In this document: piece by piece, positions 1-64,000 of the stretch | How the letters are laid out: each line of letters begins with the position of its first letter | How positions within the stretch are numbered: position 1 is the stretch's first letter | From: Patescibacteria group bacterium | Lineage (GTDB): Bacteria; Patescibacteriota; Patescibacteriia; 2-01-FULL-39-33 | Direction of reading: 5' to 3' | Assembly (NCBI GenBank): GCA_041649575.1 | Contig: JBAZMW010000002.1 | Coordinates: 78,159-142,158, forward strand | DNA: 64,000 nucleotides | Notes under the pieces: generated by a model | Databases searched by the model: none | What the model saw: the letters and a program-made list of their open reading frames with translations, nothing else | What the model was told of the DNA's origin: nothing | Program-made: the position numbers and the translations under genes

Positions 1-20
1 TCACCACGCCTCTTGGCCGT

Positions 21-1112
21 GTGCCCAATGCCTATGCCTATGGCGCGGCCTTGATGTGGCTGCCGTTTTTTCTGATCGCTCATCCGTTGTCTTTGGTTTT
101 CCAAGGCGTTAATCAATCGCTTTTTGCCGCCGACGGTTATTCTTATTTTTATAATTTGTTTTTAAATTTTGGTTCCTGGTTTTATAGTTCGCTCGCCCTG
201 ATTTTTTGTTTTAAAATTCTAAAAAGATTTTTCAGCGAACGGACGGCTTTCTTGTCCGCTCTGGCAATCTATCTGGCGACGCCATGGTTCTATTATCAGA
301 ATTTCGAGCCATTTATGGCGCACTCGGTCTCTTTGTTTTTGGTCAGCGTTTGGTTGTATCTGATGGTTCGGCTTTGGCATAAGGAAAAAGTGAATCATTG
401 GCTGTTAATTTTTATTTTGTTTTTAATGTGCGCCACTCGTTGGCAAAATTTATTTTTTGCCGCCGCATATTTACCAATATTTTTTTTCCCCCTGCCAGAG
501 GGGGAGACCAAGAGGGGGTGGGAGAAGAGGTGTCTTTTCTTTTTTAAAAAAATTTCGATTCTTGTCGTGCCGATAATTTTATTTGCTCTTAGTCAGGCCA
601 TAATCTGGGGCCGTCTTTATGGGCAATATCTACTTGTGCCGCAGGGCCATCGGTTCCTAAGGCCCGAATTTCACGGGCTGTACACGCTCTTTTCTTCGGA
701 TCATGGCCTGCTGTTGTGGTCGCCGATCCTGATTTTGGCCTTGATCGGTTTATACTGGCTGTGGAAAAAATCAAAATTTTTGACTGGCATTGTTTTGGCG
801 GTTTTTATCTGCCAGTGGCTGATCAACAGCTCGCTCAATGATTTGGGCGGTGGCGATGCTTTCGGCGGCCGTCGTTTTATTGAAACCTTGCCGTTTTTGG
901 CGCTGGCTTTGGCGGCACTAATAGAAAAAATAAAGAAACACTATTGGCAGGCTTTTGTTGTCATAATTATATTCATTGGCTGGAATTTTTTGCTTTTGGA
1001 AAATTACCGTCTACAAACCATTCCTCATGCCGGCCACTTTGATTTTTTTCAAGTTAATTTTTTTCAGGTTGTCGGCCGAGACATTAATAGATTTATAATC
1101 TCTAAATTTTAA
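21..1112 (+). CDS. Polytopic membrane glycosyltransferase, GT39/ArnT-like (5' partial; reading frame is open to window edge)
   Basis: Highly hydrophobic multi-TM protein with aromatic-rich loops typical of GT-C (PMT/ArnT-like) enzymes. No stop codon upstream in frame back to position 3, so the gene is truncated by the window edge. Confidence 0.4.
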   Translation: MPNAYAYGAALMWLPFFLIAHPLSLVFQGVNQSLFAADGYSYFYNLFLNFGSWFYSSLALIFCFKILKRFFSERTAFLSALAIYLATPWFYYQNFEPFMAHSVSLFLVSVWLYLMVRLWHKEKVNHWLLIFILFLMCATRWQNLFFAAAYLPIFFFPLPEGETKRGWEKRCLFFFKKISILVVPIILFALSQAIIWGRLYGQYLLVPQGHRFLRPEFHGLYTLFSSDHGLLLWSPILILALIGLYWLWKKSKFLTGIVLAVFICQWLINSSLNDLGGGDAFGGRRFIETLPFLALALAALIEKIKKHYWQAFVVIIIFIGWNFLLLENYRLQTIPHAGHFDFFQVNFFQVVGRDINRFIISKF

Positions 1113-1115
1113 TTT

Positions 1116-1877
1116 ATGGACGCCAAAACTATTGTCAGAAAACTAGACCAAAAATTGGCCCAGTTTGCCAATAAAGAGAGGGCCTATTGGAGCAAAAAAT
1201 ATCTAAAGAGCCATTTTGAATTTTATGGTGCCGACAACGAGGCTGTCGTTGCCATCGCCAAAGGTTTCAAAAAAGAAAATAAAGATATCATAACTTCCGA
1301 TTTGTGGAAAATAATCGATCTGTTGTGGCAATCCGGCTGCCATGAACAACGCGCTTTGGCTATTAAAACATTGAAGCTATACCCCGATCTTTTGGAGATA
1401 AAGATAATGCCGCGTTTGGAAAAATTGCTTCGGACTTCGATCAATTGGGATCAGGTTGATGAAATTTCGGTACACTTGGTGGGGCGGGTGCTGGAAAAAG
1501 ATTTTAAGCCAGGGGAGAAATATTTGATCAAGTGGAGTCAGAATAAAAATTTTTGGCTACGCCGAGCCAGTTTGCTAGCCCAACTTTTATTGTTTAGAAA
1601 AAAGCAAGGCGACAAAAAATTATTTTTCATTTTGGCGGAAAAAATGTTAGACGAAAGCAAGTATCCAAAAAATTATTTTGTCACGCCCTACACCGAAGAA
1701 AAAATGGGCCGGTTTTTTATTCGCAAGGCGATTGGCTGGGTACTAAGAGAATTGAGCGCCAAAGATCCGCAAGCAGTGGCAAGCTTTCTTAATAAGAATG
1801 AAAGGAAAATGTCTGGCCTGACTTATCGCGAGGGCAGCCGCAATTTGCCCAAAGCTTACAAAAATAAACTAAAATGA
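1116..1877 (+). CDS. DNA alkylation repair enzyme (AlkC/AlkD-like HEAT-repeat glycosylase family)
   Basis: About 250 aa helical-repeat protein with conserved W/R/K-rich repeats (e.g. NFWLRRASLL, RKAIGWVLRELS) characteristic of the DNA_alkylation (PF08713) family. Confidence 0.55.
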   Translation: MDAKTIVRKLDQKLAQFANKERAYWSKKYLKSHFEFYGADNEAVVAIAKGFKKENKDIITSDLWKIIDLLWQSGCHEQRALAIKTLKLYPDLLEIKIMPRLEKLLRTSINWDQVDEISVHLVGRVLEKDFKPGEKYLIKWSQNKNFWLRRASLLAQLLLFRKKQGDKKLFFILAEKMLDESKYPKNYFVTPYTEEKMGRFFIRKAIGWVLRELSAKDPQAVASFLNKNERKMSGLTYREGSRNLPKAYKNKLK

Positions 1878-1941
1878 TTAGCGCTTGGTCTCATTCTTAT
1901 TTTTTTGCTATGATTAAGTTGATTAAAATTAAATTTATTTT

Positions 1942-2817
1942 ATGAGTCAATCTAGTGTTCGCAAGTTAATCATTCCCGTGGCCGGTATTGGCACGCGCAT
2001 GCTGCCAGTCACCAAGGCCCAGCCCAAGGAGATGCTGCCGGTTTTGGATAAGCCGGTTATTCAGTATATTGTGGAAGAGGCGGTCAAGGCCGGCATTAGA
2101 GACGTGATTTTTGTCACTGGCGCCAGCAAGCGTGCCATTGAAGATCATTTTGACCGCAACGAAGCTCTGGAGCGTGTTTGTCTGGAATCCAACAAAGAAG
2201 AGGTCTGCCGCAAGATCAAAGAAGTTGCCGAATTGGCTAATTTTATTTTTATTCGCCAGCGTGGACCATATGGCACGGGCACGCCGGTATTAAACGCCAA
2301 GGATTTAATTGGTAATGAGCCCTTTGCTGTGGTTTGGGGCGATGAAATTATCAAGTGCCCCGAAGGCAAGGCGCATCTCAAGCAGCTGATAGATGTTTAT
2401 GAGAGATATGGCGATCCGGTGGTGACTGCTATTGATACCGATGACGAAGGCACTAAAAAATATGGCGTTGTCGAGGGTGTGAAGATTAGCGATGATTTGT
2501 ATGAGGTAAAGAGGCTTTTGGAAAAACCAGGTCCCGCCGGCACTGCCAGCCGTGTCGGTTCGATTGGCGGCTATGTACTGACTCCCGATGTTTTTGAAAT
2601 TATCGAGACGATGCCGGCGGTCAACGGCCGCGAAAGATATCTGACCGATGCCATTGATTTATTAATTAAAAAACGCCCGGTTTATGGCAAGGTTATCGAA
2701 GGCACGCAGCACGATACCGGCAATAAATTCAATTGGATCAAAACTAACATCGAGTTTGCCCTGGAAGATCCAGAAATTAGTCAGCGGCTTAAGGAATTTT
2801 TAAAAAGCGTAATTTAG
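1942..2817 (+). CDS. galU: UTP--glucose-1-phosphate uridylyltransferase
   Basis: N-terminal KLIIPVAGIGTRMLPVTKAQPKEMLPV...KPVIQYIVEEA nucleotidyltransferase signature typical of GalU; 291 aa. Confidence 0.9.
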   Translation: MSQSSVRKLIIPVAGIGTRMLPVTKAQPKEMLPVLDKPVIQYIVEEAVKAGIRDVIFVTGASKRAIEDHFDRNEALERVCLESNKEEVCRKIKEVAELANFIFIRQRGPYGTGTPVLNAKDLIGNEPFAVVWGDEIIKCPEGKAHLKQLIDVYERYGDPVVTAIDTDDEGTKKYGVVEGVKISDDLYEVKRLLEKPGPAGTASRVGSIGGYVLTPDVFEIIETMPAVNGRERYLTDAIDLLIKKRPVYGKVIEGTQHDTGNKFNWIKTNIEFALEDPEISQRLKEFLKSVI

Positions 2818-2828
2818 TAAGAAAATAG

Positions 2829-2858
2829 AAAAAGCGACCAAAATCGCTTTTTTCATTT
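2829..2858 (+). terminator. Rho-independent terminator after galU
   Basis: Hairpin aaagcga-ccaaaa-tcgcttt followed by a T-run (tttcatttt). Confidence 0.55.
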
Positions 2859-2865
2859 TAGCTTT

Positions 2866-2877
2866 GTTTGTGTTATA
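2866..2877 (+). promoter_or_regulatory. Extended -10 promoter (TGtTATAAT) only about 9 nt upstream of the hydrogenase beta-subunit ATG (leaderless-like)
   Basis: TGTTATAAT at 2869-2877 and ATG at 2887. The same arrangement (TGTTATAAT 7 nt before an ATG) recurs at 40994-41012. Confidence 0.35.
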
Positions 2878-2886
2878 ATATATCCC

Positions 2887-3864
2887 ATGCTAGACCAAAA
2901 TATTAAAAAGTTTTTGGCTAAACTCTCGCAGTCGTTTCTTTTGTTCGCCCCGCAACCGTTGGGGAGTGTTGTTAAAATAAAGCCAGTTGCAGAGATTGGC
3001 AATATCGACTGGTCGGGCGCTATGCCGCTCAACTCCTGGAAAGAAATTTTTTTACCAGCCAGAGAAAGATTATTCGACCTAAAGAAAAATTCTTTTTTTG
3101 AGTCCAAGACGGATTATCCGGCTACCGCCTGCATTGGCATTAATGTTTTGGATTTAAAGGCCTTTACTTTATTTGAACAGGTGTTCGGCCGCGATGCTTA
3201 TTATCAACAGCGGCGTCGCAATCTGTTGCTTGTCGGCTACAGCGCCCAGTGGCCCAATGATTACAAAAAATACAAAGTTTTCAGTCATAACTGGGAAGAA
3301 GATATTTTAGAGCATCTGGTTTTTGATATTTTTATAATTCAACTGAAGAACGATAAAACCAAGATTTACTCCGGTTCAGAGAAAGGGCAATTGATTCTAG
3401 AAAAATACGGCCTGAAAAATTACACGCATTTGGAATTTGCCGGCGCTGTCAAAGAGCAAGGCCCGGATAAAAAAATGTTGGAGCTCAAGGAAAAGCTGGC
3501 TAAGGCCTCCAGCCACAAACTCTGGAACGAACTTGATAAAATTTGCCTGGCCTGCGGTAAATGCTCGATCGCTTGCCCCACTTGTTTTTGTTTTGATTTA
3601 TTTGATAAAGTCGACCCCGATAAGAATTGTCGCGAGCGTTATTGGGGCAATTGTTTTTATAACGATTTTTCCAAGGTGGCCGGCGGTTTTAAAGAGCTAG
3701 ACACAGTCAAAAAGAAGATTTATTTTTGGTATACCCACAAATTTGTCCGCATTCCGCACGAATATTCTCTGCCCGGTTGTGTCGGTTGCGGCCGTTGCAC
3801 TCGTGTTTGTCCGGTGGGAATTGATATTGCCAAAAACGTTTCTATTATCGGTAAAATCAGATAG
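2887..3864 (+). CDS. [NiFe]-hydrogenase group 3b (sulfhydrogenase-type) beta subunit, 4Fe-4S ferredoxin domain protein (HydB/AsrA-like)
   Basis: C-terminal CxxCxxCxxxCP-type motifs (CLACGKCSIACPTCFCFD; CVGCGRCTRVCPVG). Followed 6 nt later by the gamma subunit. Confidence 0.7.
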   Translation: MLDQNIKKFLAKLSQSFLLFAPQPLGSVVKIKPVAEIGNIDWSGAMPLNSWKEIFLPARERLFDLKKNSFFESKTDYPATACIGINVLDLKAFTLFEQVFGRDAYYQQRRRNLLLVGYSAQWPNDYKKYKVFSHNWEEDILEHLVFDIFIIQLKNDKTKIYSGSEKGQLILEKYGLKNYTHLEFAGAVKEQGPDKKMLELKEKLAKASSHKLWNELDKICLACGKCSIACPTCFCFDLFDKVDPDKNCRERYWGNCFYNDFSKVAGGFKELDTVKKKIYFWYTHKFVRIPHEYSLPGCVGCGRCTRVCPVGIDIAKNVSIIGKIR

Positions 3865-3869
3865 TTTCA

Positions 3870-4691
3870 ATGAACAATATTTACCAAGCTCAACCAGCCA
3901 AAATAATCAGTGTCGTTCAAGAATCTTTAGACACCAGGTTTTTTCGCTTGACCTTTGTCAACAAAAAATTACAAAAGGAGCTGGCTTTTCTGCCGGGCCA
4001 ATTCGTGCAAATCGGTTTGCCGGGCTGGGGCGAGTGTCCTATTAGCATCTGTTCTTCCCCCTCCAACGCCAATAAATTCTTTGAGTTAGCCATCAGAAAC
4101 GTCGGTACGCTGACTAATGAGCTTAGTCGGTTGAAAGCCGGGGAAATAGTGTTTATCCGCGGGCCATACGGCAACGGTTTTGATATCGATTTTTCCAAAG
4201 ATAAGCCGCTAGTGATAATCGGCGGTGGTTGCGGTTTTGTGCCACTAAGGCCACTGATTCAGGATTTTTTGGCTGGCCGTTTGTCTAGTTCCAGCCTGCA
4301 GATATTTTATGGCTGCCTCAATGAAAAAACCCTGTTGTTTAGAAAAGAATATCATCTTTGGAATCGCCGCGCCGAACTCAACATTATTTTGGAAAAGCCG
4401 TCCAGAGAATGGAAGGGCAAAAAAGGCCTGATTACAGATCTGCTGGCCCAAAAAAAGATTTCGGCCAGCTCGGTGGCTGTTCTGGTGGGCCCGCCAGTGA
4501 TGTACAGGTTTGTCATCAAGGAACTCAAAAAAAGAAATCTGAAAGATGAAAATATTTATTTGTCGCTGGAGCGGAAAATGTATTGCGGCACTGGTGTTTG
4601 CCAGCATTGTGCCATTGGCCCGTATTATGTCTGTAAAGATGGCCCGGTTTTCTCTTGGAGCCAGCTGAAAGGTTTGCCTCAAGCGATTTAA
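3870..4691 (+). CDS. [NiFe]-hydrogenase group 3b gamma subunit (FAD/NAD(P)-binding oxidoreductase with C-terminal 2Fe-2S cluster, HydG/AsrB-like)
   Basis: Ferredoxin-NADP reductase-like fold motifs (RxFS-type FAD site, GGGCG NAD site) and C-terminal CGTGVCQHCAIG Fe-S motif. Confidence 0.7.
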   Translation: MNNIYQAQPAKIISVVQESLDTRFFRLTFVNKKLQKELAFLPGQFVQIGLPGWGECPISICSSPSNANKFFELAIRNVGTLTNELSRLKAGEIVFIRGPYGNGFDIDFSKDKPLVIIGGGCGFVPLRPLIQDFLAGRLSSSSLQIFYGCLNEKTLLFRKEYHLWNRRAELNIILEKPSREWKGKKGLITDLLAQKKISASSVAVLVGPPVMYRFVIKELKKRNLKDENIYLSLERKMYCGTGVCQHCAIGPYYVCKDGPVFSWSQLKGLPQAI

Positions 4692-4694
4692 TTT

Positions 4695-5207
4695 ATGCTG
4701 TTAACGGTTTTGTTCTTAATAATTATGGTGATTCTTGGCTCTGCCGCCGTTGCCGGTTTGTCTGCTGCTCCTTGGGTGCCAATGAGGAAAGCGGATGTGA
4801 TACGAGCCGTGGAATTAGCTGAAGTGAAAGCCGGTGACAGGGTTTACGATTTGGGTTGTGGTGACGGTCGGTTGGTTTTTGCCGCCAGTGGTCGCGGTGC
4901 CAAAGCGATTGGCTTGGAAATTTCCTTATTGCCTTTTGTTATTGCCAAAATCAGAAGCTGGTTTCAGCCGCTGACCAGGGTGTCATTTAAAAGTTTTTTC
5001 AGACAGAATTTGGAAGATGCCGATGTGGTTTTCGTTTTTTTGATGAAAAAGATTTATCCGAAACTGGCGACAAAACTAACCAAAGAATTGAAGCCGGGAG
5101 CCAGAATCGTGGTTTACTGCTGGCCGATTGATGAATTAAAAAGCAGTCTGATTGAAAAAAATAAGCCAACCGAAAAAGATTTGCCGCTCTATCTTTATCA
5201 AATTTAA
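4695..5207 (+). CDS. Membrane-anchored class I SAM-dependent methyltransferase (paralogue of 50615..51163)
   Basis: N-terminal TM helix, then motif I DLGCGDGR. Aligns along its length with the 50615 ORF (GDxxYDLGCG...G.E....EADVVF.YL...P.ARVVV). Confidence 0.6.
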   Translation: MLLTVLFLIIMVILGSAAVAGLSAAPWVPMRKADVIRAVELAEVKAGDRVYDLGCGDGRLVFAASGRGAKAIGLEISLLPFVIAKIRSWFQPLTRVSFKSFFRQNLEDADVVFVFLMKKIYPKLATKLTKELKPGARIVVYCWPIDELKSSLIEKNKPTEKDLPLYLYQI

Positions 5208-5224
5208 TAATTAATTTAAAAACT

Positions 5225-5365
5225 ATGTTTGGAGTCGCCCTCATTATCGTCGGAGCCATTTTTCTGCTCAAAGGTCTGGGCCTGTTATCCATGTTCCAAT
5301 GGGACTTGATCTGGCCAGTCGTTTTAATTGTCATTGGTATCTTGATGGTTTTCAAAAGGAGGTAG
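5225..5365 (+). CDS. Small hydrophobic protein (46 aa, two predicted TM helices), not in the supplied ORF track
   Basis: ATG at 5225; translation MFGVALIIVGAIFLLKGLGLLSMFQWDLIWPVVLIVIGILMVFKRR, stop at 5363-5365. Fills the gap between flanking genes. Confidence 0.3.
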   Translation: MFGVALIIVGAIFLLKGLGLLSMFQWDLIWPVVLIVIGILMVFKRR

Positions 5366-5395
5366 CTCTCCCGGCCATAAGCTATAAATCTATTT

Positions 5396-6676
5396 ATGTG
5401 CCTCACTCTGCCGGCCAAAGTTGTTAAAGTCAAAGGGTTACAAGCCGAGATTTTAGCCAGTGGCGCAAAACAAGTGGTGAAAATAGGCACTGCCGCTAAA
5501 ATTAGAGCGGGGGATTGGGTGCTTTATACCAATAATTTTTTAATAAAAAAAATCAGTCAGACTGAAGCCGAAGAAATTTCCGCCTTGCTTGGTTCCTATC
5601 AAGGCGTTACCGAAGCTAAACTAGAAAAAAAATTAAAGGACATTCTAACGGCCTCGTCCGTTCGCGATCTAAACGTCGAAGAGATTGAATATCTTTTGGG
5701 AGTTGATGGTCAAATTTCACAGGCAGCTCTTTTTTCACAGGCCAATGTGGCCAGAAAAGCCAATATCAAAGATCATATCTGTATCCATGGCATTATTGAG
5801 TTTTCCAACCACTGTCAAAACGATTGTCTTTATTGCGGCCTAAGGAGAAGTAATGACAAAGTTAGCCGTTACCGCCTGTCGCCGGAAAAAATAATCAAAA
5901 TAGCAGTGGCTGCTGTCAATAATCGCGGTTACAAGATTCTGGTCTTGCAATCGGGCGAAGACGATTATTATAGCGATGGTAAAATAGAATTAATTATAAA
6001 AGAAATAAAAAAACAGGCCAGAGTTTTCATTTATTTAAGTATTGGTGACAGAAGTGAAGCGGCTTACAAAAAATTCAAAGTTGCCGGCGCCAGCGGTGTC
6101 CTATACCGTTTTGAAACTTCCAACCCCGATATCTATGTCAGCCTGCACCCCGGCGACTCTCTGGAAAAAAGATTGGAAAATTTAGAAATGATGAGAAATC
6201 TGGGTTATGCGCTTTCCTCCGGGCCACTCATTGGCTTGCCAGCTCAAACATTAAAAGATTTGGCCAGTGATATAACACTAATGAAAAAGCTGGGTGTGTT
6301 TATGCCCTCAATGGGGCCGTTAATTCCTTCAGCCGAGACGCCGTTGGCCGGTGAAAAAAAGATTGATTTTGGCTTAGTTTTAAAAATGATTGCTGCCAGC
6401 CGTTTGGTTATGCCCAAAGCCAGAATTCCCGTTACTACTGCCATGGAGACTTTGGCGCGAGGCGAGGGAATAAGTATCGATGAAGCTAGACAGAAATGTT
6501 TTATGGCCGGCGCTAATTCCGTAATGTTGAATCTGACTCCTGAAACCCAACGGCAGAAATATTATATTTATGAAAACAAATTTTTTGATGTCGAAAAGAA
6601 ATATGAGAATTGGGGGTTGTTTAAGGGAGAATTGAGTTATCGGATGTTGGAAGAAGAGTTACGGGTCAGTATTTAA
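5396..6676 (+). CDS. Fusion protein: N-terminal HypC/HybG-like hydrogenase maturation domain plus BioB/HydE/ThiH-family radical SAM domain
   Basis: First ~75 aa MCLTLPAKVVKV...GDWVLYTNNFLIKKISQTEAEEISALL match the HypC pattern (MC[LI]x[IVL]P, GDWVLVH...EA). Downstream, IEFSNHCQNDCLYCGLRRSN has a CX3CX2C radical SAM motif closely resembling the HydE/ThiH signature. Single uninterrupted ORF. Confidence 0.65.
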   Translation: MCLTLPAKVVKVKGLQAEILASGAKQVVKIGTAAKIRAGDWVLYTNNFLIKKISQTEAEEISALLGSYQGVTEAKLEKKLKDILTASSVRDLNVEEIEYLLGVDGQISQAALFSQANVARKANIKDHICIHGIIEFSNHCQNDCLYCGLRRSNDKVSRYRLSPEKIIKIAVAAVNNRGYKILVLQSGEDDYYSDGKIELIIKEIKKQARVFIYLSIGDRSEAAYKKFKVAGASGVLYRFETSNPDIYVSLHPGDSLEKRLENLEMMRNLGYALSSGPLIGLPAQTLKDLASDITLMKKLGVFMPSMGPLIPSAETPLAGEKKIDFGLVLKMIAASRLVMPKARIPVTTAMETLARGEGISIDEARQKCFMAGANSVMLNLTPETQRQKYYIYENKFFDVEKKYENWGLFKGELSYRMLEEELRVSI

Positions 6677-6689
6677 AATAAAAAAAGAA

Positions 6690-6721
6690 GCAGCTTCAGG
6701 CCGAACTCGGCCCGAAGCTGC
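6690..6721. terminator. Bidirectional terminator hairpin between convergent genes (radical SAM fusion on + and phosphatidyltransferase on -)
   Basis: 14-bp nested stem gcagcttc-a-ggccga-ac-tcggcc-c-gaagctgc, flanked by an A-run on + (a T-run for the - strand transcript). Confidence 0.6.
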
Positions 6722-6740
6722 GAATGATCGCCTCTTGCCA

Positions 6741-7298
6741 TCACACTTGCTGCTGAACCACTATCTTGCGGTAGTAGTCCAGCCCCGACCAGATGCAGAC
6801 CGCGCTGATGAGTATCCCAGTGGTGTAGTACAGCATTTCCCTGAAGCCAGAGAGCGGACTTAAGTAGCTGCCCGGAACTGGTAGCGCCGCCACCAGGGAG
6901 CACATGCAAGTCAAATTGACCACGGTCTTGATCTTGCCCGAGGTCTTGGCGCCGATCACCTCGCGCGCGTAGTAGTGGCGCAGTATGGTGGAGAAGGTGT
7001 CGCGCAAGACGATGATGATCACCGGCAAGAGATGGATCATCCCATGAAAGTACAGCGGGACAAAAATCAAGATCAGCACTTTATCGGCCAGCGGATCCAG
7101 CCATTTGCCGGCAGCCGTGGAGCCCCAAAGACGAGCCGCGAGACCATCGAGCTTATCGCTTATGGCGCACCACAACACCAGTACAAACAGCAAGACGTGT
7201 GACTGAGGCGAGATTGGCGAATAGCACAGAATAATCAGCGCGGGGCCTGTCAAAACGATTCTCGACAGGGTGATAAAATTGGCAATATTCCTTTTCAA
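6741..7298 (-). CDS. CDP-alcohol phosphatidyltransferase family protein (PgsA-like); visibly G+C-richer than neighbours; likely TTG start with GGAGGG Shine-Dalgarno
   Basis: Motif DKLDGLAARLWGSTAAGKWLDPLADKV (D-G-x2-A-R-x8-G-x3-D-x3-D); multi-TM. On the opposite strand to all neighbours. Confidence 0.7.
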   Translation of the reverse strand: MKRNIANFITLSRIVLTGPALIILCYSPISPQSHVLLFVLVLWCAISDKLDGLAARLWGSTAAGKWLDPLADKVLILIFVPLYFHGMIHLLPVIIIVLRDTFSTILRHYYAREVIGAKTSGKIKTVVNLTCMCSLVAALPVPGSYLSPLSGFREMLYYTTGILISAVCIWSGLDYYRKIVVQQQV

Positions 7299-7406
7299 GG
7301 TACGCCCTCCTCAAGGGTTGAAAATCAGAATCAGCATTACTATCAAATTCTATTTAAATTATTTTTATAAGTCAATATAGCTTAGCTAATTAATAATTAG
7401 AAAATT

Positions 7407-7958
7407 ATGAAAAAAATTATCACCTTATTTTCCCTAATCTTTTTTTTGCTGGTGCCATTTTTTTCTGTTTTTGCAAATCCGCTCACTCCAATTCAAACGC
7501 CACCTTACAATTATATAGCACAAGTAGTCATTTTAATTGTCTCGGTAATAATTGAGGCCGTCGTTTTATTAGTTCTGGCCAAGTGGCTGATGAGGGAAGT
7601 AGGAAAAAATAATAGTACAAGAAAAATTATTCTAACCGGTTTGATATTAAATTGTATTTCAATTCCTTTCTTTTGGTATATTTTGTTGTCGCTTTTTAAC
7701 CAGATTTTGGCAAATTTTTATTTTGGTTATTCCAGATTTGTTATTTATATTGTCTGTGAATTACTCATTCTTATATATGAGGCGATAATTTATAAAAATA
7801 TTTTTAAGATTAGTTTTAGAAAAGCGTTGATTCTATCATTTTGTTGCAATCTAGCCTCACTGCTATTCAGTTTGTACGCGATAGCGCCAAATAGCGTCGT
7901 TATGAATTTTATAGGTTGGTCTATATTTACGATTCATCCTTATCAATACCCCTTTTAA
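7407..7958 (+). CDS. Hypothetical polytopic membrane protein
   Basis: Signal/TM-rich, low-complexity hydrophobic 183 aa protein. No recognisable motifs. Confidence 0.35.
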   Translation: MKKIITLFSLIFFLLVPFFSVFANPLTPIQTPPYNYIAQVVILIVSVIIEAVVLLVLAKWLMREVGKNNSTRKIILTGLILNCISIPFFWYILLSLFNQILANFYFGYSRFVIYIVCELLILIYEAIIYKNIFKISFRKALILSFCCNLASLLFSLYAIAPNSVVMNFIGWSIFTIHPYQYPF

Positions 7959-7961
7959 TTT

Positions 7962-8792
7962 TTGATTACTAATTACATGGCCAAGGCAAAAAAACCACGA
8001 TTAGCAATTATCGGCCTGACATCTTGTGAGGGCTGCCAGTTTTCCATGCTCGACAAAGGCCGGAGATTCTTGGGTTTAATGAAAAATTTTCAGGTAAAGG
8101 AATTTCGTCTAGTGGAGGATGAAAAAATGCTCGAAGAGAATTTTGACCTGTGTTTGGTTGAGGGCAACCCCGTCACCAAAGAAAACATTAGATTGCTCAA
8201 AGAAATGCGGCGGCGGTCGAAATTGTTAGTAGTTATTGGTAATTGCGCGGCTTTGGGTGGTGTCTGGGAGCTCAAAAATTATCAGAATAAGAAAAAGACC
8301 ATCAGGCAGGTTTATAAAAAAATAAAAGTAGCCAATCCTGACATTAAGGAAGTGGATAATTTTGTTAAAGTTGACTTTACCATCCCCGGTTGTCCCATAG
8401 ACGGTGAGGAGTTTATGGAGCTGGCCTATCAGCTTTTAAGTGGCCGGATTCCGAAAATCCCTCAGAATCCTGTTTGCCATGAATGTCAAACAAGAGGTTA
8501 TGAGTGTTTACTGCAGCAAGGAGAGATTTGTCTCGGGCCGATTACTCTGGGTGGTTGTCGGGCAGTGTGCCTCAAAAGCCGGCAGGCCTGCTGGGGTTGC
8601 CGTGGATTGTTTGAGGGCGCGCGAGTGGAAAATTTAATGAAGGAACTGCTGTCAAAATTTCCTCGCGAACAGGTTTATCGGGTGATGGAGGTGTTTGGAG
8701 CGAGAGATAGTATTTTGAAGGAGTTGGAACAGGAAGAAAAGCCAGCTGAAATTAAAAATGTAAAACTAAAAGTTAAAAATTCTAAAAAATAA
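7962..8792 (+). CDS. [NiFe]-hydrogenase group 3b small (delta) subunit
   Basis: N-terminal LAIIGLTSCEGCQFS Fe-S motif of NiFe small subunits / NuoB-like fold; further Cys clusters (GCPIDG, CHECQ, CLGPITLGGC). Confidence 0.7.
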   Translation: MITNYMAKAKKPRLAIIGLTSCEGCQFSMLDKGRRFLGLMKNFQVKEFRLVEDEKMLEENFDLCLVEGNPVTKENIRLLKEMRRRSKLLVVIGNCAALGGVWELKNYQNKKKTIRQVYKKIKVANPDIKEVDNFVKVDFTIPGCPIDGEEFMELAYQLLSGRIPKIPQNPVCHECQTRGYECLLQQGEICLGPITLGGCRAVCLKSRQACWGCRGLFEGARVENLMKELLSKFPREQVYRVMEVFGARDSILKELEQEEKPAEIKNVKLKVKNSKK

Positions 8793-8796
8793 AGCT

Positions 8797-9117
8797 ATGG
8801 ATAAACAAGAAACAAAATCAGCAAAACCAGAATTACGTGTATCTAGGGATTGTCAAATCGCCTTGGTCACTAAAATGCAAATAGAGCTGATGAAGATGGA
8901 CGGCATTGAAGATACCGACGAAGAAGCCAATCAAAAAGCGCTTGAGTGGGTTGAAAGCAATTCCCCCAAGTTCAGAGAAATTTTTGAGGAGATGTTAGCC
9001 AGAATCCAGGACGATCCTCGTTACGGAGAAATAATTATAAAGGCTGAGGCCGGGTATACTGATGATTTAGTAGAAGCGATGCTGCCGGAAATCAGAACTC
9101 GCATGATGATACTTTAG
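8797..9117 (+). CDS. Hypothetical acidic protein (106 aa) embedded in the hydrogenase cluster
   Basis: ORF tightly packed between the small subunit and the PLP enzyme. No recognisable motif. Confidence 0.3.
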   Translation: MDKQETKSAKPELRVSRDCQIALVTKMQIELMKMDGIEDTDEEANQKALEWVESNSPKFREIFEEMLARIQDDPRYGEIIIKAEAGYTDDLVEAMLPEIRTRMMIL

Positions 9118-9141
9118 CGGTTTAAATAAAAATATATTAAT

Positions 9142-10173
9142 TTGAGTTTTATGTCATTATCTAAAGCGGAGGCTAAAATTCTGCAGTCAATTATTGTGTC
9201 TTCAGAAAATAATCCCAGTCGACCAGAATTTCCGGCCGATGATCCTAAATTTCCCGCCACCCCAACTTATAAAATTAAAGTGCCAGGCTTTTCTAATGTT
9301 TGGCTCAAAGATGAAAGCCATAATCCCACCGGAACCCATAAAGATCGGATGGCTTGGGAAATAATTGTTACTTATCGTGATTTTTTATTGACCCAAAAAC
9401 GAGGGCAAATTAAAGGTATTCTACCGGCCGTGTCAATTATTTCCTCTGGATCGGCGGCTGTCGCCATCCAAACACAACTACGGAAATATCATTTGCCAAA
9501 TCTCAAAGTTTTAGTCGACTCTTATCTTAATCAGGAAATTGTAAATTCACTCAAAAAAATTGGCTGTAGAATTTATAAAACTGATTTAAGCAAAAAACCA
9601 TTTCATTGGAAGGAAATTTTAGAGTTGACTCATAATCCAAATGGTTTTGATATTACTTCTAATGAGGCTTTAGACCCGGCTATGAGATTTTATGACTGGC
9701 TAAGTTATGAGATAATTAATAATTCACCAGACTATTGTTTTATTCCTTTCGGTACCGGCAATCTTTATGAGAATATTTTGAATATTAATAAAAAAGAAGT
9801 TTCAACTAAAAATCATGACCCTCGATTCAAGGGTAAGGTTGAAATTCTTAGGAATTGTAATTTTTTTGGCGTGACGACAAATAATCCAAGATCCCGAGCC
9901 GAAAAACTTTATTCGCCTCACTTGCCTTTTGTCCATTACGATGAGCAGTGGATTAGGCTGTATCGGCATGCCGGTTATTGTGGTCCAAAATCAAATGTTT
10001 ATTTATTGAAGGAGCAATATCTTAATGAGGCAATGAAAATTGCCGTTGCTCAAAAGATAAATTATGAGCCTTCTGGTATCTCTGGACTGGCCTTGCTTCT
10101 ACAAATAAAAAATAAACTTCCTAAAAATAAGAAGATTTTAGTTATTAATACTGGGAAAACTAAATATATTTAG
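9142..10173 (+). CDS. PLP-dependent enzyme, fold type II (threonine synthase / TrpB-like superfamily), divergent
   Basis: LKDESHNPTGTHKDRMAW matches the K-x-E-x-x-NPTGSFKDR PLP-lysine motif. Gly-rich SSGSAAVA, FGTGN and C-terminal EPSGISGLA are consistent with ThrC/CysK-like folds. Confidence 0.5.
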   Translation: MSFMSLSKAEAKILQSIIVSSENNPSRPEFPADDPKFPATPTYKIKVPGFSNVWLKDESHNPTGTHKDRMAWEIIVTYRDFLLTQKRGQIKGILPAVSIISSGSAAVAIQTQLRKYHLPNLKVLVDSYLNQEIVNSLKKIGCRIYKTDLSKKPFHWKEILELTHNPNGFDITSNEALDPAMRFYDWLSYEIINNSPDYCFIPFGTGNLYENILNINKKEVSTKNHDPRFKGKVEILRNCNFFGVTTNNPRSRAEKLYSPHLPFVHYDEQWIRLYRHAGYCGPKSNVYLLKEQYLNEAMKIAVAQKINYEPSGISGLALLLQIKNKLPKNKKILVINTGKTKYI

Positions 10174-10221
10174 ACATAGGCGGTGTTTTGATATAAAATA
10201 ATTTAAAAATATTAATTTATC

Positions 10222-11520
10222 ATGCGTATCCAAATAAATCACATTGGTAAAATGGAAGGCCACACGGACTTCGTGGCCGAGATTTTGAAAGGTGATGTCA
10301 AATCAGCCAAACTGATGACCACCGAAGGTGCTCGTCTGATAGAGGGCATTTTGGTCGGCCGTAATTTTTACGAGGCGCCGATTATCACTTCTCGCATCTG
10401 TGGTATCTGCCCGGTGGTTCATAAAATTTCCTCCATTAGGGCGCTGGAGAACGCTTTAGCTATTAAGCCCAGTGAACAGACAATTAAATTAAGAAAACTA
10501 ATGCTGATGGCGCAAACCATTCATAGCCACGCCTTACATTTGTTTTTTTTGTCTTTGCCGGATTTTTTCAACCTATTGGACGACTTTAAATTTATTGCCA
10601 ACCATAAAAAAGAAACTGATTGCGCTATTAAGGTGCGTGAGTGGGCTTTGAAAGTTATTGAAACTGTTGGCGGACGGGCGGTACATCCGATTGCTTGTGA
10701 AGTTGGTGGCTTTAAGGTTTTGCCCGACAAAAAAGAATTGAAAGATTTGGCTGATCAATACGAAAACATTCTAAAACAGGCACTGTGTCTGGTGAATCTG
10801 ACTATCAAAATAAAATTTCCCAAATTTAGCCGGCCCACGACCTTCATTTCTTTGACCAATGAAAAAGAATACGCCTTTTATGATGGCGATATTAAAATTT
10901 TAAATAAAAATGGCCAGACAAGGATTATTAAGGCCAAAGATTTTACCAAGAATATTAAGGAGATCGAAGAGCCCTATCGCGCCGCCAAATCGGCTGAGTT
11001 AAAGGGTGAGCCGTTTATGGTCGGCGCTTTGGCGCGACTAAATAACAATCATAGCCAATTGAATCACTTGGCCAAGGGAATTCAAAAAGGTTTAAAATGG
11101 AAGTTCCCGCAGTATAATTCTTTTGAAAATATTACCGCCCAGGCTATTGAAATCGTCCATTGTCTAGAGGAAGCCAAAAAATTACTTGACGATTTAGTTA
11201 AAAATTTGAAAAATGAGACCAGTCAGGCCGAGAAGCTCGGCTTAATTGGTCAGGCCAATCCCTTGGGACGTGAGACAAGTGGCTGTGACGCCAGCGAGGC
11301 GCCGCGTGGCACCTTGTATCATTATTACGCCATTGATAAAGACGGCTATATCAAGGATTGTCAGATTATCACGCCGACGGTGTCTTTTTTAAAAAATTTG
11401 GAAGCAGATATTATTGCCTATATCCCGGATTTGAAAAAAATGTCGCCCGAAAAATGTTCACGCAAAATCCGCGCCCTTATTCGCGCCTATGATCCTTGTA
11501 TTAGTTGCGCCACACATTAA
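10222..11520 (+). CDS. [NiFe]-hydrogenase group 3b large (alpha) catalytic subunit; ends exactly at the C-terminal His of the DPCxxCxxH motif
   Basis: N-terminal Ni-binding motif RICGICPVVH and C-terminal DPCISCATH followed directly by a stop codon. Confidence 0.85.
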   Translation: MRIQINHIGKMEGHTDFVAEILKGDVKSAKLMTTEGARLIEGILVGRNFYEAPIITSRICGICPVVHKISSIRALENALAIKPSEQTIKLRKLMLMAQTIHSHALHLFFLSLPDFFNLLDDFKFIANHKKETDCAIKVREWALKVIETVGGRAVHPIACEVGGFKVLPDKKELKDLADQYENILKQALCLVNLTIKIKFPKFSRPTTFISLTNEKEYAFYDGDIKILNKNGQTRIIKAKDFTKNIKEIEEPYRAAKSAELKGEPFMVGALARLNNNHSQLNHLAKGIQKGLKWKFPQYNSFENITAQAIEIVHCLEEAKKLLDDLVKNLKNETSQAEKLGLIGQANPLGRETSGCDASEAPRGTLYHYYAIDKDGYIKDCQIITPTVSFLKNLEADIIAYIPDLKKMSPEKCSRKIRALIRAYDPCISCATH

Positions 11521-11558
11521 ATAGCATATAGCTTATGGCGTATAGCAAATAGTTTTTT

Positions 11559-11915
11559 ATGGCATTTAGATTCGAAAGTTTGGAGATTTGGAAAGAGGCG
11601 ATTAATTTTTCTAGTTCTACTTATAAAATTACTCGTCAGTTTCCCAAAGAAGAACTGTTTAGTTTATCTAGTCAGTTAAATCGGGCTGCGATTTCTATTT
11701 CGGCTAATATAGCCGAGGGCTCGGCAAGTGATAGTGTAAAAGAGTTTAGAATGTTTCTGAATATTTCCATTAGATCTGGCGTCGAAGTAATATCTGAATT
11801 ATTTATAGCTAAAGAAAGAAGCTATTTATCAGACGAAGAATTCGGCGAGTTATACAATACTGGAGAATTATTAATAAGAAGAATTTCCTCATTTCGCAAT
11901 CAATTAAAATTATAA
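11559..11915 (+). CDS. Four-helix-bundle protein (23S rRNA intervening-sequence protein family, TIGR02436/PF05635-like)
   Basis: Signature SSQLNRAAISISANIAEGSA; 118 aa. Family is common in CPR genomes. Confidence 0.75.
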   Translation: MAFRFESLEIWKEAINFSSSTYKITRQFPKEELFSLSSQLNRAAISISANIAEGSASDSVKEFRMFLNISIRSGVEVISELFIAKERSYLSDEEFGELYNTGELLIRRISSFRNQLKL

Positions 11916-11938
11916 ACCATAAGCTATAAGCCATCCTT

Positions 11939-12193
11939 ATGCACGATTTCCACTTAGCCGACATAATCTATAAAACAATTTTAGATTACGCCCAAAAAAA
12001 TAATTTGAAAAAAATCACCAAAGCGGTGATTGATTTGGGACAGATTATTGAGCATGGTGAGGAGGTGTTGGCGGAAAATTTGGATTTTAATATCAAAATG
12101 TTGGCCCAAGGTGGCCTGGCCGAAGGCTTAGAGCTGGTTATTAACAAAACAGCCGGTGATAGCTGGGTGCTAAAGGAAATAGAAGGAGTATAA
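11939..12193 (+). CDS. HypA-like hydrogenase nickel-incorporation protein lacking the C-terminal zinc-finger domain
   Basis: N-terminus MHDFHL (the MHE Ni-binding motif of HypA) and core similarity to HypA. Protein stops where the CxxC...CxxC Zn domain normally begins. Confidence 0.5.
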   Translation: MHDFHLADIIYKTILDYAQKNNLKKITKAVIDLGQIIEHGEEVLAENLDFNIKMLAQGGLAEGLELVINKTAGDSWVLKEIEGV

Positions 12194-12202
12194 TTTATTT
12201 TT

Positions 12203-13384
12203 ATGAAAGTAAAATCAATCAGGCAATTAAAAAAATTTCAGGGCAAAAAAGTTTTGCTAAGAGTTGATTTTAATGTTTCCTTGGGAGCCAATCATAGGGT
12301 TGATAAAGCGGAAGATTACCGGATTGTCAAAACCTTGCCGACCATAAAATTTTTGACCAGTCGCGGTGCCAGAGTGATCATTATGGCCCATTTGGGCCGA
12401 CCACATGGCAAAATAGTGGAAAACTTGCGTTTAAAACCGGTAGCCGAAAAATTGTCAGAACTATTGAAGAAAAAAGTTTTGTATAGCAAAACCGTTTTAG
12501 GCGCCGAAACCAAACAATTAATCAAACAGATGAAGGCTGGCGATGTTTTAATGCTGGAAAATTTGCGTTTTGACATTCGGGAAGAGCGGGGAGACAAAAA
12601 TTTTGCTCGGCAGCTGGCGGAATTAGGCGATATCTACATCAATGAAGCTTTTGCCGACAATCACCGCCATCACGCTTCGACCGCCATCATTCAAGATTAT
12701 TTGCCGGCTTACGCTGGCCTGCTGCTGGAGCAAGAAATTCTGAATTTGACCAAAGTTCTAAAAAAACCCAAACAACCGCTGGTGGTGATAATCGGCGGTA
12801 CCAAGATGGAAACAAAAATAAGAGTTATTAAAAATTTTTCTAAAGTTGCCAAGAAAATTCTTTTGGGCGGCGCTTTGGCCAATACGGTTTTGCACGTGAT
12901 GGGCGTTAGCGTCGGCAGATCACCGGTGGAAAAATCAATGTTTTCCGAAGTCAAAAAATTTAAATTGACGGCCAATCAGATCGTGGTGCCTCTCGACGGC
13001 GTCATGGCCGCCAAAATCGACAGCCAAAAGGGCCGGATGGACGCTTTGGCAGACGTCAGAGATAATGAATTGATTTTGGATGTCGGTCCTGATACCATAA
13101 AACTCTATGAAAAAATCATCAAATCCGCTAAAATGGTAATGTGGAACGGGCCAATGGGGCTGATAGAAAATCCGGTTTTTGCCAAAGGCACCCAGGCGCT
13201 GATAAAAATTTTGGCCAATTCTTGCGCCGAAACCATCGTCGGTGGCGGCGAGACCGTGCAAATGATTCGGCAAATGAAATTAGAAAACAAATTTAATTTT
13301 GTTTCTACCGGCGGGGGAGCGATGCTGGAGTTTTTGGAGGGAAAAAAATTACCTGGGCTAAAAAAGTTGATTAAGAATTTATAA
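12203..13384 (+). CDS. pgk: Phosphoglycerate kinase
   Basis: 393 aa; motifs RVDFNVSL, MAHLGRP, GGGA..MLEFLEGKKLPG typical of PGK. Confidence 0.9.
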   Translation: MKVKSIRQLKKFQGKKVLLRVDFNVSLGANHRVDKAEDYRIVKTLPTIKFLTSRGARVIIMAHLGRPHGKIVENLRLKPVAEKLSELLKKKVLYSKTVLGAETKQLIKQMKAGDVLMLENLRFDIREERGDKNFARQLAELGDIYINEAFADNHRHHASTAIIQDYLPAYAGLLLEQEILNLTKVLKKPKQPLVVIIGGTKMETKIRVIKNFSKVAKKILLGGALANTVLHVMGVSVGRSPVEKSMFSEVKKFKLTANQIVVPLDGVMAAKIDSQKGRMDALADVRDNELILDVGPDTIKLYEKIIKSAKMVMWNGPMGLIENPVFAKGTQALIKILANSCAETIVGGGETVQMIRQMKLENKFNFVSTGGGAMLEFLEGKKLPGLKKLIKNL

Positions 13385-13390
13385 CTTTTT

Positions 13391-13428
13391 TGTCATTGCG
13401 AGCGGAGTGAAACGCAGCGAAGCAATCT
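13391..13428. repeat. Left arm of an inverted repeat flanking the GIY-YIG gene
   Basis: tgtcattgcgagcggagtgaaacgcagcgaagcaatct. Its reverse complement (with an internal ~10-nt deletion) is at 13737-13764. Confidence 0.75.
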
Positions 13429-13444
13429 TTTAGATAAGACAGAT

Positions 13445-13735
13445 ATGGCCAAATATTATTACGTTTATGTTTTGACTAATGCCAACAATTATGTTTTATA
13501 CACAGGAGTCACAAATAATTTGCAGAGAAGGTTATGGGAACACAAAAGCGGTAAGGCGGACGGTTTTACTAAAAAATATAAGTGTAAAAAATTGGTTTAT
13601 TATGAATATTCGGAGTCAATAGGCGCAGCCATAAATAGAGAAAAACAAATTAAGGCCGGCTCAAGAAAAAAGAAATTGGAATTGATAAACAATTTTAATC
13701 CGCAGTGGTTGGATTTGGGGCTGGAGATGTTTTAA
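13445..13735 (+). CDS. GIY-YIG nuclease family protein (small, 96 aa)
   Basis: YYVYVLTNANNYVLYTGVTNNLQRRLWEH carries the GIY-x10-YIG and R/E catalytic pattern. Confidence 0.8.
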   Translation: MAKYYYVYVLTNANNYVLYTGVTNNLQRRLWEHKSGKADGFTKKYKCKKLVYYEYSESIGAAINREKQIKAGSRKKKLELINNFNPQWLDLGLEMF

Positions 13736-13736
13736 G

Positions 13737-13764
13737 AGATTGCTTCGCTTTGCTCGCAATGACA
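13737..13764. repeat. Right arm of the inverted repeat flanking the GIY-YIG gene
   Basis: agattgcttcgctttgctcgcaatgaca is the reverse complement of the ends of 13391-13428. Confidence 0.75.
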
Positions 13765-13827
13765 AAATAAAACAGCCTACAATCAATGAATTAACTAAGA
13801 AAAATTAATAAATAACCAGAAATTTTT

Positions 13828-14616
13828 ATGGACGAACAAAAACTAGACTGCTGCCATAGCAGTAAATGCCATTGTGCCAAGTACGTAATTCTTGGCATCT
13901 TGGCCTTGGCCCTGATTGTTTACGTGGGCGTTTTAACCAGGAACGCCTGGCGGACTTACGATTATATCGGTAAGTCGCCCGATATTCAGGATAGGATTAC
14001 TGTCACCGGTACCGCCAAAGTCAGCGCCACGCCGGATGTGGCTGTGCTATACTTGGGAATTGTCAGCGAAGGCGCTACGGTTAATGCGGCGCAAAAAGGC
14101 GTCACCGAAAAAATGAATTCCATCATCGATTCTTTGAAAAAAGAATTTAAGATTGAGGCCAAGGATATTCAGACTCAAAATTTTAGTGTTAATCCCAAGT
14201 ACGACTGGAGCGACGGCAAGCAAAGAATTATCGGTTACAGCGCCAATCAAAGTGTTCAGGTAAAAGTCAGAGACTTTGACAAGACCGGTGATATTTTGGC
14301 CAAAGCGACCGATTTGGGCGCTAACACCGTTTCTGGTCCGAATTTTATAATCGACGATCCGGAAAAGGCCAAGGCCGAGGCCAGGGATAAAGCCATTGCC
14401 CAGGCCAAGGAAAAAGCCAGTTTGCTTGCCGATCAGGTTGGCATTAAGCTGGGCAGAATTGTTAATTTTTATGAAGGCGGCAATGAAATGCCTAATGCAG
14501 TTTACAGCCGTGATATGGCCATCGGTCTGGGTGAGACAAAGTCCGTTGCCCCGGTCATTGAACCAGGCAGCCAGGACGTGCAACTCACCGTCAGTATTAG
14601 TTATGAAATAAGATAA
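13828..14616 (+). CDS. SIMPL-domain protein (DUF541 / YggE-like) with an N-terminal Cys/His-rich segment and a TM anchor
   Basis: C-terminal KAKAEARDKAIAQAKEKASLLADQVG...VSISYEI resembles SIMPL/26 kDa periplasmic immunogenic protein. N-terminus CCHSSKCHC. Confidence 0.55.
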   Translation: MDEQKLDCCHSSKCHCAKYVILGILALALIVYVGVLTRNAWRTYDYIGKSPDIQDRITVTGTAKVSATPDVAVLYLGIVSEGATVNAAQKGVTEKMNSIIDSLKKEFKIEAKDIQTQNFSVNPKYDWSDGKQRIIGYSANQSVQVKVRDFDKTGDILAKATDLGANTVSGPNFIIDDPEKAKAEARDKAIAQAKEKASLLADQVGIKLGRIVNFYEGGNEMPNAVYSRDMAIGLGETKSVAPVIEPGSQDVQLTVSISYEIR

Positions 14617-14665
14617 CTTGTCACTTTTCTTTCTCTAGGAGAAAGAAAAGCTGATGCAAAAGAAA

Positions 14666-14754
14666 CCCGCCCGTGCCGAACGCCAGCCCGACAGATCATT
14701 CTGGCGGGGTACGTTCGGGCGGGGAGTCGCGAGCTAAATTTTCATTTAGCTCGC
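14666..14754 (+). promoter_or_regulatory. Two stable hairpins in the eno 5' region
   Basis: Hairpin 1: cccgcccg..cgaacg / cgttcgggcgggg with inner gccag/ctggc (14666-14724). Hairpin 2: perfect 11-bp stem gcgagctaaat-tttc-atttagctcgc (14729-14754). Neither is followed by a T-run. Confidence 0.4.
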
Positions 14755-14796
14755 AGGAAAAAAAATCAAAATCAAAAAAAATACTAAAACTTAATT

Positions 14797-16086
14797 ATGG
14801 CAAAAATCAAGTCAATTGCAGTGCGCGAAATTTTGGCTTCTGGCGGGGCGCCGAGTTTGGAAGCAAAAGTAATTTTAGAATCAGGGGCGACAGGAGTAGC
14901 CTCGGTCTCCTATGGAGCATCGGCCGGCAGTAAGGAAGCTTTTGTGATGCTTGACGGCGACAAAAATCGTTATAACGGCAAAGGCATGCTTAAGGCCAAA
15001 GAAAAAATCGATTTGATAATTGCTCCGGCTTTGATCGGCAAGGAGGCCAATGACCAAAGGGAGATCGACGAGCTGATGCTGCAACTGGATGGAACAATAA
15101 ACAAAGCCAATTTGGGCGGCAATTCTATTTTGGCGGTTTCGCTGGCGGTGGCCAGAGCCGCTGCCGCTGATAATGATTTACCGTTATATAAATATCTAAG
15201 AAAAGTTTTCGCTATCAGTCCAGCTTCTTTGACAAGCAACAGTTCGGAGTATTGGAAAATGCCCAAGCCGATGGTGGTAATGATCGAGGGCGGCAAACAC
15301 GCCGATGAAACCACCGACTTGCAAGAGTATTTAATTTCTTCCCTAGGCAACAGGAGCGCGGCAGAAAACGTGAGAATACAGATGGAGATTTATGAGGCCC
15401 TGAAAAAGATTCTAAAAAGAGAAGGATTGTCCACTAATGTCGGCAATGAGGGAGCTTTTGCGCCGGGCGGTATTGTTGGTAATGAAAAACCGATGGAATA
15501 TTTTGTCGAGGCCATAAAAAATGCTGGTTATACGCCCGGTGTTGATGCTGGTATTTCCATTGATGCCGCGGCCAGCGAGCTCTACAGCGAAGAAACAAAA
15601 AAGTATACCTTGGCGCTGGAGAAAAAAGAAATGACCTCGGAAGAATTAGTCGCTTATTATTTATCTTGGATAGATAAATACCCTTTCGTGTCCTGGGAAG
15701 ACATGCTCTCGGAGTTTGACTGGGAACATTGGCCAAAACTGGTGGAGGCGGTAAACAGTAAAATAATAATTATCGCCGACGATTTGACAGTGACCAATCT
15801 CAAGTTGTGGCAAAAAGCCATTGATGAAAAAGCAGCCACCGGGATTTTAATTAAGCTAAATCAGGCCGGTTCGGTGACCGAGACGGTGGATTGCTGTGTT
15901 TTGGCTCAAAAGCATGGTTTTTGGAAAGTGCCCTCTCATCGTGGCGGCGGAGAAACCAACGATACCTTTATGGTTGATTTGGCCGTAGCGGTTGGTGGTG
16001 AGTATATTAAAGTAGGCCCCACCAGAGGAGAAAGGGTTTGTAAATATAATCGGCTGATGGAGATAGAGGAGGAGATTAACGGCTAG
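14797..16086 (+). CDS. eno: Enolase
   Basis: 429 aa with canonical enolase motifs (SIAVREILASGGAPSLEAKV; LIKLNQAGSVTET; SHRGGGETND). Confidence 0.95.
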   Translation: MAKIKSIAVREILASGGAPSLEAKVILESGATGVASVSYGASAGSKEAFVMLDGDKNRYNGKGMLKAKEKIDLIIAPALIGKEANDQREIDELMLQLDGTINKANLGGNSILAVSLAVARAAAADNDLPLYKYLRKVFAISPASLTSNSSEYWKMPKPMVVMIEGGKHADETTDLQEYLISSLGNRSAAENVRIQMEIYEALKKILKREGLSTNVGNEGAFAPGGIVGNEKPMEYFVEAIKNAGYTPGVDAGISIDAAASELYSEETKKYTLALEKKEMTSEELVAYYLSWIDKYPFVSWEDMLSEFDWEHWPKLVEAVNSKIIIIADDLTVTNLKLWQKAIDEKAATGILIKLNQAGSVTETVDCCVLAQKHGFWKVPSHRGGGETNDTFMVDLAVAVGGEYIKVGPTRGERVCKYNRLMEIEEEING

Positions 16087-16123
16087 TATTAAAATATTTT
16101 TGCCTCAGTGGGTTAAGAGTTTT

Positions 16124-16169
16124 TTAAAAAAGAAAACTGCCTCATCCTGCGCGTGCGTAGGTGAGGCAG
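16124..16169 (-). terminator. Rho-independent terminator for the minus-strand gene at 16191-16631
   Basis: Stem ctgcctca...tgaggcag with the T-run on the minus strand (plus-strand aaaaaagaaaa at 16126-16136). Confidence 0.6.
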
Positions 16170-16190
16170 TCGTGAAGAACGGGTCGGCCA

Positions 16191-16631
16191 CTACTTTACG
16201 AAGTTGAAGTGGCCATAGCGCATGCCGCTGTGAAGCCACCCGACGATTGCTTCGCCCTTGTACTCGCCGTCAAGGACATGGGCCGTGAATAGCCAGGAGG
16301 CTTCCCTACGCTCTCCCAAAAAGTCCAACAGGAGACCGGTGATGCGAATCGTTACTGTTTTCAGGTTGAATTCGTCGCTGGTCGCCGTACGGATTTGCTC
16401 GTCGGTAGCGCTCAGGTTGGTCGTGGCATACTGCAGGAGGCAGTAAATCATCTGTCTACCATTGTATATCCTGAGCGAGTCTATTAGCGTCGCCTGGCCC
16501 GGACAGCTTGTCACGTGGTTTTCGAAGTGCTCCCGCTTTCTGTACTTTGAGTCGGTAAGCAGCTTTGTTAGGGCCAGCCGGACAGCCTCGTCAAGCTCCA
16601 CAAAGCAGCCATTTCGTTCATTTGTTGCCAT
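16191..16631 (-). CDS. Hypothetical protein, G+C-rich orphan gene (likely start at the second Met with a GGAGGTG Shine-Dalgarno sequence)
   Basis: ORF of about 146 aa (MATNERNGCF...) with strong RBS ggaggtgcctt-ATG. Composition is clearly G+C-richer than flanks. No recognisable domain. Confidence 0.45.
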   Translation of the reverse strand: MATNERNGCFVELDEAVRLALTKLLTDSKYRKREHFENHVTSCPGQATLIDSLRIYNGRQMIYCLLQYATTNLSATDEQIRTATSDEFNLKTVTIRITGLLLDFLGERREASWLFTAHVLDGEYKGEAIVGWLHSGMRYGHFNFVK

Positions 16632-16772
16632 AAGGCACCTCCATTTCTTGCTAACGTACACCAGTCTCACTCACAGAGGCGGAGACTTGCCTCCATATTC
16701 CGCTAGGCGGAACGACCCATCCATAAGAATGGGAATTAATATATTTTACTAAATAGAATAGTTTTTGTCAAG

Positions 16773-18341
16773 ATGGCAGTTAATAAACCAAAACAATCTA
16801 AAAAAGTGATTTTATTAATTTTAGACGGCTGGGGGATTGGCAAAAATGACGCCTCCAATCCGATTTTTTTGGTCCGGCCGAAATTCATCAATTCGCTTTA
16901 TAAGAAATACCCTCACACCCAGATTTGCGCCTCTGGCCGTTGTGCCGGGCTGCCGCCGGATCAAGTAGGTAATTCCGAGGCTGGGCACATGAACTTGGGT
17001 GCCGGACGAGTGGTCGACCAGGATGCTGTCAAAATTTCCAAACAAATAAATACCGGTGAATTTTTCAAAAACCCGGCTTTTTTGGCGGCGTTTAGCCACG
17101 TCAGAAAAAATAATTCCGCCCTGCACTTGATAGGCATGCTTTCTAACGGGCAGAGTCCGCACAGCGATCCCGATCATCTTTTGGCCCTGTTGACCATGAC
17201 GCGGAAATATAAGGTCAAAAGGATTTATCTGCATTTATTCACCGACGGACGCGATAGCCCGCAACATTCCAGTCTGAAGTCAATAATGGCCTTGGAGCGA
17301 TCTTTGAAACCTAATGAAATAATCGCCACTGTCATTGGCCGTTTTTATGCCATGGACCGCAAAAAATCATGGGACCGCACGGTGCGCTCTTATAACGCCA
17401 TGACCGCCGATCACAGCGAACATCGCGCCAATAGCCCGCAGGCCGGAATCATGCGCGCCTATAACGCCAACATTACCGATGAGTTCATAGAGCCGATTGT
17501 TATTTATCGAAAAGGAAAAATAATCAGAAGAATAAGTGACGATGACGCGATTATTTTTTTTAATTTGCGCAGCGACCGCGCCCGTCAGCTGGCCAAGCCT
17601 TTTGTCCAGCATGATTTCGAAGCAGCCAATCCCGGCTCGGAAAAATTTCCCCGCAAAGAAATCCTAAAAAATATAGTTTTTGTCGCCATGACCGATTTTG
17701 GCCCCGATTTAGATAATATCTTGACCGCCTACCCCTCCGAAGATTTAAAAAATACTTTGCCTTTTGTTTTAAAAAACAAGAAGCAGGTTTATATTGCCGA
17801 GAGCGAGAAATACGCCCACGTCACTTTCTTTTTTAATGGCGGTTATGCCGATCCGGTTGCCGGGGAAAAAAGGATAAACGTTCCTTCGCCCCGAGTCAGG
17901 TCTTATGATGCGGCTCCGGCGATGTCGACCGCGGCCATTACCAAAAAAGTTATCTCCAGCCTCAAGAGTTACGATTTTATTTGCGCCAATTTTGCGTGTC
18001 CGGATATGATTGGCCATACCGGCAATCTGCTGGCGGCCAAGCAAACAGTCAAAGCGGTTGACGGCTATCTAAAAAAGGTGGTTTCCGCTTGCCTGAAACA
18101 GCAGGCAACCTTGATCATTACAGCCGATCATGGTAATATAGAGTACATGCGCAATCTTGATACCGACGAAGTTGTTACCGAGCATACCACCAATCCGGTG
18201 CCCTTTATTGTTATCAATAAAAATTTTAACAGAAACAGTCATTTGAAAAAGGGCGGATTTTTGGGTAATGTGGCGCCTACGATTCTAAAATTACTTGGCA
18301 TCAAAAAGCCAAAAGAAATGACCAAAGACAGCCTGATTTAA
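16773..18341 (+). CDS. gpmI: 2,3-bisphosphoglycerate-independent phosphoglycerate mutase, copy 1
   Basis: LILDGWG, GNSEAGH (phospho-Ser site), GRFYAMDRD, PDMIGHTG, TADHGN motifs. Confidence 0.9.
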   Translation: MAVNKPKQSKKVILLILDGWGIGKNDASNPIFLVRPKFINSLYKKYPHTQICASGRCAGLPPDQVGNSEAGHMNLGAGRVVDQDAVKISKQINTGEFFKNPAFLAAFSHVRKNNSALHLIGMLSNGQSPHSDPDHLLALLTMTRKYKVKRIYLHLFTDGRDSPQHSSLKSIMALERSLKPNEIIATVIGRFYAMDRKKSWDRTVRSYNAMTADHSEHRANSPQAGIMRAYNANITDEFIEPIVIYRKGKIIRRISDDDAIIFFNLRSDRARQLAKPFVQHDFEAANPGSEKFPRKEILKNIVFVAMTDFGPDLDNILTAYPSEDLKNTLPFVLKNKKQVYIAESEKYAHVTFFFNGGYADPVAGEKRINVPSPRVRSYDAAPAMSTAAITKKVISSLKSYDFICANFACPDMIGHTGNLLAAKQTVKAVDGYLKKVVSACLKQQATLIITADHGNIEYMRNLDTDEVVTEHTTNPVPFIVINKNFNRNSHLKKGGFLGNVAPTILKLLGIKKPKEMTKDSLI

Positions 18342-18353
18342 AATTTATTTTTT

Positions 18354-19949
18354 ATGTCTGACATAAATAACAATACTCGCCCCAAGCCGGTGGTTTTGAT
18401 AATTCTCGACGGTTGGGGAGTGGCGCCGGCCTCGCGAGCCAATGCCATTTCTCTGGCCAAAACGCCAGCCATTAACAATCTAATCAAGACTTATCCGGCC
18501 ATGACGCTTCAGGCTTCTGGCGAGGCAGTGGGCTTGTCGTGGGGAGAAATAGGAAATTCCGAGGTTGGCCATCTTAATCTCGGTTCCGGGAAATTAATTT
18601 ATCAAAATTTGCCGCGAATCAACAAGGCTATTACCGATGGCTCCTTTTTCAAAAATGACAAATTTTTGGCAGCAGTAAAATCCGCCAAAGACAAAGGCGC
18701 CGCTCTTCATTTGATGGGCTTGGCTTCTTCCGGCGGCGTCCATAGCTCCATCGACCATCTGTTTGCTTTAATGGAACTTTGTGCCAAGGAAAAACTCAAA
18801 GAGGTTTTTATTCATGTTTTTCTGGATGGTCGCGACATGCCTTACAATTCCGGCATTGATTTTATTAATAAGATTCAACAGAAAATCGCCGAGTATAAAA
18901 TTGGCCAGATTGCTTCTATTTCCGGCCGTTTTTATGCCATGGATCGCGATAATCACTGGGAGCGCATAATTTTGGCCTATAACGCCATGGTGAAGGGAGA
19001 GGCGGAAAATAAATTTACTGATCCGCTAAAGGCCGTTCAATCATCTTATGACAAAAAAATTTATGATGAAGAGTTTGTCCCGACGGTTATCATCAAGAAT
19101 AATTCTCCGGTGGGCACCATTAAGGCCGGTGATTCAGTAATTTTTTTCAATTTTAGAAGCGACCGCGCTCGAGAAATCACCAAAGCTTTTGTTCTGCCAG
19201 GTTTTGAGAAGTTTCCTCGCCAGTATCTCAAAGATTTGTATTTTGTATCTATGACCGAGTATGAAAAAGAGTTGCCGGTAGAAGTCGCTTTCCCACCGGA
19301 AAATATCACCGAGCCGCTAGCCAAAGTGATTGCCGCCGCCGGTCTGAAACAGCTTCATATTGCCGAAACCGAAAAATACGCCCACGTCACTTTCTTTTTT
19401 AATGGCGGCCTGGAGGAGCAATTTACCGGCGAAGAACGCATCTTGGTCCCTTCGCCGCGCGTGGCTTCTTATGCTCAGAAGCCAGAGATGTCTGCCAAGG
19501 AGGTGACCAAAAAAATAGTTAAGGAAATCATGGATGATAAATACGATTTTATAGTGATTAATTTTGCCAACGGCGATATGGTTAGCCACACCGGTGACCT
19601 GAAGGCCACCATTAAAGCCTGCGAGGTGATTGATGGTTGTGTTAAGCAAATAGTCGAAGTAGTTTTAGCCAAAAATGGAGCGGCTTTTATTACAGCCGAC
19701 CATGGCAATGCCGAGGAGCTGGTTAATTTGCAATCGGGCGAAATCGACAAAGAGCACAGCACTTATCCGGTGCCTTTTATTATTATCGGCAAGCAGTGGG
19801 AAGGCAAAACTGCCGGTTTGTCCGAGGTGCCTAATTCCGATTTAAGCTTGGTTCAGCCGTCGGGCATCCTTTCCGATGTCGCTCCGACGATTCTTAAGGT
19901 GATGAATTTGGAGAAACCAGAGGCAATGACCGGTCGCAGCCTGCTTTAA
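18354..19949 (+). CDS. gpmI: 2,3-bisphosphoglycerate-independent phosphoglycerate mutase, copy 2 (tandem paralogue)
   Basis: Same motif set (LIILDGWG, GNSEVGH, GRFYAMDRD, GDMVSHTG, TADHGN). Roughly 40% identical to copy 1 by eye. Confidence 0.9.
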   Translation: MSDINNNTRPKPVVLIILDGWGVAPASRANAISLAKTPAINNLIKTYPAMTLQASGEAVGLSWGEIGNSEVGHLNLGSGKLIYQNLPRINKAITDGSFFKNDKFLAAVKSAKDKGAALHLMGLASSGGVHSSIDHLFALMELCAKEKLKEVFIHVFLDGRDMPYNSGIDFINKIQQKIAEYKIGQIASISGRFYAMDRDNHWERIILAYNAMVKGEAENKFTDPLKAVQSSYDKKIYDEEFVPTVIIKNNSPVGTIKAGDSVIFFNFRSDRAREITKAFVLPGFEKFPRQYLKDLYFVSMTEYEKELPVEVAFPPENITEPLAKVIAAAGLKQLHIAETEKYAHVTFFFNGGLEEQFTGEERILVPSPRVASYAQKPEMSAKEVTKKIVKEIMDDKYDFIVINFANGDMVSHTGDLKATIKACEVIDGCVKQIVEVVLAKNGAAFITADHGNAEELVNLQSGEIDKEHSTYPVPFIIIGKQWEGKTAGLSEVPNSDLSLVQPSGILSDVAPTILKVMNLEKPEAMTGRSLL

Positions 19950-19981
19950 TCAATAACGCGCCAGTTCCAGTTCCCGCTATC

Positions 19982-21535
19982 ATGGCGGGCTTTATATTTG
20001 ATTTTTTACCTGAAAAGTGGTATTTTTTATCTATTATGAAAAGCAAAACTTCTCAAAGAATTGCTGAAGTATTTCCGGCTGCCCTAGTTTGGGCGACCTT
20101 TTTTTTGGCTTTTCTAATTTCTTTTATCCGGCCGCTGTGGGCCATTTATTTTATTCTCATTTTTGTCGTTTATTGGATTGTCCGCTTGTTTTATATGATG
20201 ATTTGGCTGGTGATTTCCTGGCTTTGCTATCGTCGCGATATTAAAATCGATTGGCTTGGCAGGGTCAAACAGCTGCCCAAAAATTATTTGGACTATTATC
20301 ATGTCATAACCTACCCCACCTATAAAGAGCCTTTTGAGGTCATTGAGCGATCACTTGATAAATTATTAGAGACTGATTATCCCAAAGATAAATTTATTGT
20401 TTGCCTTGGCGGGGAAGACAGAGACCAGGATAATTTTTTGCAAATTGCCGAAAAAATAAAAAATAAATTTGCCGAAAAGTTTTTTAAATTATTAATCACC
20501 GTTCATCCCAGATCTCCCGACGAATTGCCCGGCAAGGGCTCTAACGTCCATTACATGGAGCAAAATTTAAAAAAGGTGATCGATGAGCTACAGATACCTT
20601 ATGAGAGAGTCATAGTTTCTTGTTTTGATGTGGAAACCCTGCCTCATCCCCAATACTTCGCTTGCCTAACTTATAAATATCTCACTCACCCCAATCCCAC
20701 TCATGCCAGCTATCAGCCGTTGATTCTTTATAATAATAATATTTGGGAATCGAACCCGATCATTCGCGTCGTTGCTTCCGCCACCACTTTCTGGCTTCTG
20801 ACCGACCTGTCTCGCCCCGAACGATTATTGACTTTTTCTTCCCACAGTATGAGCTTTAAAATGCTCGTTGATGTCGGTTTTCACGATAAGACGATTGTTA
20901 CCGAGGACTCCCGCATTTGTCTGCAAGCCATGGTTCGTTATGACGGTGATTATGAGGTGGTGCCGATGTTTGTCACTTTATCGATGGACACAGTGCAAAT
21001 TGGTTCATTGAGAAAAAGTTTTATTAATCAGTACAAGCAAATGAGGCGCTGGGCTTGGGGGGTGGAGCATTTTCCTTGGCTTTGGGCTAATTTTTTTGGC
21101 GCCAGTGCTAATCATAAAATTCCTCTCAAAAAACGTTGGCAATATTTATGGAATCAGACCGAAGGAATGTATTCTTGGTCCACCGCGCCACTGCTGATAT
21201 TTGTCGTTGGCCGGCTGCCGTTGTTAATGGCCTCCGACGCCGTTAAGGCCACCGCTTTTTTTCAGAAGGCCCCTTACACGCTGGAGCATTTGATGTTAAT
21301 CGGCATGGTTGGTTTGATAGTCAACTCAATTATGTATACTTTGATGCTCCCGGCCCGGCCCAGAGGTTATGGTCTCTGGAATTATCTGATTATGATAGCG
21401 CAATGGGTTATTTTTCCCGCCACCATGATCATTTTTGGTTCTATACCCGCTACCGAGGCCCAAACCAGGCTGATGCTGGGCGGCAAGTATCGTTTAGGTT
21501 TCTGGGTGACAGAAAAACAAGTTAAAAATCAATAA
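19982..21535 (+). CDS. Membrane-embedded processive family-2 glycosyltransferase (cellulose/chitin synthase-like)
   Basis: TED motif (IVTEDSRI) and QxxRW motif (QYKQMRRWAWG) with flanking TM helices. Confidence 0.6.
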   Translation: MAGFIFDFLPEKWYFLSIMKSKTSQRIAEVFPAALVWATFFLAFLISFIRPLWAIYFILIFVVYWIVRLFYMMIWLVISWLCYRRDIKIDWLGRVKQLPKNYLDYYHVITYPTYKEPFEVIERSLDKLLETDYPKDKFIVCLGGEDRDQDNFLQIAEKIKNKFAEKFFKLLITVHPRSPDELPGKGSNVHYMEQNLKKVIDELQIPYERVIVSCFDVETLPHPQYFACLTYKYLTHPNPTHASYQPLILYNNNIWESNPIIRVVASATTFWLLTDLSRPERLLTFSSHSMSFKMLVDVGFHDKTIVTEDSRICLQAMVRYDGDYEVVPMFVTLSMDTVQIGSLRKSFINQYKQMRRWAWGVEHFPWLWANFFGASANHKIPLKKRWQYLWNQTEGMYSWSTAPLLIFVVGRLPLLMASDAVKATAFFQKAPYTLEHLMLIGMVGLIVNSIMYTLMLPARPRGYGLWNYLIMIAQWVIFPATMIIFGSIPATEAQTRLMLGGKYRLGFWVTEKQVKNQ

Positions 21536-21537
21536 TT

Positions 21538-22581
21538 TTGGTTATGAAATTTCCCAAGGTCACCATTCAGCTAGTCACCTGGAACAGTCTGCGTTATTTG
21601 CCAGAGTGCTTGAAGTCTATTTTTGATCAGTCTTACCGCGATTTTCAAGTTTTGATTATTGACAATAACTCTCAAGATGCTACCATTGATTGGTTGAAGC
21701 TAAACTATCCTCAAGTAGCGATTTTTCAAAACAAAAAAAATGTCGGTTTTTCCAGGGCCAATAACCAGGGAATAAAGTTATTAAATTCGCCTTATGTGGT
21801 GCTTTGTAATCCCGATATAATTTTGAGTACTGACTGGCTAGGCAAAATAATGGCTAGCGTCGAGAGTGACAGCGACAAACAATATGGTGTTTTTGGCGGC
21901 AAGTTATTGAAGCTCAAAATCGTCAACTGGGAAATCAGTGAGCTGGAAAAAACCAAGATCATAGATTCTTGCGGTTTGCGAGTGCTAAAAAATCACCGGG
22001 TATTGGAACTGGGCGCTGGAGAGGCCGAGGAAGGCTGGAACAAGCAACAGGAAGTTTTTGGCTTTTCTGGGGCTTTGGCGCTTTATCGCCGGGAGGCGCT
22101 GGAAACTTGTCTGATAAAAACCAAAAGCAACCCGCAGGGCGAGTACTTCGATGAAGATTTTTTCTGCTACAAAGAAGATGTGGATTTGTCTTGGCGGTTG
22201 CAACTTCTCGGTTGGCGAGCCTGGCTTAATCCTCAGGCTGTGGCCTATCATTTGCGCTCGCTCGGCGGTTCAGAAAAAATTGGTTTTAGACAAATTTTTG
22301 GCAATCGCCGCCGACAATCAACTTTTTCTCGCTATTATTCTTATCGCAATCATCTTTTAGTTTTATTGAAGAATGAATTTTTAATTAATCTTATCAAATA
22401 CGGACCAAGAATTTTTTGGTACGAGTTTAAAAAGTTTTGTTATCTCTTACTCTTTGAATGGAGCAGTTTGTCTGCAGCAGGGGAAGCGATCAGATTGTTA
22501 CCGAAAATTTTTAGCAAGAGAAAATTAATTTTTAAAAAAACTAGGGTCGAAGCCGGTTATTTGCGAAAATGGTTTAATTAA
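21538..22581 (+). CDS. Glycosyltransferase family 2
   Basis: N-terminal VTIQLVTWNSLRYLPECLKSIFDQSY...LIIDNNSQD GT-A fold signature. Confidence 0.75.
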   Translation: MVMKFPKVTIQLVTWNSLRYLPECLKSIFDQSYRDFQVLIIDNNSQDATIDWLKLNYPQVAIFQNKKNVGFSRANNQGIKLLNSPYVVLCNPDIILSTDWLGKIMASVESDSDKQYGVFGGKLLKLKIVNWEISELEKTKIIDSCGLRVLKNHRVLELGAGEAEEGWNKQQEVFGFSGALALYRREALETCLIKTKSNPQGEYFDEDFFCYKEDVDLSWRLQLLGWRAWLNPQAVAYHLRSLGGSEKIGFRQIFGNRRRQSTFSRYYSYRNHLLVLLKNEFLINLIKYGPRIFWYEFKKFCYLLLFEWSSLSAAGEAIRLLPKIFSKRKLIFKKTRVEAGYLRKWFN

Positions 22582-22590
22582 AAACAAAAA

Positions 22591-23391
22591 ATGGAAATCT
22601 CCATAATCATCAATAATTACAAAACCAGCGGCCTGTTGAAACAGTGCCTCAAAGGAATCTTTTTATATCCGCCAAGCGTGGCCTACGAGATAATAGTCGT
22701 CGATAATAATTCCCAAGACGGTAGCGTCGAGGTGGTAAAAAACAACTTCCCTCAAGTCAAACTGATTGAGGCCGGTGGCAATTTGGGTCATCATAAGGGC
22801 AATAATTTGGGCATTAAGAACTCTAGTGGTAAATATTTACTGCTGCTTAATACGGATATAGCGTTTTTGGATAATTCCATAGACAAGATGTATCAATTTA
22901 TGGAGGCACAGCCGCAGATTGGCCTGGTTGGTCCAAAATTAAAGAATCCCGATGGCTCAATCCAATTGTCTTGCCTGCGTTTTCCTGGCAAAATGGTGCC
23001 TATTTATCGCCGGACTTTTTTGGGCAAGTTGCCTTTTGCTCGCCGGAAGATCAATCGTTATTTGATGACCGATTTTAGCCATCAGGAAACCAGGCCAGTA
23101 AATTGGATTTTAGGCGCTTGCGTTATGGTCAGGCGTTCGGCGGTCGAGAAGGTAGGCTTAATGGATGAAGACCTTTTTTTGTATTTTGGCGATGTGGCTT
23201 GGTGCCAGAAATTGTGGCAAGCCGGCTACCAAGTTTATTATTTTATTGATGCCAATATCGTTCACTATCACAAGCGAGAATCAGCGCAAAGCGGAATTTG
23301 GTCTAAAATTTTTTGGATTCATATTTTTGATTGGTTTAAATATTTAAAAAAATACTCTCAAATCAATGTGGCTGAAGAAAAAAACAGTTAA
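22591..23391 (+). CDS. Glycosyltransferase family 2
   Basis: ISIIINNYKTSGLLKQCL...IIVVDNNSQDGS GT-A signature. Confidence 0.75.
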   Translation: MEISIIINNYKTSGLLKQCLKGIFLYPPSVAYEIIVVDNNSQDGSVEVVKNNFPQVKLIEAGGNLGHHKGNNLGIKNSSGKYLLLLNTDIAFLDNSIDKMYQFMEAQPQIGLVGPKLKNPDGSIQLSCLRFPGKMVPIYRRTFLGKLPFARRKINRYLMTDFSHQETRPVNWILGACVMVRRSAVEKVGLMDEDLFLYFGDVAWCQKLWQAGYQVYYFIDANIVHYHKRESAQSGIWSKIFWIHIFDWFKYLKKYSQINVAEEKNS

Positions 23392-25342
23392 ATACAAAAT
23401 CGACGATTTTTTAATGGAGCATGGTCTCAAGAAAAAAAAATCCAAGACTTGGATTTGGCTGATTCTGGTCGGAGCAGCTGTGATTTTTTTGTTGGTCATT
23501 CTGGTGCCTCTGGCGACGAGTAGCCAGAAATTATTAAACGGTTTGAAAGCTGCCGAGCAAAAAGCTAACCTAGCTTTTGGTTATGCCAGTAGCGGCAACT
23601 GGAGTCAGACCGCCCGGACTTTGGAGGAATTAAATAAAGAATTGTCAATTGTCAAGGCCAGTTCCCAGCAATTAGGCCTGATTTCTTATTTGCCTCCAAT
23701 TAAAAAAATTAATTTATCTTTCGGTCAATTGGTTGATTCGGCCAATGATTTGACCTTTGCCTACGGTATGATTTTTTCTGTTTTAGATAAAATGGAACAG
23801 GAGTTAGACGTAGAAAAATTGGCGAGCGGTCTTAGTGATCGAGATAATTTTAAGGGATTGTTAAAATCAATAGCTGACAATCGCCAGGATTTGTTGTTGG
23901 CTGAAAAAAAGATTGATTCGGCTGGCCAAAAGTTATTGCAGATTAATACTAATAATTTTTCCGGGCCGCTTAAAGACAAATTATTACAAGTTAATAAGTT
24001 GCTTCAGACCGGAGTTGACAATACCAAGACGGCTTTGCCTTTAATAACTAATCTGCCTGAAATTTTGGGCTACAACCAGGAAAAAACCTATCTTTTTGTT
24101 TTTCAAAACAATATGGAGCTCCGGCCAACTGGAGGGTTTATTGGTTCTTATGGATTAATTAAAATTAAGGACGGAAAGATAATAAACGTTTTTACCGACG
24201 ACATTTATAATCTTGATAAGTTGTCGGAAGGTAAGTTGTTGGCTTTGGCGCCGGTGCCGATGCTAAAATACAACGCCCAAAAATATTGGTACCTGCGCGA
24301 TGCCAATTGGTCGCCGGATTGGCCGACCTCGGCTCAAAAGATAATTTGGTTTTTTGACCAGGAAAGGGCGGTTGCCAACCTACCGCCACTAAAACTCGAT
24401 GGCGTGATTGCCATCAACCCCGATTTTATTAGTAATCTTTTGGCTGTCATCGGACCGATCACGGCTCAAGGTTTGACTTTTAAGTCTGACAATTTTGCCA
24501 GTGATTTGGAAAAATTCGTCGAATTCGATTATGTTCACAATCAAATAGCTAAGACGCAACGCAAGGATATTATTGGTGTTTTGACCGGCATAATAATAAA
24601 CAAGGTTTATGATTTGCCGCCCGCCGAGCTATTGAAAATCTGGCTGGCTTTTAAGAAGAGTATTGATGAAAAAAATATTTTAGTTTTTCTGACCGATGGC
24701 AATTTACAGCAGGAATTCAGTCGAAACAATTGGTCCGGAGAAGTCAAGACGGCCGACGCCGATTATTTAATGGTAATTGATAGCAATTTTGCCGCCTTAA
24801 AAACCGACCAGGTAATGAAACGGTCCTTAAGCTATAATTTGACCGTTGATGACAGGGGAGATTTATTCGGACACCTTGAGGTGACCTATCAGCATCAAGG
24901 TAAATATGTTAAAGATTTGATTACCAAATATCGCGATTACGTCCGGGTTTATGTGCCAGAAAATAGTTGGTTTAACAGGATAGCCGTTAAACACAACAAC
25001 GAGATTAAGGATTTGAATCTAAAAGATGAAGTGGTTTTTAACAAAGAGCTAGGCAAATCAACGGCCGCAACTTTTTTCACCGTTGAGCCGGGGGAGACCA
25101 AGACTTTGATTTTTGAATATAAACTGCCGGAGTCGGTCAAAAAACAGTACCAGTCGGGGCTGTACAAATTTAGTGTTCAGAAGCAGCCAGGGACGGTTGG
25201 ACATAATCTTAAAATTTATCTAGACTTTAATCAACCGATTATTGCCTATCACGCTGATGCTTTGCCGCATAAAATGGACAGCGAAACGGTTAGTTGGCAG
25301 ACCGACCTGTCTTTGGATCGTAATTTCACCATTAAGTTTTGA
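23366..25342 (+). CDS. Membrane-anchored extracytoplasmic protein, possibly DUF4012 family (often next to glycosyltransferases)
   Basis: N-terminal TM anchor and large soluble domain; family assignment from gestalt only. Confidence 0.3.
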   Translation: MWLKKKTVKYKIDDFLMEHGLKKKKSKTWIWLILVGAAVIFLLVILVPLATSSQKLLNGLKAAEQKANLAFGYASSGNWSQTARTLEELNKELSIVKASSQQLGLISYLPPIKKINLSFGQLVDSANDLTFAYGMIFSVLDKMEQELDVEKLASGLSDRDNFKGLLKSIADNRQDLLLAEKKIDSAGQKLLQINTNNFSGPLKDKLLQVNKLLQTGVDNTKTALPLITNLPEILGYNQEKTYLFVFQNNMELRPTGGFIGSYGLIKIKDGKIINVFTDDIYNLDKLSEGKLLALAPVPMLKYNAQKYWYLRDANWSPDWPTSAQKIIWFFDQERAVANLPPLKLDGVIAINPDFISNLLAVIGPITAQGLTFKSDNFASDLEKFVEFDYVHNQIAKTQRKDIIGVLTGIIINKVYDLPPAELLKIWLAFKKSIDEKNILVFLTDGNLQQEFSRNNWSGEVKTADADYLMVIDSNFAALKTDQVMKRSLSYNLTVDDRGDLFGHLEVTYQHQGKYVKDLITKYRDYVRVYVPENSWFNRIAVKHNNEIKDLNLKDEVVFNKELGKSTAATFFTVEPGETKTLIFEYKLPESVKKQYQSGLYKFSVQKQPGTVGHNLKIYLDFNQPIIAYHADALPHKMDSETVSWQTDLSLDRNFTIKF

Positions 25343-25356
25343 ATTAAAATATTTTT

Positions 25357-26364
25357 ATGTTTTTAAGAAGGATTGGCATCGATTTGGGCACCACCAATGT
25401 TTTAGTGCATGTGCCCAAAAAGGGAGTGGTTATTAATGAGCCTTCGGTAGTGGCTATTTCTACTATTGATAAAAAAATTATTGCGGTTGGGGTTGAGGCC
25501 AAAGAAATGTTAGGCCGGACTCCCGATACCATTATTGCTCAAAAACCCCTTAAAGACGGGGTTATCGCCGATTATAAAACTACCGAGGCCATGCTTAGAT
25601 ATTTTATTAATAAAGCCCTGGGTGGTGTGAGGTTGTTTCGGCCAGAAGTGATGGTGGCAGTGCCGGCCGGTATTACTTCCACCGAACGTCGCGCGGTTAT
25701 TGACGCTACTATTGCCGCCGGCGCTAAAGCCGCTTACATTATAAAAGAACCGATCGTCGCTGCCATTGGGGCCAATATTCCAATCGGCTCGGCCTCTGGC
25801 CACATGATTATCGATATCGGTGGCGGTACTTCCGAAATCGCCGTGATTTCTCTGGGCGGGATTGTTTCTTCCACCTCGGTTCGTGTTGGCGGCAACAAAT
25901 TTGACGTTGCCATCGCCGAGCACGTACGTCGCAAGTATGGATTGGCTATTGGTGAACGTACGGCCGAGGAAATTAAAATCGGCATCGGTTCGGCCCTGTA
26001 TCTAGAAGAAAAGATGGCCATGGACATCAAGGGGCGGGATATTATTACCGGTTTGCCAAAAACTATCACTGTTTCTTCAGATGATGTCACCGAGGCCATT
26101 CAAAACGAGCTGGACGGCATTATTTTGGCCGTTAAAAGTGTTTTGCATAATACGCCGCCAGAACTCTCCGCCGATGTTATTGACAAGGGAGTGGTGATGT
26201 CCGGCGGCTCTAGTTTGCTGCGCAACATTGATAAATTAATAACCCAGGCTACCGGTGTTTCCGCCTACATTGCCGATGACGCTCTGTTTTGTGTGGCCAA
26301 AGGCACAGGTATCGCCCTGGACAATTTGGAGAGCTATAAAAGATCGATTTTAGCCACAAAATAA
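25357..26364 (+). CDS. mreB: MreB/Mbl actin-like protein (paralogue 1, located in the glycosyltransferase block)
   Basis: [43 protein letters not shown] actin-fold motifs. Confidence 0.85.
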   Translation: MFLRRIGIDLGTTNVLVHVPKKGVVINEPSVVAISTIDKKIIAVGVEAKEMLGRTPDTIIAQKPLKDGVIADYKTTEAMLRYFINKALGGVRLFRPEVMVAVPAGITSTERRAVIDATIAAGAKAAYIIKEPIVAAIGANIPIGSASGHMIIDIGGGTSEIAVISLGGIVSSTSVRVGGNKFDVAIAEHVRRKYGLAIGERTAEEIKIGIGSALYLEEKMAMDIKGRDIITGLPKTITVSSDDVTEAIQNELDGIILAVKSVLHNTPPELSADVIDKGVVMSGGSSLLRNIDKLITQATGVSAYIADDALFCVAKGTGIALDNLESYKRSILATK

Positions 26365-26368
26365 ACTT

Positions 26369-27505
26369 ATGACCATCGCCATCGACGCCTCACGGGCCAA
26401 CCGCGACCATAAGACTGGCACCGAATGGTACTCCTGGCACCTGATTCAAGAACTGAAAAAAATAATGCCTGAAAATATTCAGGTTCTTTTATATACTAAC
26501 GAAAAATTAAAGGGGGAGTTAGGCAGTTGTCCCCAAAATTTTCAAGAAAAAATCATTTCTTGGCCACCCCGATATCTATGGACGCAGATCCGTTTGTGGT
26601 GGCAGTTATTGGTTTGTCCGCCGGAAATTTTATTTGTTCCCGCTCACACCATTCCTTTTTTGCCGTTGAGAAAAAAAATCAAGGTGGTGGTGACGGTTCA
26701 TGATGTCGGCTTTAAGCGTTTTCCCGAGCTATATAAAAAGATTCAAGTTTATTATCACGATTTGACCATGAAAAAAATAAAAAGCCGGGCCGATGTTATC
26801 ATTACCGATTCCGATTTTTCCAAAAGAGAAATAACAAATTTTTATGGTATCGAGCCGGAAAAAATAAAAATCGTTTATCTGGGCTATGATCAAAGCAAAT
26901 ACAATTTACAGGCCGGAGCGCTTTTGAAAGACCAGGGAAAAGAAGTTTTAACCAAATATAAAATCGTCAGCCCTTACCTATTATATATTGGACGCCTGGA
27001 AAAGAAGAAAAATATTGGCAATATCATCAAGGCGTTTGCTCTGGCTAAATTGGAGCAAGAAGACTTAAAGCTGGTTTTGGTTGGTAATGCCGGCAACCAA
27101 TATGAAGAAATAAAAAAAATAATTACCGATTTAAGATTGGAGCAAGAAATCATCATGCCTGGCTACTTGGCAGCGGAAGATTTGCCCTTGGTAATTGCCG
27201 GGGCAAAAATGTTTTTATTTCCCACGCTTTACGAAGGTTTTGGTTTGCCGATTTTAGAAGCCATGGCTTGTGGCACGCCGGTTATTACTTCTGATTTAGA
27301 ACCGCATCGAGAGGTGGCTGGCGCGGCGGCGATTTTTGTCGACCCTTCGAGCCCGGAGGATTTGGCCAACAAAATTTTAAAGGTTTTAGCCGATAGCAAT
27401 CTGCGGTTGGAGTTGATCTCCGGCGGCTTAAAAAGGATAACAGAATTCTCCTGGAGAAAAACAGCTCAGCAAACGTTGGCCTGGCTCTTGCCCAAGACCC
27501 CCTAG
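26369..27505 (+). CDS. Glycosyltransferase family 4 (GT-B)
   Basis: EGFGLPILEAMACGTPVITSD motif. Confidence 0.8.
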   Translation: MTIAIDASRANRDHKTGTEWYSWHLIQELKKIMPENIQVLLYTNEKLKGELGSCPQNFQEKIISWPPRYLWTQIRLWWQLLVCPPEILFVPAHTIPFLPLRKKIKVVVTVHDVGFKRFPELYKKIQVYYHDLTMKKIKSRADVIITDSDFSKREITNFYGIEPEKIKIVYLGYDQSKYNLQAGALLKDQGKEVLTKYKIVSPYLLYIGRLEKKKNIGNIIKAFALAKLEQEDLKLVLVGNAGNQYEEIKKIITDLRLEQEIIMPGYLAAEDLPLVIAGAKMFLFPTLYEGFGLPILEAMACGTPVITSDLEPHREVAGAAAIFVDPSSPEDLANKILKVLADSNLRLELISGGLKRITEFSWRKTAQQTLAWLLPKTP

Positions 27506-27526
27506 TTGTGTTAAAATAAAAAATGT

Positions 27527-28555
27527 ATGGCGGAGAAAAACGACAAAAAATTCGACTGGGATATCTGCGGTCATAAAAAAATAATTGAATTTTTACAATT
27601 ATCTATTACCAACCGGAAAATCGCTCAAGCCTATTTATTTTCTGGTCCCGCCCAGCTTGGCAAATACTCGGTAGCTAAAAAATTCATTGCCTCAATTTTC
27701 TGTCAGGGCCAATCAAAAATTATTCCTTGCAATGATTGTTTGCATTGTCGACAGCTATTAAACAATATTCATCCCGATGTTTTTTTTATCAAACGTGAAA
27801 CAGATGAGAAAACCGGCAAGCTCAGAAAGGATATCAGCGTCGATCAGATTCGTAAGCTAAAGGGCAGCTTGCAACAGGCCAGCCTGCTGGATAGTTATAA
27901 GGTCGCGATCATACCAGAAGCCCAATACATCAACGGCAACTCCGCCAACGCTTTACTGAAAGCCCTGGAGGAGCCAACCGCCAAGACAGTCATCATTTTA
28001 ATTACCAATGATATTAATAAAATACCGCCGACCATCGTTTCCCGTTGCCAAAGATTGAAATTTTTACCAGTGGCCAGCGAACAAATCAGAGATTATTTAA
28101 AAATTAAGAACATCAAAGAACCTGATAAATTAGCTCGGTTGGCGGCCAATCGTCCGGGCTTGGCGCTAACTTTTTGGGAGTCAGAAGAGTTGAGAGAGAA
28201 TCATTCGTTTAATGTCGGTAAGTTTTTAGAAATCATTGATGCTTCTACCGACCGTCGCTTCGCTTTGGCTGAAGAGCTGACTGGTTGGACCAGCGACGAA
28301 ACGCTAAACGCCAATCAGGTTAATAAGCTGGTGGCCGATTGGCAGCTGGTTGTTCGGGATTTTTTGCTCCTTAACTGTGACAAGGAATCGCTGGTTTCCA
28401 ACCTCGACTTTTTAGCCAGCTTCAAAAAGTATTTAGCCGCCTTTCCTAGTAAAAAAATTGGCCAGCTTTTAAAGTCACTGGCGCAGGTCAAATTTCAACT
28501 TAATCAGAACGTTAACTCGAAATTAGTTTTAGAAAATCTAATTATAAATCTATGA
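27527..28555 (+). CDS. holB: DNA polymerase III delta-prime subunit
   Basis: AAA+ clamp-loader fold; AYLFSGPAQLGK with Zn-module CNDCLHC; SRCQRL sensor. Confidence 0.7.
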   Translation: MAEKNDKKFDWDICGHKKIIEFLQLSITNRKIAQAYLFSGPAQLGKYSVAKKFIASIFCQGQSKIIPCNDCLHCRQLLNNIHPDVFFIKRETDEKTGKLRKDISVDQIRKLKGSLQQASLLDSYKVAIIPEAQYINGNSANALLKALEEPTAKTVIILITNDINKIPPTIVSRCQRLKFLPVASEQIRDYLKIKNIKEPDKLARLAANRPGLALTFWESEELRENHSFNVGKFLEIIDASTDRRFALAEELTGWTSDETLNANQVNKLVADWQLVVRDFLLLNCDKESLVSNLDFLASFKKYLAAFPSKKIGQLLKSLAQVKFQLNQNVNSKLVLENLIINL

Positions 28556-29631
28556 GGCAAATAAAAAAAGTTTTTTTTCTGGCAATTTTGACTCTGGTGG
28601 TGGTGGCGACCAGCGGTTGCACCATTAGCTTGGGTTCCTCAAAAAGCAAAGGCGCCGATGGTGGTGTTTGGAAATCGCTCGACGGCGGCAAAAAATGGGT
28701 CCAAAGCGTTTCCGTTCCCACCATTACCGGCAAGCCAGCCAGTATCGCCAACGTGGATGTCAGAAGAATGATTTTTGACCCTCAAGACTCTAATACTATT
28801 TATCTGGCCACTGAGGCCAATGGCGTCATCTACACCTACGACGGTGGCAATAACTGGCGGCAGTTTAAGGATTTCCGCAGTGGACAAATCAGATCGATAG
28901 CGGTTGATACAAAATATAAATGCACTCTTTATCTACTGACGGAAAATAAGCTTTATAAATCCAATGATTGCGGACGTTTTTGGAAAAACATTTATTTTCA
29001 CCAAAATCAGCAGGTGACTTTAAATGATATTTCAGTCAGCTTTGATGACAATAATGTTTTATACCTGGCCACCAGCGCCGGCGAGGTGATCAAAAGTGCT
29101 GACGGCGGTCAGACCTGGGCTACGGTTTTTCGGCCAGAAAAGGGCACGGCGGTTTTTGTAGATCTCTTAATAGATCCAGGTGACAGCAATAAAATATATG
29201 CGGCTTCCACCAAGAAAGGAATTTTCAAAACCAGTGACGGGGGTTCAAATTGGGAATCCTTGGGCGAGGGGCTGAAATCTTACACCGGTAGTCACGATTA
29301 TAAAGCCTTGATTAGTGACCCAGTCACTCCGGAGAGCCTGATTCTAATTTCCAAGTATGGCATGCTGCGGAGCCGCGATGGTGGCCAGAGCTGGGAAATA
29401 ATAAACTTACTGCCCTCATCAAAAGCCACCACTATTTATTCCGTGGCGGTTAATCCAAAAAACAGCAATGAGATTTACTATAGCACCCGCACCTCCCTGG
29501 TTAAATCAATAGATGGCGGTCAGACTTGGTCGTCGCAAAAACTGCCTTTTTCTCGCGTTGCCAATCAAATTATTATTGATTGGGAAAATCCGCAAGTGGT
29601 TTATCTGGGCGCTTTATTAGTCAAAGATTAA
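28552..29631 (+). CDS. Lipoprotein with six BNR/Asp-box (SxDGGxTW) repeats, beta-propeller
   Basis: Lipobox ATSGC, and repeats SLDGGKKW, YDGGNNW, SADGGQTW, TSDGGSNW, SRDGGQSW, SIDGGQTW. Confidence 0.6.
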   Translation: MRQIKKVFFLAILTLVVVATSGCTISLGSSKSKGADGGVWKSLDGGKKWVQSVSVPTITGKPASIANVDVRRMIFDPQDSNTIYLATEANGVIYTYDGGNNWRQFKDFRSGQIRSIAVDTKYKCTLYLLTENKLYKSNDCGRFWKNIYFHQNQQVTLNDISVSFDDNNVLYLATSAGEVIKSADGGQTWATVFRPEKGTAVFVDLLIDPGDSNKIYAASTKKGIFKTSDGGSNWESLGEGLKSYTGSHDYKALISDPVTPESLILISKYGMLRSRDGGQSWEIINLLPSSKATTIYSVAVNPKNSNEIYYSTRTSLVKSIDGGQTWSSQKLPFSRVANQIIIDWENPQVVYLGALLVKD

Positions 29632-29649
29632 TAATAACAATAAAATTAT

Positions 29650-30201
29650 ATGAACCTCATTGATAATTATTCTCAGGATTTTATCAAAGCTGTTGAGCAT
29701 TTTAGGCAAGACATCGCCACTCTAAAAACCGGCCGGGCTAATCCGGCCCTTTTGGACGCAGTGACTATCGAGGCTTACGGTGCCAAAACGCCGCTTAATC
29801 AATTAGCCTCCGTCTCCGTGCCCGAAGCGCGGGTGATTATAGTTCAGCCCTGGGACAAGAATCTTATAAAAGACGTGGAAAAGGGGATAATCGACGCCAA
29901 TTTAGGCCTGGCGCCAGTCAACGAGGGAGAAAGAATTAGAATTTTTTTGCCCCAAATGACCGAAGAAATGCGGAAAGAAATCGTCAAGCATTTGCACCAA
30001 AAAGCGGAACAAGCGCGCGTGGCTATTCGTACCTTGCGTGACCAGGTCAAAGAAGCTGTTTTGACTGCCGAAAAAAACAAAGAGTTTGGCGAAGATGAAA
30101 AATATAATTTATTAGAACAGTTGGACAAAAAAGTCGGAGACTATAACAACAAACTCAAAGCGATCAGTGAAGAAAAAGAAAAAGAAATAATGACTATTTA
30201 A
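29650..30201 (+). CDS. frr: Ribosome recycling factor
   Basis: 183 aa; typical RRF sequence (TLKTGRANPALLD...). Confidence 0.9.
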   Translation: MNLIDNYSQDFIKAVEHFRQDIATLKTGRANPALLDAVTIEAYGAKTPLNQLASVSVPEARVIIVQPWDKNLIKDVEKGIIDANLGLAPVNEGERIRIFLPQMTEEMRKEIVKHLHQKAEQARVAIRTLRDQVKEAVLTAEKNKEFGEDEKYNLLEQLDKKVGDYNNKLKAISEEKEKEIMTI

Positions 30202-30206
30202 ATTGT

Positions 30207-31385
30207 ATGTTTTTGACGATAGTAATTTTTGTCGCCATTTTATCGCTTTTGGTTTTTGCTCACGAGATAGGCCATTTTTTTACAGCCAGGAAATTTGGTA
30301 TTAGGGTGGATGAGTTTGGTTTTGGCTTGCCGCCGCGAGTCATCGGCCTGGTTTTTTTGTCAGCCAAGAAAAAAATTCGTTTTTTATTCGGGAACCGGGA
30401 ATTAAAAGCTGAAAATGAGACCGAACAGACTGGGACTATTTACTCTCTCAACTTAATACCGGTCGGCGGTTTCGTTAAAATTAAAGGTGAAAACGGCGAA
30501 GCCGCCGGTGATCGTGATAGTTTTGCCAGTAAAGCCATTTGGCGTCGGGTTTCGGTTTTGGCCGCCGGAGTAATCATGAATTTATTTTTATGCGCCTTAA
30601 TATTGATCATTGGCTTTATTATTGGTTTGCCCTCGGCGGTTAGCGGCCAAATGTCCGGAGCCATTGTTTCCGACAACAATATTCAGGTGGTGGAGGTTTT
30701 AAAAGGCACGGCGGCGGAACAAGCTGGCCTCAAGCCTGGCGATATCATCAACGGAGTTGATGGCAAAACTTTTGGCAGTATCGAAGAATTACAAAAATAT
30801 TTGTCAGGCCGAGCCGATCAGCTAATTAGCTTGAAACTGACAAGAAACACCGAGAGTTTGACCAAGGAACTGCTGGTGCAAAAATACCAGGCAGTGACCG
30901 GTATCGGCGTGGCTTTGGTGGAAACGGCCATCGTTCGCTATCCCTGGTACTTGGCGATTTGGCAAGGGATCAAGGCTACCTTTTTTTGGCTGGTGGCAAT
31001 TATTTTAGCTTTTGCCTCCATAATCAAAAATTTAGTTTTGGGCCAGCCGATTGGCATAGAAGTTGCTGGACCGGTGGGTATTGCCGTGATGACCGGCCAG
31101 GCGGCTCGGTTGGGCTTGGTTTATGTTTTGCAGTTTACCGCCCTGCTCTCGCTTAATTTGGCGATTATTAATATTTTACCCTTTCCGGCCTTAGACGGCG
31201 GCCGCATTCTCTTTTTGGTGATTGAGAAAATCAGAGGCCGAGCGGTTAAACAACAATTAGAGAATTTAATCCATAACATCGGTTTTGCCCTGCTCATGCT
31301 CTTGATAGTTTTTGTCACCTACAGAGACATCATCAGGTATGGTGGCAAAATTTTCGGTGTCTTTAAAAATTTAGTGGGGATATAA
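30207..31385 (+). CDS. rseP: RIP metalloprotease (site-2 protease) RseP
   Basis: HEIGHFFTARKFGIRV zinc motif, PDZ domain, and C-terminal LDGG motif. Confidence 0.85.
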   Translation: MFLTIVIFVAILSLLVFAHEIGHFFTARKFGIRVDEFGFGLPPRVIGLVFLSAKKKIRFLFGNRELKAENETEQTGTIYSLNLIPVGGFVKIKGENGEAAGDRDSFASKAIWRRVSVLAAGVIMNLFLCALILIIGFIIGLPSAVSGQMSGAIVSDNNIQVVEVLKGTAAEQAGLKPGDIINGVDGKTFGSIEELQKYLSGRADQLISLKLTRNTESLTKELLVQKYQAVTGIGVALVETAIVRYPWYLAIWQGIKATFFWLVAIILAFASIIKNLVLGQPIGIEVAGPVGIAVMTGQAARLGLVYVLQFTALLSLNLAIINILPFPALDGGRILFLVIEKIRGRAVKQQLENLIHNIGFALLMLLIVFVTYRDIIRYGGKIFGVFKNLVGI

Positions 31386-31389
31386 TTTT

Positions 31390-31850
31390 TTAAAAAAAGA
31401 GATGCCAGTCCATTCTCGTGACGGACTGGCATCAGGCATTACTATAGAGCAAGAGAGATTAACCGGCAGACAGGGCGAGAGGGGATCGTCTCTTTTCCCA
31501 TCTTAATAACTTGTCATCCTCCCCCAGTGTTGCAGTAGTGAGCTCCTCCGGAGTGGTTAACTCCAGTTTAGTTCTAGCGCCCGGAAGGAGAAAGGGGGGC
31601 TCCTGCAAACACATCCGGAAGGATTAGGCTGATATAGCTTTGGCTTTCGGTGCTGTTCTGGTCCAGCCCCGAAATAATCCCAGCCCCGCAATGACGAAGG
31701 AATCAGCCATACTCTGAAAACAAGTTAACTGTCGGGACTAGTCCTTGCCCGGCGCTGGACTAGTCGTTGCGCTGGTGGCAGCTTAACCTCTCTTAGAAAA
31801 GATCTAAAGGGCACTGAAGTAGCTAGTTTCCATCCTAATATAAAATTAAT
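31390..31850 (-). ncRNA. Candidate structured non-coding RNA (~450 nt, G+C-rich, ORF-free), family not identified
   Basis: No ORF of 60 aa or more on either strand. G+C-rich against AT-rich flanks. Ends (minus strand) in an 11-bp perfect hairpin (31401-31433) followed by a T8 run. Confidence 0.4.
31401..31433 (-). terminator. Rho-independent terminator (minus-strand orientation)
   Basis: gatgccagtcc-attctcgtgac-ggactggcatc, with plus-strand A8 immediately upstream (a T-run on the minus strand). Confidence 0.65.
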
Positions 31851-31853
31851 TAT

Positions 31854-32225
31854 TTGGCAAATATGAAAATAACCGTCTTCAATAATTTTGATCCGGTCCT
31901 GGTGCTACGTCGTAGCGGTTATGGCTTAATGACCAACAGAAAAACTGGCGAACAAAGCTTTGTTCGCCGCCTGGGCAACAATTCTTATCCGCGTTTTCAC
32001 GCCTATCTTAAAGATGGTTTTATTAATCTGCATTTAGACCAGAAGCAACCCAGCTACAGCGGCGTTAAGGCGCATAGTGGTGAATATGAGGGAGAGGTGA
32101 TAACCAAAGAAGCAAACAGAATCAAAGAAGTAATAAATTTTTTAAAAACCGAAGACAGACCGACATCAGAGCGTGAAATTGCCGCACCAGCCAAGGGTTT
32201 TTGGTCTAAATTTTTTGGGGATTAG
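31854..32225 (+). CDS. Hypothetical protein (123 aa)
   Basis: ORF only; no recognisable motif. The true start may be the second ATG (31863). Confidence 0.3.
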   Translation: MANMKITVFNNFDPVLVLRRSGYGLMTNRKTGEQSFVRRLGNNSYPRFHAYLKDGFINLHLDQKQPSYSGVKAHSGEYEGEVITKEANRIKEVINFLKTEDRPTSEREIAAPAKGFWSKFFGD

Positions 32226-32302
32226 TCTCTAAAATTATAAGAATTAATTTTTGACAAAACAATAAAAAAATGAAAGAATGATATAATTATAACCATAATT
32301 TT

Positions 32303-33808
32303 ATGAGGGAAAATAAGAGCAAAAAAGACAATAACGAAACAAGCGAATTCTCTATTACCAAGCGGAGTGAAGATTATTCGCAGTGGTATTTAGACGTCAT
32401 TAGCGCTGGTAAATTGGCCGATAATTCCCCCGTTCGCGGTTGCATGGTAATCAGACCGAATGGTTATGCTGTTTGGGAAAAAATGCAGAAAATTCTAGAC
32501 GAGATGTTCAAAGAAACGGGAGTGGCTAATGCTTATTTTCCCTTGTTCATCCCGATCAGTTTTCTTAATAAAGAGGCAAAACACGTGGCAGGGTTTGCCA
32601 AGGAGTGTGCCGTAGTGACTCATCATCGTTTAGAATTAGATACCAAAGGCAGATTACAACCGACAGCCGAGCTAGAAGAGCCGCTGATTGTTAGACCTAC
32701 TTCGGAGACCATAATGTATGACACCTTTTCCAAGTGGATTAACTCACATAGAGACTTGCCGTTGCTTATTAACCAATGGGCCAATATTGTAAGATGGGAA
32801 ATGAGAACGCGACCCTTTTTGAGGACCATGGAATTTTTGTGGCAAGAGGGACACACGGCCCATGCCACCAAGGAAGAAGCTGACACGAGAACCGAACAAA
32901 TGATCGCTGTCTACAAAAAGTTTTGTGAAGAATATTTGGCGATCCCAGTGATTGCCGGGCTAAAAACCGAGTCAGAAAAGTTTGCCGGAGCAGTTTATAC
33001 CACCTGCATCGAGGCCATGATGCAGGACGGTAAATCGCTCCAGACCGGTACCTCCCACATGCTTGGCCAGAATTTTGCCAAAGCCTTTGAGGTAAAATAT
33101 CTCGATCAGAAAGGTGAGAGTCAATATGTTTGGCAAACCAGCTGGGGACTAAGCACCAGGCTGATCGGAGCTTTGATTATGGTTCATAGTGACGATAAAG
33201 GGCTAGTATTGCCTCCGAGATTAGCGCCCACCCCGGTGGTTATAGTACCCATCTGGTCTTCACTGGAGGAAAAAGAAAAGGTACTAGTGGCAGCCCACAA
33301 AATATCAAATTTGGTTTCAAGTAAACTCGGGCTAAATGTTAAAGTTGATGACCGTGACTTAAGGCCGGGACCAAAATTTTATGAGTGGGAAAAAATGGGC
33401 ATCCCTTTGCGGTTGGAGCTGGGTCCGAAGGATTTGGCCAATAATTCCTTAATGGCTGTCAGGCGTGACAACGAGGTCAAAGAAGAAGTAAACCAGACAA
33501 ATATTATAGACTATGTTTCCCGAGCCCTCGAAGATATCCAAGATAGCTTATTCAAGAAAGCTTTAAAATTTCAAAAGAATAATACCAAGAAGACAGATTC
33601 TTGGGATGAATTTAAGAAGCTAGTGACCGATGATGGTGGTTTTATTTTGGCTCATTGGTGTGGCTCGGCCAAGTGCGAGCAGCAAATAAAAGAAGCAACC
33701 AAAGCCACTATAGCTTGCATTCCCTTTGATCAGAAAAAGGAGACGGGTAAGTGCATTCTTTGTGGTAAAAAATCTGAAGGAAGAGTTATTTTTGCAAAAG
33801 CTTATTAA
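32303..33808 (+). CDS. proS: Prolyl-tRNA synthetase, archaeal/eukaryotic-type (class II, C-terminal Zn-binding domain ending in Tyr)
   Basis: Class II motifs, and the C-terminal CILCGKK...FAKAY typical of archaeal-type ProRS. Confidence 0.9.
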   Translation: MRENKSKKDNNETSEFSITKRSEDYSQWYLDVISAGKLADNSPVRGCMVIRPNGYAVWEKMQKILDEMFKETGVANAYFPLFIPISFLNKEAKHVAGFAKECAVVTHHRLELDTKGRLQPTAELEEPLIVRPTSETIMYDTFSKWINSHRDLPLLINQWANIVRWEMRTRPFLRTMEFLWQEGHTAHATKEEADTRTEQMIAVYKKFCEEYLAIPVIAGLKTESEKFAGAVYTTCIEAMMQDGKSLQTGTSHMLGQNFAKAFEVKYLDQKGESQYVWQTSWGLSTRLIGALIMVHSDDKGLVLPPRLAPTPVVIVPIWSSLEEKEKVLVAAHKISNLVSSKLGLNVKVDDRDLRPGPKFYEWEKMGIPLRLELGPKDLANNSLMAVRRDNEVKEEVNQTNIIDYVSRALEDIQDSLFKKALKFQKNNTKKTDSWDEFKKLVTDDGGFILAHWCGSAKCEQQIKEATKATIACIPFDQKKETGKCILCGKKSEGRVIFAKAY

Positions 33809-33817
33809 AATTACGGC

Positions 33818-34855
33818 ATGTTTAAAAAAATTTTTAGTAAATTTAATAAAGGCCTAGGAGTCGATCTGGGTAGCACCAAGACCATGATTTATCTTCAGGA
33901 TCGCGGTATTGTTGTTAATGAGTCATCGGTAGTGGCGGTTAATAATCGTACCGATCAGATTTTGGCCGTTGGTGACACCGCCCGGCGCATGCTCGGCAAA
34001 ACACCGCCTCATATCATCGCCACCCAGCCGATAGAAAACGGCATTATTTCTGATTTTGAAATAACCGAAAAAATGTTGAAGTATTTTTTTAATAAAATCC
34101 AGGCCGGTAAATTTTTCTTTTCAGTCAAGCCCAGGGTAGTTGTTGGCATACCGCTGGATGTAACCGAAGTCGAAAAGAAAGCGGCCGAAGATGCCATGCT
34201 CTCTGCCGGGGCCGGTGAGGTTTTTTTGGTGGAAAACATTATGGCGGCGGCCATTGGCGCCAGAGTTCCCATTCAGGATCCAACCGGTAATATGGTTGTC
34301 AATTTGGGCGGTGGCTTGACAGAGGTGGCGGTTATCTCTTTGGATGGCATTGTTAATTGGCGAGTCTCCCGGGTAGCCGGGCTGACTTTGGGCAATGATA
34401 TTATTAGATTTGCTAAAGATGAATTTAATTTAGTTTTGGGCGAGATGGTAGCCGAAGATATTAAGAAAAAAATCGGTTCAGCCGTGGAATTAAAGGACCC
34501 CCTGGAAATGCAAATGCGGGGCAGGGATGTGGTTTCCGGTTTGCCCAGAGAAGTGACAATTAATAATATTCAGATTCAGAATGCCATTGGCCGCTCCACT
34601 CAAAATATTCTCGACACTATCAAGGCTACCTTAGAGACCACTCCACCGGAATTGGTGGCCGATATTTACCAGAAAGGTATAATTTTGACCGGTGGTACCG
34701 CCCAGCTTAGGGGATTGGATAAATTTATTTCTCAAGGCATTCGGGTGCCTGTTCATATTGCCGATGACCCCCAGACCTGTGTTGTCAGGGGCATGGGAGC
34801 AATTTTAGACGATGAGCATCTTTTAAAAGATATCGCCATCCCTTCTTCTCAATAG
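33818..34855 (+). CDS. mreB: Rod shape-determining protein MreB (paralogue 2, canonical mreBCD context)
   Basis: GVDLGSTKTMIYL, NLGGGLTEVAVIS, ILTGGTAQLRGLDKFI. Confidence 0.9.
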   Translation: MFKKIFSKFNKGLGVDLGSTKTMIYLQDRGIVVNESSVVAVNNRTDQILAVGDTARRMLGKTPPHIIATQPIENGIISDFEITEKMLKYFFNKIQAGKFFFSVKPRVVVGIPLDVTEVEKKAAEDAMLSAGAGEVFLVENIMAAAIGARVPIQDPTGNMVVNLGGGLTEVAVISLDGIVNWRVSRVAGLTLGNDIIRFAKDEFNLVLGEMVAEDIKKKIGSAVELKDPLEMQMRGRDVVSGLPREVTINNIQIQNAIGRSTQNILDTIKATLETTPPELVADIYQKGIILTGGTAQLRGLDKFISQGIRVPVHIADDPQTCVVRGMGAILDDEHLLKDIAIPSSQ

Positions 34856-34891
34856 CTTTAAAGCATAATTTTAAAAGTCAACCGAAAGTCT

Positions 34892-35686
34892 ATGGGCAAA
34901 TTGACCAAGTCTATAATTTTAACTTTCCTTATTCTGGTTTTGTTAGTTTTTTTTCATTACCTGGGCTGGTTAAGGCCGGTGGAAAATCTGACTTTCAAGG
35001 CCCTCGGTCCGGTCCAGGGGCAAGTTTATAATTTTGCTTCTCAGTTGAAAACCCTGCAACAAAACTGGTTTTCTAAAAGAAATCTGCTTAAAGAAAATAG
35101 TGACTTAAAAGAAAATTTAAAGCTGTTTCAGTTGGACCGGGTGGAATTTAATAGATTGCAACAAGAAAACGACCTATTGAAAAAAGAACTTGGTTTTGTC
35201 AGCCAAAACCAAGTTAAATATCTTTCGGCCAGAATTATTACAGGTATTTCCGATCCACTGTCGCAATCGGTAATAATTAATCGTGGCCGTAGCGATGGCA
35301 TTGTCAAGGGTTTGCCGGTGGTGGTCGACAAGGGGGTTCTGGTTGGTAAAATCAGTGAGGTAGGCGACGGCTATAGTAAAGTCTTGTTGCTAAACGACAG
35401 CAAGAGTCGAGTGGCGGCTGCCATCCAAAATTCTAGTCAAACCGTTGGTTTGGTCGAGGGTAGTTTTGGCTTGGGCTTTACTATGACCAACATCCCTCGT
35501 GATCAACAGATCAAAGATGGCGATTTGGTAGTGACTTCCGGACTGGAGGGACAAATCCCAAGAAATTTACTGATTGCCGAGGTTGACAGTGTTAATCAGG
35601 TGGAAAGCGAGATTTTTAAAACAGCGGTTTTAAAGCCGATCATTCCTTTGAATAATTTGAGTTATGTTTTAGTAATTATTCCTTAA
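34892..35686 (+). CDS. mreC: Rod shape-determining protein MreC
   Basis: N-terminal TM and coiled coil, then beta-rich domain (GLPVVVDKGVLVGKISEV). Confidence 0.8.
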   Translation: MGKLTKSIILTFLILVLLVFFHYLGWLRPVENLTFKALGPVQGQVYNFASQLKTLQQNWFSKRNLLKENSDLKENLKLFQLDRVEFNRLQQENDLLKKELGFVSQNQVKYLSARIITGISDPLSQSVIINRGRSDGIVKGLPVVVDKGVLVGKISEVGDGYSKVLLLNDSKSRVAAAIQNSSQTVGLVEGSFGLGFTMTNIPRDQQIKDGDLVVTSGLEGQIPRNLLIAEVDSVNQVESEIFKTAVLKPIIPLNNLSYVLVIIP

Positions 35687-35690
35687 TTTA

Positions 35691-36212
35691 ATGAATTACA
35701 AGATTATCATTTTTATTTTAATAATTTTATTAGTTTTTATTGTTCAAAATGCTTTCCTAGACAATTTGAGCTTTTTTTTCTTTAGTTTTAACTTATTGCT
35801 AATAACCCTGGTTTTATTGGTCGATTTGGCCGATTTTAAACTGGCTTTGTGGTTTTCCTTGGTTGGTGGTTTTTTGCTTGATACCTATTCTAGCTTGCCT
35901 TTCGGTATTTTTTTGCTGACGTTATTTTTAACGGCTATTGTTTTGAAATTTCTATTTTTTAATTTTTTTACCAATCGTTCTCTTTATTCCCTGATTATTT
36001 TGGGCTTAGTGGCGGTTTTGGTTTATCAGGGCGGTTTTTTGCTCCTAAGCAGTCTGTTTTATCTTCTCGGTTTTAGTGATTTCCTGGCCGGCTGGTCTTT
36101 CATCTGGTTGATTTCGGCGCAACTGGTCAATATGACCATTGTCTTAACTGTCTCTTTCTGGCTGATTAACAAGCTCTCGAAATTTTTTAAACCCATTTTT
36201 CTTAAATCATAA
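35691..36212 (+). CDS. mreD: Rod shape-determining protein MreD (polytopic membrane protein)
   Basis: Position after mreC and before PBP2; 173 aa, fully hydrophobic. Confidence 0.6.
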   Translation: MNYKIIIFILIILLVFIVQNAFLDNLSFFFFSFNLLLITLVLLVDLADFKLALWFSLVGGFLLDTYSSLPFGIFLLTLFLTAIVLKFLFFNFFTNRSLYSLIILGLVAVLVYQGGFLLLSSLFYLLGFSDFLAGWSFIWLISAQLVNMTIVLTVSFWLINKLSKFFKPIFLKS

Positions 36213-36215
36213 ATC

Positions 36216-38135
36216 ATGAGAAAAAATAATCCCTTTTTCATTACTGAAGGCATCGATACGGGTCGTAAAAATTTTTCTGACTGGGTGGAAGAAAGTTTTA
36301 ATCCGGGAGCTAGCTTTAGTTCTGACTCAACTCATAGTTTTTTAACGCCCTCCCTGCCGATTAAAAAGATCAGAATCCTTTTTTTTGTAATTATTTTTGG
36401 TTTGGCATTATTGTTGGGCCGAAGTTTTTACTTGCAGGTTTTAAACGGCAGTTATTATTTTTCTTTGGCAGAAAATAATCGTATCAGAATAAAAAACATC
36501 CAGGCTCAACGCGGCATTATTTATGATCGTAACGGCAAAATCTTGGTTAAAAATATTTCTGGTTTTTCTCTGTTAATCACCCAGGCGGATTTGTCCAAGG
36601 ACCAATTTCAAAAAACGGAAGTTCTAAGAAAGACCAGCGAACTGGCAGGCATACCTTTAGCAGAGATTGAAGAAAGGTTAAACAAGGCTGATAAATATTT
36701 TTGGCAGCCAATAGTGGTAAAAACCGGTATTGATTATGAAAAAGCCATGGCTCTAAAAATTGCCAGCATTGACTTGCCGGGCATTAGTCTGGAGGATGAT
36801 AGTTGGCGGCAATATCTTTTTAGTAATAGCTTGTCTCATCTGATGGGTTATGTTGGTAAAATCAGCACCGAGGAATACGAAGACAATAAAAGTGGTTACT
36901 TGTTAAGCGACAATATTGGCAAGACCGGCCTGGAGAAATATTATGAGAATTTACTTCGTGGTAAAAACGGTATCAAGAAGATAGAGGTGGATTCCCTGGG
37001 TCGGGAAAAAAAGATTATTGCCCAGGAAGAACCGGTTAATGGCAGTAATTTGGTTCTGACTATTGATGCCGATTTGGAAGAAAAAATTTATCAGACGTTT
37101 AAGGAAGCTTTGGGCAAAAAGTATAACGCGGTGGCAGTTGTTTCCAACCCGCAAACCGGCGAAATCTTGGCCTTAGTCGATTATCCCAGTTATGACAACA
37201 ATCTGTTTGCCACCGGGATTAGTCAACAAGATTATAATAATTTACTCAATGACGAGAAAAAGCCGCTGTTTTTTAGAGCCATCTCGGGCGAATATCCATC
37301 CGGTTCAACCATTAAGCCGGTCATCGCTTTGGCCGCTTTGCAGGAAAAAGTTGTTGATAAAAACACCAGTTTTAATAGTGTTGGCGGCATTTGGGTCGGT
37401 AGTAAATGGTTTTTTCCCGACTGGAATCCCGGTGGCCACGGCATAACCAATGTAATTAAGGCGCTTGCTTTATCGGTTAATACCTATTTTTATTATGTTG
37501 GGGGTGGTTATGGTAATTTTAACGGTTTGGGGGTTGATTTGATTGACAAGTATCTCAATCTCTTTAATCTTGGTCAAAAAACAGGCATTGATTTACCGGC
37601 CGAAAAATCAGGTTTAGTGCCTACGCCTGCTTGGAAGGAAGAGAATAAAAAAGAACAATGGTATATCGGCGATACTTATCATTTGGCCATTGGTCAAGGA
37701 GATTTACTGGTGACGCCGCTGCAGGTTAATAGCTGGACCGCCACCATTAGCGCCGGTGGCGCCATTTACCGGCCGCATCTGGTCAAAGAAATTGTAAATC
37801 CCGATGGTCGCAAAGAATTGATCGCGCCGATAGTAGTGAAAAGCGGGATTGCCGATCGAAAAAATATTGATATTGTTAGGGAGGGAATGAGACAGGCAGT
37901 GTTGGCTGGTTCGGCCCGAGGAATCTCGGGATTACCGGTTACTGCTGGCGGTAAAACCGGTACCGCTCAATGGAATGAAAAAAAGAATAATCATGCTTGG
38001 TTTACCGCCTTCGCTCCCTTTGATCAGCCATCTTTTTGCATCACCATCTTAGTCGAAGAAGGGGGGGAAGGATCCAGCATCGCCGTCCCGATTGCTCGGG
38101 AGGTAATGAATTATTGGTTTACCAGGCAGAATTAG
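36216..38135 (+). CDS. mrdA: Penicillin-binding protein 2 (peptidoglycan D,D-transpeptidase)
   Basis: SGSTIKP (SxxK), SVN, and KTGTAQ motifs. Confidence 0.85.
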   Translation: MRKNNPFFITEGIDTGRKNFSDWVEESFNPGASFSSDSTHSFLTPSLPIKKIRILFFVIIFGLALLLGRSFYLQVLNGSYYFSLAENNRIRIKNIQAQRGIIYDRNGKILVKNISGFSLLITQADLSKDQFQKTEVLRKTSELAGIPLAEIEERLNKADKYFWQPIVVKTGIDYEKAMALKIASIDLPGISLEDDSWRQYLFSNSLSHLMGYVGKISTEEYEDNKSGYLLSDNIGKTGLEKYYENLLRGKNGIKKIEVDSLGREKKIIAQEEPVNGSNLVLTIDADLEEKIYQTFKEALGKKYNAVAVVSNPQTGEILALVDYPSYDNNLFATGISQQDYNNLLNDEKKPLFFRAISGEYPSGSTIKPVIALAALQEKVVDKNTSFNSVGGIWVGSKWFFPDWNPGGHGITNVIKALALSVNTYFYYVGGGYGNFNGLGVDLIDKYLNLFNLGQKTGIDLPAEKSGLVPTPAWKEENKKEQWYIGDTYHLAIGQGDLLVTPLQVNSWTATISAGGAIYRPHLVKEIVNPDGRKELIAPIVVKSGIADRKNIDIVREGMRQAVLAGSARGISGLPVTAGGKTGTAQWNEKKNNHAWFTAFAPFDQPSFCITILVEEGGEGSSIAVPIAREVMNYWFTRQN

Positions 38136-38274
38136 CAAAAACTCAAATAATGTGGATAAAGGTCTTGACACCTTTTTAAAAAAGTACTATTCTCCTATCT
38201 ATATTAATTAGTCGAATTAAGTTGAATTTCTACACCCTTTCTCGGTGGTTTTTATTTAAACTAAAAGTATCAAG

Positions 38275-38736
38275 ATGGCAGAAAATTATATCTCAGCGGC
38301 GGGCCTGGAAAAGGTCAAGGAGGAATTAGAAAAATTAAAAAATATCGATCGTCCCGAGGTCATAGAGCGTATTGCCAGATCCAGGGAGCTGGGCGATTTA
38401 TCAGAGAATGCCGAATATCATGAAGCTCGGGAGAAGCAGAGTTTTATTGAAGGCAGAATTCAGGAATTAGAGGCCTTGATTAAAAACGCGGTCATTATTA
38501 AGAATGATAAAAAGCCAAGTTTGGTTGGATTGGGATCGACTGTTTTGGCCACTTGTGATAACGGCGCTAAGATAAAATATATGATCGTGGGCCACCAAGA
38601 GGCCGACCCCTCTAGTGGCCGGATTTCTCATGAGTCGCCACTGGGGCGCGCTTTTATCGGCAGGAAAATAGGAGATGAATTTGAGCTTCAAGTCCCGGCC
38701 GGCAAACTCAAGTGTAAAATTAACAAGATTGAATAA
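38275..38736 (+). CDS. greA: Transcription elongation factor GreA
   Basis: 153 aa; GDLSENAEYHEAREKQSFIEGRI motif. Confidence 0.9.
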   Translation: MAENYISAAGLEKVKEELEKLKNIDRPEVIERIARSRELGDLSENAEYHEAREKQSFIEGRIQELEALIKNAVIIKNDKKPSLVGLGSTVLATCDNGAKIKYMIVGHQEADPSSGRISHESPLGRAFIGRKIGDEFELQVPAGKLKCKINKIE

Positions 38737-38740
38737 CTTT

Positions 38741-38768
38741 AAAATGACCGCCAGCTGGCGGTCATTTT
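38741..38768. terminator. Bidirectional terminator between convergent greA and gyrB
   Basis: Perfect palindrome aaaatgaccgcc-agct-ggcggtcatttt with A/T runs on both sides. Confidence 0.75.
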
Positions 38769-38792
38769 AAAATCTTCACTATTTTTGCTTGT

Positions 38793-40865
<2,073 letters not shown>

Positions 40866-41009
40866 TTAATGGAGATGAATTTTACTAAATTATTTTATCA
40901 TATTTTAAACTTTTTGACAATAAAAATCTGGGTCTATTTTTGGCCATTTTTCTTTTTTAATTTGGTATTCTTATATACACAGATGAATTTTTTGTGTTAT
41001 AATTTAATC

Positions 41010-41843
41010 ATGATTAAATCGGCAGACAACTTGACTGATCGCCAGCTGAAATTAAGTTATTGGTATATCACCAACAAGCTGCTTTTAAGAAAATGGCTTA
41101 AAATTTTTCTGATTGTTTTATCGGTCATTTTCTGGCTTTTTGTCCTGTGGCAGTTGATTTTTTTGGCCATCAATTATAGCCAGGAAGATTATCAAACCAG
41201 GCGGTTGATTTTTGGTGGTAATCCCAATTTATTGCCACTGGACAGCTTAAAGCCGGCTCCACTTCAGACGTCAGTCGTTCAAGCGCTAGGCAATGAGAGT
41301 AATGGCTATGACTTTTTTGTTCAGGTGGCCAACAACAACAAGGACTGGCTGTCAACTTTCGACTACCAATTTGTCGCTCCGGATGGTGGTGGCCAGCTCA
41401 AATCGGGCTTTGTTTTACCGGGAGAAACCAAGTACTTAATGGCTTTGGGCGTCAAAAGTTCGGCGGTTCAGTTTCAGCTAGCTAACCAAAAATGGAGACG
41501 GGTCAGCGATATCAGCGGTCTCTATGGTGATCGTTATAATTTTTTAATTGAGAACGATAAATTTGTCGCCGGTCAAGCGGTTGGTGATCCCGGCAAACTG
41601 ACCTTTGAGCTAACCAATAAATCAGCCTTTAGTTATTGGGAGGTGGGCATAACTGCTGTTTTATCCAACGGCGGCAATATCGTTTCGGTCAATTATCTCA
41701 CTTTAAATCAGGTTAAATCCGGAGAGAAGAGGTTGGTTGAGCTTTTATGGAACAATCCCTTGCCTCGAGTCGACAGCTTTGAAATTGTTCCCGAAGTGAA
41801 TATCTTTGACGACAACAATATTATGCCGGTTGACAGTCTTTAA
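41010..41843 (+). CDS. Hypothetical membrane-anchored/secreted protein (start placed at MIKSADNL; the ORF-track 5' extension is probably not translated)
   Basis: TGTTATAAT extended -10 at 40994-41002 lies 7 nt upstream of this ATG. Signal-anchor helix follows. Confidence 0.4.
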   Translation: MIKSADNLTDRQLKLSYWYITNKLLLRKWLKIFLIVLSVIFWLFVLWQLIFLAINYSQEDYQTRRLIFGGNPNLLPLDSLKPAPLQTSVVQALGNESNGYDFFVQVANNNKDWLSTFDYQFVAPDGGGQLKSGFVLPGETKYLMALGVKSSAVQFQLANQKWRRVSDISGLYGDRYNFLIENDKFVAGQAVGDPGKLTFELTNKSAFSYWEVGITAVLSNGGNIVSVNYLTLNQVKSGEKRLVELLWNNPLPRVDSFEIVPEVNIFDDNNIMPVDSL

Positions 41844-41907
41844 AAAAGCCGGTTTTTTATCTTTGACTCAACAAGAAGGTTTTATTTACCTTTATTTTTT
41901 TGCCCTC

Positions 41908-41936
41908 TTGACAAGCTTTTTTGTTTGCCTTATTAT
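41908..41936 (+). promoter_or_regulatory. Sigma70-type promoter of the hrcA heat-shock operon (TTGACA-17-TATTAT)
   Basis: TTGACA 41908-41913, 17-nt spacer, TATTAT 41931-41936, immediately upstream of CIRCE. Confidence 0.6.
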
Positions 41937-41941
41937 TAAAA

Positions 41942-41968
41942 TTAGCACTCTAATATTGAGAGTGCTAA
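41942..41968 (+). promoter_or_regulatory. CIRCE operator (HrcA binding site), perfect consensus TTAGCACTC-N9-GAGTGCTAA
   Basis: ttagcactc taatattga gagtgctaa, 12 nt upstream of the hrcA ATG. Confidence 0.9.
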
Positions 41969-41980
41969 TTAAACCAAACC

Positions 41981-42679
41981 ATGGCCGACAGAAAAGACAA
42001 TCTATTTAAAATTATTGTCGAAGAGTATTTAAATTCGGCCAATCCCGTTGGCTCTTCTTTGGTGGTAGAAAAATATTTTCCGGATTTAAGCTCCGCCACC
42101 ATCAGAAACGAAATGGCCGAATTGGAAGAAGCCGACTTAATTTATCAGCCACACACTTCGGCTGGCCGCATTCCCACCATCAAGGGTTATCAATATTATT
42201 TGGACAAGTTTGTCGGCGCTGGAGAGCTAAACGCCAAACAGCGAAAGAATTTAGATAAGCTTAGGTCTGAGCTCAAGGCCGATCAAGAGAGTATAAAAGT
42301 TTTGGCTAAGAATTTAGCCGAGTTGTCCCGGGAAGCTGTCTTGATTGGTTTTGGTCCGCAGGATGTTTATTACACCGGTATCGCCAATCTCTTCCGTCAG
42401 CCGGAATTTTATCAACAGGCCCTGGTCTATTCCATGTCGGAAATAATCGACCATCTCGATGAAGTGATGTTTAAAATTTTTACCAAGATAGATGCCCGAG
42501 CCAAAATTTTACTGGGAGCCGACAATCCTTTTGGTGAAGCGTCGGCCGTCATTTTAGGGCAATACCGCCTGAAAGGACAGCCGGGACTGGTTGGCATTTT
42601 GGGGCCGAGTCGCATGAATTATGCTAATAATTTAGGACTAATAGACTATACCCAACAAATTATTGGATCCTTAAAATAA
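41981..42679 (+). CDS. hrcA: Heat-inducible transcription repressor HrcA (compact 232-aa form)
   Basis: N-terminal winged helix (PVGS...SSATIRNEMAELEEADLIYQPHTSAGRIPT) and C-terminal GPSRMNY motif. Shorter than the typical ~340 aa. Confidence 0.8.
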   Translation: MADRKDNLFKIIVEEYLNSANPVGSSLVVEKYFPDLSSATIRNEMAELEEADLIYQPHTSAGRIPTIKGYQYYLDKFVGAGELNAKQRKNLDKLRSELKADQESIKVLAKNLAELSREAVLIGFGPQDVYYTGIANLFRQPEFYQQALVYSMSEIIDHLDEVMFKIFTKIDARAKILLGADNPFGEASAVILGQYRLKGQPGLVGILGPSRMNYANNLGLIDYTQQIIGSLK

Positions 42680-42685
42680 TTAATT

Positions 42686-43186
42686 ATGAGTGAAAACCAA
42701 AAAATAGCCGAACTTCAAGAGGAAGTGGCCAAGCTAAAAGAAGCCTTAACCCTGGCCGAAGGGCAATCGCAGGAACATTTGGCTGGTTGGCAAAGAGCTC
42801 GGGCCGATTATTCAAATTTTAAAAGAGAACAGGAAAAGCGTCAGCAAGAAGTGGTTGAGTTTGCCAACGCCGTTACCTTGGCTGAGATTTTGCCGGTTTA
42901 TAGCCATTTTAAGTTGGCCTTAAAACACATTCCTCAGGAACAAAAAAAAGAAGCCTGGGTAGAAGGTATAATCCAAATTGGCAAACAATTTATTGATTTT
43001 TTGAAAAAATTCAAAATAGAAGAGATTAAAACCATAGGGGAAAAGTTTAATCATGAATTTCATGAAGCTGTAGTTCACGAAGAAAAAAATGGCTTTGAGT
43101 CGGACGTGATTTTTGAAGAGGTGAGTCCGGGCTATTTGTTGGCCGGCAAAGTCTTGCAGCCGGCTAAAGTCAAAGTAGCAAAATAA
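42686..43186 (+). CDS. grpE: Nucleotide exchange factor GrpE
   Basis: RARADYSNFKREQEK, HEAVVHEE, VLQPAKVKV. Confidence 0.85.
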   Translation: MSENQKIAELQEEVAKLKEALTLAEGQSQEHLAGWQRARADYSNFKREQEKRQQEVVEFANAVTLAEILPVYSHFKLALKHIPQEQKKEAWVEGIIQIGKQFIDFLKKFKIEEIKTIGEKFNHEFHEAVVHEEKNGFESDVIFEEVSPGYLLAGKVLQPAKVKVAK

Positions 43187-43322
43187 TTTTAAAATTTTAG
43201 AATTCTAAAATTACTGCCGTGCTGGTCTGCCGGCAGCAGGAAGATTTTATAAATATTAATTCGCTTATTCGCTTTGTCTGTAAATTTTTATAGGCAAGCA
43301 TAGGCGGCAAGGAGACAAAGAT

Positions 43323-43745
43323 ATGGCCTTAATAAAATGGACACCATTTCCTTTTGCCGAACCATACGACGAAATGGACAAGTTTTTTGAATCTTGGCCG
43401 GCTTTAGCCAATAACTTCACCCCGGCTATTGATGTCTATCAGGATAAGGAGGCGGTGATCGTCGAAGCGCCCTTGGCTGGCATCGATCCGGAAAAAATAG
43501 ACATTGCTATCGAAAACGATGTTTTGACCATCAAAGGCGAAAATGAGAAAAAATCAGAGGTGGATGAAAAAAATTATTATCGCAAAGAGGTGCGTCATGG
43601 CAGTTTTTATCGAGCGGTGCAATTGCCAACCCGTGTTGCTGGCGATGCGGCTCAAGCCACTTATAATAAGGGCATCCTAACTATCCGGATTCCCAAAAGC
43701 CCGGAAGCCAAGCCCAAGAGCATCAAAGTTCAAATTAAAGATTAA
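43323..43745 (+). CDS. Hsp20/alpha-crystallin family small heat-shock protein
   Basis: Alpha-crystallin domain (AIDVYQDKEAVIVEAPLAG...GILTIRIPK). Confidence 0.85.
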   Translation: MALIKWTPFPFAEPYDEMDKFFESWPALANNFTPAIDVYQDKEAVIVEAPLAGIDPEKIDIAIENDVLTIKGENEKKSEVDEKNYYRKEVRHGSFYRAVQLPTRVAGDAAQATYNKGILTIRIPKSPEAKPKSIKVQIKD

Positions 43746-43819
43746 TATTTTCTTTTTGAGGCGAGAAAGGCCTTTCTCGCTTCTGATGGATAAGTATTAA
43801 ATTAAAAATAACCAAAAAT

Positions 43820-45730
43820 ATGCCAAAAATTTTAGGAATCGATCTGGGAACTACCAATTCCTGTATGGCCATCATCGAGGGTGGCCAGCCGAAAGTTTTA
43901 GAAAATAAAGAGGGAGCCCGCACCACGCCCTCCATTGTCGCTCTGGCCAAGAACGGCGAACGTTTGGTTGGTGTTGGCGCCAAGCGCCAAGCCGTCACCA
44001 ATCCGACTAACACCTTATTTTCCATCAAGCGTTTGATCGGGCGTAAATGGGATGACCCGGAAGTGCAAAGAGATTTGAAATTAATGTCTTATGAAATCAA
44101 GCAAGCTGGCGGGGGAGTCAAGATTGTCATGAATGGCAAAGAATACAGCCCGCAAGAAATTTCCGCCATGGTTTTGCAAAAATTGAAAGAAGATGCCGAG
44201 GCCAAGCTTGGCGAAAAGATAACCGAGGCGGTTATTACCGTGCCTGCCTATTTTGACGACAGCCAGCGCCAAGCCACCAAAGACGCCGGAGAAATCGCCG
44301 GGCTGACGGTCAAAAGGATTATTAACGAGCCGACCGCTGCGGCCTTGGCTTATGGTTTTGAAAAGAAAAAAGGCCAGCAAATCGCGGTTTATGACTTGGG
44401 TGGCGGCACTTTCGACATTTCTATTTTGGATGTGGCGTCAGATACGGTGGAAGTCAAATCTACCAACGGGGATACGCATTTGGGCGGTGACGATTTTGAT
44501 CAAAAAATCATGAATTATATTTTGGACGAATTCAAAAAGCAGGAAGGCCTTGATTTGTCCAAAGACGTCACAGCCTTGCAGCGTGTCAAGGAATCGGCCG
44601 AGAAAGCCAAGATAGAATTATCCACTCAAATGGAGACCGAGATTAATCAGCCTTTTATTACTCAAGGAGCCGATGGCAGTCCCAAACACTTGACCATGAG
44701 GCTGACCCGGGCACAACTGGAGGGTTTGGTTGTGGATTTGGTAGACCAAACCTTTGAGCCGGTTAAAAAGGCTTTAAGCGATGCCGGCATGAAGACTTCC
44801 GACGTCGAAGAGGTGGTTTTGGTTGGTGGCATGACGCGTATGCCTCTGGTACAGAAGAAAGTGGAGGAGTTTTTTGGCAAAAAACCAAATATTAGCGTTA
44901 ATCCCGATGAAGTAGTGGCCATGGGAGCAGCGGTTCAAGCCGGCGTGCTGCAGGGCGATGTCAAAGACGTCTTGCTGCTGGATGTCACTCCTTTGACTTT
45001 GGGTATCGAGACGTTAGGCAGCGTCATGACCCCGCTCATCGAAAGAAACACTACCATCCCTACTTCTAAGAGCCAGGTGTTTTCCACGGCCGCCGATAAT
45101 CAGCCGAGCGTGGAAATCCATGTGCTTCAAGGCGAACGGCCGATGGCCCATGACAATAAGACGCTGGGCCGATTCATCCTAGACGGTATACCGCCGGCTC
45201 CTCGCGGCGTGCCGCAAGTAGAAGTCAGTTTTGATATCGATGCCAATGGCATTTTAAATGTTAAAGCCAAAGACAAAGCCACTGCTCGCGAACAGCATAT
45301 TACCATCACCGCTTCCTCCGGTCTGTCCAAAGACGAGATTGAGCGCATGAAACGTGAGGCGGAAATGCACGCCGATGAAGACAAAAAGAAAAGAGAAGTC
45401 ATTGATCTGAAAAATCAAGCCGAGAGTTTGATTTTCACCACCGAAAAAACTCTAAAAGATGCCGGGGATAAAGTTGATGCCGCTACCAGAAAAGATATTA
45501 TGGATAAAGTCGAGGATCTAAAGAAAGTCAAAGAAGGTGAGGACAAGGATTTGATTAAGCGCAATTACGACGCTTTAAGCGAAGCGATTCAGAAGGTTGG
45601 CGCGGCCATGTACCAATCGGCCGGGGCCAGTCAGGCTGGAGGCGGCGCAGCGCCCCAAGAAGAAACCGCAACCGAAGGGGGGCAACAGCAGGGCCCAATT
45701 GAAGGTCAATACGAAGAAGTGAAAAAATAA
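43820..45730 (+). CDS. dnaK: Molecular chaperone DnaK (Hsp70)
   Basis: [18 protein letters not shown], and the C-terminal lid. Confidence 0.95.
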
Positions 45731-45746
45731 TTTTATTATTGTTATG

Positions 45747-45774
45747 TTAAGGGCAGGCCATGGCCTGCCCTTAA
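45747..45774. terminator. Perfect palindromic hairpin after dnaK
   Basis: ttaagggcaggcc-atgg-cctgcccttaa. Confidence 0.7.
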
Positions 45775-45777
45775 CAT

Positions 45778-46140
45778 AAAAGAAAAACGCCTCACCTATG
45801 ACAGCGTGAGGACGTGTACTTGCAAGGACAACGGCATGGTCATTCCCCGTCAGGCAGACTTTGTCTGGCCGAGATGCCCATACCCACGCCCAGCCGATGC
45901 GTTTCATTGCGAATCTGACCCGGGCTAGTGGCTTCACCGGTAAATCCGAGATAAAACCCACCCCACCAGAGGGCAGCGGCGTTATTCCTGGTCATTTCAT
46001 CTGGGAGCAGACTGGGGCACCCGGGTGCGTGGTGGAAGTCTTGGTCGAGGTTGCAGAATCGGCATGATGGTGACTGTGACATAACTGAACCTCCCTAGTC
46101 ATGTAGTTTCGCCAAGCAGAAACTGAAAGGACAATCGCTA
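45778..46140 (-). ncRNA. G+C-rich transcription unit on the minus strand (~360 nt) with consensus promoter and intrinsic terminator: structured RNA or horizontally acquired small protein gene (80-aa ORF with GGGAGG RBS)
   Basis: Minus-strand TTGACA-17-TATAAT (plus coordinates 46171-46176 and 46148-46153). Terminator hairpin cctcac/gtgagg plus a T-run at 45778-45811. Internal 80-aa ORF 45840-46082 with GGGAGG 8 nt before its ATG. Confidence 0.35.
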
Positions 46141-46147
46141 ACTTTTT

Positions 46148-46176
46148 ATTATAGATTATAAATTTATTTTTGTCAA
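46148..46176 (-). promoter_or_regulatory. Perfect consensus sigma70 promoter (TTGACA-N17-TATAAT) driving the minus-strand island transcript
   Basis: Reverse complement reads tttgacaaaaataaatttataatctataat. The -35 overlaps the ATG of the divergent + gene at 46170. Confidence 0.6.
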
Positions 46177-47096
46177 ACATGAAAGTGGGCATACCCCGAG
46201 CCGGGCTGTATCATCTTTTTCACCCTTTTTGGTCGGAGTTTTTTTCGTCCTTGGGTTTTGAGGTGGTAATCTCGGCAGCTACCGACAAAGAAATATTAAG
46301 CCAAGGCCTAAAAATTGCTAACAGCGAGATGTGTTTGCCCATGAAGATAATGTATGGCCACATTTTGTCGCTTAAAGACCGATGTGATTTTTTGTTTCTG
46401 CCGCAACTGGGAGCAGCCAAATGGGGCCAGGCCAAGCCTGGCACCAGCACCTTTTTTTGCCCTTATTTTGTCGGTCTGGCCGATTTGATGGCGGCCGAGT
46501 TTCCTCAAATGAAGTTTTTTCGTCCCCAGATTTCTTTTTGGGACAATCTTTTTCAGGCCGCCGATTGGCTGGAATTCGCCCGAGAAATCGGTTTTGCTCC
46601 GGCCGCGGCCAAGAACGCCTTTTCTCGAGCCGAAAAAGCCTACGAGGTTTTCCGGCAACAGCAAATAAAAGAAGCGCCTTTACCTCGAGACAAAAAAATC
46701 GCGCTGGTGGGCCGGCCTTATCTTATTTATGATCACCAGGCCAATCTGGATATTATCAAAAAAATTAATCAGCGGGGCTATCAGGTGGCGACGGTAGAGA
46801 TGATCCCGGATTCCGACTTAAAAACAGCTTGGCTCAAGTTGCCTCCCGATTTTGTTTCCCATTGGTATCTGACCAATAAAACCTATGGGGCCATAAATCA
46901 TTTTTCCCAAAGGCCGGATATCTCTGGTATAATTTTTTTGGTGCCCTTCAATTGCGGCCCTGATTTTTTGGTGGAGTATCTGGTTATCCAGAAAGCCAGA
47001 GCGCATAAACCCATTACCACCATCTCCATCGATGAGTCCACGGGTGAGGCCGGTTTGCTTACCCGTCTAGACGCTTTTATCGATATCCTAAAATAA
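46170..47096 (+). CDS. Acyl-CoA dehydratase activase-associated protein (DUF2229-like)
   Basis: N-terminal KVGIPRAGLYHLFHPFWSEFFSSLGFEVV matches the IGIPRAL..Y..FW..FF..LG signature of this family. Confidence 0.5.
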   Translation: MSNMKVGIPRAGLYHLFHPFWSEFFSSLGFEVVISAATDKEILSQGLKIANSEMCLPMKIMYGHILSLKDRCDFLFLPQLGAAKWGQAKPGTSTFFCPYFVGLADLMAAEFPQMKFFRPQISFWDNLFQAADWLEFAREIGFAPAAAKNAFSRAEKAYEVFRQQQIKEAPLPRDKKIALVGRPYLIYDHQANLDIIKKINQRGYQVATVEMIPDSDLKTAWLKLPPDFVSHWYLTNKTYGAINHFSQRPDISGIIFLVPFNCGPDFLVEYLVIQKARAHKPITTISIDESTGEAGLLTRLDAFIDILK

Positions 47097-47100
47097 ATCC

Positions 47101-48189
47101 ATGAAGTACGCTTCTTTGCCAGGACTAAATTCATATCTAGCCATGAAGACCATGATTCGTTATTTTGGTCATGATTTTGTCGAGATGCCAGATATCAACG
47201 AAGAAATGCTCAGCTGGGGATCGGCCCAATCGCCGGAATACGCTTGTCTGCCTTTCAAAATTTATTTAGGTTTTTTTAGGAAACTGACAGAGCAAAAAAT
47301 AGACCGAGTTTTTATTTATGGTTCTCGGGACAGGCGCGCTTGCCGGTATCTGGATTTATGCAACGGCATTGCGCAGATATTGCGCGACCATGGTCTGACC
47401 AAGATGGATGTTCATTTTTGGGGCGGCTATGGTCTGTGGCAGGGACTGGTGGATTTTAAAAAAGCAATGGGCAATCCTTCCTGGCTGAAAGTGATTAACG
47501 GCATTATCATTCATGGCTCGACTTTAACCGCTGTCGATGAATTGAACGATTTGGCCAACTGGGCGCGGCCGCGGGAAACAGTAAAAGGTTCAGTAGATGT
47601 TTGGCTAAAAAAATGGTGGCAAATCATGGGTGAGTCTTTGAGTCGTCGCAAAATAAAAGAAGCTCTAATCTTGGCTAAATCAGAATTCGCCCTGATAAAA
47701 TTAGATGATTCTCGGCCGATTATCAAGGTGGCTTTAATTGGCGATTTATTTAAAATTCATGAACCCTTTTTTCACTTTGATACTATTAGAAAACTAAACA
47801 AAATGGGCGTTGAGGTAAAGCAATCCCAAGCTTTTTCTTTGCTCTTTTTTGGTACTACCAATTTGCCCTCGCGGGCTCATTACCGCGAGCTATATGCCGC
47901 TTATCGACAAAAAGCTCAAAAATACCTAAAATCAGTGCCAGCCTCTTGCATTGATATCAGTGTTGGCGAGACCATTGATCAGCTGGAGCAAGGCGCCAAA
48001 GGCATTGTTCATTTTCAGTCTTTTGGTTGTATGCCCGATATCATGTTAAAGCCGATTTTGGATCGGGTGGCCAAGGATTTTAAAGTGCCGATCATTCATT
48101 ATTTACGCGACGTTCATTCTTCTGACGGAGCTTACCAAACCCGACTGGAAGCTTTTGTCGATTTAATAAAAAGAAAGGGAAAAATATGA
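47101..48189 (+). CDS. 2-hydroxyacyl-CoA dehydratase D-component-like protein (HgdB/BcrB-like)
   Basis: Context between the DUF2229 and activase genes; Cys-containing segments (ACLPFKIYLGFF; FQSFGCMPD) resembling HgdB-type subunits. Confidence 0.45.
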   Translation: MKYASLPGLNSYLAMKTMIRYFGHDFVEMPDINEEMLSWGSAQSPEYACLPFKIYLGFFRKLTEQKIDRVFIYGSRDRRACRYLDLCNGIAQILRDHGLTKMDVHFWGGYGLWQGLVDFKKAMGNPSWLKVINGIIIHGSTLTAVDELNDLANWARPRETVKGSVDVWLKKWWQIMGESLSRRKIKEALILAKSEFALIKLDDSRPIIKVALIGDLFKIHEPFFHFDTIRKLNKMGVEVKQSQAFSLLFFGTTNLPSRAHYRELYAAYRQKAQKYLKSVPASCIDISVGETIDQLEQGAKGIVHFQSFGCMPDIMLKPILDRVAKDFKVPIIHYLRDVHSSDGAYQTRLEAFVDLIKRKGKI

Positions 48190-49157
48190 ACCAAAAAATT
48201 TATCTGGGTATTGATGTCGGTTCGGTAAGCTGCAATGTCGTTGCTCTTAGCGAAGAGAGCCGAGTTTTGGCAAAAGTCTATATTCGCACGCAAGGTGATC
48301 CGATTCAGGCGGTGAAAAGGGGCTTACAGGAAATTAGAGATCAGGTCAACGAATTTACTGTTGCCGGCGTGGGCACTACCGGTAGCGGCCGGACTTTGGC
48401 CGGAATTTTGGCCGGAGCCGATGTCGTCAAAAACGAGATCACTAGTCACGCTCTGGCTGCCGTGCACGAAGTGCCAGGAGTCAGGACGGTTTTGGAGATT
48501 GGCGGACAGGATTCCAAAATAATTATTTTGGATGATGGGGTGGTGGTTGATTTTGCCATGAATACGGTTTGCGCCGCTGGTACCGGATCTTTCTTGGACC
48601 AGCAATGCGGCCGTCTGGGTATTCAGATAGAGGAATTCGGCGACTTGGCCCTGAAATCCAGCACCAAAATCAATATTGCCGGCCGCTGCACCGTTTTTGC
48701 CGAGTCCGATATGATTCACAAACAACAACTGGGCGCAAAACGCGAGGATATTATGCGCGGCCTGTGCGAATCACTGGTCAGAAATTATTTAAGTAACGTG
48801 GCTAAGGGCAAAAATATTTTAGAATCGATTGTTTTTCAAGGGGGAGTGGCCGCCAATAAATGTATTAAGGCCGAGTTTGAAAAAGCGTTGGATAAAAAAT
48901 TGATTATCCCAGAAAATTTTGATGTCATGGGAGCGATTGGCGCCGCCTTGTTGGCTCGGGAAGCCGAAGTTGAAAAAAGCCGGTTTAAGGGATTTGATTT
49001 GATTGAGACTGATTTTCAGACTACCGCCTTTCAGTGTTTCGACTGCGCTAACAAATGCGAGGTTATCGAATTTAAGGAAAATGGCGCAGTCATCGCTCGC
49101 TGGGGCGACCGTTGCAATAAATGGAGCGACGACCCGGGTCGTCAGCCGGAAAAATAA
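48186..49157 (+). CDS. CoA-substrate-specific enzyme activase (BadF/BadG/BcrA/BcrD ATPase family, HgdC-like), C-terminal Cys pair
   Basis: IYLGIDVGSVSCNVVAL, GVGTTGSGR, LEIGGQDSK, CAAGTGSFLD actin-fold ATPase motifs; 4-nt overlap with the upstream gene. Confidence 0.75.
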   Translation: MNQKIYLGIDVGSVSCNVVALSEESRVLAKVYIRTQGDPIQAVKRGLQEIRDQVNEFTVAGVGTTGSGRTLAGILAGADVVKNEITSHALAAVHEVPGVRTVLEIGGQDSKIIILDDGVVVDFAMNTVCAAGTGSFLDQQCGRLGIQIEEFGDLALKSSTKINIAGRCTVFAESDMIHKQQLGAKREDIMRGLCESLVRNYLSNVAKGKNILESIVFQGGVAANKCIKAEFEKALDKKLIIPENFDVMGAIGAALLAREAEVEKSRFKGFDLIETDFQTTAFQCFDCANKCEVIEFKENGAVIARWGDRCNKWSDDPGRQPEK

Positions 49158-49197
49158 ACTTGGCAATTTTATCGATAAATAAATAACAAACAAATTT

Positions 49198-49485
49198 ATG
49201 GAAAATCAAAATCAACAACCGCAGGAAATAAAAATTACTGATAATTTTGCCGGCGGTGAGTATGCCAACGGCATGCAAATTTCTTATAACAAAGAAGAAT
49301 TCCTCATTTATTTTTTCAATATTATGCCGCCGGCCGGCCGCGTTTGCGCCAAAATCATCACCAGTCCCGGACACCTCAAGAGAATGGCCGCTGTTTTGGA
49401 GGACAACTTAAAAAAGTATGAGAGTCAATTTGGTTCTGTCTCTGTAGCCGAGAATCCCAAAGACGGTATCGGTTTTAAAGTTTAA
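49198..49485 (+). CDS. DUF3467-like small protein
   Basis: 95 aa; [19 protein letters not shown]...[26 protein letters not shown] pattern. Confidence 0.45.
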
Positions 49486-49490
49486 CTTTT

Positions 49491-50600
49491 ATGGCCAAAG
49501 ATTACTACGACATTTTGGGGGTTTCCCGGTCGGCTTCTCCGGAAGAGATCAAAAAAGCTTTTCGCAAATTAGCTCACGAACACCATCCCGACAAAGCCAA
49601 CGGCAATGCGGAGAAATTCAAGGAAATCAACGAAGCCTATCAGGTTTTGAATAACCCGGATAAAAGAAAGCAGTACGATCAGTTCGGCTCGGCTTTTGGC
49701 GGCGCCGGTGCCGGTGGTTTTAATTACCAAGATTTTGGCCGGGCGGCCGGCGGTCCTTTTGGCCAGGGCGGTTTTTCCCAAGACGGAATTAGTTTTGACT
49801 TCGGCGATCTTGGTGATCTAGGCGATCTTTTCGGCGGTTTTGGCAGTTTCTTTGGCGGTGGCAACAGGACAGCCAAAAAAGCAGTCAGAGGCGAAGACGT
49901 GGAAATAGAACTAACAATAGAGTTCGAAGAAGCGGCTTTTGGTGTTGACAAGGTAATTGACTTGCAGAAGCAGGTTGTTTGCGAGCATTGCCATGGCTCG
50001 GGAGCCGAGCCGGGCGCCAAGATTTCCGTTTGCGCTACCTGTGGCGGCACCGGAAAAATAAACCGGGTTCAACAAACGATTTTGGGAAATTTTCAAACTC
50101 AGACTGTTTGTTCGGATTGCCAGGGCGAAGGGCAGAAATATGAAAAAAAATGTTCCACCTGTCACGGCAGTGGTGCGGCTTATGGTTCGGAAAAAATCAA
50201 AGTTAAGGTTCCGGCCGGTATCGATGACGGCCAAACAATAAAATTATCAGGCCAAGGAGAGCCGGCTCCCAAAGGCGTGCCTGGCGATCTTTATATTCGT
50301 ATTAAGGTCAGACCGAGCAAAATTTTTAGACGACAGGCTGATAATATTTTTTCAGAAAAACATCTTTCCCTTAAGCAGGCGATTTTTGGCGATAAAATAG
50401 AAATCGAAACCGTCGACGGCCTGGTCAGCCTAAAAATTCCTCCCGGGACCCAAAGTCATACGGAATTTCGTCTGCGCGACAAGGGCGTCTATCACCTCAA
50501 GGGTCGCGGCCGAGGGGATCATCTGATCAAGATAATTGTTGACATCCCTAAGAATCTTAGCCGCCAGCAGAAAAAAATACTGGATAGCTGGGAAAAATAA
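49491..50600 (+). CDS. dnaJ: Chaperone DnaJ
   Basis: J domain with HPD, G/F region, four CxxCxGxG repeats. Confidence 0.9.
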
Positions 50601-50614
50601 TTTATTTATAAAAA

Positions 50615-51163
50615 ATGTTGCTTTATTTATTCTTGTTTTTATTTTTATTTTTAACGATTTTTGCCCTGCTGATGTCTTTCTCTTTAATCGTCGGCCTGAT
50701 TCAAACGGGGGGAGTGCCTTTCGTTTCTACCTCTAGAAGAGGTTTCGACGCCATTTCGCAATTAGCCGAAATAAAGCCCGGTGATATTATTTACGATTTG
50801 GGTTGCGGCAAGGCGCATTTTCTGATTCAGACGGTTAAAAAACATAACGCCCGAGGCATCGGTTACGAATTGGCTCTTTGGCCATATCTGTGGGCCAAGT
50901 TTAATGTTTGGCGGAGTCGGGCTAGGGTAAAAATTTATCGGAAAAATTTTTTTAAAGCCAGTCTTAATGAAGCCGATGTCGTTTTCTGTTATCTGTTTCC
51001 CGGGACAATGGTCAAATTGGAGCCGAAATTTAGCGTTGAATTAAGACCCAACGCCAGGGTGGTTGTCGCTGCTTTCCAGTTACCCAATCTAGAGCCGAAA
51101 AAATCAGTTTTAATTAATGATAATAACACAAAATTAGGTAAGTTTTATCTCTATGTTTTTTAG
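50615..51163 (+). CDS. Membrane-anchored class I SAM-dependent methyltransferase (paralogue of 4695..5207)
   Basis: N-terminal TM helix; DLGCGKAH motif I; collinear with the 4695 ORF. Confidence 0.6.
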   Translation: MLLYLFLFLFLFLTIFALLMSFSLIVGLIQTGGVPFVSTSRRGFDAISQLAEIKPGDIIYDLGCGKAHFLIQTVKKHNARGIGYELALWPYLWAKFNVWRSRARVKIYRKNFFKASLNEADVVFCYLFPGTMVKLEPKFSVELRPNARVVVAAFQLPNLEPKKSVLINDNNTKLGKFYLYVF

Positions 51164-51224
51164 AGACGAAGGCTTGATTTTATTGGCCAGAAGCATTATA
51201 ATAAAGAAACATGATTAAAAATAA

Positions 51225-51299
51225 GCCGGGTTCGTCTAGTGGCTAGGACGCATCCCTCTCACGGATGAAACACGAGTTCGATTCTCGTACTCGGTACCA
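51225..51299 (+). tRNA. tRNA-Glu (anticodon CUC), CCA encoded
   Basis: Cloverleaf: acceptor gccgggt/actcggt (two G-U pairs), D stem gtct/ggac, anticodon stem catcc/ggatg with loop ctCTCac, T arm acgag-ttcgatt-ctcgt, then a-cca. Confidence 0.8.
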
Positions 51300-51337
51300 G
51301 TAAAAGTCATAGAATTATTAATAGTTTATTTAAGTTT

Positions 51338-52996
51338 ATGAAAAAAATTTTTAAAAGAAAGTCCTTTTGGTTAATTGTGGTCGTTATTCTCCTCCTGATT
51401 GTCGGTGGAGTTTATTATCAGTTTAAGCAGGGATCCTCTTTGATCGAATATACCACCGAGAAAGTCAAGCGAGGCAAATTGGTTCAGACAGTCACGGCCA
51501 CCGGCCAGGTCGAATCAGCCGAAGAAATAAATCTTAATTTCCAGATCACCGGCAAGCTGGTTTATTTGAAAGCCAAAGAGGGTGATACGGTTAAGGCTGG
51601 CGACGTACTGGCTAGCTTGGATTCTGGCGGAGCAGCCGCCTTGATCAATCAATACAGAAGTAATGTTTCTGCCGCCGCAGCCGATTTGGCAAAAGTCAAA
51701 GCCGGTTCCTCCCCCGAAGATATAAAGGTGACAGAGGAACAATTTCTCAAAGCCGAGGCCGATCTGGCTAATCTAAAATCAGAAAGCACCAATCAACTGC
51801 TGATTTTGCGAGAAAAAAATTTGGATACTTTAAATAATGCTGTTTTTACTTTTACCGTGGCCCTAGATAAAGTTTATAATTATTTTATTAATGATAAAAC
51901 CACTAACGGCCTCCAGGTTACCGACACCAGCTTGTTAAATAAAGTGGAGAGTGATTATTATTTACTCAGAAAAAACTTGGATTCTGCCAGAGAAATTATC
52001 AATCAGGCCAATAGTGTCAAAAGCGATGATTTAATTTTGGCTTCGTCCGATCAGATGCGGGACTCGATGATAAAACTCAACTATTTTCTAAATGATGCCT
52101 TTGGCTTGGGCGACACCATTATTCTTAACACCTATTATTCGCAAACCACCAAAGACACCATTAAAACCGACATTGGCACTCAACAATCAACCAACAATAC
52201 CGCCCTAACTTCCCTGCAGACGGCCAAATCAAACCTGATTAACGAAACAAACAGCTATAATTCTCAGATCAAAGCCGCCGAAAACAACCTTGGTATTTAT
52301 CAGGCGCAGCTTAATCTTAAAAAAGCCGGGCCTCGGAATTTTGAGGTTGAATCGGCCGAAGCCAAAGTAGCTCAAGCCCAGGCCCAGTTGAACAAGGCTT
52401 TGAGTGATTTTGGAAATTATACTATCAAGGCGCCAATTAATGGCAAAATTACCAAAGTTAATTTTTCTGTTGGCGAACAAACCAGCTTGACTGAGCCGGT
52501 TATTAGTATGCTGGGTACTGAAAAATATCAAATTAAAGTAGATATACCCGAATCAGATATTACCAAAGTTAAAATTGGCGATAAGGTTTCTATTGAATTG
52601 GACGCCTTCGGTTCCGATCATCCTTTTTCTGGCGCCATCAGCTTTGTCGACCCGGCCCAAACTGTAATTAAGGACGTGACTTATTATAAAACCACCGTCA
52701 GTTTTGACCAAGATTCCTGGAACGATCAAATCAAACCCGGCATGACTGCCAATATCACCATTATGACCGGAGAAAAAGACGATGTTCTATTTATACCGCA
52801 ACGAGCCGTTAGGGTTAAAGAGGCCTCACTCGGTGAAACTGCGACCAAGGTCGTTTCTGTTCTGGCTAATAACCAGGAGGAAGAAAAAGTGGTTGTGGTT
52901 GGTTTAAGAGGCGATAACGGTTTAGTGGAGGTTCTCTCTGGTTTGACTGAAGGCCAAGAGGTCATCACCTTTAAAAAGGACAACGGTAAAAAATAA
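51338..52996 (+). CDS. HlyD-family efflux periplasmic adaptor (MacA-like)
   Basis: N-terminal TM, biotinyl/lipoyl-like and beta-barrel domains, long coiled coil. Confidence 0.75.
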   Translation: MKKIFKRKSFWLIVVVILLLIVGGVYYQFKQGSSLIEYTTEKVKRGKLVQTVTATGQVESAEEINLNFQITGKLVYLKAKEGDTVKAGDVLASLDSGGAAALINQYRSNVSAAAADLAKVKAGSSPEDIKVTEEQFLKAEADLANLKSESTNQLLILREKNLDTLNNAVFTFTVALDKVYNYFINDKTTNGLQVTDTSLLNKVESDYYLLRKNLDSAREIINQANSVKSDDLILASSDQMRDSMIKLNYFLNDAFGLGDTIILNTYYSQTTKDTIKTDIGTQQSTNNTALTSLQTAKSNLINETNSYNSQIKAAENNLGIYQAQLNLKKAGPRNFEVESAEAKVAQAQAQLNKALSDFGNYTIKAPINGKITKVNFSVGEQTSLTEPVISMLGTEKYQIKVDIPESDITKVKIGDKVSIELDAFGSDHPFSGAISFVDPAQTVIKDVTYYKTTVSFDQDSWNDQIKPGMTANITIMTGEKDDVLFIPQRAVRVKEASLGETATKVVSVLANNQEEEKVVVVGLRGDNGLVEVLSGLTEGQEVITFKKDNGKK

Positions 52997-53005
52997 TTTT
53001 TTGTT

Positions 53006-53722
53006 ATGGCTCCTCTAATCGAGATTAAGGATCTAAAAAAGGATTATATTAACGAAGAGATAATAACCAAGGTTCTCTTCGGGCTGTCTTTTGCCATAGA
53101 AAGTGGCGAATTTGTGGCCGTGATGGGCCCTTCTGGCAGCGGCAAATCGACTTTAATGCACATCCTCGGCTTTCTAGACACCTTAACTAGCGGCAGCTAT
53201 TTTTTCAAAGGGCGTGAAGTCAGTAATTTGAACGATGATCAGCTGGCCAAGATTCGCAACGAAGAGGTTGGTTTTGTTTTTCAGGCCTTTAATCTCTTGC
53301 CGCGTACCACCGTGTACGATAATGTCAAACTGCCGTTAATTTATAGTAATCAGAAAAATCAGGATCAGCTGATTAGAGCGGCCATTAAAGCGGTTGACCT
53401 GGAACATCGAGTTAATAATCTGTCCAATCAGTTGTCCGGTGGCGAAAAGCAGCGAGTGGCTATAGCCAGAGCCTTGGTCAATAATCCCAGTATTATTTTT
53501 GCCGACGAACCTACTGGCAATTTGGATAGCAAGTCGGGCAGCGCTATCATGGAAATTTTAGAAAACTTGAATAATCAAGGACATACTATTATTTTAGTGA
53601 CTCACGAAAGCGATACGGCCAGGCACGCCAAGAGAATTATTAAGATGTGCGACGGTTTGATTTGCAGTGATGAAGTTGTCGAACGAAGAAGATCGGTTCG
53701 TGACGGTGAATTGAAAAAATAA
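53006..53722 (+). CDS. ABC transporter ATP-binding protein (MacB/LolD family)
   Basis: Walker [10 protein letters not shown], signature LSGGEKQR, Walker [13 protein letters not shown]. Confidence 0.9.
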
Positions 53723-53736
53723 AACTACTATTTTTT

Positions 53737-54972
53737 ATGCGGCTTAGTGATATCGTCAAACTATCTTTTTCTGTTCTGCGTCGCAATCGGATCCGCAGTT
53801 TTTTGACTGGCCTGGGAATTATAATTGGTATCGCCTCGGTAATAATTATCATGTCTGTCGGCGCCGGAGCCCAAAGCTTGATCATCAACCAGCTCAATTC
53901 ACTAGGTACCAATCTGATCGGCATTCTGCCGGGAACTTCAGACGAGAATGGGCCGCCGGCTTCGGCTTTTGGCGTCATTGTCGCCACTTTAAAATATGAG
54001 GATGCCACGGCCATCGCCAAAGAAGTACCCAATGTTTTGGCTGTTAGTTCTTATAACACCGGTTTGGGGACCATCAGTTATCAGAATGCCAGTTTGGACA
54101 CCAATTTTTATGGAGTAATGAGCTCTTATCCTATAGTGGAAGACACCGAGGTAGGTCTGGGTCGCTTTTTTACTCCGGAAGAAGAAAAAAACAGTTCTCG
54201 AGTCGTGGTTTTGGGCTATCAAGTCTGGCAAGAACTCTTTAGTGGCAGCGACCCTTTGGGCAAAAAAATAAGAATTAATAAAGAATATTTTGACGTTATC
54301 GGCGTAATGAAAGAGCGGGGTGTCGCTGGTTTTCAAAATCAAGACAAACTGGTTTTGATTCCGATTTCCACCGCCCAAAAAATTATGCTCGGCATCAGAT
54401 ATGTTAATTTTATCAGAGCCAAGGTCAACGATGCCAAAAACATCGATCAGGCCACCAATGACATCACCTTATTACTAAGAGACCGCCATAATATTTTTGA
54501 ATCGGGTATTGATGATTTCTCGGTGCGTAATACCAAAGAAGCTATAGACACACTGACAATGATAACCGACGCTCTGAAATTTTTCTTGGCTGCCATCGCT
54601 GGTATTTCTTTGATTGTTGGCGGCGTGGGAGTAATGAATATTATGCTGGCATCGGTCAACGAAAGAATCAGGGAAATTGGTTTGCGCAAAGCGGTTGGCG
54701 CCAAGAAAGCCAATATTATGACACAGTTTGTTTTGGAGACTATAACCATCACCTTGCTGGGTGGGATTATCGGTATAATCCTGGGGTCACTAGTGGCGCT
54801 TTTAGTGATGCTTGTCGCCAGATACCTGGGCTATCAGTGGGATTTGGTGATCACTATAAATTCTATTTTGGTCGGTGTCGGCATGGCGGTTTTAGTGGGT
54901 TTGGTTTTTGGTTTGTATCCGGCCCGGCGGGCCGCCAAATTAGATCCAATAGAAGCTCTGCGTTATGAATAA
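53737..54972 (+). CDS. ABC transporter permease, FtsX/MacB-type
   Basis: MacB periplasmic core domain and four TM helices; C-terminal FtsX-fold motifs. Confidence 0.8.
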   Translation: MRLSDIVKLSFSVLRRNRIRSFLTGLGIIIGIASVIIIMSVGAGAQSLIINQLNSLGTNLIGILPGTSDENGPPASAFGVIVATLKYEDATAIAKEVPNVLAVSSYNTGLGTISYQNASLDTNFYGVMSSYPIVEDTEVGLGRFFTPEEEKNSSRVVVLGYQVWQELFSGSDPLGKKIRINKEYFDVIGVMKERGVAGFQNQDKLVLIPISTAQKIMLGIRYVNFIRAKVNDAKNIDQATNDITLLLRDRHNIFESGIDDFSVRNTKEAIDTLTMITDALKFFLAAIAGISLIVGGVGVMNIMLASVNERIREIGLRKAVGAKKANIMTQFVLETITITLLGGIIGIILGSLVALLVMLVARYLGYQWDLVITINSILVGVGMAVLVGLVFGLYPARRAAKLDPIEALRYE

Positions 54973-56215
54973 TTTTTTTCTACCGTTAAAATTTGCCTGG
55001 CAATCTCTGGGCCATCACCGCGGCCGCACTTTTTTGACTATCGTGGGTATTGTAATTGGTATCGCCGCCGTCATCATGGTCATGTCTGCCGGTGACAGCC
55101 TCAAGGGTTTGGTTCTAGATCAGGTGGAGTCTTTTGGTTCGGATTTTATTCAGGTAGAGGTAAAGGTGCCCAGCACCGGCAAAAACTCTTTTGACAATGC
55201 TGCCGCTATGGTTCAAGGGATTCAGGTGACTACTCTAAAAATCGAAGACGCCGAAGCCATAAAAAAATTGTCCAATGTAAAGAATTATTACGCCGGAATT
55301 ACAGGGCAAGAGGTTATTTCTTATCTGGACACACAAAAGTCAGTCACTTTTATGGGCATCTCGCCTTCCTTTATCGATATCGATAAATCCAAGATGTCGG
55401 CTGGGCGTTTTTTTTCCAAAGATGAGGACAGCGAATTAGCCAGGGTTTTGACCTTGGGCTCCAAATTGGCCGTCAAGCTTTTTGGCAATCAGGATCCGGT
55501 AGGCAAGAGCGTAAAGTTGGGTAAGAATAAATTTTTAGTTGTTGGGGTAATGGAAGAGCGGGGGAGCGGCTTTGGTTTGGATTTCGATCAATTTGCTTAT
55601 TTGCCCTTGCAGACGGCGCAGAAGCTGGTGATGGGAGTTGATTATGTTGTTTGGGCTACGGTTCAGGTAGAAGATACTAAACTCCAAGATCAAACCGCCG
55701 AAGAGATTACAACTCTCTTAAGAGAGAGGCATAAAATAGATAATCCTAAGCGTGACGATTTTGCCGTGACCACTGCTGCCGAGGCTATTGACATGGTTAA
55801 TACTATTTTTGGCGGTATCACCCTGCTGCTGACTGCCATCGCCGGCATTTCTCTTTTGGTTGGCGGTATTGGTATCATGAATATTATGTATGTTTCGGTC
55901 AGCGAGAGAACTTTTGAAATTGGTCTAAGAAAAGCCGTTGGAGCCAAAAACGTTCAGATTTTGTGGCAATTCTTGTGGGAAGCGATAGTGGTTACTGTTT
56001 TTGGCGGTATTATTGGCATCACTCTGGGAATTTTATTTTCACTTATCATCAGTTTTGTCGCCGGACAATTCGGTTTTGCCTGGGGCTTTAGCCTGCCGCC
56101 GCAAGCGATTATCATCGCTTTTGGTTTTTGCGCCGCGGTGGGTTTGATTTTTGGCTATTATCCCGCTCAAAAAGCAGCCAAAATGAATCCCATAGTTGCC
56201 TTGGGCCACGAGTAA
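54965..56215 (+). CDS. ABC transporter permease, FtsX/MacB-type (second copy)
   Basis: Same architecture; 8-nt overlap with the upstream gene. Confidence 0.8.
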   Translation: MNNFFLPLKFAWQSLGHHRGRTFLTIVGIVIGIAAVIMVMSAGDSLKGLVLDQVESFGSDFIQVEVKVPSTGKNSFDNAAAMVQGIQVTTLKIEDAEAIKKLSNVKNYYAGITGQEVISYLDTQKSVTFMGISPSFIDIDKSKMSAGRFFSKDEDSELARVLTLGSKLAVKLFGNQDPVGKSVKLGKNKFLVVGVMEERGSGFGLDFDQFAYLPLQTAQKLVMGVDYVVWATVQVEDTKLQDQTAEEITTLLRERHKIDNPKRDDFAVTTAAEAIDMVNTIFGGITLLLTAIAGISLLVGGIGIMNIMYVSVSERTFEIGLRKAVGAKNVQILWQFLWEAIVVTVFGGIIGITLGILFSLIISFVAGQFGFAWGFSLPPQAIIIAFGFCAAVGLIFGYYPAQKAAKMNPIVALGHE

Positions 56216-56229
56216 TTTTTGATAGTTCT

Positions 56230-57345
56230 ATGATTCTCGATCAATATTTTTCCCATCTCAAAAAAAACGATTGGGCGCTACTGGCCGCCGTATTTTTGTT
56301 GATTGCCTTCGGCTTGTCGGCTATTTACAGTGTGGCCTTGGGTCAGGGATTAGGGGAATTTATTAATTTCAAAAAACAGCTGGTGTGGTTGGTGGTGGGG
56401 GTTTTTCTGATGTTTTTTATTTCCAGCGTCAATTATCATTATTGGCGTCGCTGGGCTTGGTTGGGTTATTTTTTGGGTTTGATTTTGTTGGTATTGGTTT
56501 TGACTCCCTTAGGTTCGACTATTCGCGGTTCTCAAGGTTGGTTTTCGTTGGGCATTTTTTCTTTCCAGCCGGTCGAATTTATGAAAATTTTTTTAATCAT
56601 TGTTCTGGCCGATGTTTACAGCCGTTACGCGCGCACTATCAATAAATTTTTACAGTTGGTTTTGATTGGTTTGCTGGTAGTTTTGCCACTGGGCCTGGTG
56701 ATGCTCCAGCCGGATTTTGGTTCGGCCATGGTTATTTTTTTCGTTTGGCTGTTGTCCAGCCTGCTTTTGATTAGAAAAAAATGGCACTTGGCTGTTATTA
56801 TTATTCTAATTTTGGCTTCTTTTTTAGTTAGTTGGAACTTCGTTTTCCAGGACTATCAGAAAGATCGAATTATAACTTTTGTTAATCCGGCTGCCGATCC
56901 CTTAGGTAGCGGCTATAATGTCAGGCAGTCGATCATTGCGGTCGGCGCTGGCCGGCTTTTGGGGCGGGGCTTGGGTTTTGGTAGCCAGAGTCAGTTAAAA
57001 TTTATTCCCGAAAGCCAAACGGATTTTATCTTTGCGGTAATTGCCGAAGAGCTGGGTCTGGTTGGCGTGCTTTTGGTGCTAGTTTTTTTCTTTCTGATTT
57101 TCTATCGGGTCTATCTTGTTGCCACCAGAGCACCCGACGATTTTGGCATGTTTCTGGCTCTGCTGATTCTGATAGTTATTTTTGTCCATGTTTTTATCAA
57201 TATCGGCATGGGTTTGGGTTTGATGCCGGTGACCGGCATTTCTCTGCCCCTGGTTTCTTATGGTGGCAGTTTTTTGATAGTCACTCTGTTTTTTATCGGC
57301 CTAGTTTTAAATATTTACAAGTCAGCCTTGGTTTTCCGGCGCTAA
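56230..57345 (+). CDS. ftsW: SEDS-family peptidoglycan glycosyltransferase FtsW/RodA (start placed at MILDQY)
   Basis: Ten-TM SEDS pattern (GSQGWFSLG, QPDFGSAM, FIPESQTDFIFA, SYGGSF). The upstream in-frame extension overlaps the previous gene. Confidence 0.8.
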   Translation: MILDQYFSHLKKNDWALLAAVFLLIAFGLSAIYSVALGQGLGEFINFKKQLVWLVVGVFLMFFISSVNYHYWRRWAWLGYFLGLILLVLVLTPLGSTIRGSQGWFSLGIFSFQPVEFMKIFLIIVLADVYSRYARTINKFLQLVLIGLLVVLPLGLVMLQPDFGSAMVIFFVWLLSSLLLIRKKWHLAVIIILILASFLVSWNFVFQDYQKDRIITFVNPAADPLGSGYNVRQSIIAVGAGRLLGRGLGFGSQSQLKFIPESQTDFIFAVIAEELGLVGVLLVLVFFFLIFYRVYLVATRAPDDFGMFLALLILIVIFVHVFINIGMGLGLMPVTGISLPLVSYGGSFLIVTLFFIGLVLNIYKSALVFRR

Positions 57346-57401
57346 CGCCGTTTCGCCACTAGTCTAGTTTTATAAAAAAACAATAAATTTAATTTTATTT
57401 T

Positions 57402-57743
57402 ATGCCAGACGCCTTTTCTACAAATTTTAATCGTTTTTTGGATGACGGCCTGAAGATCGTTGCCAATTGCCCGGTTTGCCATTATCATTACAACCCGGGT
57501 GAAGCCAAAGTCTTGGAAGAGAATGAGGGGGCTCACTTGATTTATCTCAAATGTCGTCGTTGTTATTCGGCAATTCTGGTTTTAATAATGGCCAATAATT
57601 TTGGCATTAGTTCGGTGGGCTTGATCACCGACTTGGACAGTCACGAAGTGATGAAGTTTAAAGCCGCCAAAGAAACAAACAGCGACGACGTCTTGTCTGT
57701 TCATCAGCTTTTAGAAAATAATTCTTCCGGCTGGTTTGGCTAG
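57402..57743 (+). CDS. Hypothetical zinc-ribbon protein (CPVCH...CRRC)
   Basis: Two CxxC pairs spaced as in Zn ribbons; 113 aa. Confidence 0.35.
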   Translation: MPDAFSTNFNRFLDDGLKIVANCPVCHYHYNPGEAKVLEENEGAHLIYLKCRRCYSAILVLIMANNFGISSVGLITDLDSHEVMKFKAAKETNSDDVLSVHQLLENNSSGWFG

Positions 57744-57851
57744 GCGGGTTAGTCGTTATTTTTAAAAGCCGCCGCTAAAGGTTGACTTTTTAAAATTTTT
57801 GTTCTAAGATATTTTAAGTTTTAAAAACCATTTAAATTTAGGTTAATTATT

Positions 57852-58508
57852 ATGACTAGCAAATTAGAAGCGGCAACCAGAACCCTGTCCGGTAAAAAAT
57901 TATTCAAGTTAAGGCAGCAGGATAAAATACCGGCAGTTATCTATGGCCATGGCTCGGAAAACAAGAGTTTAGAGTTGGGATATTCGTTTTTTTCCAGTCT
58001 TTATCAGGAGGCTGGAGAAAATACCATTATTGATTTGGTAATCGACGGTGGCGCTCCGGTTAAGGCGCTGATTGCCGATGTTCAGTATAATCCTTTGAGC
58101 GGCCGCATTCAGCACGTTGATTTTCAGACCGTCAAGATGGACGAAAAGATACACGCTCATGTCAGTTTCGAATTTATCGGCGAATGCCGTCTGGTCAAAG
58201 AAGAAGGCGGTGTTTTGATTCATAATCTGGACGAAGTGGAAATCTATTGTCTGCCGGGCGACTTGATTCATGAGATCGAAATCGATCTCTCCGTCCTCAA
58301 GGAATTCGGCGATGTCATCGCCGTCAAGGATCTAAAGTTGTCTCAAAAGGTGGAAATCATCGGCCACGAGCCGGAGGATGTAATTGTCACGATTACCCGG
58401 CCGAGGGAAGAAAAAGAAGAGGTAGTGGCGGCTCCGGCCGAAGAGGTTGCGACCAGTGAAGTCAAGGAAGCAGCCAGTGAGAAAGTTGAAAGTACGGAAA
58501 AGCAATAA
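57852..58508 (+). CDS. rplY: 50S ribosomal protein L25 / general stress protein Ctc
   Basis: L25 N-terminal and Ctc beta-barrel domain with an acidic C-terminal tail. Confidence 0.9.
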   Translation: MTSKLEAATRTLSGKKLFKLRQQDKIPAVIYGHGSENKSLELGYSFFSSLYQEAGENTIIDLVIDGGAPVKALIADVQYNPLSGRIQHVDFQTVKMDEKIHAHVSFEFIGECRLVKEEGGVLIHNLDEVEIYCLPGDLIHEIEIDLSVLKEFGDVIAVKDLKLSQKVEIIGHEPEDVIVTITRPREEKEEVVAAPAEEVATSEVKEAASEKVESTEKQ

Positions 58509-58521
58509 AATCTATAACTCA

Positions 58522-58556
58522 AAAGAAGGCCGGTATCTAGGCCTTCTTTTGTTTTT
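58522..58556 (+). terminator. Rho-independent terminator after rplY
   Basis: aagaaggcc-ggtatcta-ggccttctt followed by ttgttttt. Confidence 0.75.
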
Positions 58557-58573
58557 GCCGATTTTTACCTGTT

Positions 58574-58602
58574 GATATTTAGTTTGACGTTTTTACTAAA
58601 TG
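58574..58602 (+). promoter_or_regulatory. Sigma70-like promoter TTGACG-N17-TATTAT driving the candidate sRNA
   Basis: ttgacg (58574-58579), 17-nt spacer, tattat (58597-58602). Confidence 0.55.
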
Positions 58603-58608
58603 GTGATA

Positions 58609-58880
58609 TTATAAAAATGCACCTAGTTTTTGGGAATGGGAGGAGACAAAGAGAGCCCAAGTTGGTGGTGGCGAAGGAGGGGAAAACACACTGACCTTGT
58701 CGGTGTGGGATCAACCCGCATTTCCTGGCGGAAGAGGAGAACAGCGGTATGGTTCGCGAACGCCCACCCTGATCAAATTATCGATTCTACATAACAGGTA
58801 GTCGCTGTTGATACGATTCGGGTGCGTCAAAGCTCGGGGCATGGCTTAACGGTCGTGCCCCGGGCTCTCTATTTTTTAAT
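58609..58880 (+). ncRNA. Candidate small structured RNA (~270 nt, G+C-rich, no ORF) with its own promoter and terminator; family unassigned
   Basis: Only tiny ORFs (19 aa or less). G+C-rich. Ends in hairpin cggggca...tgccccg plus a T6 run, abutting the prmC stop on the other strand. Confidence 0.45.
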
Positions 58881-59784
58881 CAACTATTTCTAAAATTCGA
58901 TTGAGGCCGGCTAGGTCTTTTTTTATTTCTATTTTGGAATCTGGAAAATATTTTTGTGCCAGTTTCTTTGTCTCCTGCGGGTAAGCGTGGCCAATCTCGC
59001 AAAAAATCGCTCGTGGCTGGTGGGCCATTTTTTTTATTTGCTGAAATAATTTATCAGAAAGTTCTAAACCAAACTTGCCGCCGGCCAAGGCCAATTTTGG
59101 CTCAAAGTCCAGGGAGTGTCGGTGCGCTTGTTGATTTTTTTCTAGGCGTAGGTTTTTTTCTTTATCGTCCAGATAAGGAAGATTGGCCACAATAACGTCA
59201 ATTTTTTTATTACCAACATTCTTCAGTAAGTCGCTTTTAAAAAATTCAATTTTTACTTTGTTAATCTCGGCATTTAAGCTAGCTATTTTTAGGGCTTTGC
59301 TGGATATATCTAGAGCTAAGATTTGGGCCTGTGGCAGGCTTTTTTTGAGAGCCACGGCAATGCAGCCAGAACCAGTGCCCACATCAACCAGGATCGGTTT
59401 TTGGCTTCTGGGCGGTTTCTGGCAATAAGCGATCGCCTCCTCCACCAATAACTCTGTTTCCGGGCGGGGGATTAGGACGTTTTTGTTGACTTTGAACCGC
59501 AGGCCGAAAAATTCTTTGTTGCCGGTAAGATAAGCCACCGGCTCGTGGCGGGTCCGGCGGCTGATTAATTTTGAAAAAGCTTGCCGCTGTTTGTCGGTCA
59601 ATTTTTTTTCACCATGGGCATAAAGGAACTCTCGCGGTTTTTTTAGCACAAAACTTAAAATTACTTCAGCATCCAATCCGGCCGAAGTAATTCCGCTATT
59701 TTGCAGTTTTTTGCTAGCCGCTGCCAAGGCTTGTTTGGCGGTCATAAATTCTCGTAACGTTTCATGGCTCGTCTGGCGCGCCAA
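58876..59784 (-). CDS. prmC: Release-factor glutamine N5-methyltransferase PrmC (HemK); true start possibly Met14 (59745)
   Basis: SAM motif VDVGTGSGCIA, and catalytic motif IVANLPYL (an NLPY variant of NPPY). Confidence 0.8.
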   Translation of the reverse strand: MARQTSHETLREFMTAKQALAAASKKLQNSGITSAGLDAEVILSFVLKKPREFLYAHGEKKLTDKQRQAFSKLISRRTRHEPVAYLTGNKEFFGLRFKVNKNVLIPRPETELLVEEAIAYCQKPPRSQKPILVDVGTGSGCIAVALKKSLPQAQILALDISSKALKIASLNAEINKVKIEFFKSDLLKNVGNKKIDVIVANLPYLDDKEKNLRLEKNQQAHRHSLDFEPKLALAGGKFGLELSDKLFQQIKKMAHQPRAIFCEIGHAYPQETKKLAQKYFPDSKIEIKKDLAGLNRILEIVD

Positions 59785-60413
59785 ACCTGGCCGTTTAGTT
59801 TCAGCCGCCAGCTAAAACCCTGCCACAAGCCCCATTTTTTCTCTTTGATTATTTGGTGCAAGTTTTTCAGGATTGGCGTGGCGACTTTCAGTTTATGCTT
59901 CCTGGCGTAGTAATTCATCACCGTTTCAATGCCAAAGTCTAAAAGATTTTCGTCTTTGGGCAGTGAGTCAAAAAATTTTCTGGTCATAGCCCTTTCACCG
60001 CCGATAGCATACATGGGAAAAATTTTTGGTATCAGCGCTCCCAGGCCAAAAACGCGGTCTCTTAGGCCCACCGACATGGTTGCTTGGCCGTTTAAAACCG
60101 GCCGCAAAACTTGTTTGATGTGGCTGGTTGTCAGGTTTTCCAAATCGGCGTCGGCAAACATGATAATGTTGCCGCTGGTCGCTTTGACTCCGGCCGTCAT
60201 CGCGCTGCCTTTGCCCTGGCTAGTGGGTCTTTTTAAGACTTTGACTTTGAATTTTTCCGCTACCTTGGCGGTTTTATCGGTGCAGGCATCGGCTATTACC
60301 AAGATCTCGTCCAGTTCTTCCACTTTAGTGACTACCTTTAGGACGCTGGCAATATTGTCCGCTTCGTTGTGAGCGGGAATGATCAGAGAAATTTTTTGTT
60401 TTTTATTTTTCAT
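59742..60413 (-). CDS. Glycosyltransferase family 2 (DPM/DPG-synthase-like), inserted between prfA and prmC
   Basis: ISLIIPAHNEADNI...ILVIADACTD...FADADL GT-A motifs. Confidence 0.75.
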   Translation of the reverse strand: MKNKKQKISLIIPAHNEADNIASVLKVVTKVEELDEILVIADACTDKTAKVAEKFKVKVLKRPTSQGKGSAMTAGVKATSGNIIMFADADLENLTTSHIKQVLRPVLNGQATMSVGLRDRVFGLGALIPKIFPMYAIGGERAMTRKFFDSLPKDENLLDFGIETVMNYYARKHKLKVATPILKNLHQIIKEKKWGLWQGFSWRLKLNGQVWRARRAMKRYENL

Positions 60414-60485
60414 TCTTTAAATTATACCATAGAAAAAATAAATAAAAAAATCCTCATTGGGTTTCAATCAGGCTTTCTTAATTTT

Positions 60486-61556
60486 TTAAGTGGCCGCGGC
60501 CAAGGCCAGCTCTTCGTCTAGTTTTTTTAACTGATTAATCACAGACTGCAGATTGCCGTCCATGATAGAAGCGATATTATTGAAGTTTTCGTTCAAGCGG
60601 TGATCGGTAAGGCGGTCTTGGGGAAAGTTGTAGGTGCGGATTTTTTCACTGCGGTCGCCCGAGCCGATTTGCGCTTTTCTGGTTTGGCTTAACTTTTTTT
60701 CCTCCTCTTCTTTTTTTAACAATAAAAGCCGCGAACGCAATACTATCATCGCTTTTTCTTTGTTTTGCAGTTGCGAGCGTTCGTCTTGGCAGGAGACAGC
60801 CAGGGCGGTCGGCAGGTGAGTGATGCGCACAGCCGAATACGTGGTATTGACGCTCTGGCCTCCGTGGCCGCCGGCGCAGAAGGTATCTATTCTCAAGTCT
60901 TTAGGGTCAATTACCAAATCCACTTCCTCGGCTTCGGGCAAAACGGCCACGGTCACGGTGGAAGTATGGACGCGGCCCTTTTTTTCTGTTTCCGGCACCC
61001 GTTGCACCCGATGAACCCCGCTCTCGTATTTCAAGACGCCATAAACATTCTGACCGGTAATTTCGAAAATTATTTCCTTAAAACCGCCGATGCCGATACG
61101 GTTGGCGGAAATTATTTTGCTTTTCCAGCCGTTTTTTTCTCCATAGCGGCTGTACAAACGGAAGAGCTCGGCCGCGAACAGGGCCGATTCATCGCCGCCG
61201 GCGCCGGCTCTGATTTCCACGATGACATTTTTTTTGTCATTGGGGTCTCTGGGCACAAGTAATGTTTTTATTTCTTGTTCCAACTCGACTTTTCTTTTTT
61301 CCAATTCCGTTCTTTCTTCGGCCGACATCTTTTTTAATTCTTCGTCGCCTTCGTTTTCCTGACCGATTTTTTCCATTTCTCTGATATCGATCTCGGTCTT
61401 TTCTAATTCTTTTTTGGCGGCGATTATTTCTTTTAGGTCGTCATACTCCTGCGATATTTCTTTGATTTTTTTGGGATCGGAAATAGTCGCCTCGTCTTGC
61501 AACAGGCGTTCCAATTCCTCAAATCTTTCCTGGAGTTGTATCAGTTTCGATAACAT
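60486..61556 (-). CDS. prfA: Peptide chain release factor 1 (start placed at MLSKLIQL)
   Basis: GGQ motif (GGHGGQSVN) and RF1-type tripeptide region [17 protein letters not shown] (a PxT-class motif, not the SPF of RF2). Confidence 0.9.
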
Positions 61557-61625
61557 ATTTGTATTATAGCTTAAACAAAAAGAACTCCGCAAACAAGCCG
61601 CGAGCTCTTTTTATTATCAACGATG

Positions 61626-61928
61626 TTATTTGCCTTCTTTTTTGACTTTGGCCTTTTTGACTTCCTTGGCTTTCTTTTGTTTTTCCTTTTTGATTTTTTT
61701 GCCCTGCCTGGACAGCGCCAGACTGGCCTTGGCCTCTACCCGTTTCTGAAATTTATCCACTCTTTTGGCGGTATCAATAAGTTTTTGCTTGCCGGTGTAA
61801 AAAGGATGGCAGGCCGAACAGATTTCAACGTGGATTTCCTCCAGGGTCGAACCAACGGCAAAAGTATTGCCGCAGGCGCAAATCACCTTGGCTTCTTTGA
61901 AGTACTGTGGATGAATGTCTTTTTTCAT
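61626..61928 (-). CDS. rpmE: 50S ribosomal protein L31 (Zn-binding type) with a Lys-rich C-terminal extension
   Basis: CACG...[10 protein letters not shown] zinc motif; about 35 extra Lys-rich residues. Confidence 0.9.
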
Positions 61929-62040
61929 AAAGAAAGGTAGTTAAAATTTGATATTAAATAGTTTACAGGTTTTTAAGATAAATGTCAATTATTTTATTTG
62001 TCCCGTTGAATTTTGCCAGGTGAATTGATTAACTGGGGTA

Positions 62041-62082
62041 AAAAAAAAGAAGCCCCGCGATTCTCGTCAGAGAATCGCGGGG
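62041..62082 (-). terminator. Rho-independent terminator of the beta-helix lipoprotein gene
   Basis: 13-bp perfect stem ccccgcgattctc-gtca-gagaatcgcgggg, with a T-run on the minus strand (plus-strand A8). Confidence 0.75.
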
Positions 62083-62108
62083 TTCCAAGGTACTTGTTGC
62101 TTGGCAAC

Positions 62109-63758
62109 TCAGCCGGGCATGTTTAGCCAATCGATGCCGATGTCCCGGCCATCGCCAGCCGTGCCGATACAAGGTGAGCCGGCATCAAGATGCCAGTCCT
62201 CGGTGAGCAACGGGTCGGCGAAGACGAGGTTGATCACGTCGACCGTCCAAGGGTTTCTCTCGCACGTTGCCAACGTGTCGTAGTTCCAGACGCAGTTGGG
62301 CCCAACTGTGTAGTAGCCGTTGCTGCAATGAAACGTTGTTTCGCAGCCAGTGACTACCGAGTCGAAAACCGCGACACTATCTTCATTGTACGCGGCTATG
62401 CCTCGCGTCGACCCGACGTGGGGCACCAAGAAGAAGCGTGGACCGACTACGACACAGTGATGGACCGATAAGCCGCTCGCGTAGTTGACCTCTAGTGGCG
62501 AGTTACTCTCGCTGGCGACTACCACGTTTCTCATAGTTAGTGCTACGCCACCTTCGCAGGCAACCGCCGCGTCGCTGTAGTACAGGTTGCGTTTGCCAGG
62601 GCCATTGTGGATGCTGATGTTGTACAACCACATCGTCCAGTCGCCTTTGGCCACCGAAACCGATTTGCCCAGATTGGCCGTGGCTTCGGCCTGGCTCGTG
62701 GGGTATGACCAGGGCGCGGTGTAGATCACATGTGGCCGGTTTGGGTTGTTATCCACGATCCGGCTCTTATCGGGCCCCAATCCAGAAATGCTGATCGTTT
62801 TGGGGTTGGGATAATAGGGGATTGTGAATCCCTCATAGTCGCCCTCGCCCAAGGTGATGTCCACCGGCGTCTCGCACGCGTCGATCGCATCCTGAATTGT
62901 CAGGTACTGCTGGCCGTTCGCGGTGACCGGCGGCTTCTCGTATCCGAACGTGATGTCCAGGTCGAGTTCGCCGTAGATGTCCACTGGCGTGTAGTCGTAG
63001 CACAGGCCACCACTGAAACGGAACGAGCCGGCGAAGTCCAGCTCGGCCACGACCAGGGGCAAAGCCGACTGATAGATGTCGCCGTTATCGTCGGTCGCCA
63101 CCAGCGTCCCGCCCTGGAAGTCGAGCGGTAAACTGAAGCCAAAATCCACTCCGTTTGCTCCTAGCGCCCAGCACCCAGGCCATTCAGTCCCTTCAGCCGT
63201 AACCAGTTTAGCACCACCACGGCCGAAGCTATAATCGCCAGGTAAACCGTTGACGCCGAATCGGAAGTAGTATGTGGGCAGGAAGTCCATTTCCACTTCC
63301 AGGTTTGTGGTCTGTCCGGCGGCGATACTCGCGGCTGTCTCCCCCCAGAAGAGTGGTGCCTTATCCGCGTCCATGATGTACACGGATGCTTCATAGTCAC
63401 CCGGCCAGATGTCTTTGGCCGTTCCGTCGAACACGCCGTCGATGATCGGGAATTCGAGAAAACGGCTGTGGTCGACTGAACCCCCAGCCTTACCCATACC
63501 GGTTCCCGCTTCCCAGAGATGGACCTGAATCCAGCGAGCTCTCGACTTGAAGGCGTCACCGATCGCAATCAACTCTGGATAGGTGAGCGATTTCTCGCCC
63601 GATGCCGCGTACAGGTTACCGTGGATCCGGATGCTACCGGTCTGTGGCTGATTCGGGTCCGGCGGTTTCGGCGTGTCTTGCGCCGGACAGCCCGCGAACA
63701 GAAATGCCGCCAACACCGTCAGCACGGCCAACGTCATACCATTCATCATCTTACTCAT
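62109..63758 (-). CDS. Secreted lipoprotein with right-handed parallel beta-helix (pectin-lyase-like) C-terminal domain; G+C-rich, probably horizontally acquired (start placed at MSKMMNGM with GGAGGA RBS)
   Basis: Lipobox LFAGC after the signal peptide. Repeated NxxxxG/VxxC-type coils in the C-terminal half. G+C content clearly above genome background. Confidence 0.5.
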   Translation of the reverse strand: MSKMMNGMTLAVLTVLAAFLFAGCPAQDTPKPPDPNQPQTGSIRIHGNLYAASGEKSLTYPELIAIGDAFKSRARWIQVHLWEAGTGMGKAGGSVDHSRFLEFPIIDGVFDGTAKDIWPGDYEASVYIMDADKAPLFWGETAASIAAGQTTNLEVEMDFLPTYYFRFGVNGLPGDYSFGRGGAKLVTAEGTEWPGCWALGANGVDFGFSLPLDFQGGTLVATDDNGDIYQSALPLVVAELDFAGSFRFSGGLCYDYTPVDIYGELDLDITFGYEKPPVTANGQQYLTIQDAIDACETPVDITLGEGDYEGFTIPYYPNPKTISISGLGPDKSRIVDNNPNRPHVIYTAPWSYPTSQAEATANLGKSVSVAKGDWTMWLYNISIHNGPGKRNLYYSDAAVACEGGVALTMRNVVVASESNSPLEVNYASGLSVHHCVVVGPRFFLVPHVGSTRGIAAYNEDSVAVFDSVVTGCETTFHCSNGYYTVGPNCVWNYDTLATCERNPWTVDVINLVFADPLLTEDWHLDAGSPCIGTAGDGRDIGIDWLNMPG

Positions 63759-64000
63759 CTCGTGTTCCTCCTCGGTTTTGCTCTTTACCAGACATAGTAA
63801 ATAGCGAATCACGCCCTGTGCGTGTTCGCTGTTGTTGCCAAATTCTCAAGGTGCAACTAATTATAATATCATATTTATTTATTTTTGTCAATAGATGTTA
63901 AAAAATAATCATTTTTTTGTTTTATTTTAGCTATTTTATTTATTTTTATTATATTAATTACTTAAAATGTTGACAGATATTTTTTAATTTGTTAGAATTT

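What the first reader, a model, noticed from the sequence alone, without database searches (positions are those of the whole stretch)
5396..6676. HypC-like domain fused to a HydE/ThiH/BioB-type radical SAM enzyme inside a [NiFe]-hydrogenase cluster
The first ~75 residues (MCLTLPAKVVKV...GDWVLYTNNFLIKKISQTEAEEISALL) carry the hallmark HypC/HybG features: Cys directly after Met1, the MCxxxP start, and the GDWVLVH..EA core. The ORF continues without a stop into a ~350-aa radical SAM domain. Its cluster-binding motif IEFSNHCQNDCLYCGLRRSN is nearly the HydE signature (CxNxCxYCGLRR). HypC normally chaperones the Fe(CN)2CO unit for [NiFe] large subunits. HydE is a [FeFe]-hydrogenase maturase that acts on an Fe-CO-CN-cysteine synthon. 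I know of no described HypC-radical SAM fusion. This window shows no hypB/D/E/F. Together this points to a non-canonical route for building or delivering the Fe(CN)2CO moiety in this reduced-genome lineage.
Basis: partly seen in the sequence, partly recalled or inferred. Interest (0 to 1): 0.85.

Follow-up and report, generated by a model that had tools for sequence, protein, structure and literature searches.

The report
HypC–HydE fusion for [NiFe]-hydrogenase maturation
This gene fuses the iron-delivery chaperone of nickel-iron hydrogenases to a radical enzyme known only from iron-iron hydrogenase assembly, and the way it travels with its partner HydG across many phyla points to an undescribed second route for building the nickel-iron active site.

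Summary
ORF 5396-6676 (+, 426 aa) has a HypC domain (Pfam 50 bits, cut-off 28.5) joined in frame to a HydE-type radical SAM enzyme. The HydE half scores 257 bits on NCBIfam (cut-off 254.6) and is 43% identical to T. maritima HydE. It sits inside a group 3b [NiFe]-hydrogenase operon.

It is not a frameshift artefact: over 100 homologues at 43-64% identity share the architecture.

The main new result concerns relatives. A canonical HydG (570-630 bits, cut-off 312) lies next to the fusion inside the [NiFe] operon, and HypC-HydE-HydG triple fusions exist. Of 117 loci with a fused HydE, 91 have HydG, 71 have a [NiFe] large subunit and none has HydF. Unfused HydE loci carry HydF in 14 of 38 cases.

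Fused HydEs form one clade. They share an invariant Cys129-x-His131 and lack two arginines conserved in canonical HydE. Their HypC domain lacks the canonical histidine.

Best reading: HydG and HypC-HydE build and deliver the Fe-CO/CN unit to [NiFe] hydrogenases, standing in for HypD/E/F and HydF.

Caveats: this window has no hydG, and genome-wide absence of hypDEF could not be tested. Earlier mentions of the fusion are only in passing.

The parts
5396..6676 (+). HypC::HydE fusion gene (426 aa plus stop)
   Evidence: ORF. Pfam and NCBIfam. AF2 model pLDDT 90.3, pTM 0.90.
5396..5590 (+). HypC domain (aa 1-65). Met1-Cys2-x-Thr4-x-Pro6 and Gly39-Asp40-Trp41 are conserved. The canonical His is replaced by Thr45.
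   Evidence: PF01455 50 bits, full profile. Aligns to T. kodakarensis HypC 2z1c, E 8e-8. Cys2 and Pro6 are present in 96/96 fused homologues. Predicted beta strands 2-53 and helix 55-65.
5591..5638 (+). Short linker (aa 66-81) between the HypC domain and the start of the HydE alignment
   Evidence: The TmHydE alignment starts at query residue 82. pLDDT 76-84 here.
5639..6598 (+). HydE-type radical SAM (beta-alpha)8 barrel (aa 82-401)
   Evidence: phmmer to TmHydE: E 2.9e-70, residues 82-401 vs 15-325, 43% identity. Foldseek top hits are TmHydE, E 5e-34, TM 0.85-0.89. TIGR03956 257 bits.
5780..5788 (+). Cys129-Ile-His131, the signature of the fused subfamily (canonical HydE has x-x-Arg here; TmHydE His52/Arg54)
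   Evidence: C129 and H131 are invariant in 96/96 fused sequences. Canonical HydE has Arg at the second position in 115/144.
5813..5836 (+). Radical SAM cluster motif Cys140-x3-Cys144-x2-Cys147
   Evidence: Aligned to TmHydE C63/C67/C70 and invariant in the family.
6302..6304 (+). Met303, equivalent to TmHydE Met224 (binds the Fe(CO)2CN product in crystals)
   Evidence: Alignment, (119/120 conserved). Role taken from PMC10114646 and PMC11826987.
6524..6526 (+). Met377, equivalent to TmHydE Met291 ('backflow valve' methionine)
   Evidence: 119/120 conserved. Role.
6578..6580 (+). Lys395, equivalent to TmHydE Lys309 (proposed radical-relay lysine)
   Evidence: 114/120 conserved. Role.
2887..3864 (+). 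Group 3b hydrogenase beta-like subunit (Fer4_22)
   Evidence: Pfam. Conserved synteny.
3870..4691 (+). Group 3b hydrogenase gamma-like subunit (FAD/NAD-binding, DHODB Fe-S)
   Evidence: Pfam. Synteny as above.
4695..5207 (+). Conserved ~170-aa methyltransferase-like gene between the gamma subunit and the fusion (role unknown)
   Evidence: Pfam and NCBIfam hits are weak. Present at this position in L002-L004, L006, L012, L014.
5225..5365 (+). 46-aa LiaF-like transmembrane ORF immediately upstream of the fusion
   Evidence: Called gene with PF18917/PF22570 in L001-L004 and L006. Sequence.
7962..8792 (+). [NiFe] hydrogenase small (delta) subunit
   Evidence: Oxidored_q6 83 bits. Best NCBIfam hits are sulfhydrogenase delta subunits.
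10222..11520 (+). [NiFe] hydrogenase large subunit, group 3b-like, with RICGIC and DPCISCATH motifs and no C-terminal extension
   Evidence: PF00374 143 bits. Best solved relatives are the T. kodakarensis and P. furiosus cytosolic hydrogenase alpha subunits, E 2e-56, aligned through both Cys pairs. Extension analysis.
11939..12193 (+). Short (84 aa) HypA-like nickel chaperone lacking the zinc domain
   Evidence: PF01155 29.8 bits (cut-off 28.9), profile positions 1-69 of 112. NCBIfam HypA models score below cut-off. Conserved after the large subunit in relatives.

Best explanation
The ORF encodes a two-domain maturase dedicated to the neighbouring [NiFe] hydrogenase. It belongs to a widespread, monophyletic HydE subfamily that is fused at its N-terminus to a HypC chaperone domain.

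Proposed mechanism:
1. HydG cleaves tyrosine and assembles the (Cys)Fe(CO)2(CN) synthon. HydG is encoded next to the fusion in most relatives, but not in this window.
2. The HydE barrel takes up this synthon. The 5'-deoxyadenosyl radical attacks the cysteine sulfur and strips off the cysteine backbone, as in canonical HydE.
3. The resulting Fe-carbonyl-cyanide fragment moves to the lower cavity, past Met377 and Met303. In this subfamily two conserved arginines there are replaced, and an invariant Cys129/His131 pair appears. I propose that this pair holds a single mononuclear Fe unit instead of letting two units dimerise for HydF.
4. The tethered HypC domain takes the Fe unit on its N-terminal Cys2 and inserts it into the apo large subunit.
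5. The short HypA-like protein then supplies nickel. No endopeptidase step is needed here, because the large subunit ends at the motif histidine.

In this scheme the HydE barrel plays the scaffold role of HypD, HydG replaces HypE/HypF and the unknown anaerobic CO source, and HypC replaces HydF.

Shown here: the domain identities, the conserved residues, the gene linkage and the subfamily signature.
Inferred: the chemistry, the hand-over to Cys2, and independence from HypD/E/F.
For: Identity of the two halves.

HydE residues tied to handling of the Fe-CO/CN synthon are kept. Met224, Met291 and Lys309 of TmHydE correspond to Met303, Met377 and Lys395. The radical SAM cysteines and further conserved HydE positions (TmHydE R159, E161, R180, T269, Q107; roles not looked up here) are also kept.

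Conserved position inside the [NiFe] operon: beta, gamma, (methyltransferase-like gene, TM ORF), fusion, small subunit, large subunit, HypA.

HydG next to the fusion:
- Present in L007-L010 and many others, scoring 569-607 bits on TIGR03955 (cut-off 312).
- Matches T. italicus HydG at E 3e-177 over its full length, including the C-terminal CX2CX22C cluster motif.
- HypC-HydE-HydG triple fusions exist: P0242, P0245 and the L039 operon.

Survey of 170 loci:
- Fused HydE (n=117): HydG 91, large subunit 71, small subunit 69, HydF 0.
- Unfused HydE (n=38): HydF 14, large subunit 5.
- Fisher p = 3e-10 for HydF and 2e-7 for the large subunit, not phylogenetically corrected.
- Among 33 fusion-centred loci with at least 8 kb on both sides, 21 have HydG, 25 have the large subunit and only 1 has neither.

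No HypB/D/E/F:
- No such gene cluster recurs in 4 or more of the first 90 loci.
- No signature motif (GFETT, GPGCPVC, C-terminal PRIC, GNLVCP, HypF zinc fingers) occurs in any of the 170 loci.

Subfamily:
- All 92 fused sequences fall in one NJ clade. The 12 apparently unfused members of that clade carry the same Cys-His-Gly/Ala signature wherever those columns are present (one is truncated there). Canonical HydE is x-Arg-Arg.
- The HypC domain keeps Cys2 and Pro6 (96/96) but never has the canonical histidine. This fits a partner other than HypD.
- The HydGs are not specialised; those linked to fusions and those linked to HydF are interspersed in a tree. The adaptation therefore lies in HydE and in the carrier.

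Target enzyme: 70 of 72 associated large subunits keep the DPCxxCxx[H/R] motif.

Model: pTM 0.90 suggests that the two domains pack in a defined way.
Against: - This window has no hydG. Neither do the +-10 kb neighbourhoods of its closest relatives (L001-L004, L006, L011, L014, L040). For this genome the substrate source is assumed to lie elsewhere.
- Whole-genome absence of hypD/E/F was not testable with these tools.
- The HydG synthon carries 2 CO and 1 CN, whereas the [NiFe] site carries 1 CO and 2 CN. The ligand bookkeeping is unexplained.
- Two non-CPR loci (L070, L078) have a true [FeFe] hydrogenase between the fused HydE and HydG.
- A few members of the signature clade have no HypC sequence nearby (L044, L052, L053).
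- That Arg54 and Arg155 (with Thr134) form the 'S3' product site of TmHydE is my recollection of the structural papers. [quoted passage not shown]
- There is no biochemical evidence.
- The loci are not phylogenetically independent.
Confidence: 0.6

Rival explanations
1. Hybrid pathway. HypD/E/F are encoded elsewhere and still make the cyanides and provide the scaffold. HydG plus the fusion supply only the CO ligand (or a pre-carbonylated iron), whose anaerobic source in the canonical pathway is unknown. The HypC domain works as an ordinary HypC.
For: The anaerobic source of CO is an acknowledged open question in [NiFe] maturation (review PMC12134894). Genome-wide hypDEF status is untested. Larger genomes that carry the fusion (Planctomycetota, Omnitrophota) could well hold hyp genes. 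The Legionellales symbiont operon has HypA, HypB, HybD and the fusion.
Against: No hypD/E/F lies in any of 170 neighbourhoods, although hyp genes usually cluster with hydrogenase genes. The HypC histidine is lost in every fused protein. From my own knowledge of the E. coli work, not checked here, that histidine acts together with Cys2 in the HypC-HypD scaffold. HydG makes both CO and CN on one iron, so a CO-only role wastes the cyanide.
Confidence: 0.2
2. In this genome and its HydG-less subclade, the fusion acts on something other than the HydG synthon. Examples would be another Fe-thiolate species, or ligands scavenged from a host. Alternatively it is a relic left after loss of hydG.
For: There is no hydG in 64 kb of window, or within +-10 kb in eight related loci. 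No HydG homologue in the two top-120 lists sits on the 235-kb, 505-kb or 440-kb contigs that carry these fusions.
Against: All catalytic and signature residues are intact and the operon is conserved. Relatives at 55-61% identity (P0007, P0008, P0012, L012, L013) have hydG on the same contig. The homologue lists are truncated at 120 entries, and the contigs cover only part of each genome. HydE and HydG can be far apart on one scaffold.
Confidence: 0.12
3. The HydE half and HydG mature an [FeFe] hydrogenase encoded elsewhere. Their place in the [NiFe] operon reflects co-regulation, and the HypC domain acts independently of the HydE domain.
For: NCBI annotates the protein as the [FeFe] maturase HydE. 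L070 and L078 have an [FeFe] hydrogenase beside the fused HydE and HydG.
Against: HydF is absent from all 117 fused loci but present in 14 of 38 unfused ones. HydA is present in only 2 of 117 fused loci. The fused HydEs are a separate clade with a changed cavity. The covalent link to the [NiFe]-specific chaperone, and the triple fusion with HydG, are conserved across phyla.
Confidence: 0.06
4. Assembly or annotation artefact: two separate genes (hypC and a biotin-synthase-like gene) joined by a missed stop or frameshift.
For: None beyond prior suspicion. JGI calls relatives 'biotin synthase'.
Against: The same single ORF is found in more than 100 independent assemblies at 43-64% identity and in 81 of the first 90 loci I collected, 80 of them from GTDB species genomes. 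BioB scores 89 bits against a cut-off of 225.
Confidence: 0.01

Closest known systems
HydE, the radical SAM maturase of [FeFe] hydrogenases (Thermotoga maritima HydE, PDB 3cix/7o1o; NCBIfam TIGR03956)
   Same: 43% identity over 310 residues and the same (beta-alpha)8 fold (Foldseek E 5e-34). The CX3CX2C motif is kept, as are Met224, Met291 and Lys309, which handle the Fe(CO)2(CN) species. Partnered with HydG in most relatives.
   Different: N-terminal HypC domain. Forms its own clade. Canonical Arg54, Thr134 and Arg155 are replaced by His131, Tyr/Phe213 and Gly234, and there is a new invariant Cys129. No C-terminal auxiliary-cluster cysteines. Never found with HydF. Embedded in [NiFe] rather than [FeFe] hydrogenase operons.
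HypC/HybG/HupF, the Fe(CN)2CO chaperone of [NiFe] hydrogenases (PF01455; T. kodakarensis HypC 2z1c)
   Same: N-terminal Met-Cys-x-x-x-Pro, the GDW core, a predicted beta-barrel plus C-terminal helix of about 65 residues, and a location in a [NiFe] operon.
   Different: Not a free-standing protein. The conserved histidine (E. coli His51) is absent throughout the fused family. No HypD partner is seen nearby. Scores below the NCBIfam TIGR00074 cut-off in this window (34-38 bits against 48).
Canonical HypCDEF pathway for the Fe(CN)2CO unit
   Same: Same presumed end point: an iron carrying CO and CN ligands is loaded on HypC Cys2 and passed to the large subunit. HypA is used for nickel.
   Different: No HypD scaffold. 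No HypE/HypF (cyanide from carbamoyl phosphate) in the window or in 170 neighbourhoods. The ligands would instead come from tyrosine through HydG.
HydEFG pathway for the [2Fe] subcluster, including natural HydE-HydF (algal, from memory) and HydE-HydG fusions (P0276)
   Same: HydG and HydE act in sequence. Gene fusions between pathway members occur.
   Different: The carrier is HypC rather than the GTPase HydF. The target is a [NiFe] large subunit. The product is presumably mononuclear rather than a 2Fe dimer.

Membership tests
HypC/HupF family (PF01455 / TIGR00074) | Profile match above the curated threshold | tested here: inconclusive
   Pfam 50.0 bits against a gathering score of 28.5, covering the full profile. 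NCBIfam TIGR00074 gives 33.9-38.2 bits against a cut-off of 48, so that test is not met. The triple-fusion relative P0242 reaches 50.7 bits.
HypC/HupF family (PF01455 / TIGR00074) | Cysteine directly after the initiator methionine (the Fe-binding Cys2) within MCxxxP | tested here: met
   The sequence starts MCLTLP. Cys2 and Pro6 are present in 96/96 fused homologues.
HypC/HupF family (PF01455 / TIGR00074) | Conserved histidine in the GxWVLVH segment (E. coli His51) | tested here: not met
   Thr45 aligns with T. kodakarensis His45 and E. coli His51. The column is Gln, Thr, Ile, Ala and so on, never His, in 96 fused sequences.
HypC/HupF family (PF01455 / TIGR00074) | Works with HypD as the scaffold complex | not testable with these tools
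   No HypD in the window or in 170 loci. Whole genomes could not be searched.
HydE (TIGR03956) | Equivalog profile score above cut-off, and best match among BioB-like radical SAM families | tested here: met
   257.0 bits against 254.6, so the pass is marginal. The next best family is PylB at 129 bits. The best solved relatives are TmHydE by sequence (E 3e-70) and by fold.
HydE (TIGR03956) | CX3CX2C radical SAM cluster, plus Met224, Met291 and Lys309, which handle the Fe(CO)2(CN) species | tested here: met
   C140/C144/C147, M303, M377 and K395 are conserved in at least 114 of 120 family members.
HydE (TIGR03956) | Conserved arginines and threonine of the lower-cavity (S3) anion or product site (TmHydE Arg54, Thr134, Arg155; the residue identities are from my memory of the structural papers) | tested here: not met
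   These positions are His131, Tyr213 and Gly234 here. Fused family: His 96/96 at 131 and Gly/Ala/Ser 96/96 at 234. Canonical HydE: Arg 115/144 and Arg 106/144.
HydE (TIGR03956) | Genomic partnership with HydG | tested here: inconclusive
   Not met in this window. Met in 91 of 117 loci with fused homologues.
HydE (TIGR03956) | Genomic partnership with HydF and an [FeFe] hydrogenase (HydA) | tested here: not met
   HydF 0/117 and HydA 2/117 in fused loci. HydF 14/38 in unfused loci.
Biotin synthase BioB (TIGR00433) | Equivalog profile score above cut-off | tested here: not met
   88.8 bits against 225. No bio genes found in the window.
PylB (TIGR03910) | Equivalog profile score above cut-off | tested here: not met
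   128.9 bits against 348.2.
Group 3b [NiFe] hydrogenase operon (context) | Large subunit with N-terminal RxCGxC and C-terminal DPCxxCxxH motifs, plus small, beta and gamma subunits | tested here: met
   RICGIC and DPCISCATH are present. The best solved relatives are T. kodakarensis and P. furiosus group 3b alpha subunits. The best NCBIfam hits are sulfhydrogenase alpha and delta subunits, below their equivalog cut-offs.

The most novel reading that the evidence does not exclude
In CPR bacteria, DPANN archaea, Omnitrophota, anammox Planctomycetota and others, the Fe-CO/CN half of the [NiFe] active site is built entirely by radical SAM chemistry from tyrosine. The route runs HydG, then the HypC-fused HydE, then the large subunit, with no HypD, HypE, HypF or carbamoyl phosphate. 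That would be a second, independent biosynthetic route to the [NiFe] cofactor, and a direct evolutionary bridge between [FeFe] and [NiFe] hydrogenase maturation. It might even give a different ligand set, Fe(CO)2(CN), in these enzymes.
Probability: 0.45. Interest if true: 0.95.

Novelty: new variant of a known kind. Interest (0 to 1): 0.86.

Why it matters
Current reviews state that six Hyp proteins (A-F) are needed to make the NiFe(CN)2CO cofactor anaerobically, and that the anaerobic source of its CO ligand is unknown (PMC12134894). HydE and HydG are regarded as [FeFe]-specific.

A conserved, cross-phylum module would change that picture. In it HydG and a HypC-tethered HydE sit inside [NiFe] operons, with no HydF and no HypD/E/F nearby. 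This would:
1. Give a concrete, testable candidate for an alternative [NiFe] maturation pathway.
2. Offer a minimal gene set (HydG, HypC-HydE, a short HypA) for heterologous production of [NiFe] hydrogenases.
3. Link the evolution of the two hydrogenase maturation systems.
4. Provide a natural HydE variant that probably stops at a mononuclear Fe(CO)x(CN)y product, which would help dissect the HydE mechanism.
5. Correct a widespread annotation. These genes are labelled '[FeFe] hydrogenase maturase HydE' or 'biotin synthase', which wrongly implies [FeFe] hydrogenases or biotin synthesis in these genomes.

Tried and rejected
- Frameshift or missed-stop artefact: rejected by conservation of the single ORF in over 100 assemblies.
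- Biotin synthase, PylB, ThiH or HmdB identity: rejected by NCBIfam scores far below the cut-offs and by the PDB and fold ranking.
- Looked for hydG in the window by tblastn with three CPR HydGs. The only hit was the fusion's own radical SAM domain.
- Looked for a HydG on the window's own 235-kb contig, or on the 505-kb and 440-kb contigs of its closest relatives, by matching contig lengths in two HydG homologue lists. None was found, but the lists are capped at 120 entries.
- A metagenome scan with CPR HydGs did not hit the JGI contigs that carry P0016 or P0101.
- Tested whether the HydGs linked to fused HydE form their own clade. They do not.
- Literature: ten full-text searches for HypC, HydE, HydG, CPR and related terms. 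They gave one passing mention in a 2026 preprint and one in Jaffe 2020. The two primary TmHydE structure papers were not held, so the residues of the S3 site could not be confirmed. Supplements of two papers gave nothing on hyp genes.
- Whole-genome presence of hypD/E/F could not be tested.
- The AF2 model gives confidence and secondary structure but no coordinates. The distance between Cys2 and Cys129/His131 could therefore not be measured.
Full report
**1. The observation**

The ORF at 5396-6676 (+) is exactly as described: 426 codons, an ATG start and no internal stop.
- Pfam places a full-length HupF_HypC domain on residues 1-65 (50.0 bits, gathering score 28.5). Radical_SAM covers 134-292 and BATS covers 309-379.
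- NCBIfam ranks HydE (TIGR03956) first at 257 bits, just above its 254.6 cut-off. It is far ahead of PylB (129/348), BioB (89/225), ThiH, HmdB and HydG.
- By sequence, the best solved relative of residues 82-401 is Thermotoga maritima HydE (E 3e-70, 43% identity). Residues 1-62 match Thermococcus kodakarensis HypC.
- An AlphaFold2 model built on 55 homologues is confident (pLDDT 90.3, pTM 0.90). Its best Foldseek matches are the TmHydE crystal structures (E 5e-34, TM 0.85-0.89), then PylB.
The HypC 'core' reads GDWVLYT, so the canonical histidine (E. coli His51, T. kodakarensis His45) is Thr45.

**2. Not an artefact**

A search of 5.8 billion proteins returned 120 best hits at 43-100% identity. 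119 of them carry both the HypC and the radical SAM Pfam domains in one protein of about 416-435 aa. NCBI names them '[FeFe] hydrogenase H-cluster radical SAM maturase HydE'; JGI names them 'biotin synthase'.

**3. Context in the window**

The fusion sits between the diaphorase half and the catalytic half of a group 3b [NiFe] hydrogenase:
- beta subunit, 2887-3864
- gamma subunit, 3870-4691
- a methyltransferase-like gene, 4695-5207
- a 46-aa membrane ORF, 5225-5365
- the fusion
- small subunit, 7962-8792
- large subunit, 10222-11520
- an 84-aa HypA-like gene, 11939-12193

The large subunit has both cysteine pairs (RICGIC and DPCISCATH) and ends at the motif histidine. The gene order is conserved in relatives. 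Pfam scans of the plausible gene-sized ORFs in the 64 kb show only housekeeping functions. There is no hypB/D/E/F and no hydF/G/A.

**4. The key new finding: HydG**

In more distant members of the family, a second radical SAM gene of 454-459 aa lies directly after the fusion and before the small-subunit gene (L007-L010).
- It is a canonical HydG. It scores 569-607 bits on TIGR03955 (cut-off 312) and matches Thermoanaerobacter italicus HydG at E 3e-177 from end to end. The match includes the C-terminal CX2CX22C motif of the auxiliary cluster, where the Fe(CO)2(CN)(Cys) synthon is made.
- A relative 61% identical to the window's protein (P0008) has the order beta, gamma, small gene, fusion, 543-aa unknown, HydG, small subunit, large subunit, HypA.
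- Single polypeptides that combine HypC, HydE and HydG exist: P0242 (881 aa) and P0245 (906 aa). One such triple fusion sits inside a beta-gamma-X-small-large-HypA operon (L039).

**5. Survey**

I collected two sets of loci:
- 80 loci from a scan of one genome per GTDB species, using the fusion as query
- 80 loci from a metagenome scan, using CPR HydG as query

I called ORFs, clustered them and labelled them by BLAST against references. The references were checked with Pfam: HycI, Rex, HydF and a true [FeFe] hydrogenase.

| Feature within the locus | Fused HydE (n=117) | Unfused HydE only (n=38) |
|---|---|---|
| HydG | 91 | 35 |
| [NiFe] large subunit | 71 | 5 |
| [NiFe] small subunit | 69 | 4 |
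| Short HypA | 25 | 0 |
| HycI-type endopeptidase | 24 | 0 |
| HydF | 0 | 14 |
| [FeFe] hydrogenase (HydA) | 2 | 1 |

- Fisher p = 3e-10 for HydF and 2e-7 for the large subunit. These values are illustrative only, because the loci are related.
- Among 33 fusion-centred loci with at least 8 kb on both sides, 21 have HydG, 25 have a large subunit, 14 have both and 1 has neither.
- No HypB/D/E/F-like cluster recurs, and none of their signature motifs occurs in any locus.
- The fusion also accompanies Mrp/Mbh-type group 4 [NiFe] clusters.
- Record titles show the architecture well beyond the CPR: Nano-, Woese- and Micrarchaeota, Omnitrophota, Planctomycetota (including Scalindua and Brocadiaceae), Elusimicrobia, Margulisiibacteriota/Saganbacteria, WOR-1, Spirochaetes and others.
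- As a consistency check on the targets, 70 of 72 associated large subunits keep DPCxxCxx[H/R]. All 22 in loci with a HycI protease have a C-terminal extension of 7-37 residues. 35 of 48 without a protease end at the motif, as the window's does.

**6. A distinct HydE subfamily**

I aligned 96 fused sequences with 144 unfused HydE representatives.
- The fused proteins keep the residues that handle the iron species in TmHydE. Met224, Met291 and Lys309 correspond here to Met303, Met377 and Lys395 (roles from PMC10114646 and PMC11826987).
- They differ at three positions that line the lower half of the barrel. Cys129 and His131 are invariant (96/96), and residue 234 is Gly, Ala or Ser (96/96). Canonical HydE has x-Arg-Arg at these positions (TmHydE His52, Arg54, Arg155).
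- In an NJ tree of the barrel core, all 92 fused sequences fall in one clade of 104. The 12 'unfused' members carry the same signature wherever those columns are present (one is truncated there). At least two of them have a HypC-coding segment just upstream.
- As I recall the TmHydE structural papers, Arg54, Thr134 and Arg155 form the 'S3' site, where thiocyanate and the Fe(CO)2(CN) product bind. [quoted passage not shown]
- The HypC domain comes in two flavours: MCLTIPAK...GDWVL, and MCYAIPGK...GDYVYAQGG. Both keep Cys2 and Pro6, and neither has the histidine.
- The HydGs show no such split. Those linked to fusions and those linked to HydF are interspersed in a tree.

**7. Mechanism**

Established chemistry: HydG uses two tyrosines to build (kappa3-Cys)Fe(CO)2(CN) on its dangler iron, and a second cyanide helps release it. 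HydE attacks the cysteine sulfur with the 5'-deoxyadenosyl radical, removes the cysteine backbone and yields an Fe(I)(CO)2(CN)S species. [quoted passage not shown]

My proposal is that the fused enzymes run the same first steps. In their lower cavity the two arginines have given way to a Cys/His pair, and I propose that this pair holds a single iron unit. The tethered HypC then takes the unit on Cys2 and carries it to the large subunit. In effect the barrel bottom would do HypD's job, HydG would do the job of HypE/F and supply the CO, and HypC would do HydF's job.

- Shown here: domain identity, residue conservation, gene linkage, mutual exclusion with HydF, and the subfamily signature.
- Inferred: substrate, product nuclearity, transfer to Cys2, and independence from HypD/E/F.

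**8. Caveats**

- The window has no hydG, and neither do the +-10 kb neighbourhoods of its eight closest loci. Relatives at 55-61% identity do have it on the same contig.
- On one 799-kb CPR scaffold, HydE and HydG appear to lie about 170 kb apart. A distal hydG is therefore plausible here but unproven.
- Genome-wide absence of hypD/E/F could not be tested.
- The synthon carries 2 CO and 1 CN, while the [NiFe] site has 1 CO and 2 CN.
- Two non-CPR loci have a genuine [FeFe] hydrogenase between the fused HydE and HydG.

**9. Literature**

Ten full-text searches found no description of a HydG/HydE route to [NiFe] hydrogenases.
- Jaffe et al. 2020 noted a protein family 'with homology to hypC' next to both CPR hydrogenase types.
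[quoted passage not shown] It gives no further comment and does not mention HydG or HypD/E/F.
- A 2025 review of [NiFe] cofactor biosynthesis does not mention radical SAM enzymes and lists the anaerobic CO source as unresolved.
- The 2024 survey of archaeal hydrogenases treats HydE/F/G purely as [FeFe] maturases.
- Subscription journals are largely outside the library, so prior work there cannot be excluded.

**10. Verdict**

The object is a member of a large, cross-phylum and essentially uncharacterised subfamily, mis-annotated as an [FeFe] maturase or as biotin synthase. I rate it a new variant of known kinds (HydE plus HypC). If the pathway-level reading holds, the significance is high.

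Noticed in passing
window 9142-10173 (+): A PLP-dependent (PALP) enzyme is inserted between the small- and large-subunit genes. It is found only in this genome among the relatives examined. Matches to threonine synthase, CysM and SbnA are weak and far below cut-off. A link to cysteine or serine supply for HydG/HydE chemistry is conceivable but untested.
   Followed up: partly
window 10222-11520 (+); loci L001-L170: The large subunit ends exactly at the histidine of DPCISCATH. Across the loci, large subunits with a HycI protease nearby always have a C-terminal extension of 7-37 aa (22/22). Most of those without a protease have none (35/48). The CPR-type enzymes seem to have dropped the proteolytic maturation step.
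   Followed up: yes
window 11939-12193 (+): The HypA-like protein is only 84 aa. It covers profile positions 1-69 of 112, starts MHD, and lacks the zinc-finger domain. It is conserved after the large subunit in many relatives. No HypB was seen anywhere in CPR loci.
   Followed up: partly
window 4695-5207 (+) and 5225-5365 (+): A ~170-aa methyltransferase-like gene and a 46-aa LiaF-like membrane ORF lie between the gamma subunit and the fusion in most loci of the window's clade. The methyltransferase-like gene gives a weak archaeal protein-lysine N-methyltransferase hit (63 bits, cut-off 200). A second copy of the methyltransferase-like gene follows the large subunit in L003, L006 and L040. Role unknown.
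   Followed up: partly
window 11559-11915 (+); also L008, and the P0008 contig: A 23S rRNA intervening-sequence protein family gene (PF05635, 107 bits) is wedged between the large subunit and HypA. The same family recurs inside other hydrogenase operons of this group.
   Followed up: no
P0242 (881 aa), P0245 (906 aa), L039:10001-~12650: Single polypeptides combine HypC, HydE and HydG. P0276 (803 aa) is HydE plus HydG without HypC.
   Followed up: yes
L070:16099-17865 and L078:9712-11490: A genuine [FeFe] hydrogenase (Fe_hyd_lg_C 338 bits; L1 motif TSCSPGW) lies between a fused HypC-HydE and HydG, next to a [NiFe] operon and a Rex repressor, with no HydF in the locus. In these organisms one HydG may serve two hydrogenase types.
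   Followed up: partly
L005 (P0101, 233-kb contig): Here the fusion is not near any hydrogenase or HydG. It sits beside RecO, RuvX and the ribosomal protein operon, flanked by unknown 220-aa and 109-aa genes.
   Followed up: no
L044, L052, L053: These are HydE genes of the Cys-His-Gly signature clade with no HypC-like coding sequence detectable in the locus. In L044 the gene lies next to a [NiFe] operon and HydG. They are either split systems or fragments.
   Followed up: partly
L010:1488-3119 and the P0008 contig: A 543-aa ORF with no Pfam match sits between the fusion and HydG in one lineage.
   Followed up: no
window 16773-18341 and 18354-19949 (+); 25357-26364 and 33818-34855 (+): There are two tandem paralogues of cofactor-independent phosphoglycerate mutase, and two MreB paralogues, in a genome expected to be small. 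The iPGM pair is conserved downstream of the hydrogenase operon in relatives.
   Followed up: no
window 46170-49157 (+): Two DUF2229 'CoA enzyme activase' genes are followed by a BcrAD/BadFG-type ATPase. This looks like an activator module of the kind used by 2-hydroxyacyl-CoA dehydratases or benzoyl-CoA reductases, but no obvious partner enzyme is in the window.
   Followed up: no

Follow-up and report, generated by a model that had tools for sequence, protein, structure and literature searches.

What are the genes for a PLP-dependent enzyme and a small acidic protein doing between the small- and large-subunit genes of a NiFe hydrogenase in the genome of a Patescibacteria group bacterium? The arrangement was proposed by the first-pass annotation of a 64,000-nucleotide stretch of contig JBAZMW010000002.1 (hereafter, the window), and the list of open reading frames together with the Pfam and NCBIfam matches bore it out. 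On the + strand, the small-subunit gene (delta, group 3b type; 7962..8792, 276 aa with a Lys-rich C-terminal tail; Pfam Oxidored_q6, 83 bits) is followed by an ORF for an acidic helical protein of 106 aa (8797..9117), the gene for a stand-alone fold-type II PLP-dependent enzyme (9151..10173) and the large-subunit gene (alpha, group 3b type; 10222..11520, 432 aa; Pfam NiFeSe_Hases). The true start of the PLP gene is likely the ATG at 9151 (340 aa) rather than the alternative TTG at 9142 (343 aa), because the homologues and the public annotation begin there. All the genes are co-directional, as had been noted, and the spacers measure only 4, 24-33 and 48 nt. We found no terminator-like site on the + strand between delta and alpha, and from this and the tight spacing we infer that transcription starting at the hydrogenase promoter probably reads through into the PLP gene. 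A promoter-like hexamer pair, TAGACA-17-TAAAAT, lies just upstream of the large-subunit gene (10171..10199, + strand), and the number of promoter-like sites in the region does not exceed the expectation from shuffled sequence; as an internal promoter for the large-subunit gene, the pair is putative, possible but unproven.

The beta (2887-3864) and gamma (3870-4691) genes, also on the + strand, belong to the same conserved block as delta and alpha. The best NCBIfam models of all four subunits are Shy/Hyd (sulfhydrogenase) models, the nearest being ShyD and HydD for the small subunit and ShyA and HydA for the large subunit, yet all four score below the equivalog cut-offs. From these nearest models, the hydrogenase is assigned by sequence to the group 3b NiFe enzymes. 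In its translation, the large subunit has intact RICGIC (L1) and DPCISCATH (L2) motifs and no C-terminal extension. The delta protein is 60-78% identical to the small subunits of the related clusters described below.

The most attractive explanation, raised by the first-pass annotation, is that the PLP protein is a hydrogenase maturation enzyme that makes an amino-acid-derived CN/CO precursor or feeds the HypC-radical SAM (HydE-like) protein. It would fit the co-directional, tightly spaced position of the gene between delta and alpha, the HypC-HydE-like radical SAM fusion encoded 2.5 kb upstream (TIGR03956, 257 bits vs a cut-off of 254.6) and the lack of HypD, HypE and HypF genes in the examined part of the window. 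However, a metagenome scan with the large subunit of the window yielded 42 loci (49-98% identical), and the PLP gene is missing from the 6-kb surroundings of every one of these related hydrogenase clusters, including the roughly 11 that carry the same HypC-radical SAM fusion. The co-occurrence test from the PLP side, performed at the locus level with 10-kb flanks on 89 loci of the family, gave the same answer: hydrogenase genes lie within 10 kb in only three (L008/L010 from Buchananbacteria, and L012), and archaeal copies of 75-78% identity occupy unrelated contexts. The expected co-occurrence of the PLP subfamily with 3b hydrogenases was thus not seen, and we consider a maturation role extremely unlikely.

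The remaining 86 PLP loci show how varied the surroundings of this gene are. In Woesearchaeota, it is accompanied by DUF5680 and PPDK; in Micrarchaeia, the order is ArsR-glutaredoxin-PLP-cation efflux (CDF); a further locus reads RadA-PLP-DAC; and in L006 a SUF-NifU cluster lies directly upstream (SUF-NifU-FAD/NAD reductase-PLP). Across CPR and DPANN genomes, homologues in such unrelated contexts are 73-84% identical. When the four genes on each side of the PLP gene were clustered de novo in ~83 loci, the commonest neighbour family occurred in 6. PEP synthase/PPDK (4 loci), iPGM (3 lineages) and SufC (5 loci) recur as neighbours, and these counts are barely above the expectation for a 20-kb window in a 1-Mb genome. 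With no family in more than 6 of the ~83 loci, we abandoned a function for the PLP gene based on its neighbourhood.

There may still be a loose, lineage-specific association between the PLP gene and the hydrogenase. In the three closest PLP copies, those of the window, L010 and L012, the PLP gene lies within ~6 kb of the hydrogenase. The L008/L010 and L012 loci have the order alpha-HypA-(MT)-PGK-SIMPL-enolase-PLP-iPGM-iPGM, in which L010 and L012 have the PLP gene between enolase and iPGM, ~5 kb away. The window shares this alpha...iPGM block yet has its PLP gene at the delta-alpha junction. Its own enolase-iPGM junction (16087..16772), a segment of 687 bp, contains only a G+C-rich minus-strand ORF of 159 aa, which has no homologue in the fetched loci. 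Searches for insertion scars by blastn and tblastx (8793-9150 and 16087-16773, compared among L010, L012 and the window) returned chance-level A/T-rich matches only.

Comparison of the 42 hydrogenase loci places both PLP positions in a common frame. The loci share a block of the form beta-gamma-(MT)-HypC(+/- rSAM)-...-delta-slot-alpha-(MT/IVP/GIY)-HypA-PGK-SIMPL-enolase-slot-iPGM-iPGM; the beta-gamma...delta-alpha order is kept in L095-L140, and in the window HypA is represented by its N-domain. Delta and alpha are directly adjacent (gap <160 bp) in ~12-14 loci. Elsewhere, the delta-alpha slot holds Methyltransf_33 and HD genes (L136), Ser_hydrolase, HD and TM protein genes (L125), VanZ-like genes (L124, L133, L012) or MazE/AbrB-like genes (L106, L126, L138, L139). 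The enolase-iPGM junction is also variable among the related loci. In L109, this second slot holds a class IV aminotransferase, which does no more than hint that amino-acid/oxo-acid metabolism may be tied to lower glycolysis. A variable genomic context of CPR 3b hydrogenases has been reported before, by Jaffe et al. 2020 (PMC7304191). The occurrence of hydrogenase genes at 3 of 89 PLP loci and of the PLP gene in 0 of 42 hydrogenase clusters leads us to read the PLP gene of the window as cargo in a variable slot.

If the PLP enzyme does not serve the hydrogenase, what is it? The profile check proposed in the first-pass annotation gave a clear match to Pfam PALP PF00291 (73 bits vs a gathering threshold of 35), with residues 41-338 covering positions 7-295 of the 295-position profile, and the motifs quoted there are present in the translation. 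The protein shows the two-domain alpha/beta fold of the tryptophan synthase beta type. In structural comparison, the figures, as given, were 22.9 for Mtb ThrC, 22.6 for CapA1, 22.6 for Thr deaminase, 22.4 for TdcB, 22.3 for Ser racemase, 22.1 for CBS, 21.8 for SbnA, 21.2 for OASS and 20.2 for TrpB, so that ThrC is no closer than the other fold-type II subfamilies. The modelled fold is of type II, with all subfamilies equally distant and none favoured. Sequence comparisons were similarly indecisive between subfamilies. The ThrC, CysM and SbnA equivalog models scored 19-30 bits vs cut-offs of 266-421; among these, the ThrC equivalogs of NCBIfam gave 29.9, 29.6 and 21.6 bits vs cut-offs of 421, 266 and 358, and the CysM/CysK equivalogs 18.6-18.9 bits vs 394-413. 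The best match in a sequence search of the PDB was CysM (E 1e-3), over the N-terminal third only, and the family profile gave partial matches only, to the C-terminus of ThrC (E 3.7e-9) and the N-terminus of CysM (E 1.7e-7).

The residues that bind PLP are retained. K67, in the motif NPTGTHKDR, aligns with the Lys of CysM NPAGSVKDR, which we take to be the Schiff-base residue K41, and is invariant in 24 close and 42 distant members. The phosphate loop PxGxGxL (P202, G204, G206, L208) and S311 of the EPSG motif, a serine expected to lie close to the pyridine nitrogen, are conserved family-wide, as are a family-specific Pro-rich N-terminal motif, YDW (184-186), E190 and R228. The retention of K67, the phosphate loop and S311, together with the chemistry of the superfamily, suggests that the protein is probably an active PLP catalyst of beta-elimination, beta-replacement or racemisation; by the same analogy, its candidate substrate is probably a small amino acid, for instance Ser, Thr or Cys. 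The substrate loop differs: the (S/T)SGN(T/H)G loop, T-S-G-N-T-G in CysK/CysM/OPSS, is replaced by SSGSAA, with Ser for Asn in the aligned segment S-S-G-S-A-A. The G103 and S104 columns are invariant among the 24 close members.

These data narrow the label "threonine-synthase-like PLP enzyme" given at first pass: the assignment to the fold-type II PLP enzymes (PALP) stands, and orthology to ThrC (21.6-29.9 bits) does not. We rejected a ThrC orthologue on its sub-cut-off equivalog scores, the lack of a structural preference and the lack of threonine-pathway neighbours, as inspection of representative sequences revealed no homoserine kinase- or dehydrogenase-like genes among the recurrent PLP neighbour clusters listed. 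A CysK/CysM orthologue was rejected on its 18.6-18.9 bits and the replacement of the loop Asn by Ser. By sequence, then, the protein belongs to an orphan, isolated clade, highly conserved in CPR and DPANN, rather than to the standard ThrC or CysK. A related reading is that the protein assimilates sulfide as a cysteine synthase (O-acetyl- or O-phosphoserine sulfhydrylase), using H2S from the sulfhydrogenase activity of the 3b hydrogenase; its position would then be a weak adaptation. In its favour, beta and gamma are similar to sulfhydrogenase and AsrAB subunits (PMC7304191), CysM/CysK give the best alignment to the N-terminal half of the family profile (at the E-value given above), some sources automatically label members "cysteine synthase", and SufC-type genes adjoin the PLP gene in the five loci already mentioned, with SUF-NifU directly upstream in L006. 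We judge this reading very improbable.

The clade to which the PLP protein belongs is unusual in its distribution and conservation. A protein search with the window sequence yielded 1619 homologues, of which the best 120 are 73-85% identical to it, ~340 aa long and labelled Patescibacteria, Micrarchaeota, Woesearchaeota or Diapherotrites. When one genome per species was scanned, 332 genomes gave PLP matches, and the best 80 loci listed are nearly all labelled CPR/DPANN. Only 370 of 1.84 billion cluster representatives were detectable at E<=1e-3. Within the clade, identity across CPR bacteria and DPANN archaea is 68-85%. For 81 PLP copies, identity averages 73.5% within the bacteria, 72.7% within the archaea and 72.4% between domains (maximum 92.6%), and 32 of the 81 sequences have their nearest neighbour in the other domain. 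A neighbour-joining tree of these copies requires the label to switch from bacterial to archaeal or back at least 17 times, a pattern suggesting that the gene has passed repeatedly between the two domains. The G+C content of the PLP gene follows that of its flanks (r 0.86; range 27-61%), and this amelioration to the host implies that the conservation reflects strong purifying selection and not merely recent spread. Among the window, L010 and L012, pairwise identity is 83-84% for the PLP protein and 40-62% for enolase, PGK, iPGM and the large subunit. With its inter-domain mean of 72%, the PLP clade also exceeds enolase and iPGM in conservation when the same genome pairs are compared.

A gene that wanders in this way might behave as an accessory gene, and the PLP protein could be mainly a ligand-sensing or regulatory module, or part of a conflict or defence system. 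The lack of a stable neighbourhood and the label switches in the tree are in keeping with this, as is the architecture of the wider PLP family, in which only 15 of 100 full-length representatives of 50%-identity clusters are without an N-terminal extension. The extension is TIR_2 in five representatives (P0125, P0126, P0136, P0140, P0142) and an OmpR-type winged helix in P0165, a distant relative; several further N-terminal modules of ~100-160 aa have no assigned identity. However, the CPR/DPANN clade lacks the extension and conserves the PLP-binding residues, and its 70-85% identity and ameliorated G+C indicate strong purifying selection, unlike arms-race genes. PADLOC returned nothing for the PLP domain, the fused relatives giving only weak TIR matches, and a search of IMG/VR viral contigs turned up no relatives of the PLP protein; we therefore rejected a defence annotation for the domain as well as a viral origin of the gene. 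Together, these results make a sensing or defence role rather unlikely. The TIR-PLP proteins are encoded by lone genes, and for one of them the same contigs encode a protein with a Bacteroidota-type secretion signal (Por_Secre_tail). A literature search on the PLP family and on TIR-PLP fusions returned nothing relevant.

The acidic protein behaves differently from the PLP gene. Its 106-aa product has a pI of 4.5 and a net charge of about -9.5, and the codon-usage score of 8797-9117 (0.354) is within the range of real genes. It has no Pfam, NCBIfam or PDB match, family searches gave only noise from helical-repeat and designed proteins, a single-sequence search matched only the protein itself, and the literature search on the small acidic ORF found nothing relevant. 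Acidic ORFs of 80-115 aa are nonetheless present in the delta-alpha gap of ~18-20 related clusters, about half of those scanned. A jackhmmer search of a 10,146-ORF database recovered homologues of the window ORF from the equivalent slot of L134, L130 and L111 (E 1e-40 to 1e-21). A second acidic group, of 14 members, occupies the same delta-alpha position and has the same length, charge and helical character, with the common pattern ...K.F..VSDIID....IR.A...GDY..A..ML.... The two groups are linked weakly by hhalign (P 0.0012, probability 19%), and homology across all 18 members rests partly on their common location, length and charge. A search of 5.8 billion proteins with the family profile found 15 members of 79-114 aa, all unnamed; in the two whose contexts we examined (P0288 and P0279, each on many contigs), the gene lies between the Oxidored_q6 and NiFeSe_Hases genes of the same block.

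Is this conserved position evidence of a role with the hydrogenase? The ORF could be a lineage-specific filler whose position is merely inherited synteny. Conservation is very low, with no invariant residue across the 18 members; the family shows neither a Cys or His motif nor a recognised domain, and the ORF is absent from ~12-14 related clusters. On the other hand, a single position is kept in roughly 20 diverged clusters while the other contents of the slot vary, and both members examined from the 5.8-billion-protein search lie between delta and alpha. Pairs without synonymous saturation have dN/dS of 0.04-0.15, which points to purifying selection on the acidic ORF family. A comparison of the charge of the basic delta tail in relation to the presence of the acidic ORF gave no more than a weak trend (+5.0 vs +2.8). 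Given the fixed position and the low dN/dS, we regard a filler as unlikely, though less so than the alternatives weighed above for the PLP protein. As judged from its sequences and positions, the family appears to be a fast-evolving, previously unnamed family of small proteins, positionally conserved with the CPR 3b hydrogenase, and the acidic protein is a candidate hydrogenase accessory protein, whose co-location suggests that it may help in assembly or bind loosely as an additional subunit. Conserved co-location with the hydrogenase structural genes is found for the acidic protein and not for the PLP gene, so the two inserted genes do not form one unit, contrary to what had been supposed.

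Taken together, we consider it probable that the PLP gene is an unrelated passenger and the acidic protein a conserved companion of the hydrogenase. The delta-alpha junction is a variable slot within a conserved CPR gene block. In about half of the related clusters, the slot holds one acidic helical protein, to whose family the ORF at 8797-9117 belongs; this protein, co-located with the hydrogenase, would work with it. In scattered genomes, unrelated cargo is also found in the slot, here the stand-alone PLP enzyme, whose function would be independent of hydrogenase maturation. The position of the PLP gene would reflect a shuffling of gene order in an operon that has become loose, rather than a novel way to make the CN/CO ligands. 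The alternative mentioned in the first-pass annotation, an unrelated metabolic gene trapped in the operon, is the one supported at the locus level, and the attractive idea that a PLP enzyme supplies NiFe cofactor ligands in CPR can be set aside as unsupported. Gene order in these reduced genomes is fluid enough to put unrelated genes inside a structural operon. A bolder joint reading, which we hold only tentatively and think less likely than not to be right in full, is that the PLP proteins are an uncharacterised, exceptionally constrained CPR/DPANN family, perhaps catalysing a reaction central to the episymbiotic lifestyle with possibly novel chemistry or partners, and that, separately, the acidic protein may be a new 3b accessory subunit or assembly factor. 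Both are practical leads: the orphan PLP clade (~70-85% identity, CPR and DPANN) is a good biochemical target for the metabolism of uncultured episymbionts, and the acidic family, exactly between the subunit genes, offers a testable assembly factor or extra subunit.

How does this locus compare with known systems? Like the Pyrococcus hydBGDA/shyBCDA operons and the CPR 'hyd1' clusters of Jaffe et al. 2020 (PMC7304191), the window has co-directional beta, gamma, delta and alpha genes with a HypC-family gene nearby. Unlike them, it has interruptions at each of the gamma-delta, delta-alpha and alpha-hypA junctions. Between delta and alpha, these are a positionally conserved acidic protein, which the searched passages of that paper do not mention, and sporadic cargo. 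The closest known relatives of the PLP protein are in the tryptophan synthase beta superfamily, which includes threonine synthase, threonine/serine deaminases, serine and aspartate racemases, CysK/CysM/CBS, SbnA and CapA1. Likeness to the MocR/GabR regulators and to TIR immune proteins is limited to the distant fused relatives, in which a winged-helix or TIR domain is joined to the PLP domain. The PLP domain of MocR/GabR is of fold-type I, whereas the fused relatives are of fold-type II, and the window protein has no N-terminal extension. Small accessory proteins encoded within structural operons are familiar from the group 1 hydrogenases, for example the HyaE/HyaF, HupG-K and HoxL-type chaperones. 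The acidic protein differs from these in having no sequence or profile similarity to any known family and no conserved Cys or His, and in being present in only about half of the related clusters. By analogy, however, it would resemble them in being small, non-catalytic, encoded with the structural genes and confined to one hydrogenase lineage.

The HypC domain of the window forms residues 1-65 of a HypC-HydE-like radical SAM/BATS fusion (window 5396-6676, plus strand), whose HydE-like radical SAM part scores 257 bits against TIGR03956, marginally over the cut-off of 254.6. About 11 related hydrogenase clusters share this fusion (L095, L098, L103-L105, L108, L113, L122, L130, L135, and L136), and in L103, L104, L113, and L122 a second radical SAM paralogue, 24-26% identical, lies immediately 3' of the fusion gene. 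HypC is unfused, at 64-71 aa, in other related clusters (L096, L100, L106, L107, L109, L012, and L137-L140).

The genes around HypC also recur. The gamma subunit gene and HypC flank a gene for a 170-aa methyltransferase-like protein with a hydrophobic N-terminal segment (window 4695-5207, plus strand), an arrangement kept in about 15 related loci, and the large subunit gene is often followed by a second methyltransferase-like copy, 30-36% identical to the gamma-HypC copy. In several related clusters, the interval from HypC to the small subunit gene holds DUF6390 (L012, 1552-2822; L137-L140), joined in L012 by a flavin-reductase-like protein.

Two minus-strand genes interrupt a block that otherwise lies on the plus strand, and both are far richer in G+C than the window average of 0.43. 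One encodes a CDP-alcohol phosphatidyltransferase (window 6741-7298; GC 0.54, GC3 0.74), which is found at the same place and on the minus strand also in L095, L122, and L133. The other is a 159-aa ORF (window 16191-16670; GC 0.53, GC3 0.69), for which no homologue was found among the fetched loci. Small genes from two families, 23S rRNA intervening-sequence proteins and GIY-YIG proteins (window 11559-11915 and 13445-13735, both plus strand), occur sporadically, at junctions that differ between genomes (the window, L100, L104, L114, L115, and L129), and this scatter is consistent with frequent small insertions. At the enolase-iPGM junction, the related cluster L109 carries a class IV aminotransferase (11903-12736, plus strand; Aminotran_4, E 1e-49), as does L110. 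Because L010 and L012, the relatives with the closest copy of the window's PLP gene, hold that fold-type II gene in this same slot, two unrelated PLP enzymes are found at one junction of a glycolytic block.

Across the PLP family loci (L010-L089), the identity of the PLP protein between CPR and DPANN averages 72.4% and reaches 92.6%, making the protein as similar across the two domains as inside either one, and enolase, PGK, and iPGM are less conserved than the PLP protein in the same genome pairs. The G+C content of the PLP gene tracks that of each host, and one Iainarchaeum genome carries two copies (L038 and L070). Distant PLP-domain relatives (35-50% identity), of which the fused proteins P0125, P0126, P0136, P0140, P0142, and P0165 and the loci L090-L094 were covered, carry one of several fused N-terminal parts: TIR_2, a winged helix of the OmpR type, or an unknown module of ~100-160 aa. 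Those TIR-PLP genes that were examined are lone genes, and the P0136 contigs contain an additional gene whose product has a secretion signal of the Bacteroidota type (Por_Secre_tail). Our literature search found no description of these fused relatives.

Further along the block, the window encodes a HypA-like protein of only 84 aa (11939-12193, plus strand), and a short HypA of this type is kept at the same position in all of the related clusters (L095-L140 and L012). The window protein retains the N-terminal MHD/MHE-type start and has no Cys, indicating that the zinc-finger portion of HypA is absent.

Follow-up and report, generated by a model that had tools for sequence, protein, structure and literature searches.

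Whether [NiFe]-hydrogenase assembly depends on the C-terminal peptide and its protease as essential checkpoints remains a matter of debate (PMC7294309, PMC7654741). The large subunits of groups 2b, 2d, 4c, 4e, and 4g are naturally tail-less and acquire the full NiFe(CN)2CO site (PMC7294309; PMC7654741). The engineered HoxG(proc), a pre-processed large subunit of the C. necator MBH, also receives the full cofactor and is active, with a lower yield (PMC7294309). The group 3b enzyme of T. kodakarensis is activated by one endopeptidase (PMC7654741). In its apo-HyhL – following Kwon et al. 2018 as recounted in PMC7294309 – the C-terminal extension takes the position of the N-terminal strand and assists in presenting HypA to the site while it is open; once nickel has been inserted, cleavage lets the C-terminus close.

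We analyzed a 64-kb stretch of Patescibacteria DNA (hereafter the window, meaning this stretch at its full length) that encodes a [NiFe]-hydrogenase large (alpha) subunit of the group 3b type. The gene occupies positions 10222–11520 of the + strand, matches PF00374, and encodes 432 amino acids. The initial annotation had described the subunit as ending exactly at the DPCxxCxxH motif, and the translation agrees: the C-terminus reads ...LIRAYDPCISCATH (AYDPCISCATH) and the TAA stop (11518–11520, + strand) lies directly 3' of the His432 codon, leaving zero residues past the histidine. Its statement that no downstream open reading frame continues the frame is likewise borne out, as the next ORF starts at 11559 in a different frame.

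Translation places the N-terminal metal-binding motif, RICGICPVVH, at residues 58–67 (10393–10422, + strand; Cys60 and Cys63) and the C-terminal one, DPCISCATH, at residues 424–432 (11491–11517, + strand; Cys426, Cys429, and the final residue His432). Residues R58, I59, C60, and C63 of the first motif and D424, P425, C426, C429, and H432 of the second are invariant in an alignment of 20 diverse 3b proteins (A1), and the positions of both motifs are invariant in alignment A3 as well. The window protein keeps the invariant [NiFe] residues E12, G13, R58, C60, C63, H67, H103, H106, D114, R362, D424–C429, and H432; the four cysteines, the N-terminal EGH, the PRG arginine, and the terminal histidine of diverse 3b enzymes are all retained.

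The best PDB sequence matches of the large subunit are the T. kodakarensis and P. furiosus SHI alpha chains (E ~1e-56, full length, ~30% identity). Its best NCBIfam matches are ShyA (231.6 bits) and HydA (223.9 bits), far under the equivalog cut-offs (700 and 880), a shortfall that a distant lineage would be expected to show. An AF2 model (pLDDT 83.7, pTM 0.86) has P. furiosus SHI alpha as its top Foldseek match, with a TM of 0.82–0.85 and an rmsd of 2.4 Å. Model confidence is low at residues 1–38; the underlying alignment is shallow (44 sequences), so this may not mean real flexibility.

The window shares both metal motifs and the alpha-beta-gamma-delta set with P. furiosus SHI HydA and T. 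kodakarensis HyhL (9e1j/9nf0, 5yxy). When we compared the C-terminal boundary with those of group 3b large subunits, the window protein ended level with chain 9e1j_B (P. furiosus SHI alpha, 419 aa): their final residues aligned. In the T. kodakarensis precursor 5yxy_A it is His424 of 428 that aligns with His432 – four residues follow there, whereas none follow in the window.

The partner subunits are encoded on the same strand. The small (delta) subunit (7962–8792, + strand) matches PF01058 Oxidored_q6 and has sulfhydrogenase ShyD/HydD as its best NCBIfam match. The beta subunit (2887–3864, + strand) is a 4Fe-4S dicluster protein with a Fer4_22 match, and a beta gene upstream of delta/alpha is conserved in most 3b loci. 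The gamma subunit (3870–4691, + strand), which carries an FAD/NAD-binding and a DHODB-type Fe-S domain, was assigned from its domains and from synteny. Two further genes lie between delta and alpha (8797–10173, + strand): a 106-amino acid ORF with no family match in Pfam or NCBIfam, and a PLP-dependent (PALP) enzyme. This insert is not found at the equivalent position in loci L003 and L004 and lies elsewhere in L001; whether it belongs to the hydrogenase system is uncertain. Sequence, predicted fold, and partner subunits all identify the window protein as a large subunit of group 3b (sulfhydrogenase/HyhL-type).

A stop at this position could in principle be an artefact of sequencing, assembly, or gene calling, with the real protein carrying a C-terminal propeptide. 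We searched ~5.8 billion proteins and took the 120 closest matches (53–100% identity); those with names are mostly from Patescibacteria, Buchananbacteria, or Parcubacteria MAGs. The motif histidine is the last residue in 118 of the 118 homologues that bear the motif, which share 54–100% identity with the window protein and come from many independent assemblies, and the remaining two of the 120 are fragments. In 14 other tail-less loci the codon after the histidine is TAA, TAG, or TGA. These loci show synonymous differences upstream of the stop, and their downstream sequences are unrelated, stop-rich, and without a conserved in-frame continuation. Together, the uniform protein ends and the varied stops argue that the stop position is conserved rather than a sequencing error, and they rule out readthrough as well; UGA recoding is irrelevant because the stop in the window is TAA. 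The initial annotation had raised a premature stop as the first thing to exclude, and we found no sign of one; the probability of an artefact is practically negligible.

To place the tail-less end within group 3b, we searched 1.84 billion cluster representatives exhaustively with HMMER and examined the 150 relatives obtained (31–77% identity; 31–47% for full-length proteins). No tail follows the motif histidine in 43 of the 150 representatives, and 83 carry a tail of 4–24 residues – mostly 7–9, as in FLEVKFV, and 4 in the Thermococcus-like IVRL. Two have long C-terminal fusions, and 22 are fragments or motif variants. The extension of 15–30 amino acids that the initial annotation took as its baseline is therefore not the one that applies here. 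With most tailed relatives at 7–9 residues and T. kodakarensis at 4, the step to zero is small, amounting to fewer than 10 residues lost.

In a neighbor-joining (NJ) tree, the window protein falls inside a clade of 47 of the 139 leaves, all of them tail-less. Tail-less leaves number 54 of 139 overall, and parsimony requires at least seven state changes on this tree, which, like our other NJ trees, carries no support values. The wider tail-less clade includes two named members, from a Thermoleophilia MAG and a Korarchaeota MAG. With the consensus threshold set to 70% for tail-less and tailed proteins alike, no positions that might be compensatory told the two apart. As judged from these alignments and trees, a large clade has inherited the tail-less end, and selection has kept it. 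The tail-less groups named in PMC7294309 and PMC7654741 do not include group 3b, whereas here the loss lies inside that group.

In one subclade, small and large subunits are fused into single proteins, every one of them tail-less. Such fusions would make a role of the tail in preventing premature subunit docking unnecessary, which suggests that this proposed role is dispensable in these members of the clade.

With no extension after the motif, no endopeptidase step would be needed. We found no PF01750 (HycI/HybD) protease in Pfam scans of essentially every gene-sized ORF of the 64-kb window, nor in precomputed Pfam annotations of ~9 kb upstream and ~6 kb downstream on the same 235-kb contig (~14 kb of flanks; ~78 kb inspected in all). 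A protease gene nearby, which the initial annotation had set against its own reading, is thus not present in this interval. A divergent protease among the unannotated ORFs of the window was also considered and rejected: these ORFs gave no Pfam matches, and the best score against a local HycI model was E = 34. The window protein has neither a tail nor a protease gene nearby, in contrast to the T. kodakarensis HyhL system, which has both a tail and an endopeptidase.

We next asked whether HycI genes and tails occur together across group 3b loci. The local HycI HMM was seeded from the protease domain of P0377, a natural large-subunit–HycI fusion, and run over 84 loci from a scan of GTDB species genomes; its matches were PF01750 proteins. 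A locus was counted only if its sequence ran on for 700 bp or more past the large subunit. HycI is present at 47 of the 61 tailed loci (the other 14 have none within 10 kb) and at none of the 13 tail-less loci, the window included (Fisher's exact p = 1.9e-7, with kinship not fully corrected). Where a tailed locus has a HycI gene, it usually overlaps or directly follows the large-subunit stop. One weak HycI-model match at tail-less locus L027 (E = 0.085), overlapping the end of the large subunit, was treated as noise because the sequence is without protease motifs.

A tree of the locus proteins resolves four independent tail-less lineages: the Patescibacteria-type clade, L082, L071 with L076, and L027. 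All four branch from within tailed, HycI-linked relatives, and none of them has HycI; a conservative figure that counts one event per lineage is about 0.23^4 = 0.003. The tail and the adjacent protease gene were lost together, and this co-loss supports protease-independent maturation.

Protease genes lie far from the hydrogenase genes in some organisms. A HycI-family protease encoded elsewhere in the genome might thus still act on the large subunit, for instance as a chaperone or proofreader that does not cut. The 14 tailed loci without a nearby HycI show that such genes can be distant, and a Salmonella maturation protease, according to the discussion in PMC7654741, binds a large subunit from which the peptide is missing. 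We regard a distant protease of this kind as quite improbable for the window, given the contrast between tailed and tail-less loci, the coincidence of four independent tail losses with loss of the adjacent gene, and the lack of matches in the inspected part of the contig. Protease-independent maturation, as the initial annotation proposed, is well supported for the window lineage by these genomic comparisons: there is nothing to cleave, and HycI tracks the tail. The absence of the protease itself is a statement about ~78 kb of a contig that is one part of a larger genome.

The initial annotation had linked the missing tail to a minimal, atypical set of accessory genes. The first of these encodes a HypC domain (residues 1–65, with Cys2) fused to a HydE-like radical SAM/BATS enzyme (5396–6676, + strand; PF01455, PF04055, and PF06968). 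The fusion protein scores 257 bits against TIGR03956 (rSAM_HydE), marginally above the cut-off of 254.6. Its HydE-like part has the radical SAM motif CX3CX2C, present as CQNDCLYC, and the BATS domain (PF06968). HydE is an [FeFe] H-cluster maturase, whereas its homologue in the window is joined to HypC within a [NiFe] cluster; Pfam scans of the window gave no Fe_hyd_lg_C, HydF, or HydG family matches that would indicate an [FeFe]-hydrogenase context. The joining of HypC to a radical SAM enzyme also sets the window apart from the SHI and HyhL systems. The fusion is carried by nearly all of the best 120 database clusters listed, down to 43% identity.

The second gene encodes a short HypA of 84 amino acids (11939–12193, + strand), which matches positions 1–69 of 112 in PF01155 at 29.8 bits (cut-off 28.9). 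It begins with MHD at residues 1–3, the putative N-terminal Met-His-Glu/Asp nickel site. The protein contains no cysteine and hence no Zn finger, which consists of two CxxC motifs, and it aligns only to residues 1–63 of T. kodakarensis HypA, the homologue co-crystallised with HyhL, from which it differs in having no Zn-finger domain. The same short, Zn-less HypA is found in all Patescibacteria-type loci. In all tail-less loci of this type it lies within ~600 bp downstream of the large subunit, which is the region where HycI sits in tailed loci. The Pfam scans of the window, which took in essentially all of its gene-sized ORFs, gave no HypB, HypD, HypE, or HypF.

These features raise the possibility that the tail-less state is part of a lineage-specific, rewired maturation pathway in which the HypC–HydE-like fusion and the Zn-less HypA replace HypB, HypD, HypE, HypF, and HycI. 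Both genes are conserved parts of the cluster. HypD and HypE are missing within 10 kb of every fusion-bearing locus, and the loci that do have HypD/E carry a stand-alone HypC. The histidine of the 'VHxGFA' motif is missing from the fusion HypC domains (and from some stand-alone Patescibacteria HypCs), whereas all HypCs of the data set that are linked to HypD retain this residue.

However, the Zn-less HypA and the fusion also occur beside tailed large subunits with HycI in several loci of non-Patescibacteria MAGs and other phyla: L020, from an Atrimonadaceae chromosome, and L047, L057, L063, and L067, from Omnitrophota, WOR-1, and Brevinematales MAGs. Conversely, tail-less Moraniibacteria loci encode HypC-HypD-HypE and HypF(C) (the C-terminal domain) along with a short HypA and no HycI, and HypD is widespread in the Moraniibacteria lineage, as judged from the best 120 relatives of the Moraniibacteria-type HypD (at least 63% identity). 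A tail-less 3b subunit is thus compatible with standard Hyp machinery, and the tail loss and the accessory set are separable. The absence of HypD, HypE, and HypF from fusion-bearing loci is, moreover, a local one. We consider it unlikely that the tail-less end belongs to such a rewired pathway. The part of the initial annotation that described a Zn-finger-less HypA and a HypC fusion is correct, but these features are not specific to the tail-less state.

A more specific version of this proposal is distinctly unlikely: that in the window lineage, and in other 3b clusters with this fusion, Fe(CN)2CO would be built or handled by the HydE-type radical SAM–HypC fusion, in which the HypD-associated histidine is lost, together with the Zn-less HypA and without HypB, HypD, HypE, or HypF, and that in Patescibacteria the tail and protease checkpoint would have been dropped as well. 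If true, it would constitute a second, radical-SAM-based route to the [NiFe] cofactor, linking [NiFe] and [FeFe] maturation chemistry. The combination of HypC–HydE-like fusion and Zn-less HypA is in any case more unusual than the tail-less end itself.

We also considered whether the protein might be a hydrogenase-like relic or a sensor that lost its tail once normal maturation had ceased. H2 sensors are among the known tail-less large subunits (PMC7294309), the window contains no HypB, HypD, HypE, or HypF, and unrelated genes interrupt the cluster. Against this, the clade as a whole keeps the four cysteines and the remaining invariant residues of the active site, and the beta, gamma, delta, HypC, and HypA genes are syntenic across distant Patescibacteria. 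The predicted fold is intact, and scans of the window revealed no histidine kinase or response regulator as a partner. A relic or sensor is, on this evidence, very improbable.

Our preferred reading is that the window encodes what is probably a functional catalytic subunit of a four-subunit, cytosolic group 3b hydrogenase, with an inherited tail-less end, a co-lost endopeptidase gene, and maturation without cleavage. This explanation builds on what we observe directly: the make-up of the sequence, the conservation of that make-up, and the joint loss of tail and protease gene. The primary translation product ends at the very histidine that relatives expose only after proteolysis. The Fe(CN)2CO unit would be delivered through the HypC domain and nickel by the short HypA encoded just downstream, and the segment with Cys426, Cys429, and His432 would then close over the site unaided. 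Cofactor insertion, activity, and the order of these steps we infer. Because the naturally tail-less enzymes and the engineered tail-less MBH acquire the full cofactor, the course is likely to resemble theirs; the same unaided closure is the presumed route of maturation for tail-less regulatory, Ech-type, and CO-linked hydrogenases.

The genes of those naturally tail-less enzymes – the H2 sensors of groups 2b and 2d (e.g., C. necator HoxC), the CO-linked group 4c, the Ech-type group 4e, and group 4g – end at the last residue of the motif, as does the gene in the window. They belong to other hydrogenase groups, however, and are not the closest relatives of the window protein by sequence. HoxG(proc) differs in another way, as an artificial truncation of a group 1 enzyme, whereas the window protein represents a natural, conserved state. 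Our literature search, which covered few subscription journals, found nothing specific on a tail-less group 3b enzyme, on hydrogenase maturation in Patescibacteria, or on a HypC–HydE fusion. Tail-less maturation is already known in other [NiFe] groups, and the window clade adds a group 3b case.

Close 3b relatives with and without a tail of 4–9 residues stand side by side, which allows a clean comparison within one enzyme type between forms that have or lack the tail and have or lack an adjacent HycI. Heterologous expression of tail-less 3b enzymes would call for one fewer maturation factor. The loss of the tail and its protease fits genome streamlining in Patescibacteria.

In the window, HypC and a HydE-like radical SAM/BATS enzyme form a single protein. 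The fusion gene (5396-6676, forward strand) lies within the [NiFe] group 3b cluster, and its product scores 257 bits against TIGR03956, for which the cut-off is 254.6. Among the group 3b loci fetched for comparison, we observed the same fusion within the hydrogenase clusters of Patescibacteria loci L003/L004 (7936-9201, locus coordinates here and below), the Atrimonadaceae chromosome L020 (12038-13372), L013, L023 and the Omnitrophota, WOR-1 and Brevinematales MAGs L047, L057, L063 and L067. It is also present outside Patescibacteria, in loci that retain both HycI – the PF01750 maturation protease – and the large-subunit tail, meaning residues after the C-terminal motif histidine. Nearly all of the best 120 database clusters listed, reaching down to 43% identity, share this architecture, for which we found no publication in the searchable literature. 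Across the fetched loci, neither HypD nor HypE is encoded within 10 kb of any fusion.

An alignment of HypC sequences revealed that the fusions (the window HypC domain spans 5396-5600) lack the histidine of the 'VHxGFA' motif, which is also missing from stand-alone HypCs in several Patescibacteria loci. All HypCs that adjoin HypD/HypE genes have this histidine (8/8), and Cys2 is present in every HypC aligned. The alignment also contains an E. coli reference row.

The HypA of the window (11939-12193) is short. It has the N-terminal MHD and contains no cysteine – and therefore no Zn domain. Cysteine-free HypAs of 84-95 amino acids that begin with MHD are encoded in the window and in L001, L003, L005-L012, L087 and L088, and those of the Moraniibacteria carry a His-rich insert, HDGHPEH. 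The short hypA gene lies no more than about 600 bp downstream of the large-subunit gene, in the region that HycI occupies in tailed loci. A Zn-less HypA of similar type is found alongside HycI in L047, L057 and L067. In the window, a small gene for a 23S rRNA-intervening-sequence protein (11559-11915) separates the large-subunit and hypA genes.

AlphaFold2 modeled the tail-less large subunit of the window (10222-11520) with very low confidence at residues 1-38 (10222-10335) and reduced confidence over the last ~10 residues. This may be a mere effect of a shallow alignment; the same two segments are those that rearrange during maturation of Thermococcus kodakarensis HyhL. Some database relatives of the large subunit are fusions. 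In P0246 and P0266 one polypeptide chain comprises both subunits, the small one (Oxidored_q6) being N-terminal to the large one, and P0289 and P0358 were grouped with them on length and clade; all of these proteins are tail-less and nested in the tail-less clade. Two further relatives have long C-terminal fusions: a HycI protease domain past the motif in P0377, and an FmdE-like domain beyond a normal 3b-type tail in P0259.

Two genes (8797-10173) separate the small- and large-subunit genes of the window: a 106-amino acid ORF without a match in family searches, and PALP, a PLP-dependent enzyme weakly similar to threonine synthase, SbnA and CysM, whose gene is positioned differently in L001 and missing from L003/L004. 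An ORF between gamma and the HypC fusion (4695-5207) has a paralogue at 50615-51163; both resemble an archaeal protein-lysine N-methyltransferase (NF041081, below cut-off), and L003/L004 have a methyltransferase-domain gene at the same place. The hydrogenase cluster is followed, at 12203-19949, by lower-glycolysis genes in the order PGK, SIMPL/DUF541 protein, enolase and a tandem pair of iPGM paralogues (16773-18341; 18354-19949), and the distant Patescibacteria L001, L003, L005 and L006 keep this order; a small GIY-YIG nuclease-domain gene (13445-13735) comes after PGK. GAPDH, TIM and aldolase genes are found near Moraniibacteria hydrogenase loci instead of this set.

Partner genes differ among related tail-less clusters. 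L001 includes CbiM, a Ni/Co uptake component (4950-6036), and in L011 an [FeFe]-hydrogenase-like gene (Fe_hyd_lg_C, 3680-5128) adjoins HypC. The Moraniibacteriota loci L087/L088 have HoxE/F/U-like diaphorase genes (6900-9700) in place of beta/gamma and, between the small- and large-subunit genes, a Peptidase_M10-like zinc metalloprotease (L087 16422-17375; L088 15211-16161) with an HExxGHxxGxxH motif and a hydrophobic N-terminal segment that suggests export.

What the first reader, a model, noticed from the sequence alone, without database searches (positions are those of the whole stretch)
11939..12193. HypA-like protein lacking the zinc-finger domain
The 84-aa ORF starts MHDFHL, analogous to the MHE nickel-binding N-terminus of HypA, and follows the HypA core. 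It stops where the CxxC...CxxC zinc module that mediates HypB/large-subunit contacts would begin. Its position directly downstream of the large subunit, after an inserted four-helix-bundle gene, supports a role in Ni delivery without a HypB partner. No HypB is in the window.
Basis: partly seen in the sequence, partly recalled or inferred. Interest (0 to 1): 0.5.

Follow-up and report, generated by a model that had tools for sequence, protein, structure and literature searches.

The report
Mini HypA without its zinc finger
This small gene next to a nickel-iron hydrogenase encodes a nickel-chaperone (HypA) relative that keeps the whole nickel-binding domain but has lost the zinc finger reviews call universal, and it is conserved across many ultra-small (CPR/Patescibacteria) bacteria with no HypB partner gene found nearby.

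Summary
The 84-aa ORF at 11939..12193 (+) is real, conserved and under purifying selection (dN/dS about 0.1). It is a true HypA relative. It passes the Pfam HypA threshold, its family profile hits T. kodakarensis HypA at E=7.5e-8, and its AlphaFold model (pLDDT 93) matches only HypA structures (TM 0.82).

The protein is not cut off where the zinc module begins. The module is excised internally and the last beta-strand of the nickel domain is kept.

The family is found in at least 87 Patescibacteria species genomes, almost always just after a group 3b [NiFe]-hydrogenase large subunit that has no C-terminal extension. Its hallmarks are MHD (not MHE), His5 and an inserted E-H-G-E hairpin. His39 is present in 235 of 236 sequences, on the loop that supplies the nickel ligand Asp40 in H. 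pylori HypA.

No HypB of either type, SlyD or split zinc domain is encoded in the window or in 84 related loci. Absence from the whole genome could not be tested.

A second zinc-less class (80 aa, MHE) leads complete hypABFCDE operons in Aquicella and a spirochaete. So losing the zinc finger does not by itself mean independence from HypB.

Verdict: a new variant of a known kind. Side finding: HypC is fused to the [FeFe]-type maturase HydE here, and to HydE plus HydG in relatives.

The parts
11939..12193 (+). Mini-HypA, 84 aa: the complete HypA nickel-binding domain with no zinc finger
   Evidence: ORF. Pfam HypA at E=6.5e-7. Family profile against PDB 3a43 at E=7.5e-8. AF2 pLDDT 93.1. Foldseek top 14 hits are all HypA, TMq 0.82. 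dN/dS about 0.1.
11939..11953 (+). N-terminal M1-H2-D3-F4-H5: variant of the MHE nickel motif plus an extra His5
   Evidence: All 82 related loci start MHD[FLW]H. H2 and D3 are in 236/236 of sequences that were selected for containing MHD, and H5 in 204/236. Only 3 in-frame codons lie between the upstream stop and the ATG.
12050..12061 (+). E38-H39-G40-E41: a four-residue lineage-specific insertion forming a hairpin tip in the beta1-alpha2 loop; proposed second nickel-ligand element
   Evidence: The insertion is seen relative to T. kodakarensis HypA and canonical HypAs. H39 is in 235/236 and E38 in 219/236 sequences. DSSP shows a hairpin at 37-38/41-42. Members lacking H5 carry more His in this loop on average. 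This is the loop of the H. pylori Ni ligand Asp40 (PMC7055735).
12146..12163 (+). Residues 70-75 (K-T-A-G-D-S): a short turn at the place where canonical HypA carries its roughly 40-residue CxxC...CxxC zinc module
   Evidence: Alignment A3 shows a gap of about 40 columns exactly here in both zinc-less classes. The model has a 5-residue turn between strands 65-70 and 76-83.
12164..12187 (+). Residues 76-83 (WVLKEIEG): the last strand of the nickel domain, which follows the zinc module in canonical HypA
   Evidence: It aligns with the C-terminal '...L.I..IE.E' of E. coli and other HypAs. The Foldseek alignment to 3a43_B spans 115 columns, bridging the zinc domain.
10222..11520 (+). Group 3b [NiFe]-hydrogenase large subunit, the presumed client. 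It ends at ...DPCISCATH-stop, with no C-terminal extension
   Evidence: NiFeSe_Hases and ShyA/HydA-like matches. Both Cys motifs are present in the translation. All 78 related large subunits also end at the His.
7962..8792 (+). Group 3b hydrogenase small (delta) subunit
   Evidence: Oxidored_q6, ShyD/HydD-like.
2887..4691 (+). Beta (4Fe-4S) and gamma (FAD/NAD, 2Fe-2S) subunits of the 3b enzyme
   Evidence: Fer4_22; FAD_binding_6, NAD_binding_1 and DHODB_Fe-S_bind.
5396..6676 (+). HypC (residues 1-65, starting MCLTLP) fused to a HydE-type radical SAM domain; the only other maturation gene in the window
   Evidence: HupF_HypC at 50 bits; TIGR03956 HydE at 257 bits (cut-off 254.6). 16 such fusions occur in related loci.
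11559..11915 (+). 23S rRNA-intervening-sequence-type four-helix-bundle gene inserted between the large subunit and mini-HypA. Not conserved at this position
   Evidence: PF05635 at E=8e-31, TIGR02436. Homologues of this gene occur in only 11 of the 82 loci. In 27 loci HypA starts within 20 nt of the large-subunit stop.

Best explanation
The gene encodes a minimal HypA: the alpha/beta nickel-binding domain alone, with the zinc-finger module excised. It acts as the nickel metallochaperone dedicated to the group 3b [NiFe]-hydrogenase large subunit encoded just upstream.

**Shown**
- Homology to HypA and the same fold.
- Internal deletion of the zinc module.
- Strong conservation and purifying selection.
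- Tight synteny with the large subunit across Patescibacteria.

**Inferred**
- Ni(II) is held by the N-terminal amine and His2, as in HypA, together with the near-invariant His39 and neighbouring carboxylates Glu38/Glu41 at the tip of a lineage-specific hairpin, and usually His5.
- This would give one domain a permanent multi-imidazole site. It would replace the site that T. kodakarensis HypA forms only when HypB pushes His98 towards the N-terminus.
- The protein then docks on the N-terminal tail of the immature large subunit and hands over nickel.
- The large subunit has no C-terminal extension, so no nickel-dependent proteolytic checkpoint follows.
- HypB is probably not part of this system. 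This is the weakest step.
For: **Homology**
- Pfam HypA at E=6.5e-7, above the gathering score.
- The family profile hits T. kodakarensis HypA at E=7.5e-8.

**Fold**
- The AF2 model has pLDDT 93.1 and pTM 0.81, with helix-strand-helix-strand-strand order.
- The Foldseek top 14 hits are all HypA: 3a43_B at TMq 0.82, and 5aun and 5yxy at 30-32% identity. The next hit has probability 0.25.

**Excision of the zinc module**
- Alignment A3 shows it.

**Real gene**
- 132 clusters, nearly all of 84 aa.
- 87 species genomes.
- Lengths of 79-88 aa in all 82 loci.
- dN/dS of 0.08-0.11.

**Client**
- A 3b large subunit lies upstream on the same strand in 78 of 82 loci.

**Metal site**
- H39 is present in 235/236 sequences, E38 in 93%, H5 in 86%, N47 in 98% and N51 in 95%.
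- All 204 sequences with H5 have exactly one loop His.
- 14 of the 32 sequences without H5 have 2-6 loop His, in loops lengthened to as many as 24 residues (examples).
- The loop is the one bearing Asp40, a Ni ligand in H. pylori HypA. His98 completes the nanomolar site in the T. kodakarensis HypAB complex. The HyhL N-terminal tail contacts the Ni site of HypA (PMC7055735).

**No partner genes found**
- A HypB GTPase HMM gives no hit at E<=1.
- E. coli Mrp and MinD give no hit at E<=0.01. Mrp finds T. kodakarensis ATPase-type HypB 3vx3 at 9e-34, which validates the seed.
- SlyD gives no hit.
- These searches covered the window plus 84 CPR loci.
- Locus L087 has hypC, hypD, hypE, hypF and the mini-HypA around the hydrogenase genes, but no hypB.
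Against: - The closeness of His39 to the N-terminus is inferred from topology and from the H. pylori Asp40 precedent.
- Only +-10 kb per locus and 64 kb of the window were searched. A hypB gene elsewhere in these roughly 1 Mb genomes cannot be excluded.
- The 80-aa zinc-less class sits next to hypB, so a zinc-less HypA can evidently belong to a HypB system.
- The H5/loop-His compensation statistic is not corrected for phylogeny.
- Asp replaces the Glu3 of the canonical motif, and the effect of this is unknown.
- NCBIfam HypA equivalog models score far below their cut-offs (32 bits against 146). This is expected for a half-length protein, but it means the protein is not a standard family member.
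Confidence: 0.6

Rival explanations
1. It is an ordinary HypA in function. It receives nickel from a HypB (GTPase or Mrp/MinD type) encoded elsewhere in the genome, as the 80-aa zinc-less HypAs presumably do. The zinc finger is simply dispensable, and the His39 hairpin is a contact or ligand element within a normal HypA-HypB relay.
For: - Zinc-less 80-aa HypAs are the first gene of hypA-hypB-hypF-hypC-hypD-hypE operons in Aquicella lusitana (L084) and a Spirochaetota MAG (L085).
- Some CPR lineages keep canonical HypF, HypD and HypE, so canonical machinery is not foreign to the group.
- Only a small part of each genome was visible.
Against: - No HypB of either type was found in the window or in 84 loci, about 1.2 Mb in all.
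- This includes L087, where every other hyp gene is clustered with the hydrogenase.
- hypA and hypB are adjacent in the two class II operons examined here (L084, L085).
- The CPR class has gained extra conserved His/Glu ligand candidates that the HypB-associated 80-aa class lacks.
Confidence: 0.3
2. It is no longer a nickel carrier. It is a HypA-derived assembly factor, or a loosely bound subunit, that holds the N-terminal tail of the large subunit open or closed. This would stand in for the missing C-terminal extension and protease checkpoint, and the conserved His/Glu residues would serve protein contacts.
For: - All 78 associated large subunits lack the C-terminal extension.
- The gene is translationally close to the large subunit.
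- In the T. kodakarensis complex the HypA nickel domain binds the HyhL N-terminal tail (PMC7055735).
Against: - M1-H2 is retained in all 82 related loci, with the start codon fixed at the N-terminus as a nickel-amine ligand requires.
- Loop variants are His-rich stretches typical of metal binding, not of an interface.
- Aquicella has a zinc-less HypA together with a large subunit followed by a HycI protease. The two traits are therefore not linked in general.
Confidence: 0.07
3. It is a decaying remnant of hypA (a truncated pseudogene) with no function. Nickel enters the enzyme unaided.
For: - It is half the normal length.
- High nickel is known to bypass HypA/HypB in laboratory strains (PMC12134894).
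Against: - Length is conserved at 79-88 aa across 82 loci, down to about 40% identity.
- Residues are invariant and dN/dS is about 0.1.
- The fold is complete and predicted with high confidence.
Confidence: 0.02

Closest known systems
HypA/HybF nickel metallochaperone (Pfam PF01155; T. kodakarensis HypA PDB 3A43, 5AUN, 5YXY; H. pylori HypA 2KDX, 6G81; E. coli HypA)
   Same: - N-terminal Met-His-acidic motif.
- Same alpha/beta nickel-binding domain: two helices packed on a three-stranded sheet whose last strand comes from the C-terminus (TMq 0.82 to 3a43_B).
- Conserved Gly34.
- Encoded with [NiFe]-hydrogenase genes.
   Different: - No zinc module and no cysteine at all.
- MHD instead of MHE.
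- His5.
- A four-residue E-H-G-E insertion, longer and His-rich in some members, in the beta1-alpha2 loop.
- 84 aa against 110-140 aa.
- No hypB next to it.
- Reviews state that all HypA proteins have both metal sites (PMC7055735; PMC13202556).
80-aa zinc-less HypA, 'class II' (e.g. Aquicella lusitana LR699114.1, Spirochaetota and Gemmataceae MAGs). Named HypA by annotation pipelines; I found no description of the architecture
   Same: The zinc module is excised at the same junction, and the same N- and C-terminal segments are kept (alignment A3).
   Different: - Canonical MHE.
- No His5, no loop insertion and no loop His.
- First gene of complete hypA-B-F-C-D-E operons.
- The associated enzymes are a 3b hydrogenase with a HycI protease (Aquicella) and a HoxH-type enzyme (spirochaete).
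T. kodakarensis HypA-HypB(ATPase) nickel site (PDB 5AUN)
   Same: Works like: a nickel site built from the N-terminal amine and His2 plus one further imidazole. That imidazole is His98 in T. kodakarensis and, in my proposal, His39 here.
   Different: - In T. kodakarensis the extra His comes from the zinc-domain side and is brought in only by ATP-bound HypB (PMC7055735).
- Here it would be built into the nickel domain and no HypB gene is nearby.
- Not tested structurally.
His-rich nickel-binding stretches of HypB (B. japonicum type) and UreE (K. aerogenes)
   Same: Some family members carry loops such as HIDESHAGHDHHSLHE or IHNHKHDNQDNSCH. These resemble nickel-storing His-rich tracts (PMC7055735, PMC12134894).
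   Different: They sit inside a HypA-domain loop rather than at a terminus of a GTPase or of UreE. The window's own protein has only the short EHGE form.

Membership tests
HypA/HybF (PF01155) | Significant match to the family profile | tested here: met
   Pfam at 29.8 bits against a gathering score of 28.9, E=6.5e-7, covering profile positions 1-69 of 112 only. The family profile against T. kodakarensis HypA gives E=7.5e-8. NCBIfam full-length equivalogs are not reached (32 against 146 bits).
HypA/HybF (PF01155) | N-terminal MHE nickel motif beginning at residue 1 | tested here: inconclusive
   Met1-His2 are present at the true N-terminus. Residue 3 is Asp, not Glu, in all 82 related loci and in all 236 sequences, which were selected for MHD. 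The conservative change may or may not preserve the site.
HypA/HybF (PF01155) | Alpha/beta nickel-binding domain fold | tested here: met
   AF2 pLDDT 93.1. The Foldseek top 14 hits are all HypA chains, TMq 0.70-0.82, probability 1.00.
HypA/HybF (PF01155) | Zinc-binding module with two CxxC motifs | tested here: not met
   There is no Cys in the protein. Alignment shows a gap of about 40 columns where the module sits. No separate zinc-domain ORF is in the window; the best hit is the DnaJ zinc finger at E=0.14.
HypA/HybF (PF01155) | Genetic association with a [NiFe]-hydrogenase | tested here: met
   A 3b large subunit lies directly upstream in 78 of 82 loci.
HypA/HybF (PF01155) | Works with a HypB NTPase partner | tested here: inconclusive
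   No GTPase-type or Mrp/MinD-type HypB is in the window or in 84 loci.
HypA/HybF (PF01155) | Binds Ni(II) and delivers it to the large subunit | not testable with these tools
   Needs biochemistry.
Group 3b [NiFe]-hydrogenase (client enzyme) | Large subunit with RxCGxCxxxH and DPCxxCxxH motifs, plus delta, beta and gamma subunits | tested here: met
   RICGICPVVH and DPCISCATH are in the translation. ShyA/HydA, ShyD/HydD, Fer4_22 and FAD/NAD/2Fe-2S families match. Atypical feature: no C-terminal extension.

The most novel reading that the evidence does not exclude
Patescibacteria mature their 3b [NiFe]-hydrogenase by a rewired minimal pathway.
- A self-sufficient one-domain HypA inserts nickel with no HypB, no SlyD and no proteolytic checkpoint. 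Its site would use the N-terminal amine and His2 plus the built-in His39/His5.
- In part of the lineages, the window's included, the iron-carbonyl/cyanide unit is supplied not by HypD/E/F but by the [FeFe]-type radical SAM maturases HydE, with or without HydG, physically fused to HypC.

This would be the first bridge between the [FeFe] and [NiFe] maturation systems.
Probability: 0.2. Interest if true: 0.9.

Novelty: new variant of a known kind. Interest (0 to 1): 0.58.

Why it matters
Current reviews say every HypA has two metal sites, and they treat the zinc module as structurally essential and needed for partner contacts. Here two natural classes lack it, one of them in a cultured bacterium.

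These classes are ready-made tests of what the zinc domain and HypB actually contribute. The CPR class adds its own candidate ligands, His39 and His5. If those make a high-affinity site without HypB, it would be the simplest known nickel-insertion system and a useful part for heterologous hydrogenase production.

The finding also matters for annotation. IMG labels these proteins 'Zn finger protein HypA/HybF', and NCBI labels many of them 'hypothetical'.

Finally, it matters for judging whether the widely reported CPR 3b hydrogenases can be matured at all in such reduced genomes.

Tried and rejected
- **C-terminal truncation reading.** Rejected. The last strand is present.
- **Zinc domain as a separate ORF.** A HypA zinc-module HMM built from 59 canonical HypAs found nothing significant in the window. 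The best hit was the DnaJ zinc finger at E=0.14. The only other CxxC...CxxC ORFs are the small subunit and a 113-aa ORF at 57402..57743, which scored E=5.3.
- **HypB, HypD, HypE, HypF and HycI in the window.** E. coli queries found only HypA and HypC.
- **HypB in the window and 84 CPR loci.** A HypB HMM, E. coli Mrp and MinD, and SlyD gave no hits.
- **Pseudogene or relic.** Rejected by dN/dS and conservation.
- **Primary papers on the HypA-HyhL and HypAB structures (PMC6142260, PMC4485131).** They are not held, so I relied on reviews.
- **Literature search for zinc-less HypA.** It returned only botanical 'hypanthium' noise.
- **Searches for HydG/HydE/HypC in CPR.** They found nothing relevant.
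- **The listing of cluster members.** It gave no organism names for the 80-aa class. Names came instead.
- **H. pylori-style pH-sensing zinc site and UreE partnership.** Not applicable: there is no zinc site, and no UreE was seen in the proteins I scanned.
- **Model coordinates.** They were not obtainable, so the distance from His39 to the N-terminus could not be measured.

Full report
**1. The observation**

The stop-to-stop frame opens only three codons before the ATG, so Met1 is the true N-terminus. This matters for a protein family that binds nickel through its N-terminal amine. The protein contains no cysteine.

**2. Is it HypA?**

- Pfam HypA (PF01155) matches at E=6.5e-7 and 29.8 bits, just above the gathering score of 28.9. 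The match covers residues 1-73 against profile positions 1-69 of 112.
- NCBIfam HypA models match the same half at about 1e-7, far below their full-length cut-offs.
- A profile of 28 family members hits T. kodakarensis HypA (PDB 3A43, 5AUN, 5YXY) at E=7.5e-8.
- An AlphaFold2 model built on that alignment is confident, with mean pLDDT 93.1 and pTM 0.81. Its elements are helix 5-20, strand 26-33, a small hairpin at 37-42, helix 45-56, strand 65-70 and strand 76-83.
- Foldseek against the PDB returns HypA chains as the first 14 hits. The best is 3a43_B at TMq 0.82, and the next hit has probability 0.25.

The similarity therefore extends over the whole protein, not just three residues.

**3. Excised, not truncated**

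- The best Foldseek alignment spans 115 columns of a 118-residue HypA chain.
- A MAFFT alignment with E. coli HypA and eight other canonical HypAs (A3) puts residues 1-70 on the N-terminal part. It puts residues 71-84 (TAGDSWVLKEIEGV) on the C-terminal 'sGdE..i..iEvE' strand that follows the second CxxC.
- About 40 columns holding CxxC...CxxC are a gap.

The nickel domain of HypA is built from both ends of the chain, with the zinc module as an insert. No separate zinc-domain ORF exists in the window.

**4. A real and widespread family**

- The large protein database holds 132 clusters (at 90% identity), nearly all exactly 84 aa. They come from Patescibacteria, many of them Candidatus Buchananbacteria. 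NCBI names some HypA and some 'hypothetical'. IMG calls them 'Zn finger protein HypA/HybF'.
- A profile search of 1.8 billion representatives finds 165 clusters at 50% identity. Most are 79-95 aa and align end to end.
- A scan of one genome per GTDB species finds it in 87 genomes. By record title these include Buchanan-, Falkow-, Uhr-, Kuenen-, Komeili- and Wildermuthbacteria and Parcubacteria. Some TPA assemblies carry placeholder titles.
- In all 82 loci examined the product is 79-88 aa and starts MHD[FLW]H.
- Against relatives of 73-80% identity, pN is 0.14-0.16 and pS is 0.65-1.0. Where dS is not saturated, dN/dS is 0.08-0.11.

**5. Lineage-specific features**

In 236 unique sequences (selected for containing MHD) the residue frequencies are:

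| Residue | Frequency |
|---|---|
| H2, D3, G34 | invariant |
| H39 | 235/236 |
| N47 | 98% |
| N51 | 95% |
| E38 | 93% |
| H5, G40, W76 | 86% |

- Relative to T. kodakarensis HypA the family has a four-residue insertion in the beta1-alpha2 loop. E38-H39-G40-E41 forms the tip of a small hairpin there.
- This is the loop that carries Asp40 in H. pylori HypA. By NMR and DFT, Asp40 is a nickel ligand together with the N-terminal amine, His2 and Glu3 (PMC7055735; positions checked).
- All 204 sequences with His5 have exactly one loop His. Of the 32 without His5, 14 have two to six His in loops lengthened to as many as 24 residues, for example HIDESHAGHDHHSLHE. The Mann-Whitney test gives p=2.5e-18, but the sequences are related, so this is indicative only.
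- This pattern is what one expects if His5 and the loop His residues serve one metal site next to the N-terminus.

**6. Context**

The window carries these genes, in order:

1. beta and gamma subunits (2887..4691)
2. a small methyltransferase
3. a HypC-HydE fusion (5396..6676)
4. a CDP-alcohol phosphatidyltransferase, on the opposite strand
5. a membrane protein
6. the small subunit (7962..8792)
7. a 106-aa ORF
8. a PLP enzyme
9. the large subunit (10222..11520)
10. an IVP four-helix-bundle gene
11. the mini-HypA
12. pgk

Across the 82 loci:

- The large subunit precedes the mini-HypA on the same strand in 78. The gap is 20 nt or less in 27 and 200 nt or less in 44. Larger gaps hold IVP or methyltransferase insertions.
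- pgk follows in 56.
- Every one of the 78 large subunits ends at the His of DPCxxCxxH, with no C-terminal extension. No endopeptidase gene was found.

**7. Partner genes**

- E. coli HypA-F and HycI queries against all six frames of the window find only the mini-HypA and the HypC domain.
- A HypB HMM (E. coli, Aquicella and spirochaete sequences) finds nothing at E<=1 in 10,132 ORF segments from the window plus 84 CPR loci.
- E. coli Mrp detects the archaeal ATPase-type HypB 3VX3 at 9e-34. Mrp and MinD find nothing in those segments, and neither does SlyD.
- HypF occurs in three loci (L061, L086, L087), and HypD and HypE in one (L087).
- L087 is telling. beta, gamma, hypC, hypD, hypE, hypF, the small subunit, the large subunit and an 88-aa MHD/EHG mini-HypA all lie within 12 kb, yet there is still no hypB.
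- Whole genomes could not be searched. Genome-wide absence is not shown.

**8. A second zinc-less class changes the logic**

- The representative search also found many 80-aa proteins with canonical MHE, no loop insertion and no CxxC.
- A profile of them retrieves about 60 clusters of 80-85 aa. These include Aquicella lusitana (a cultured gammaproteobacterium) and Spirochaetota and Gemmataceae MAGs.
- In Aquicella the gene heads hypA-hypB-hypF-hypC-hypD-hypE. That operon is followed by a 3b hydrogenase, HycI and NicO.
- In a spirochaete the gene heads the same hyp operon beside a HoxH-type enzyme.

The zinc finger has therefore been lost more than once, and at least one class keeps HypB as a neighbour. 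Loss of the zinc module alone does not argue for HypB independence. What argues for it in the CPR class is the added His/Glu hairpin plus the consistent lack of hypB near otherwise complete clusters.

**9. Proposed mechanism**

Shown:
- It is a one-domain HypA under selection, tied to a 3b large subunit.

Inferred:
- It binds Ni(II) with the N-terminal amine, His2 and His39, helped by His5 and Glu38/Glu41.
- This is a built-in version of the amine/His2/His98 site that T. kodakarensis HypA forms only in the HypB complex (PMC7055735).
- It docks on the N-terminal tail of the immature large subunit, as in the HyhL-HypA complex (PMC7055735, PMC12134894), and releases nickel to the active-site cysteines.
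- With no C-terminal extension, closure needs no protease.

I put about 0.85 on 'HypA-derived nickel-domain protein serving this hydrogenase' and about 0.4 on 'without HypB'. The combined statement gets 0.6. The main rival is a canonical relay with a distant hypB, at 0.3.

**10. Comparison with what is known, and novelty**

- I found no paper describing a zinc-less HypA.
- The protein meets the profile, fold and synteny criteria of HypA. It fails the zinc-module criterion and carries MHD instead of MHE.
- I therefore file it as a new variant of a known kind, not a standard member.

**11. Side finding**

- The window's HypC (MCLTLP...) is fused to a HydE-type radical SAM domain (TIGR03956, 257 bits against a cut-off of 254.6).
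- Sixteen such fusions occur in related loci.
- In six loci the gene after the fusion is a bona fide HydG. The three scanned against TIGR03955 score 592-613 bits against a cut-off of 312. All six carry both CX3CX2C and the C-terminal CX2CX22C motif.
- In L050 all three parts are one 886-aa protein, HypC-HydE-HydG.
- No [FeFe]-hydrogenase signature motif occurs in any locus.
- In 45 loci where the region is fully visible, 25 have HypC alone, 8 have HypC-HydE (as in the window), 5 have HypC-HydE plus HydG, and 7 have none.
- HypD and HypE were seen only in L087, which has a plain HypC and no HydE/G.
- This hints that [FeFe]-type maturases feed a [NiFe] enzyme in some CPR bacteria. I found no literature on it. 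It needs whole-genome and biochemical tests.

**12. Limits**

- No coordinates, no multimer model and no biochemistry were available.
- Only local genome context could be examined.
- Several MAG titles are placeholders.

Noticed in passing
window 5396-6676 (+); L006 4654-7282; L064 3515-6224; L052 4523-7202; L050 1036-3693: The [NiFe] chaperone HypC (N-terminal MCLTxP) is fused to a HydE-type radical SAM maturase. In six related loci a true HydG follows (CX3CX2C plus C-terminal CX2CX22C; the three scanned against TIGR03955 score about 600 bits). In L050 all three form one 886-aa protein. These are [FeFe]-type maturases inside a [NiFe] operon, with no HypD/E/F within 10 kb of these loci. No literature was found.
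   Followed up: partly
window 10222-11520 (+) and 78 related loci: Every associated group 3b large subunit ends exactly at the His of DPCxxCxxH. There is no C-terminal extension and no endopeptidase gene nearby. By contrast, the Aquicella 3b large subunit gene is followed by a HycI protease gene.
   Followed up: partly
L084 10001-10243 (Aquicella lusitana LR699114.1); L085 10001-10243 (Spirochaetota MAG): A second, independent-looking class of zinc-less HypA exists. It is 80 aa, has canonical MHE and no loop insertion, and is the first gene of complete hypA-B-F-C-D-E operons. About 60 clusters are known, and Gemmataceae is also represented.
   Followed up: partly
window 9142-10173 (+): A PLP-dependent (PALP family) enzyme gene sits between the small- and large-subunit genes. 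It has weak threonine-synthase/cysteine-synthase-like matches only, and no homologue in any of the other 84 loci. It looks like an insertion specific to this genome.
   Followed up: partly
window 11559-11915 (+) and 4695-5207 (+); e.g. L004 (two IVP copies), L008, L011, L026: Small 23S-rRNA-IVP-type four-helix-bundle genes and small methyltransferase genes are inserted at varying points of the hydrogenase operon in different genomes, often between the large subunit and the mini-HypA. This suggests mobile or hitch-hiking genes.
   Followed up: no
window 12203-19949 (+): The hydrogenase operon runs straight into lower-glycolysis genes: pgk, enolase and two tandem cofactor-independent phosphoglycerate mutase paralogues (enolase and the mutases assigned from Pfam annotation of the syntenic relative). 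pgk follows the mini-HypA in 56 of 82 loci. The conserved link between the hydrogenase and glycolysis was not explored.
   Followed up: no
L061 5626-7824 (-); L086; L087: Some Patescibacteria keep HypF, and one locus keeps HypC, D and E. The closest non-CPR relatives of this HypF are from DPANN (Woesearchaeota, Altiarchaeales) and Thermoplasmatota archaea. This hints at an archaeal origin of the CPR hyp and 3b genes.
   Followed up: no
P0165, P0168, P0171, P0178, P0181, P0183, P0189, P0264 (representative search): Family members lacking His5 often have the beta1-alpha2 loop expanded into His/Asp/Glu-rich tracts of up to about 40 residues, reminiscent of the nickel-storage tracts of HypB and UreE.
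   Followed up: partly
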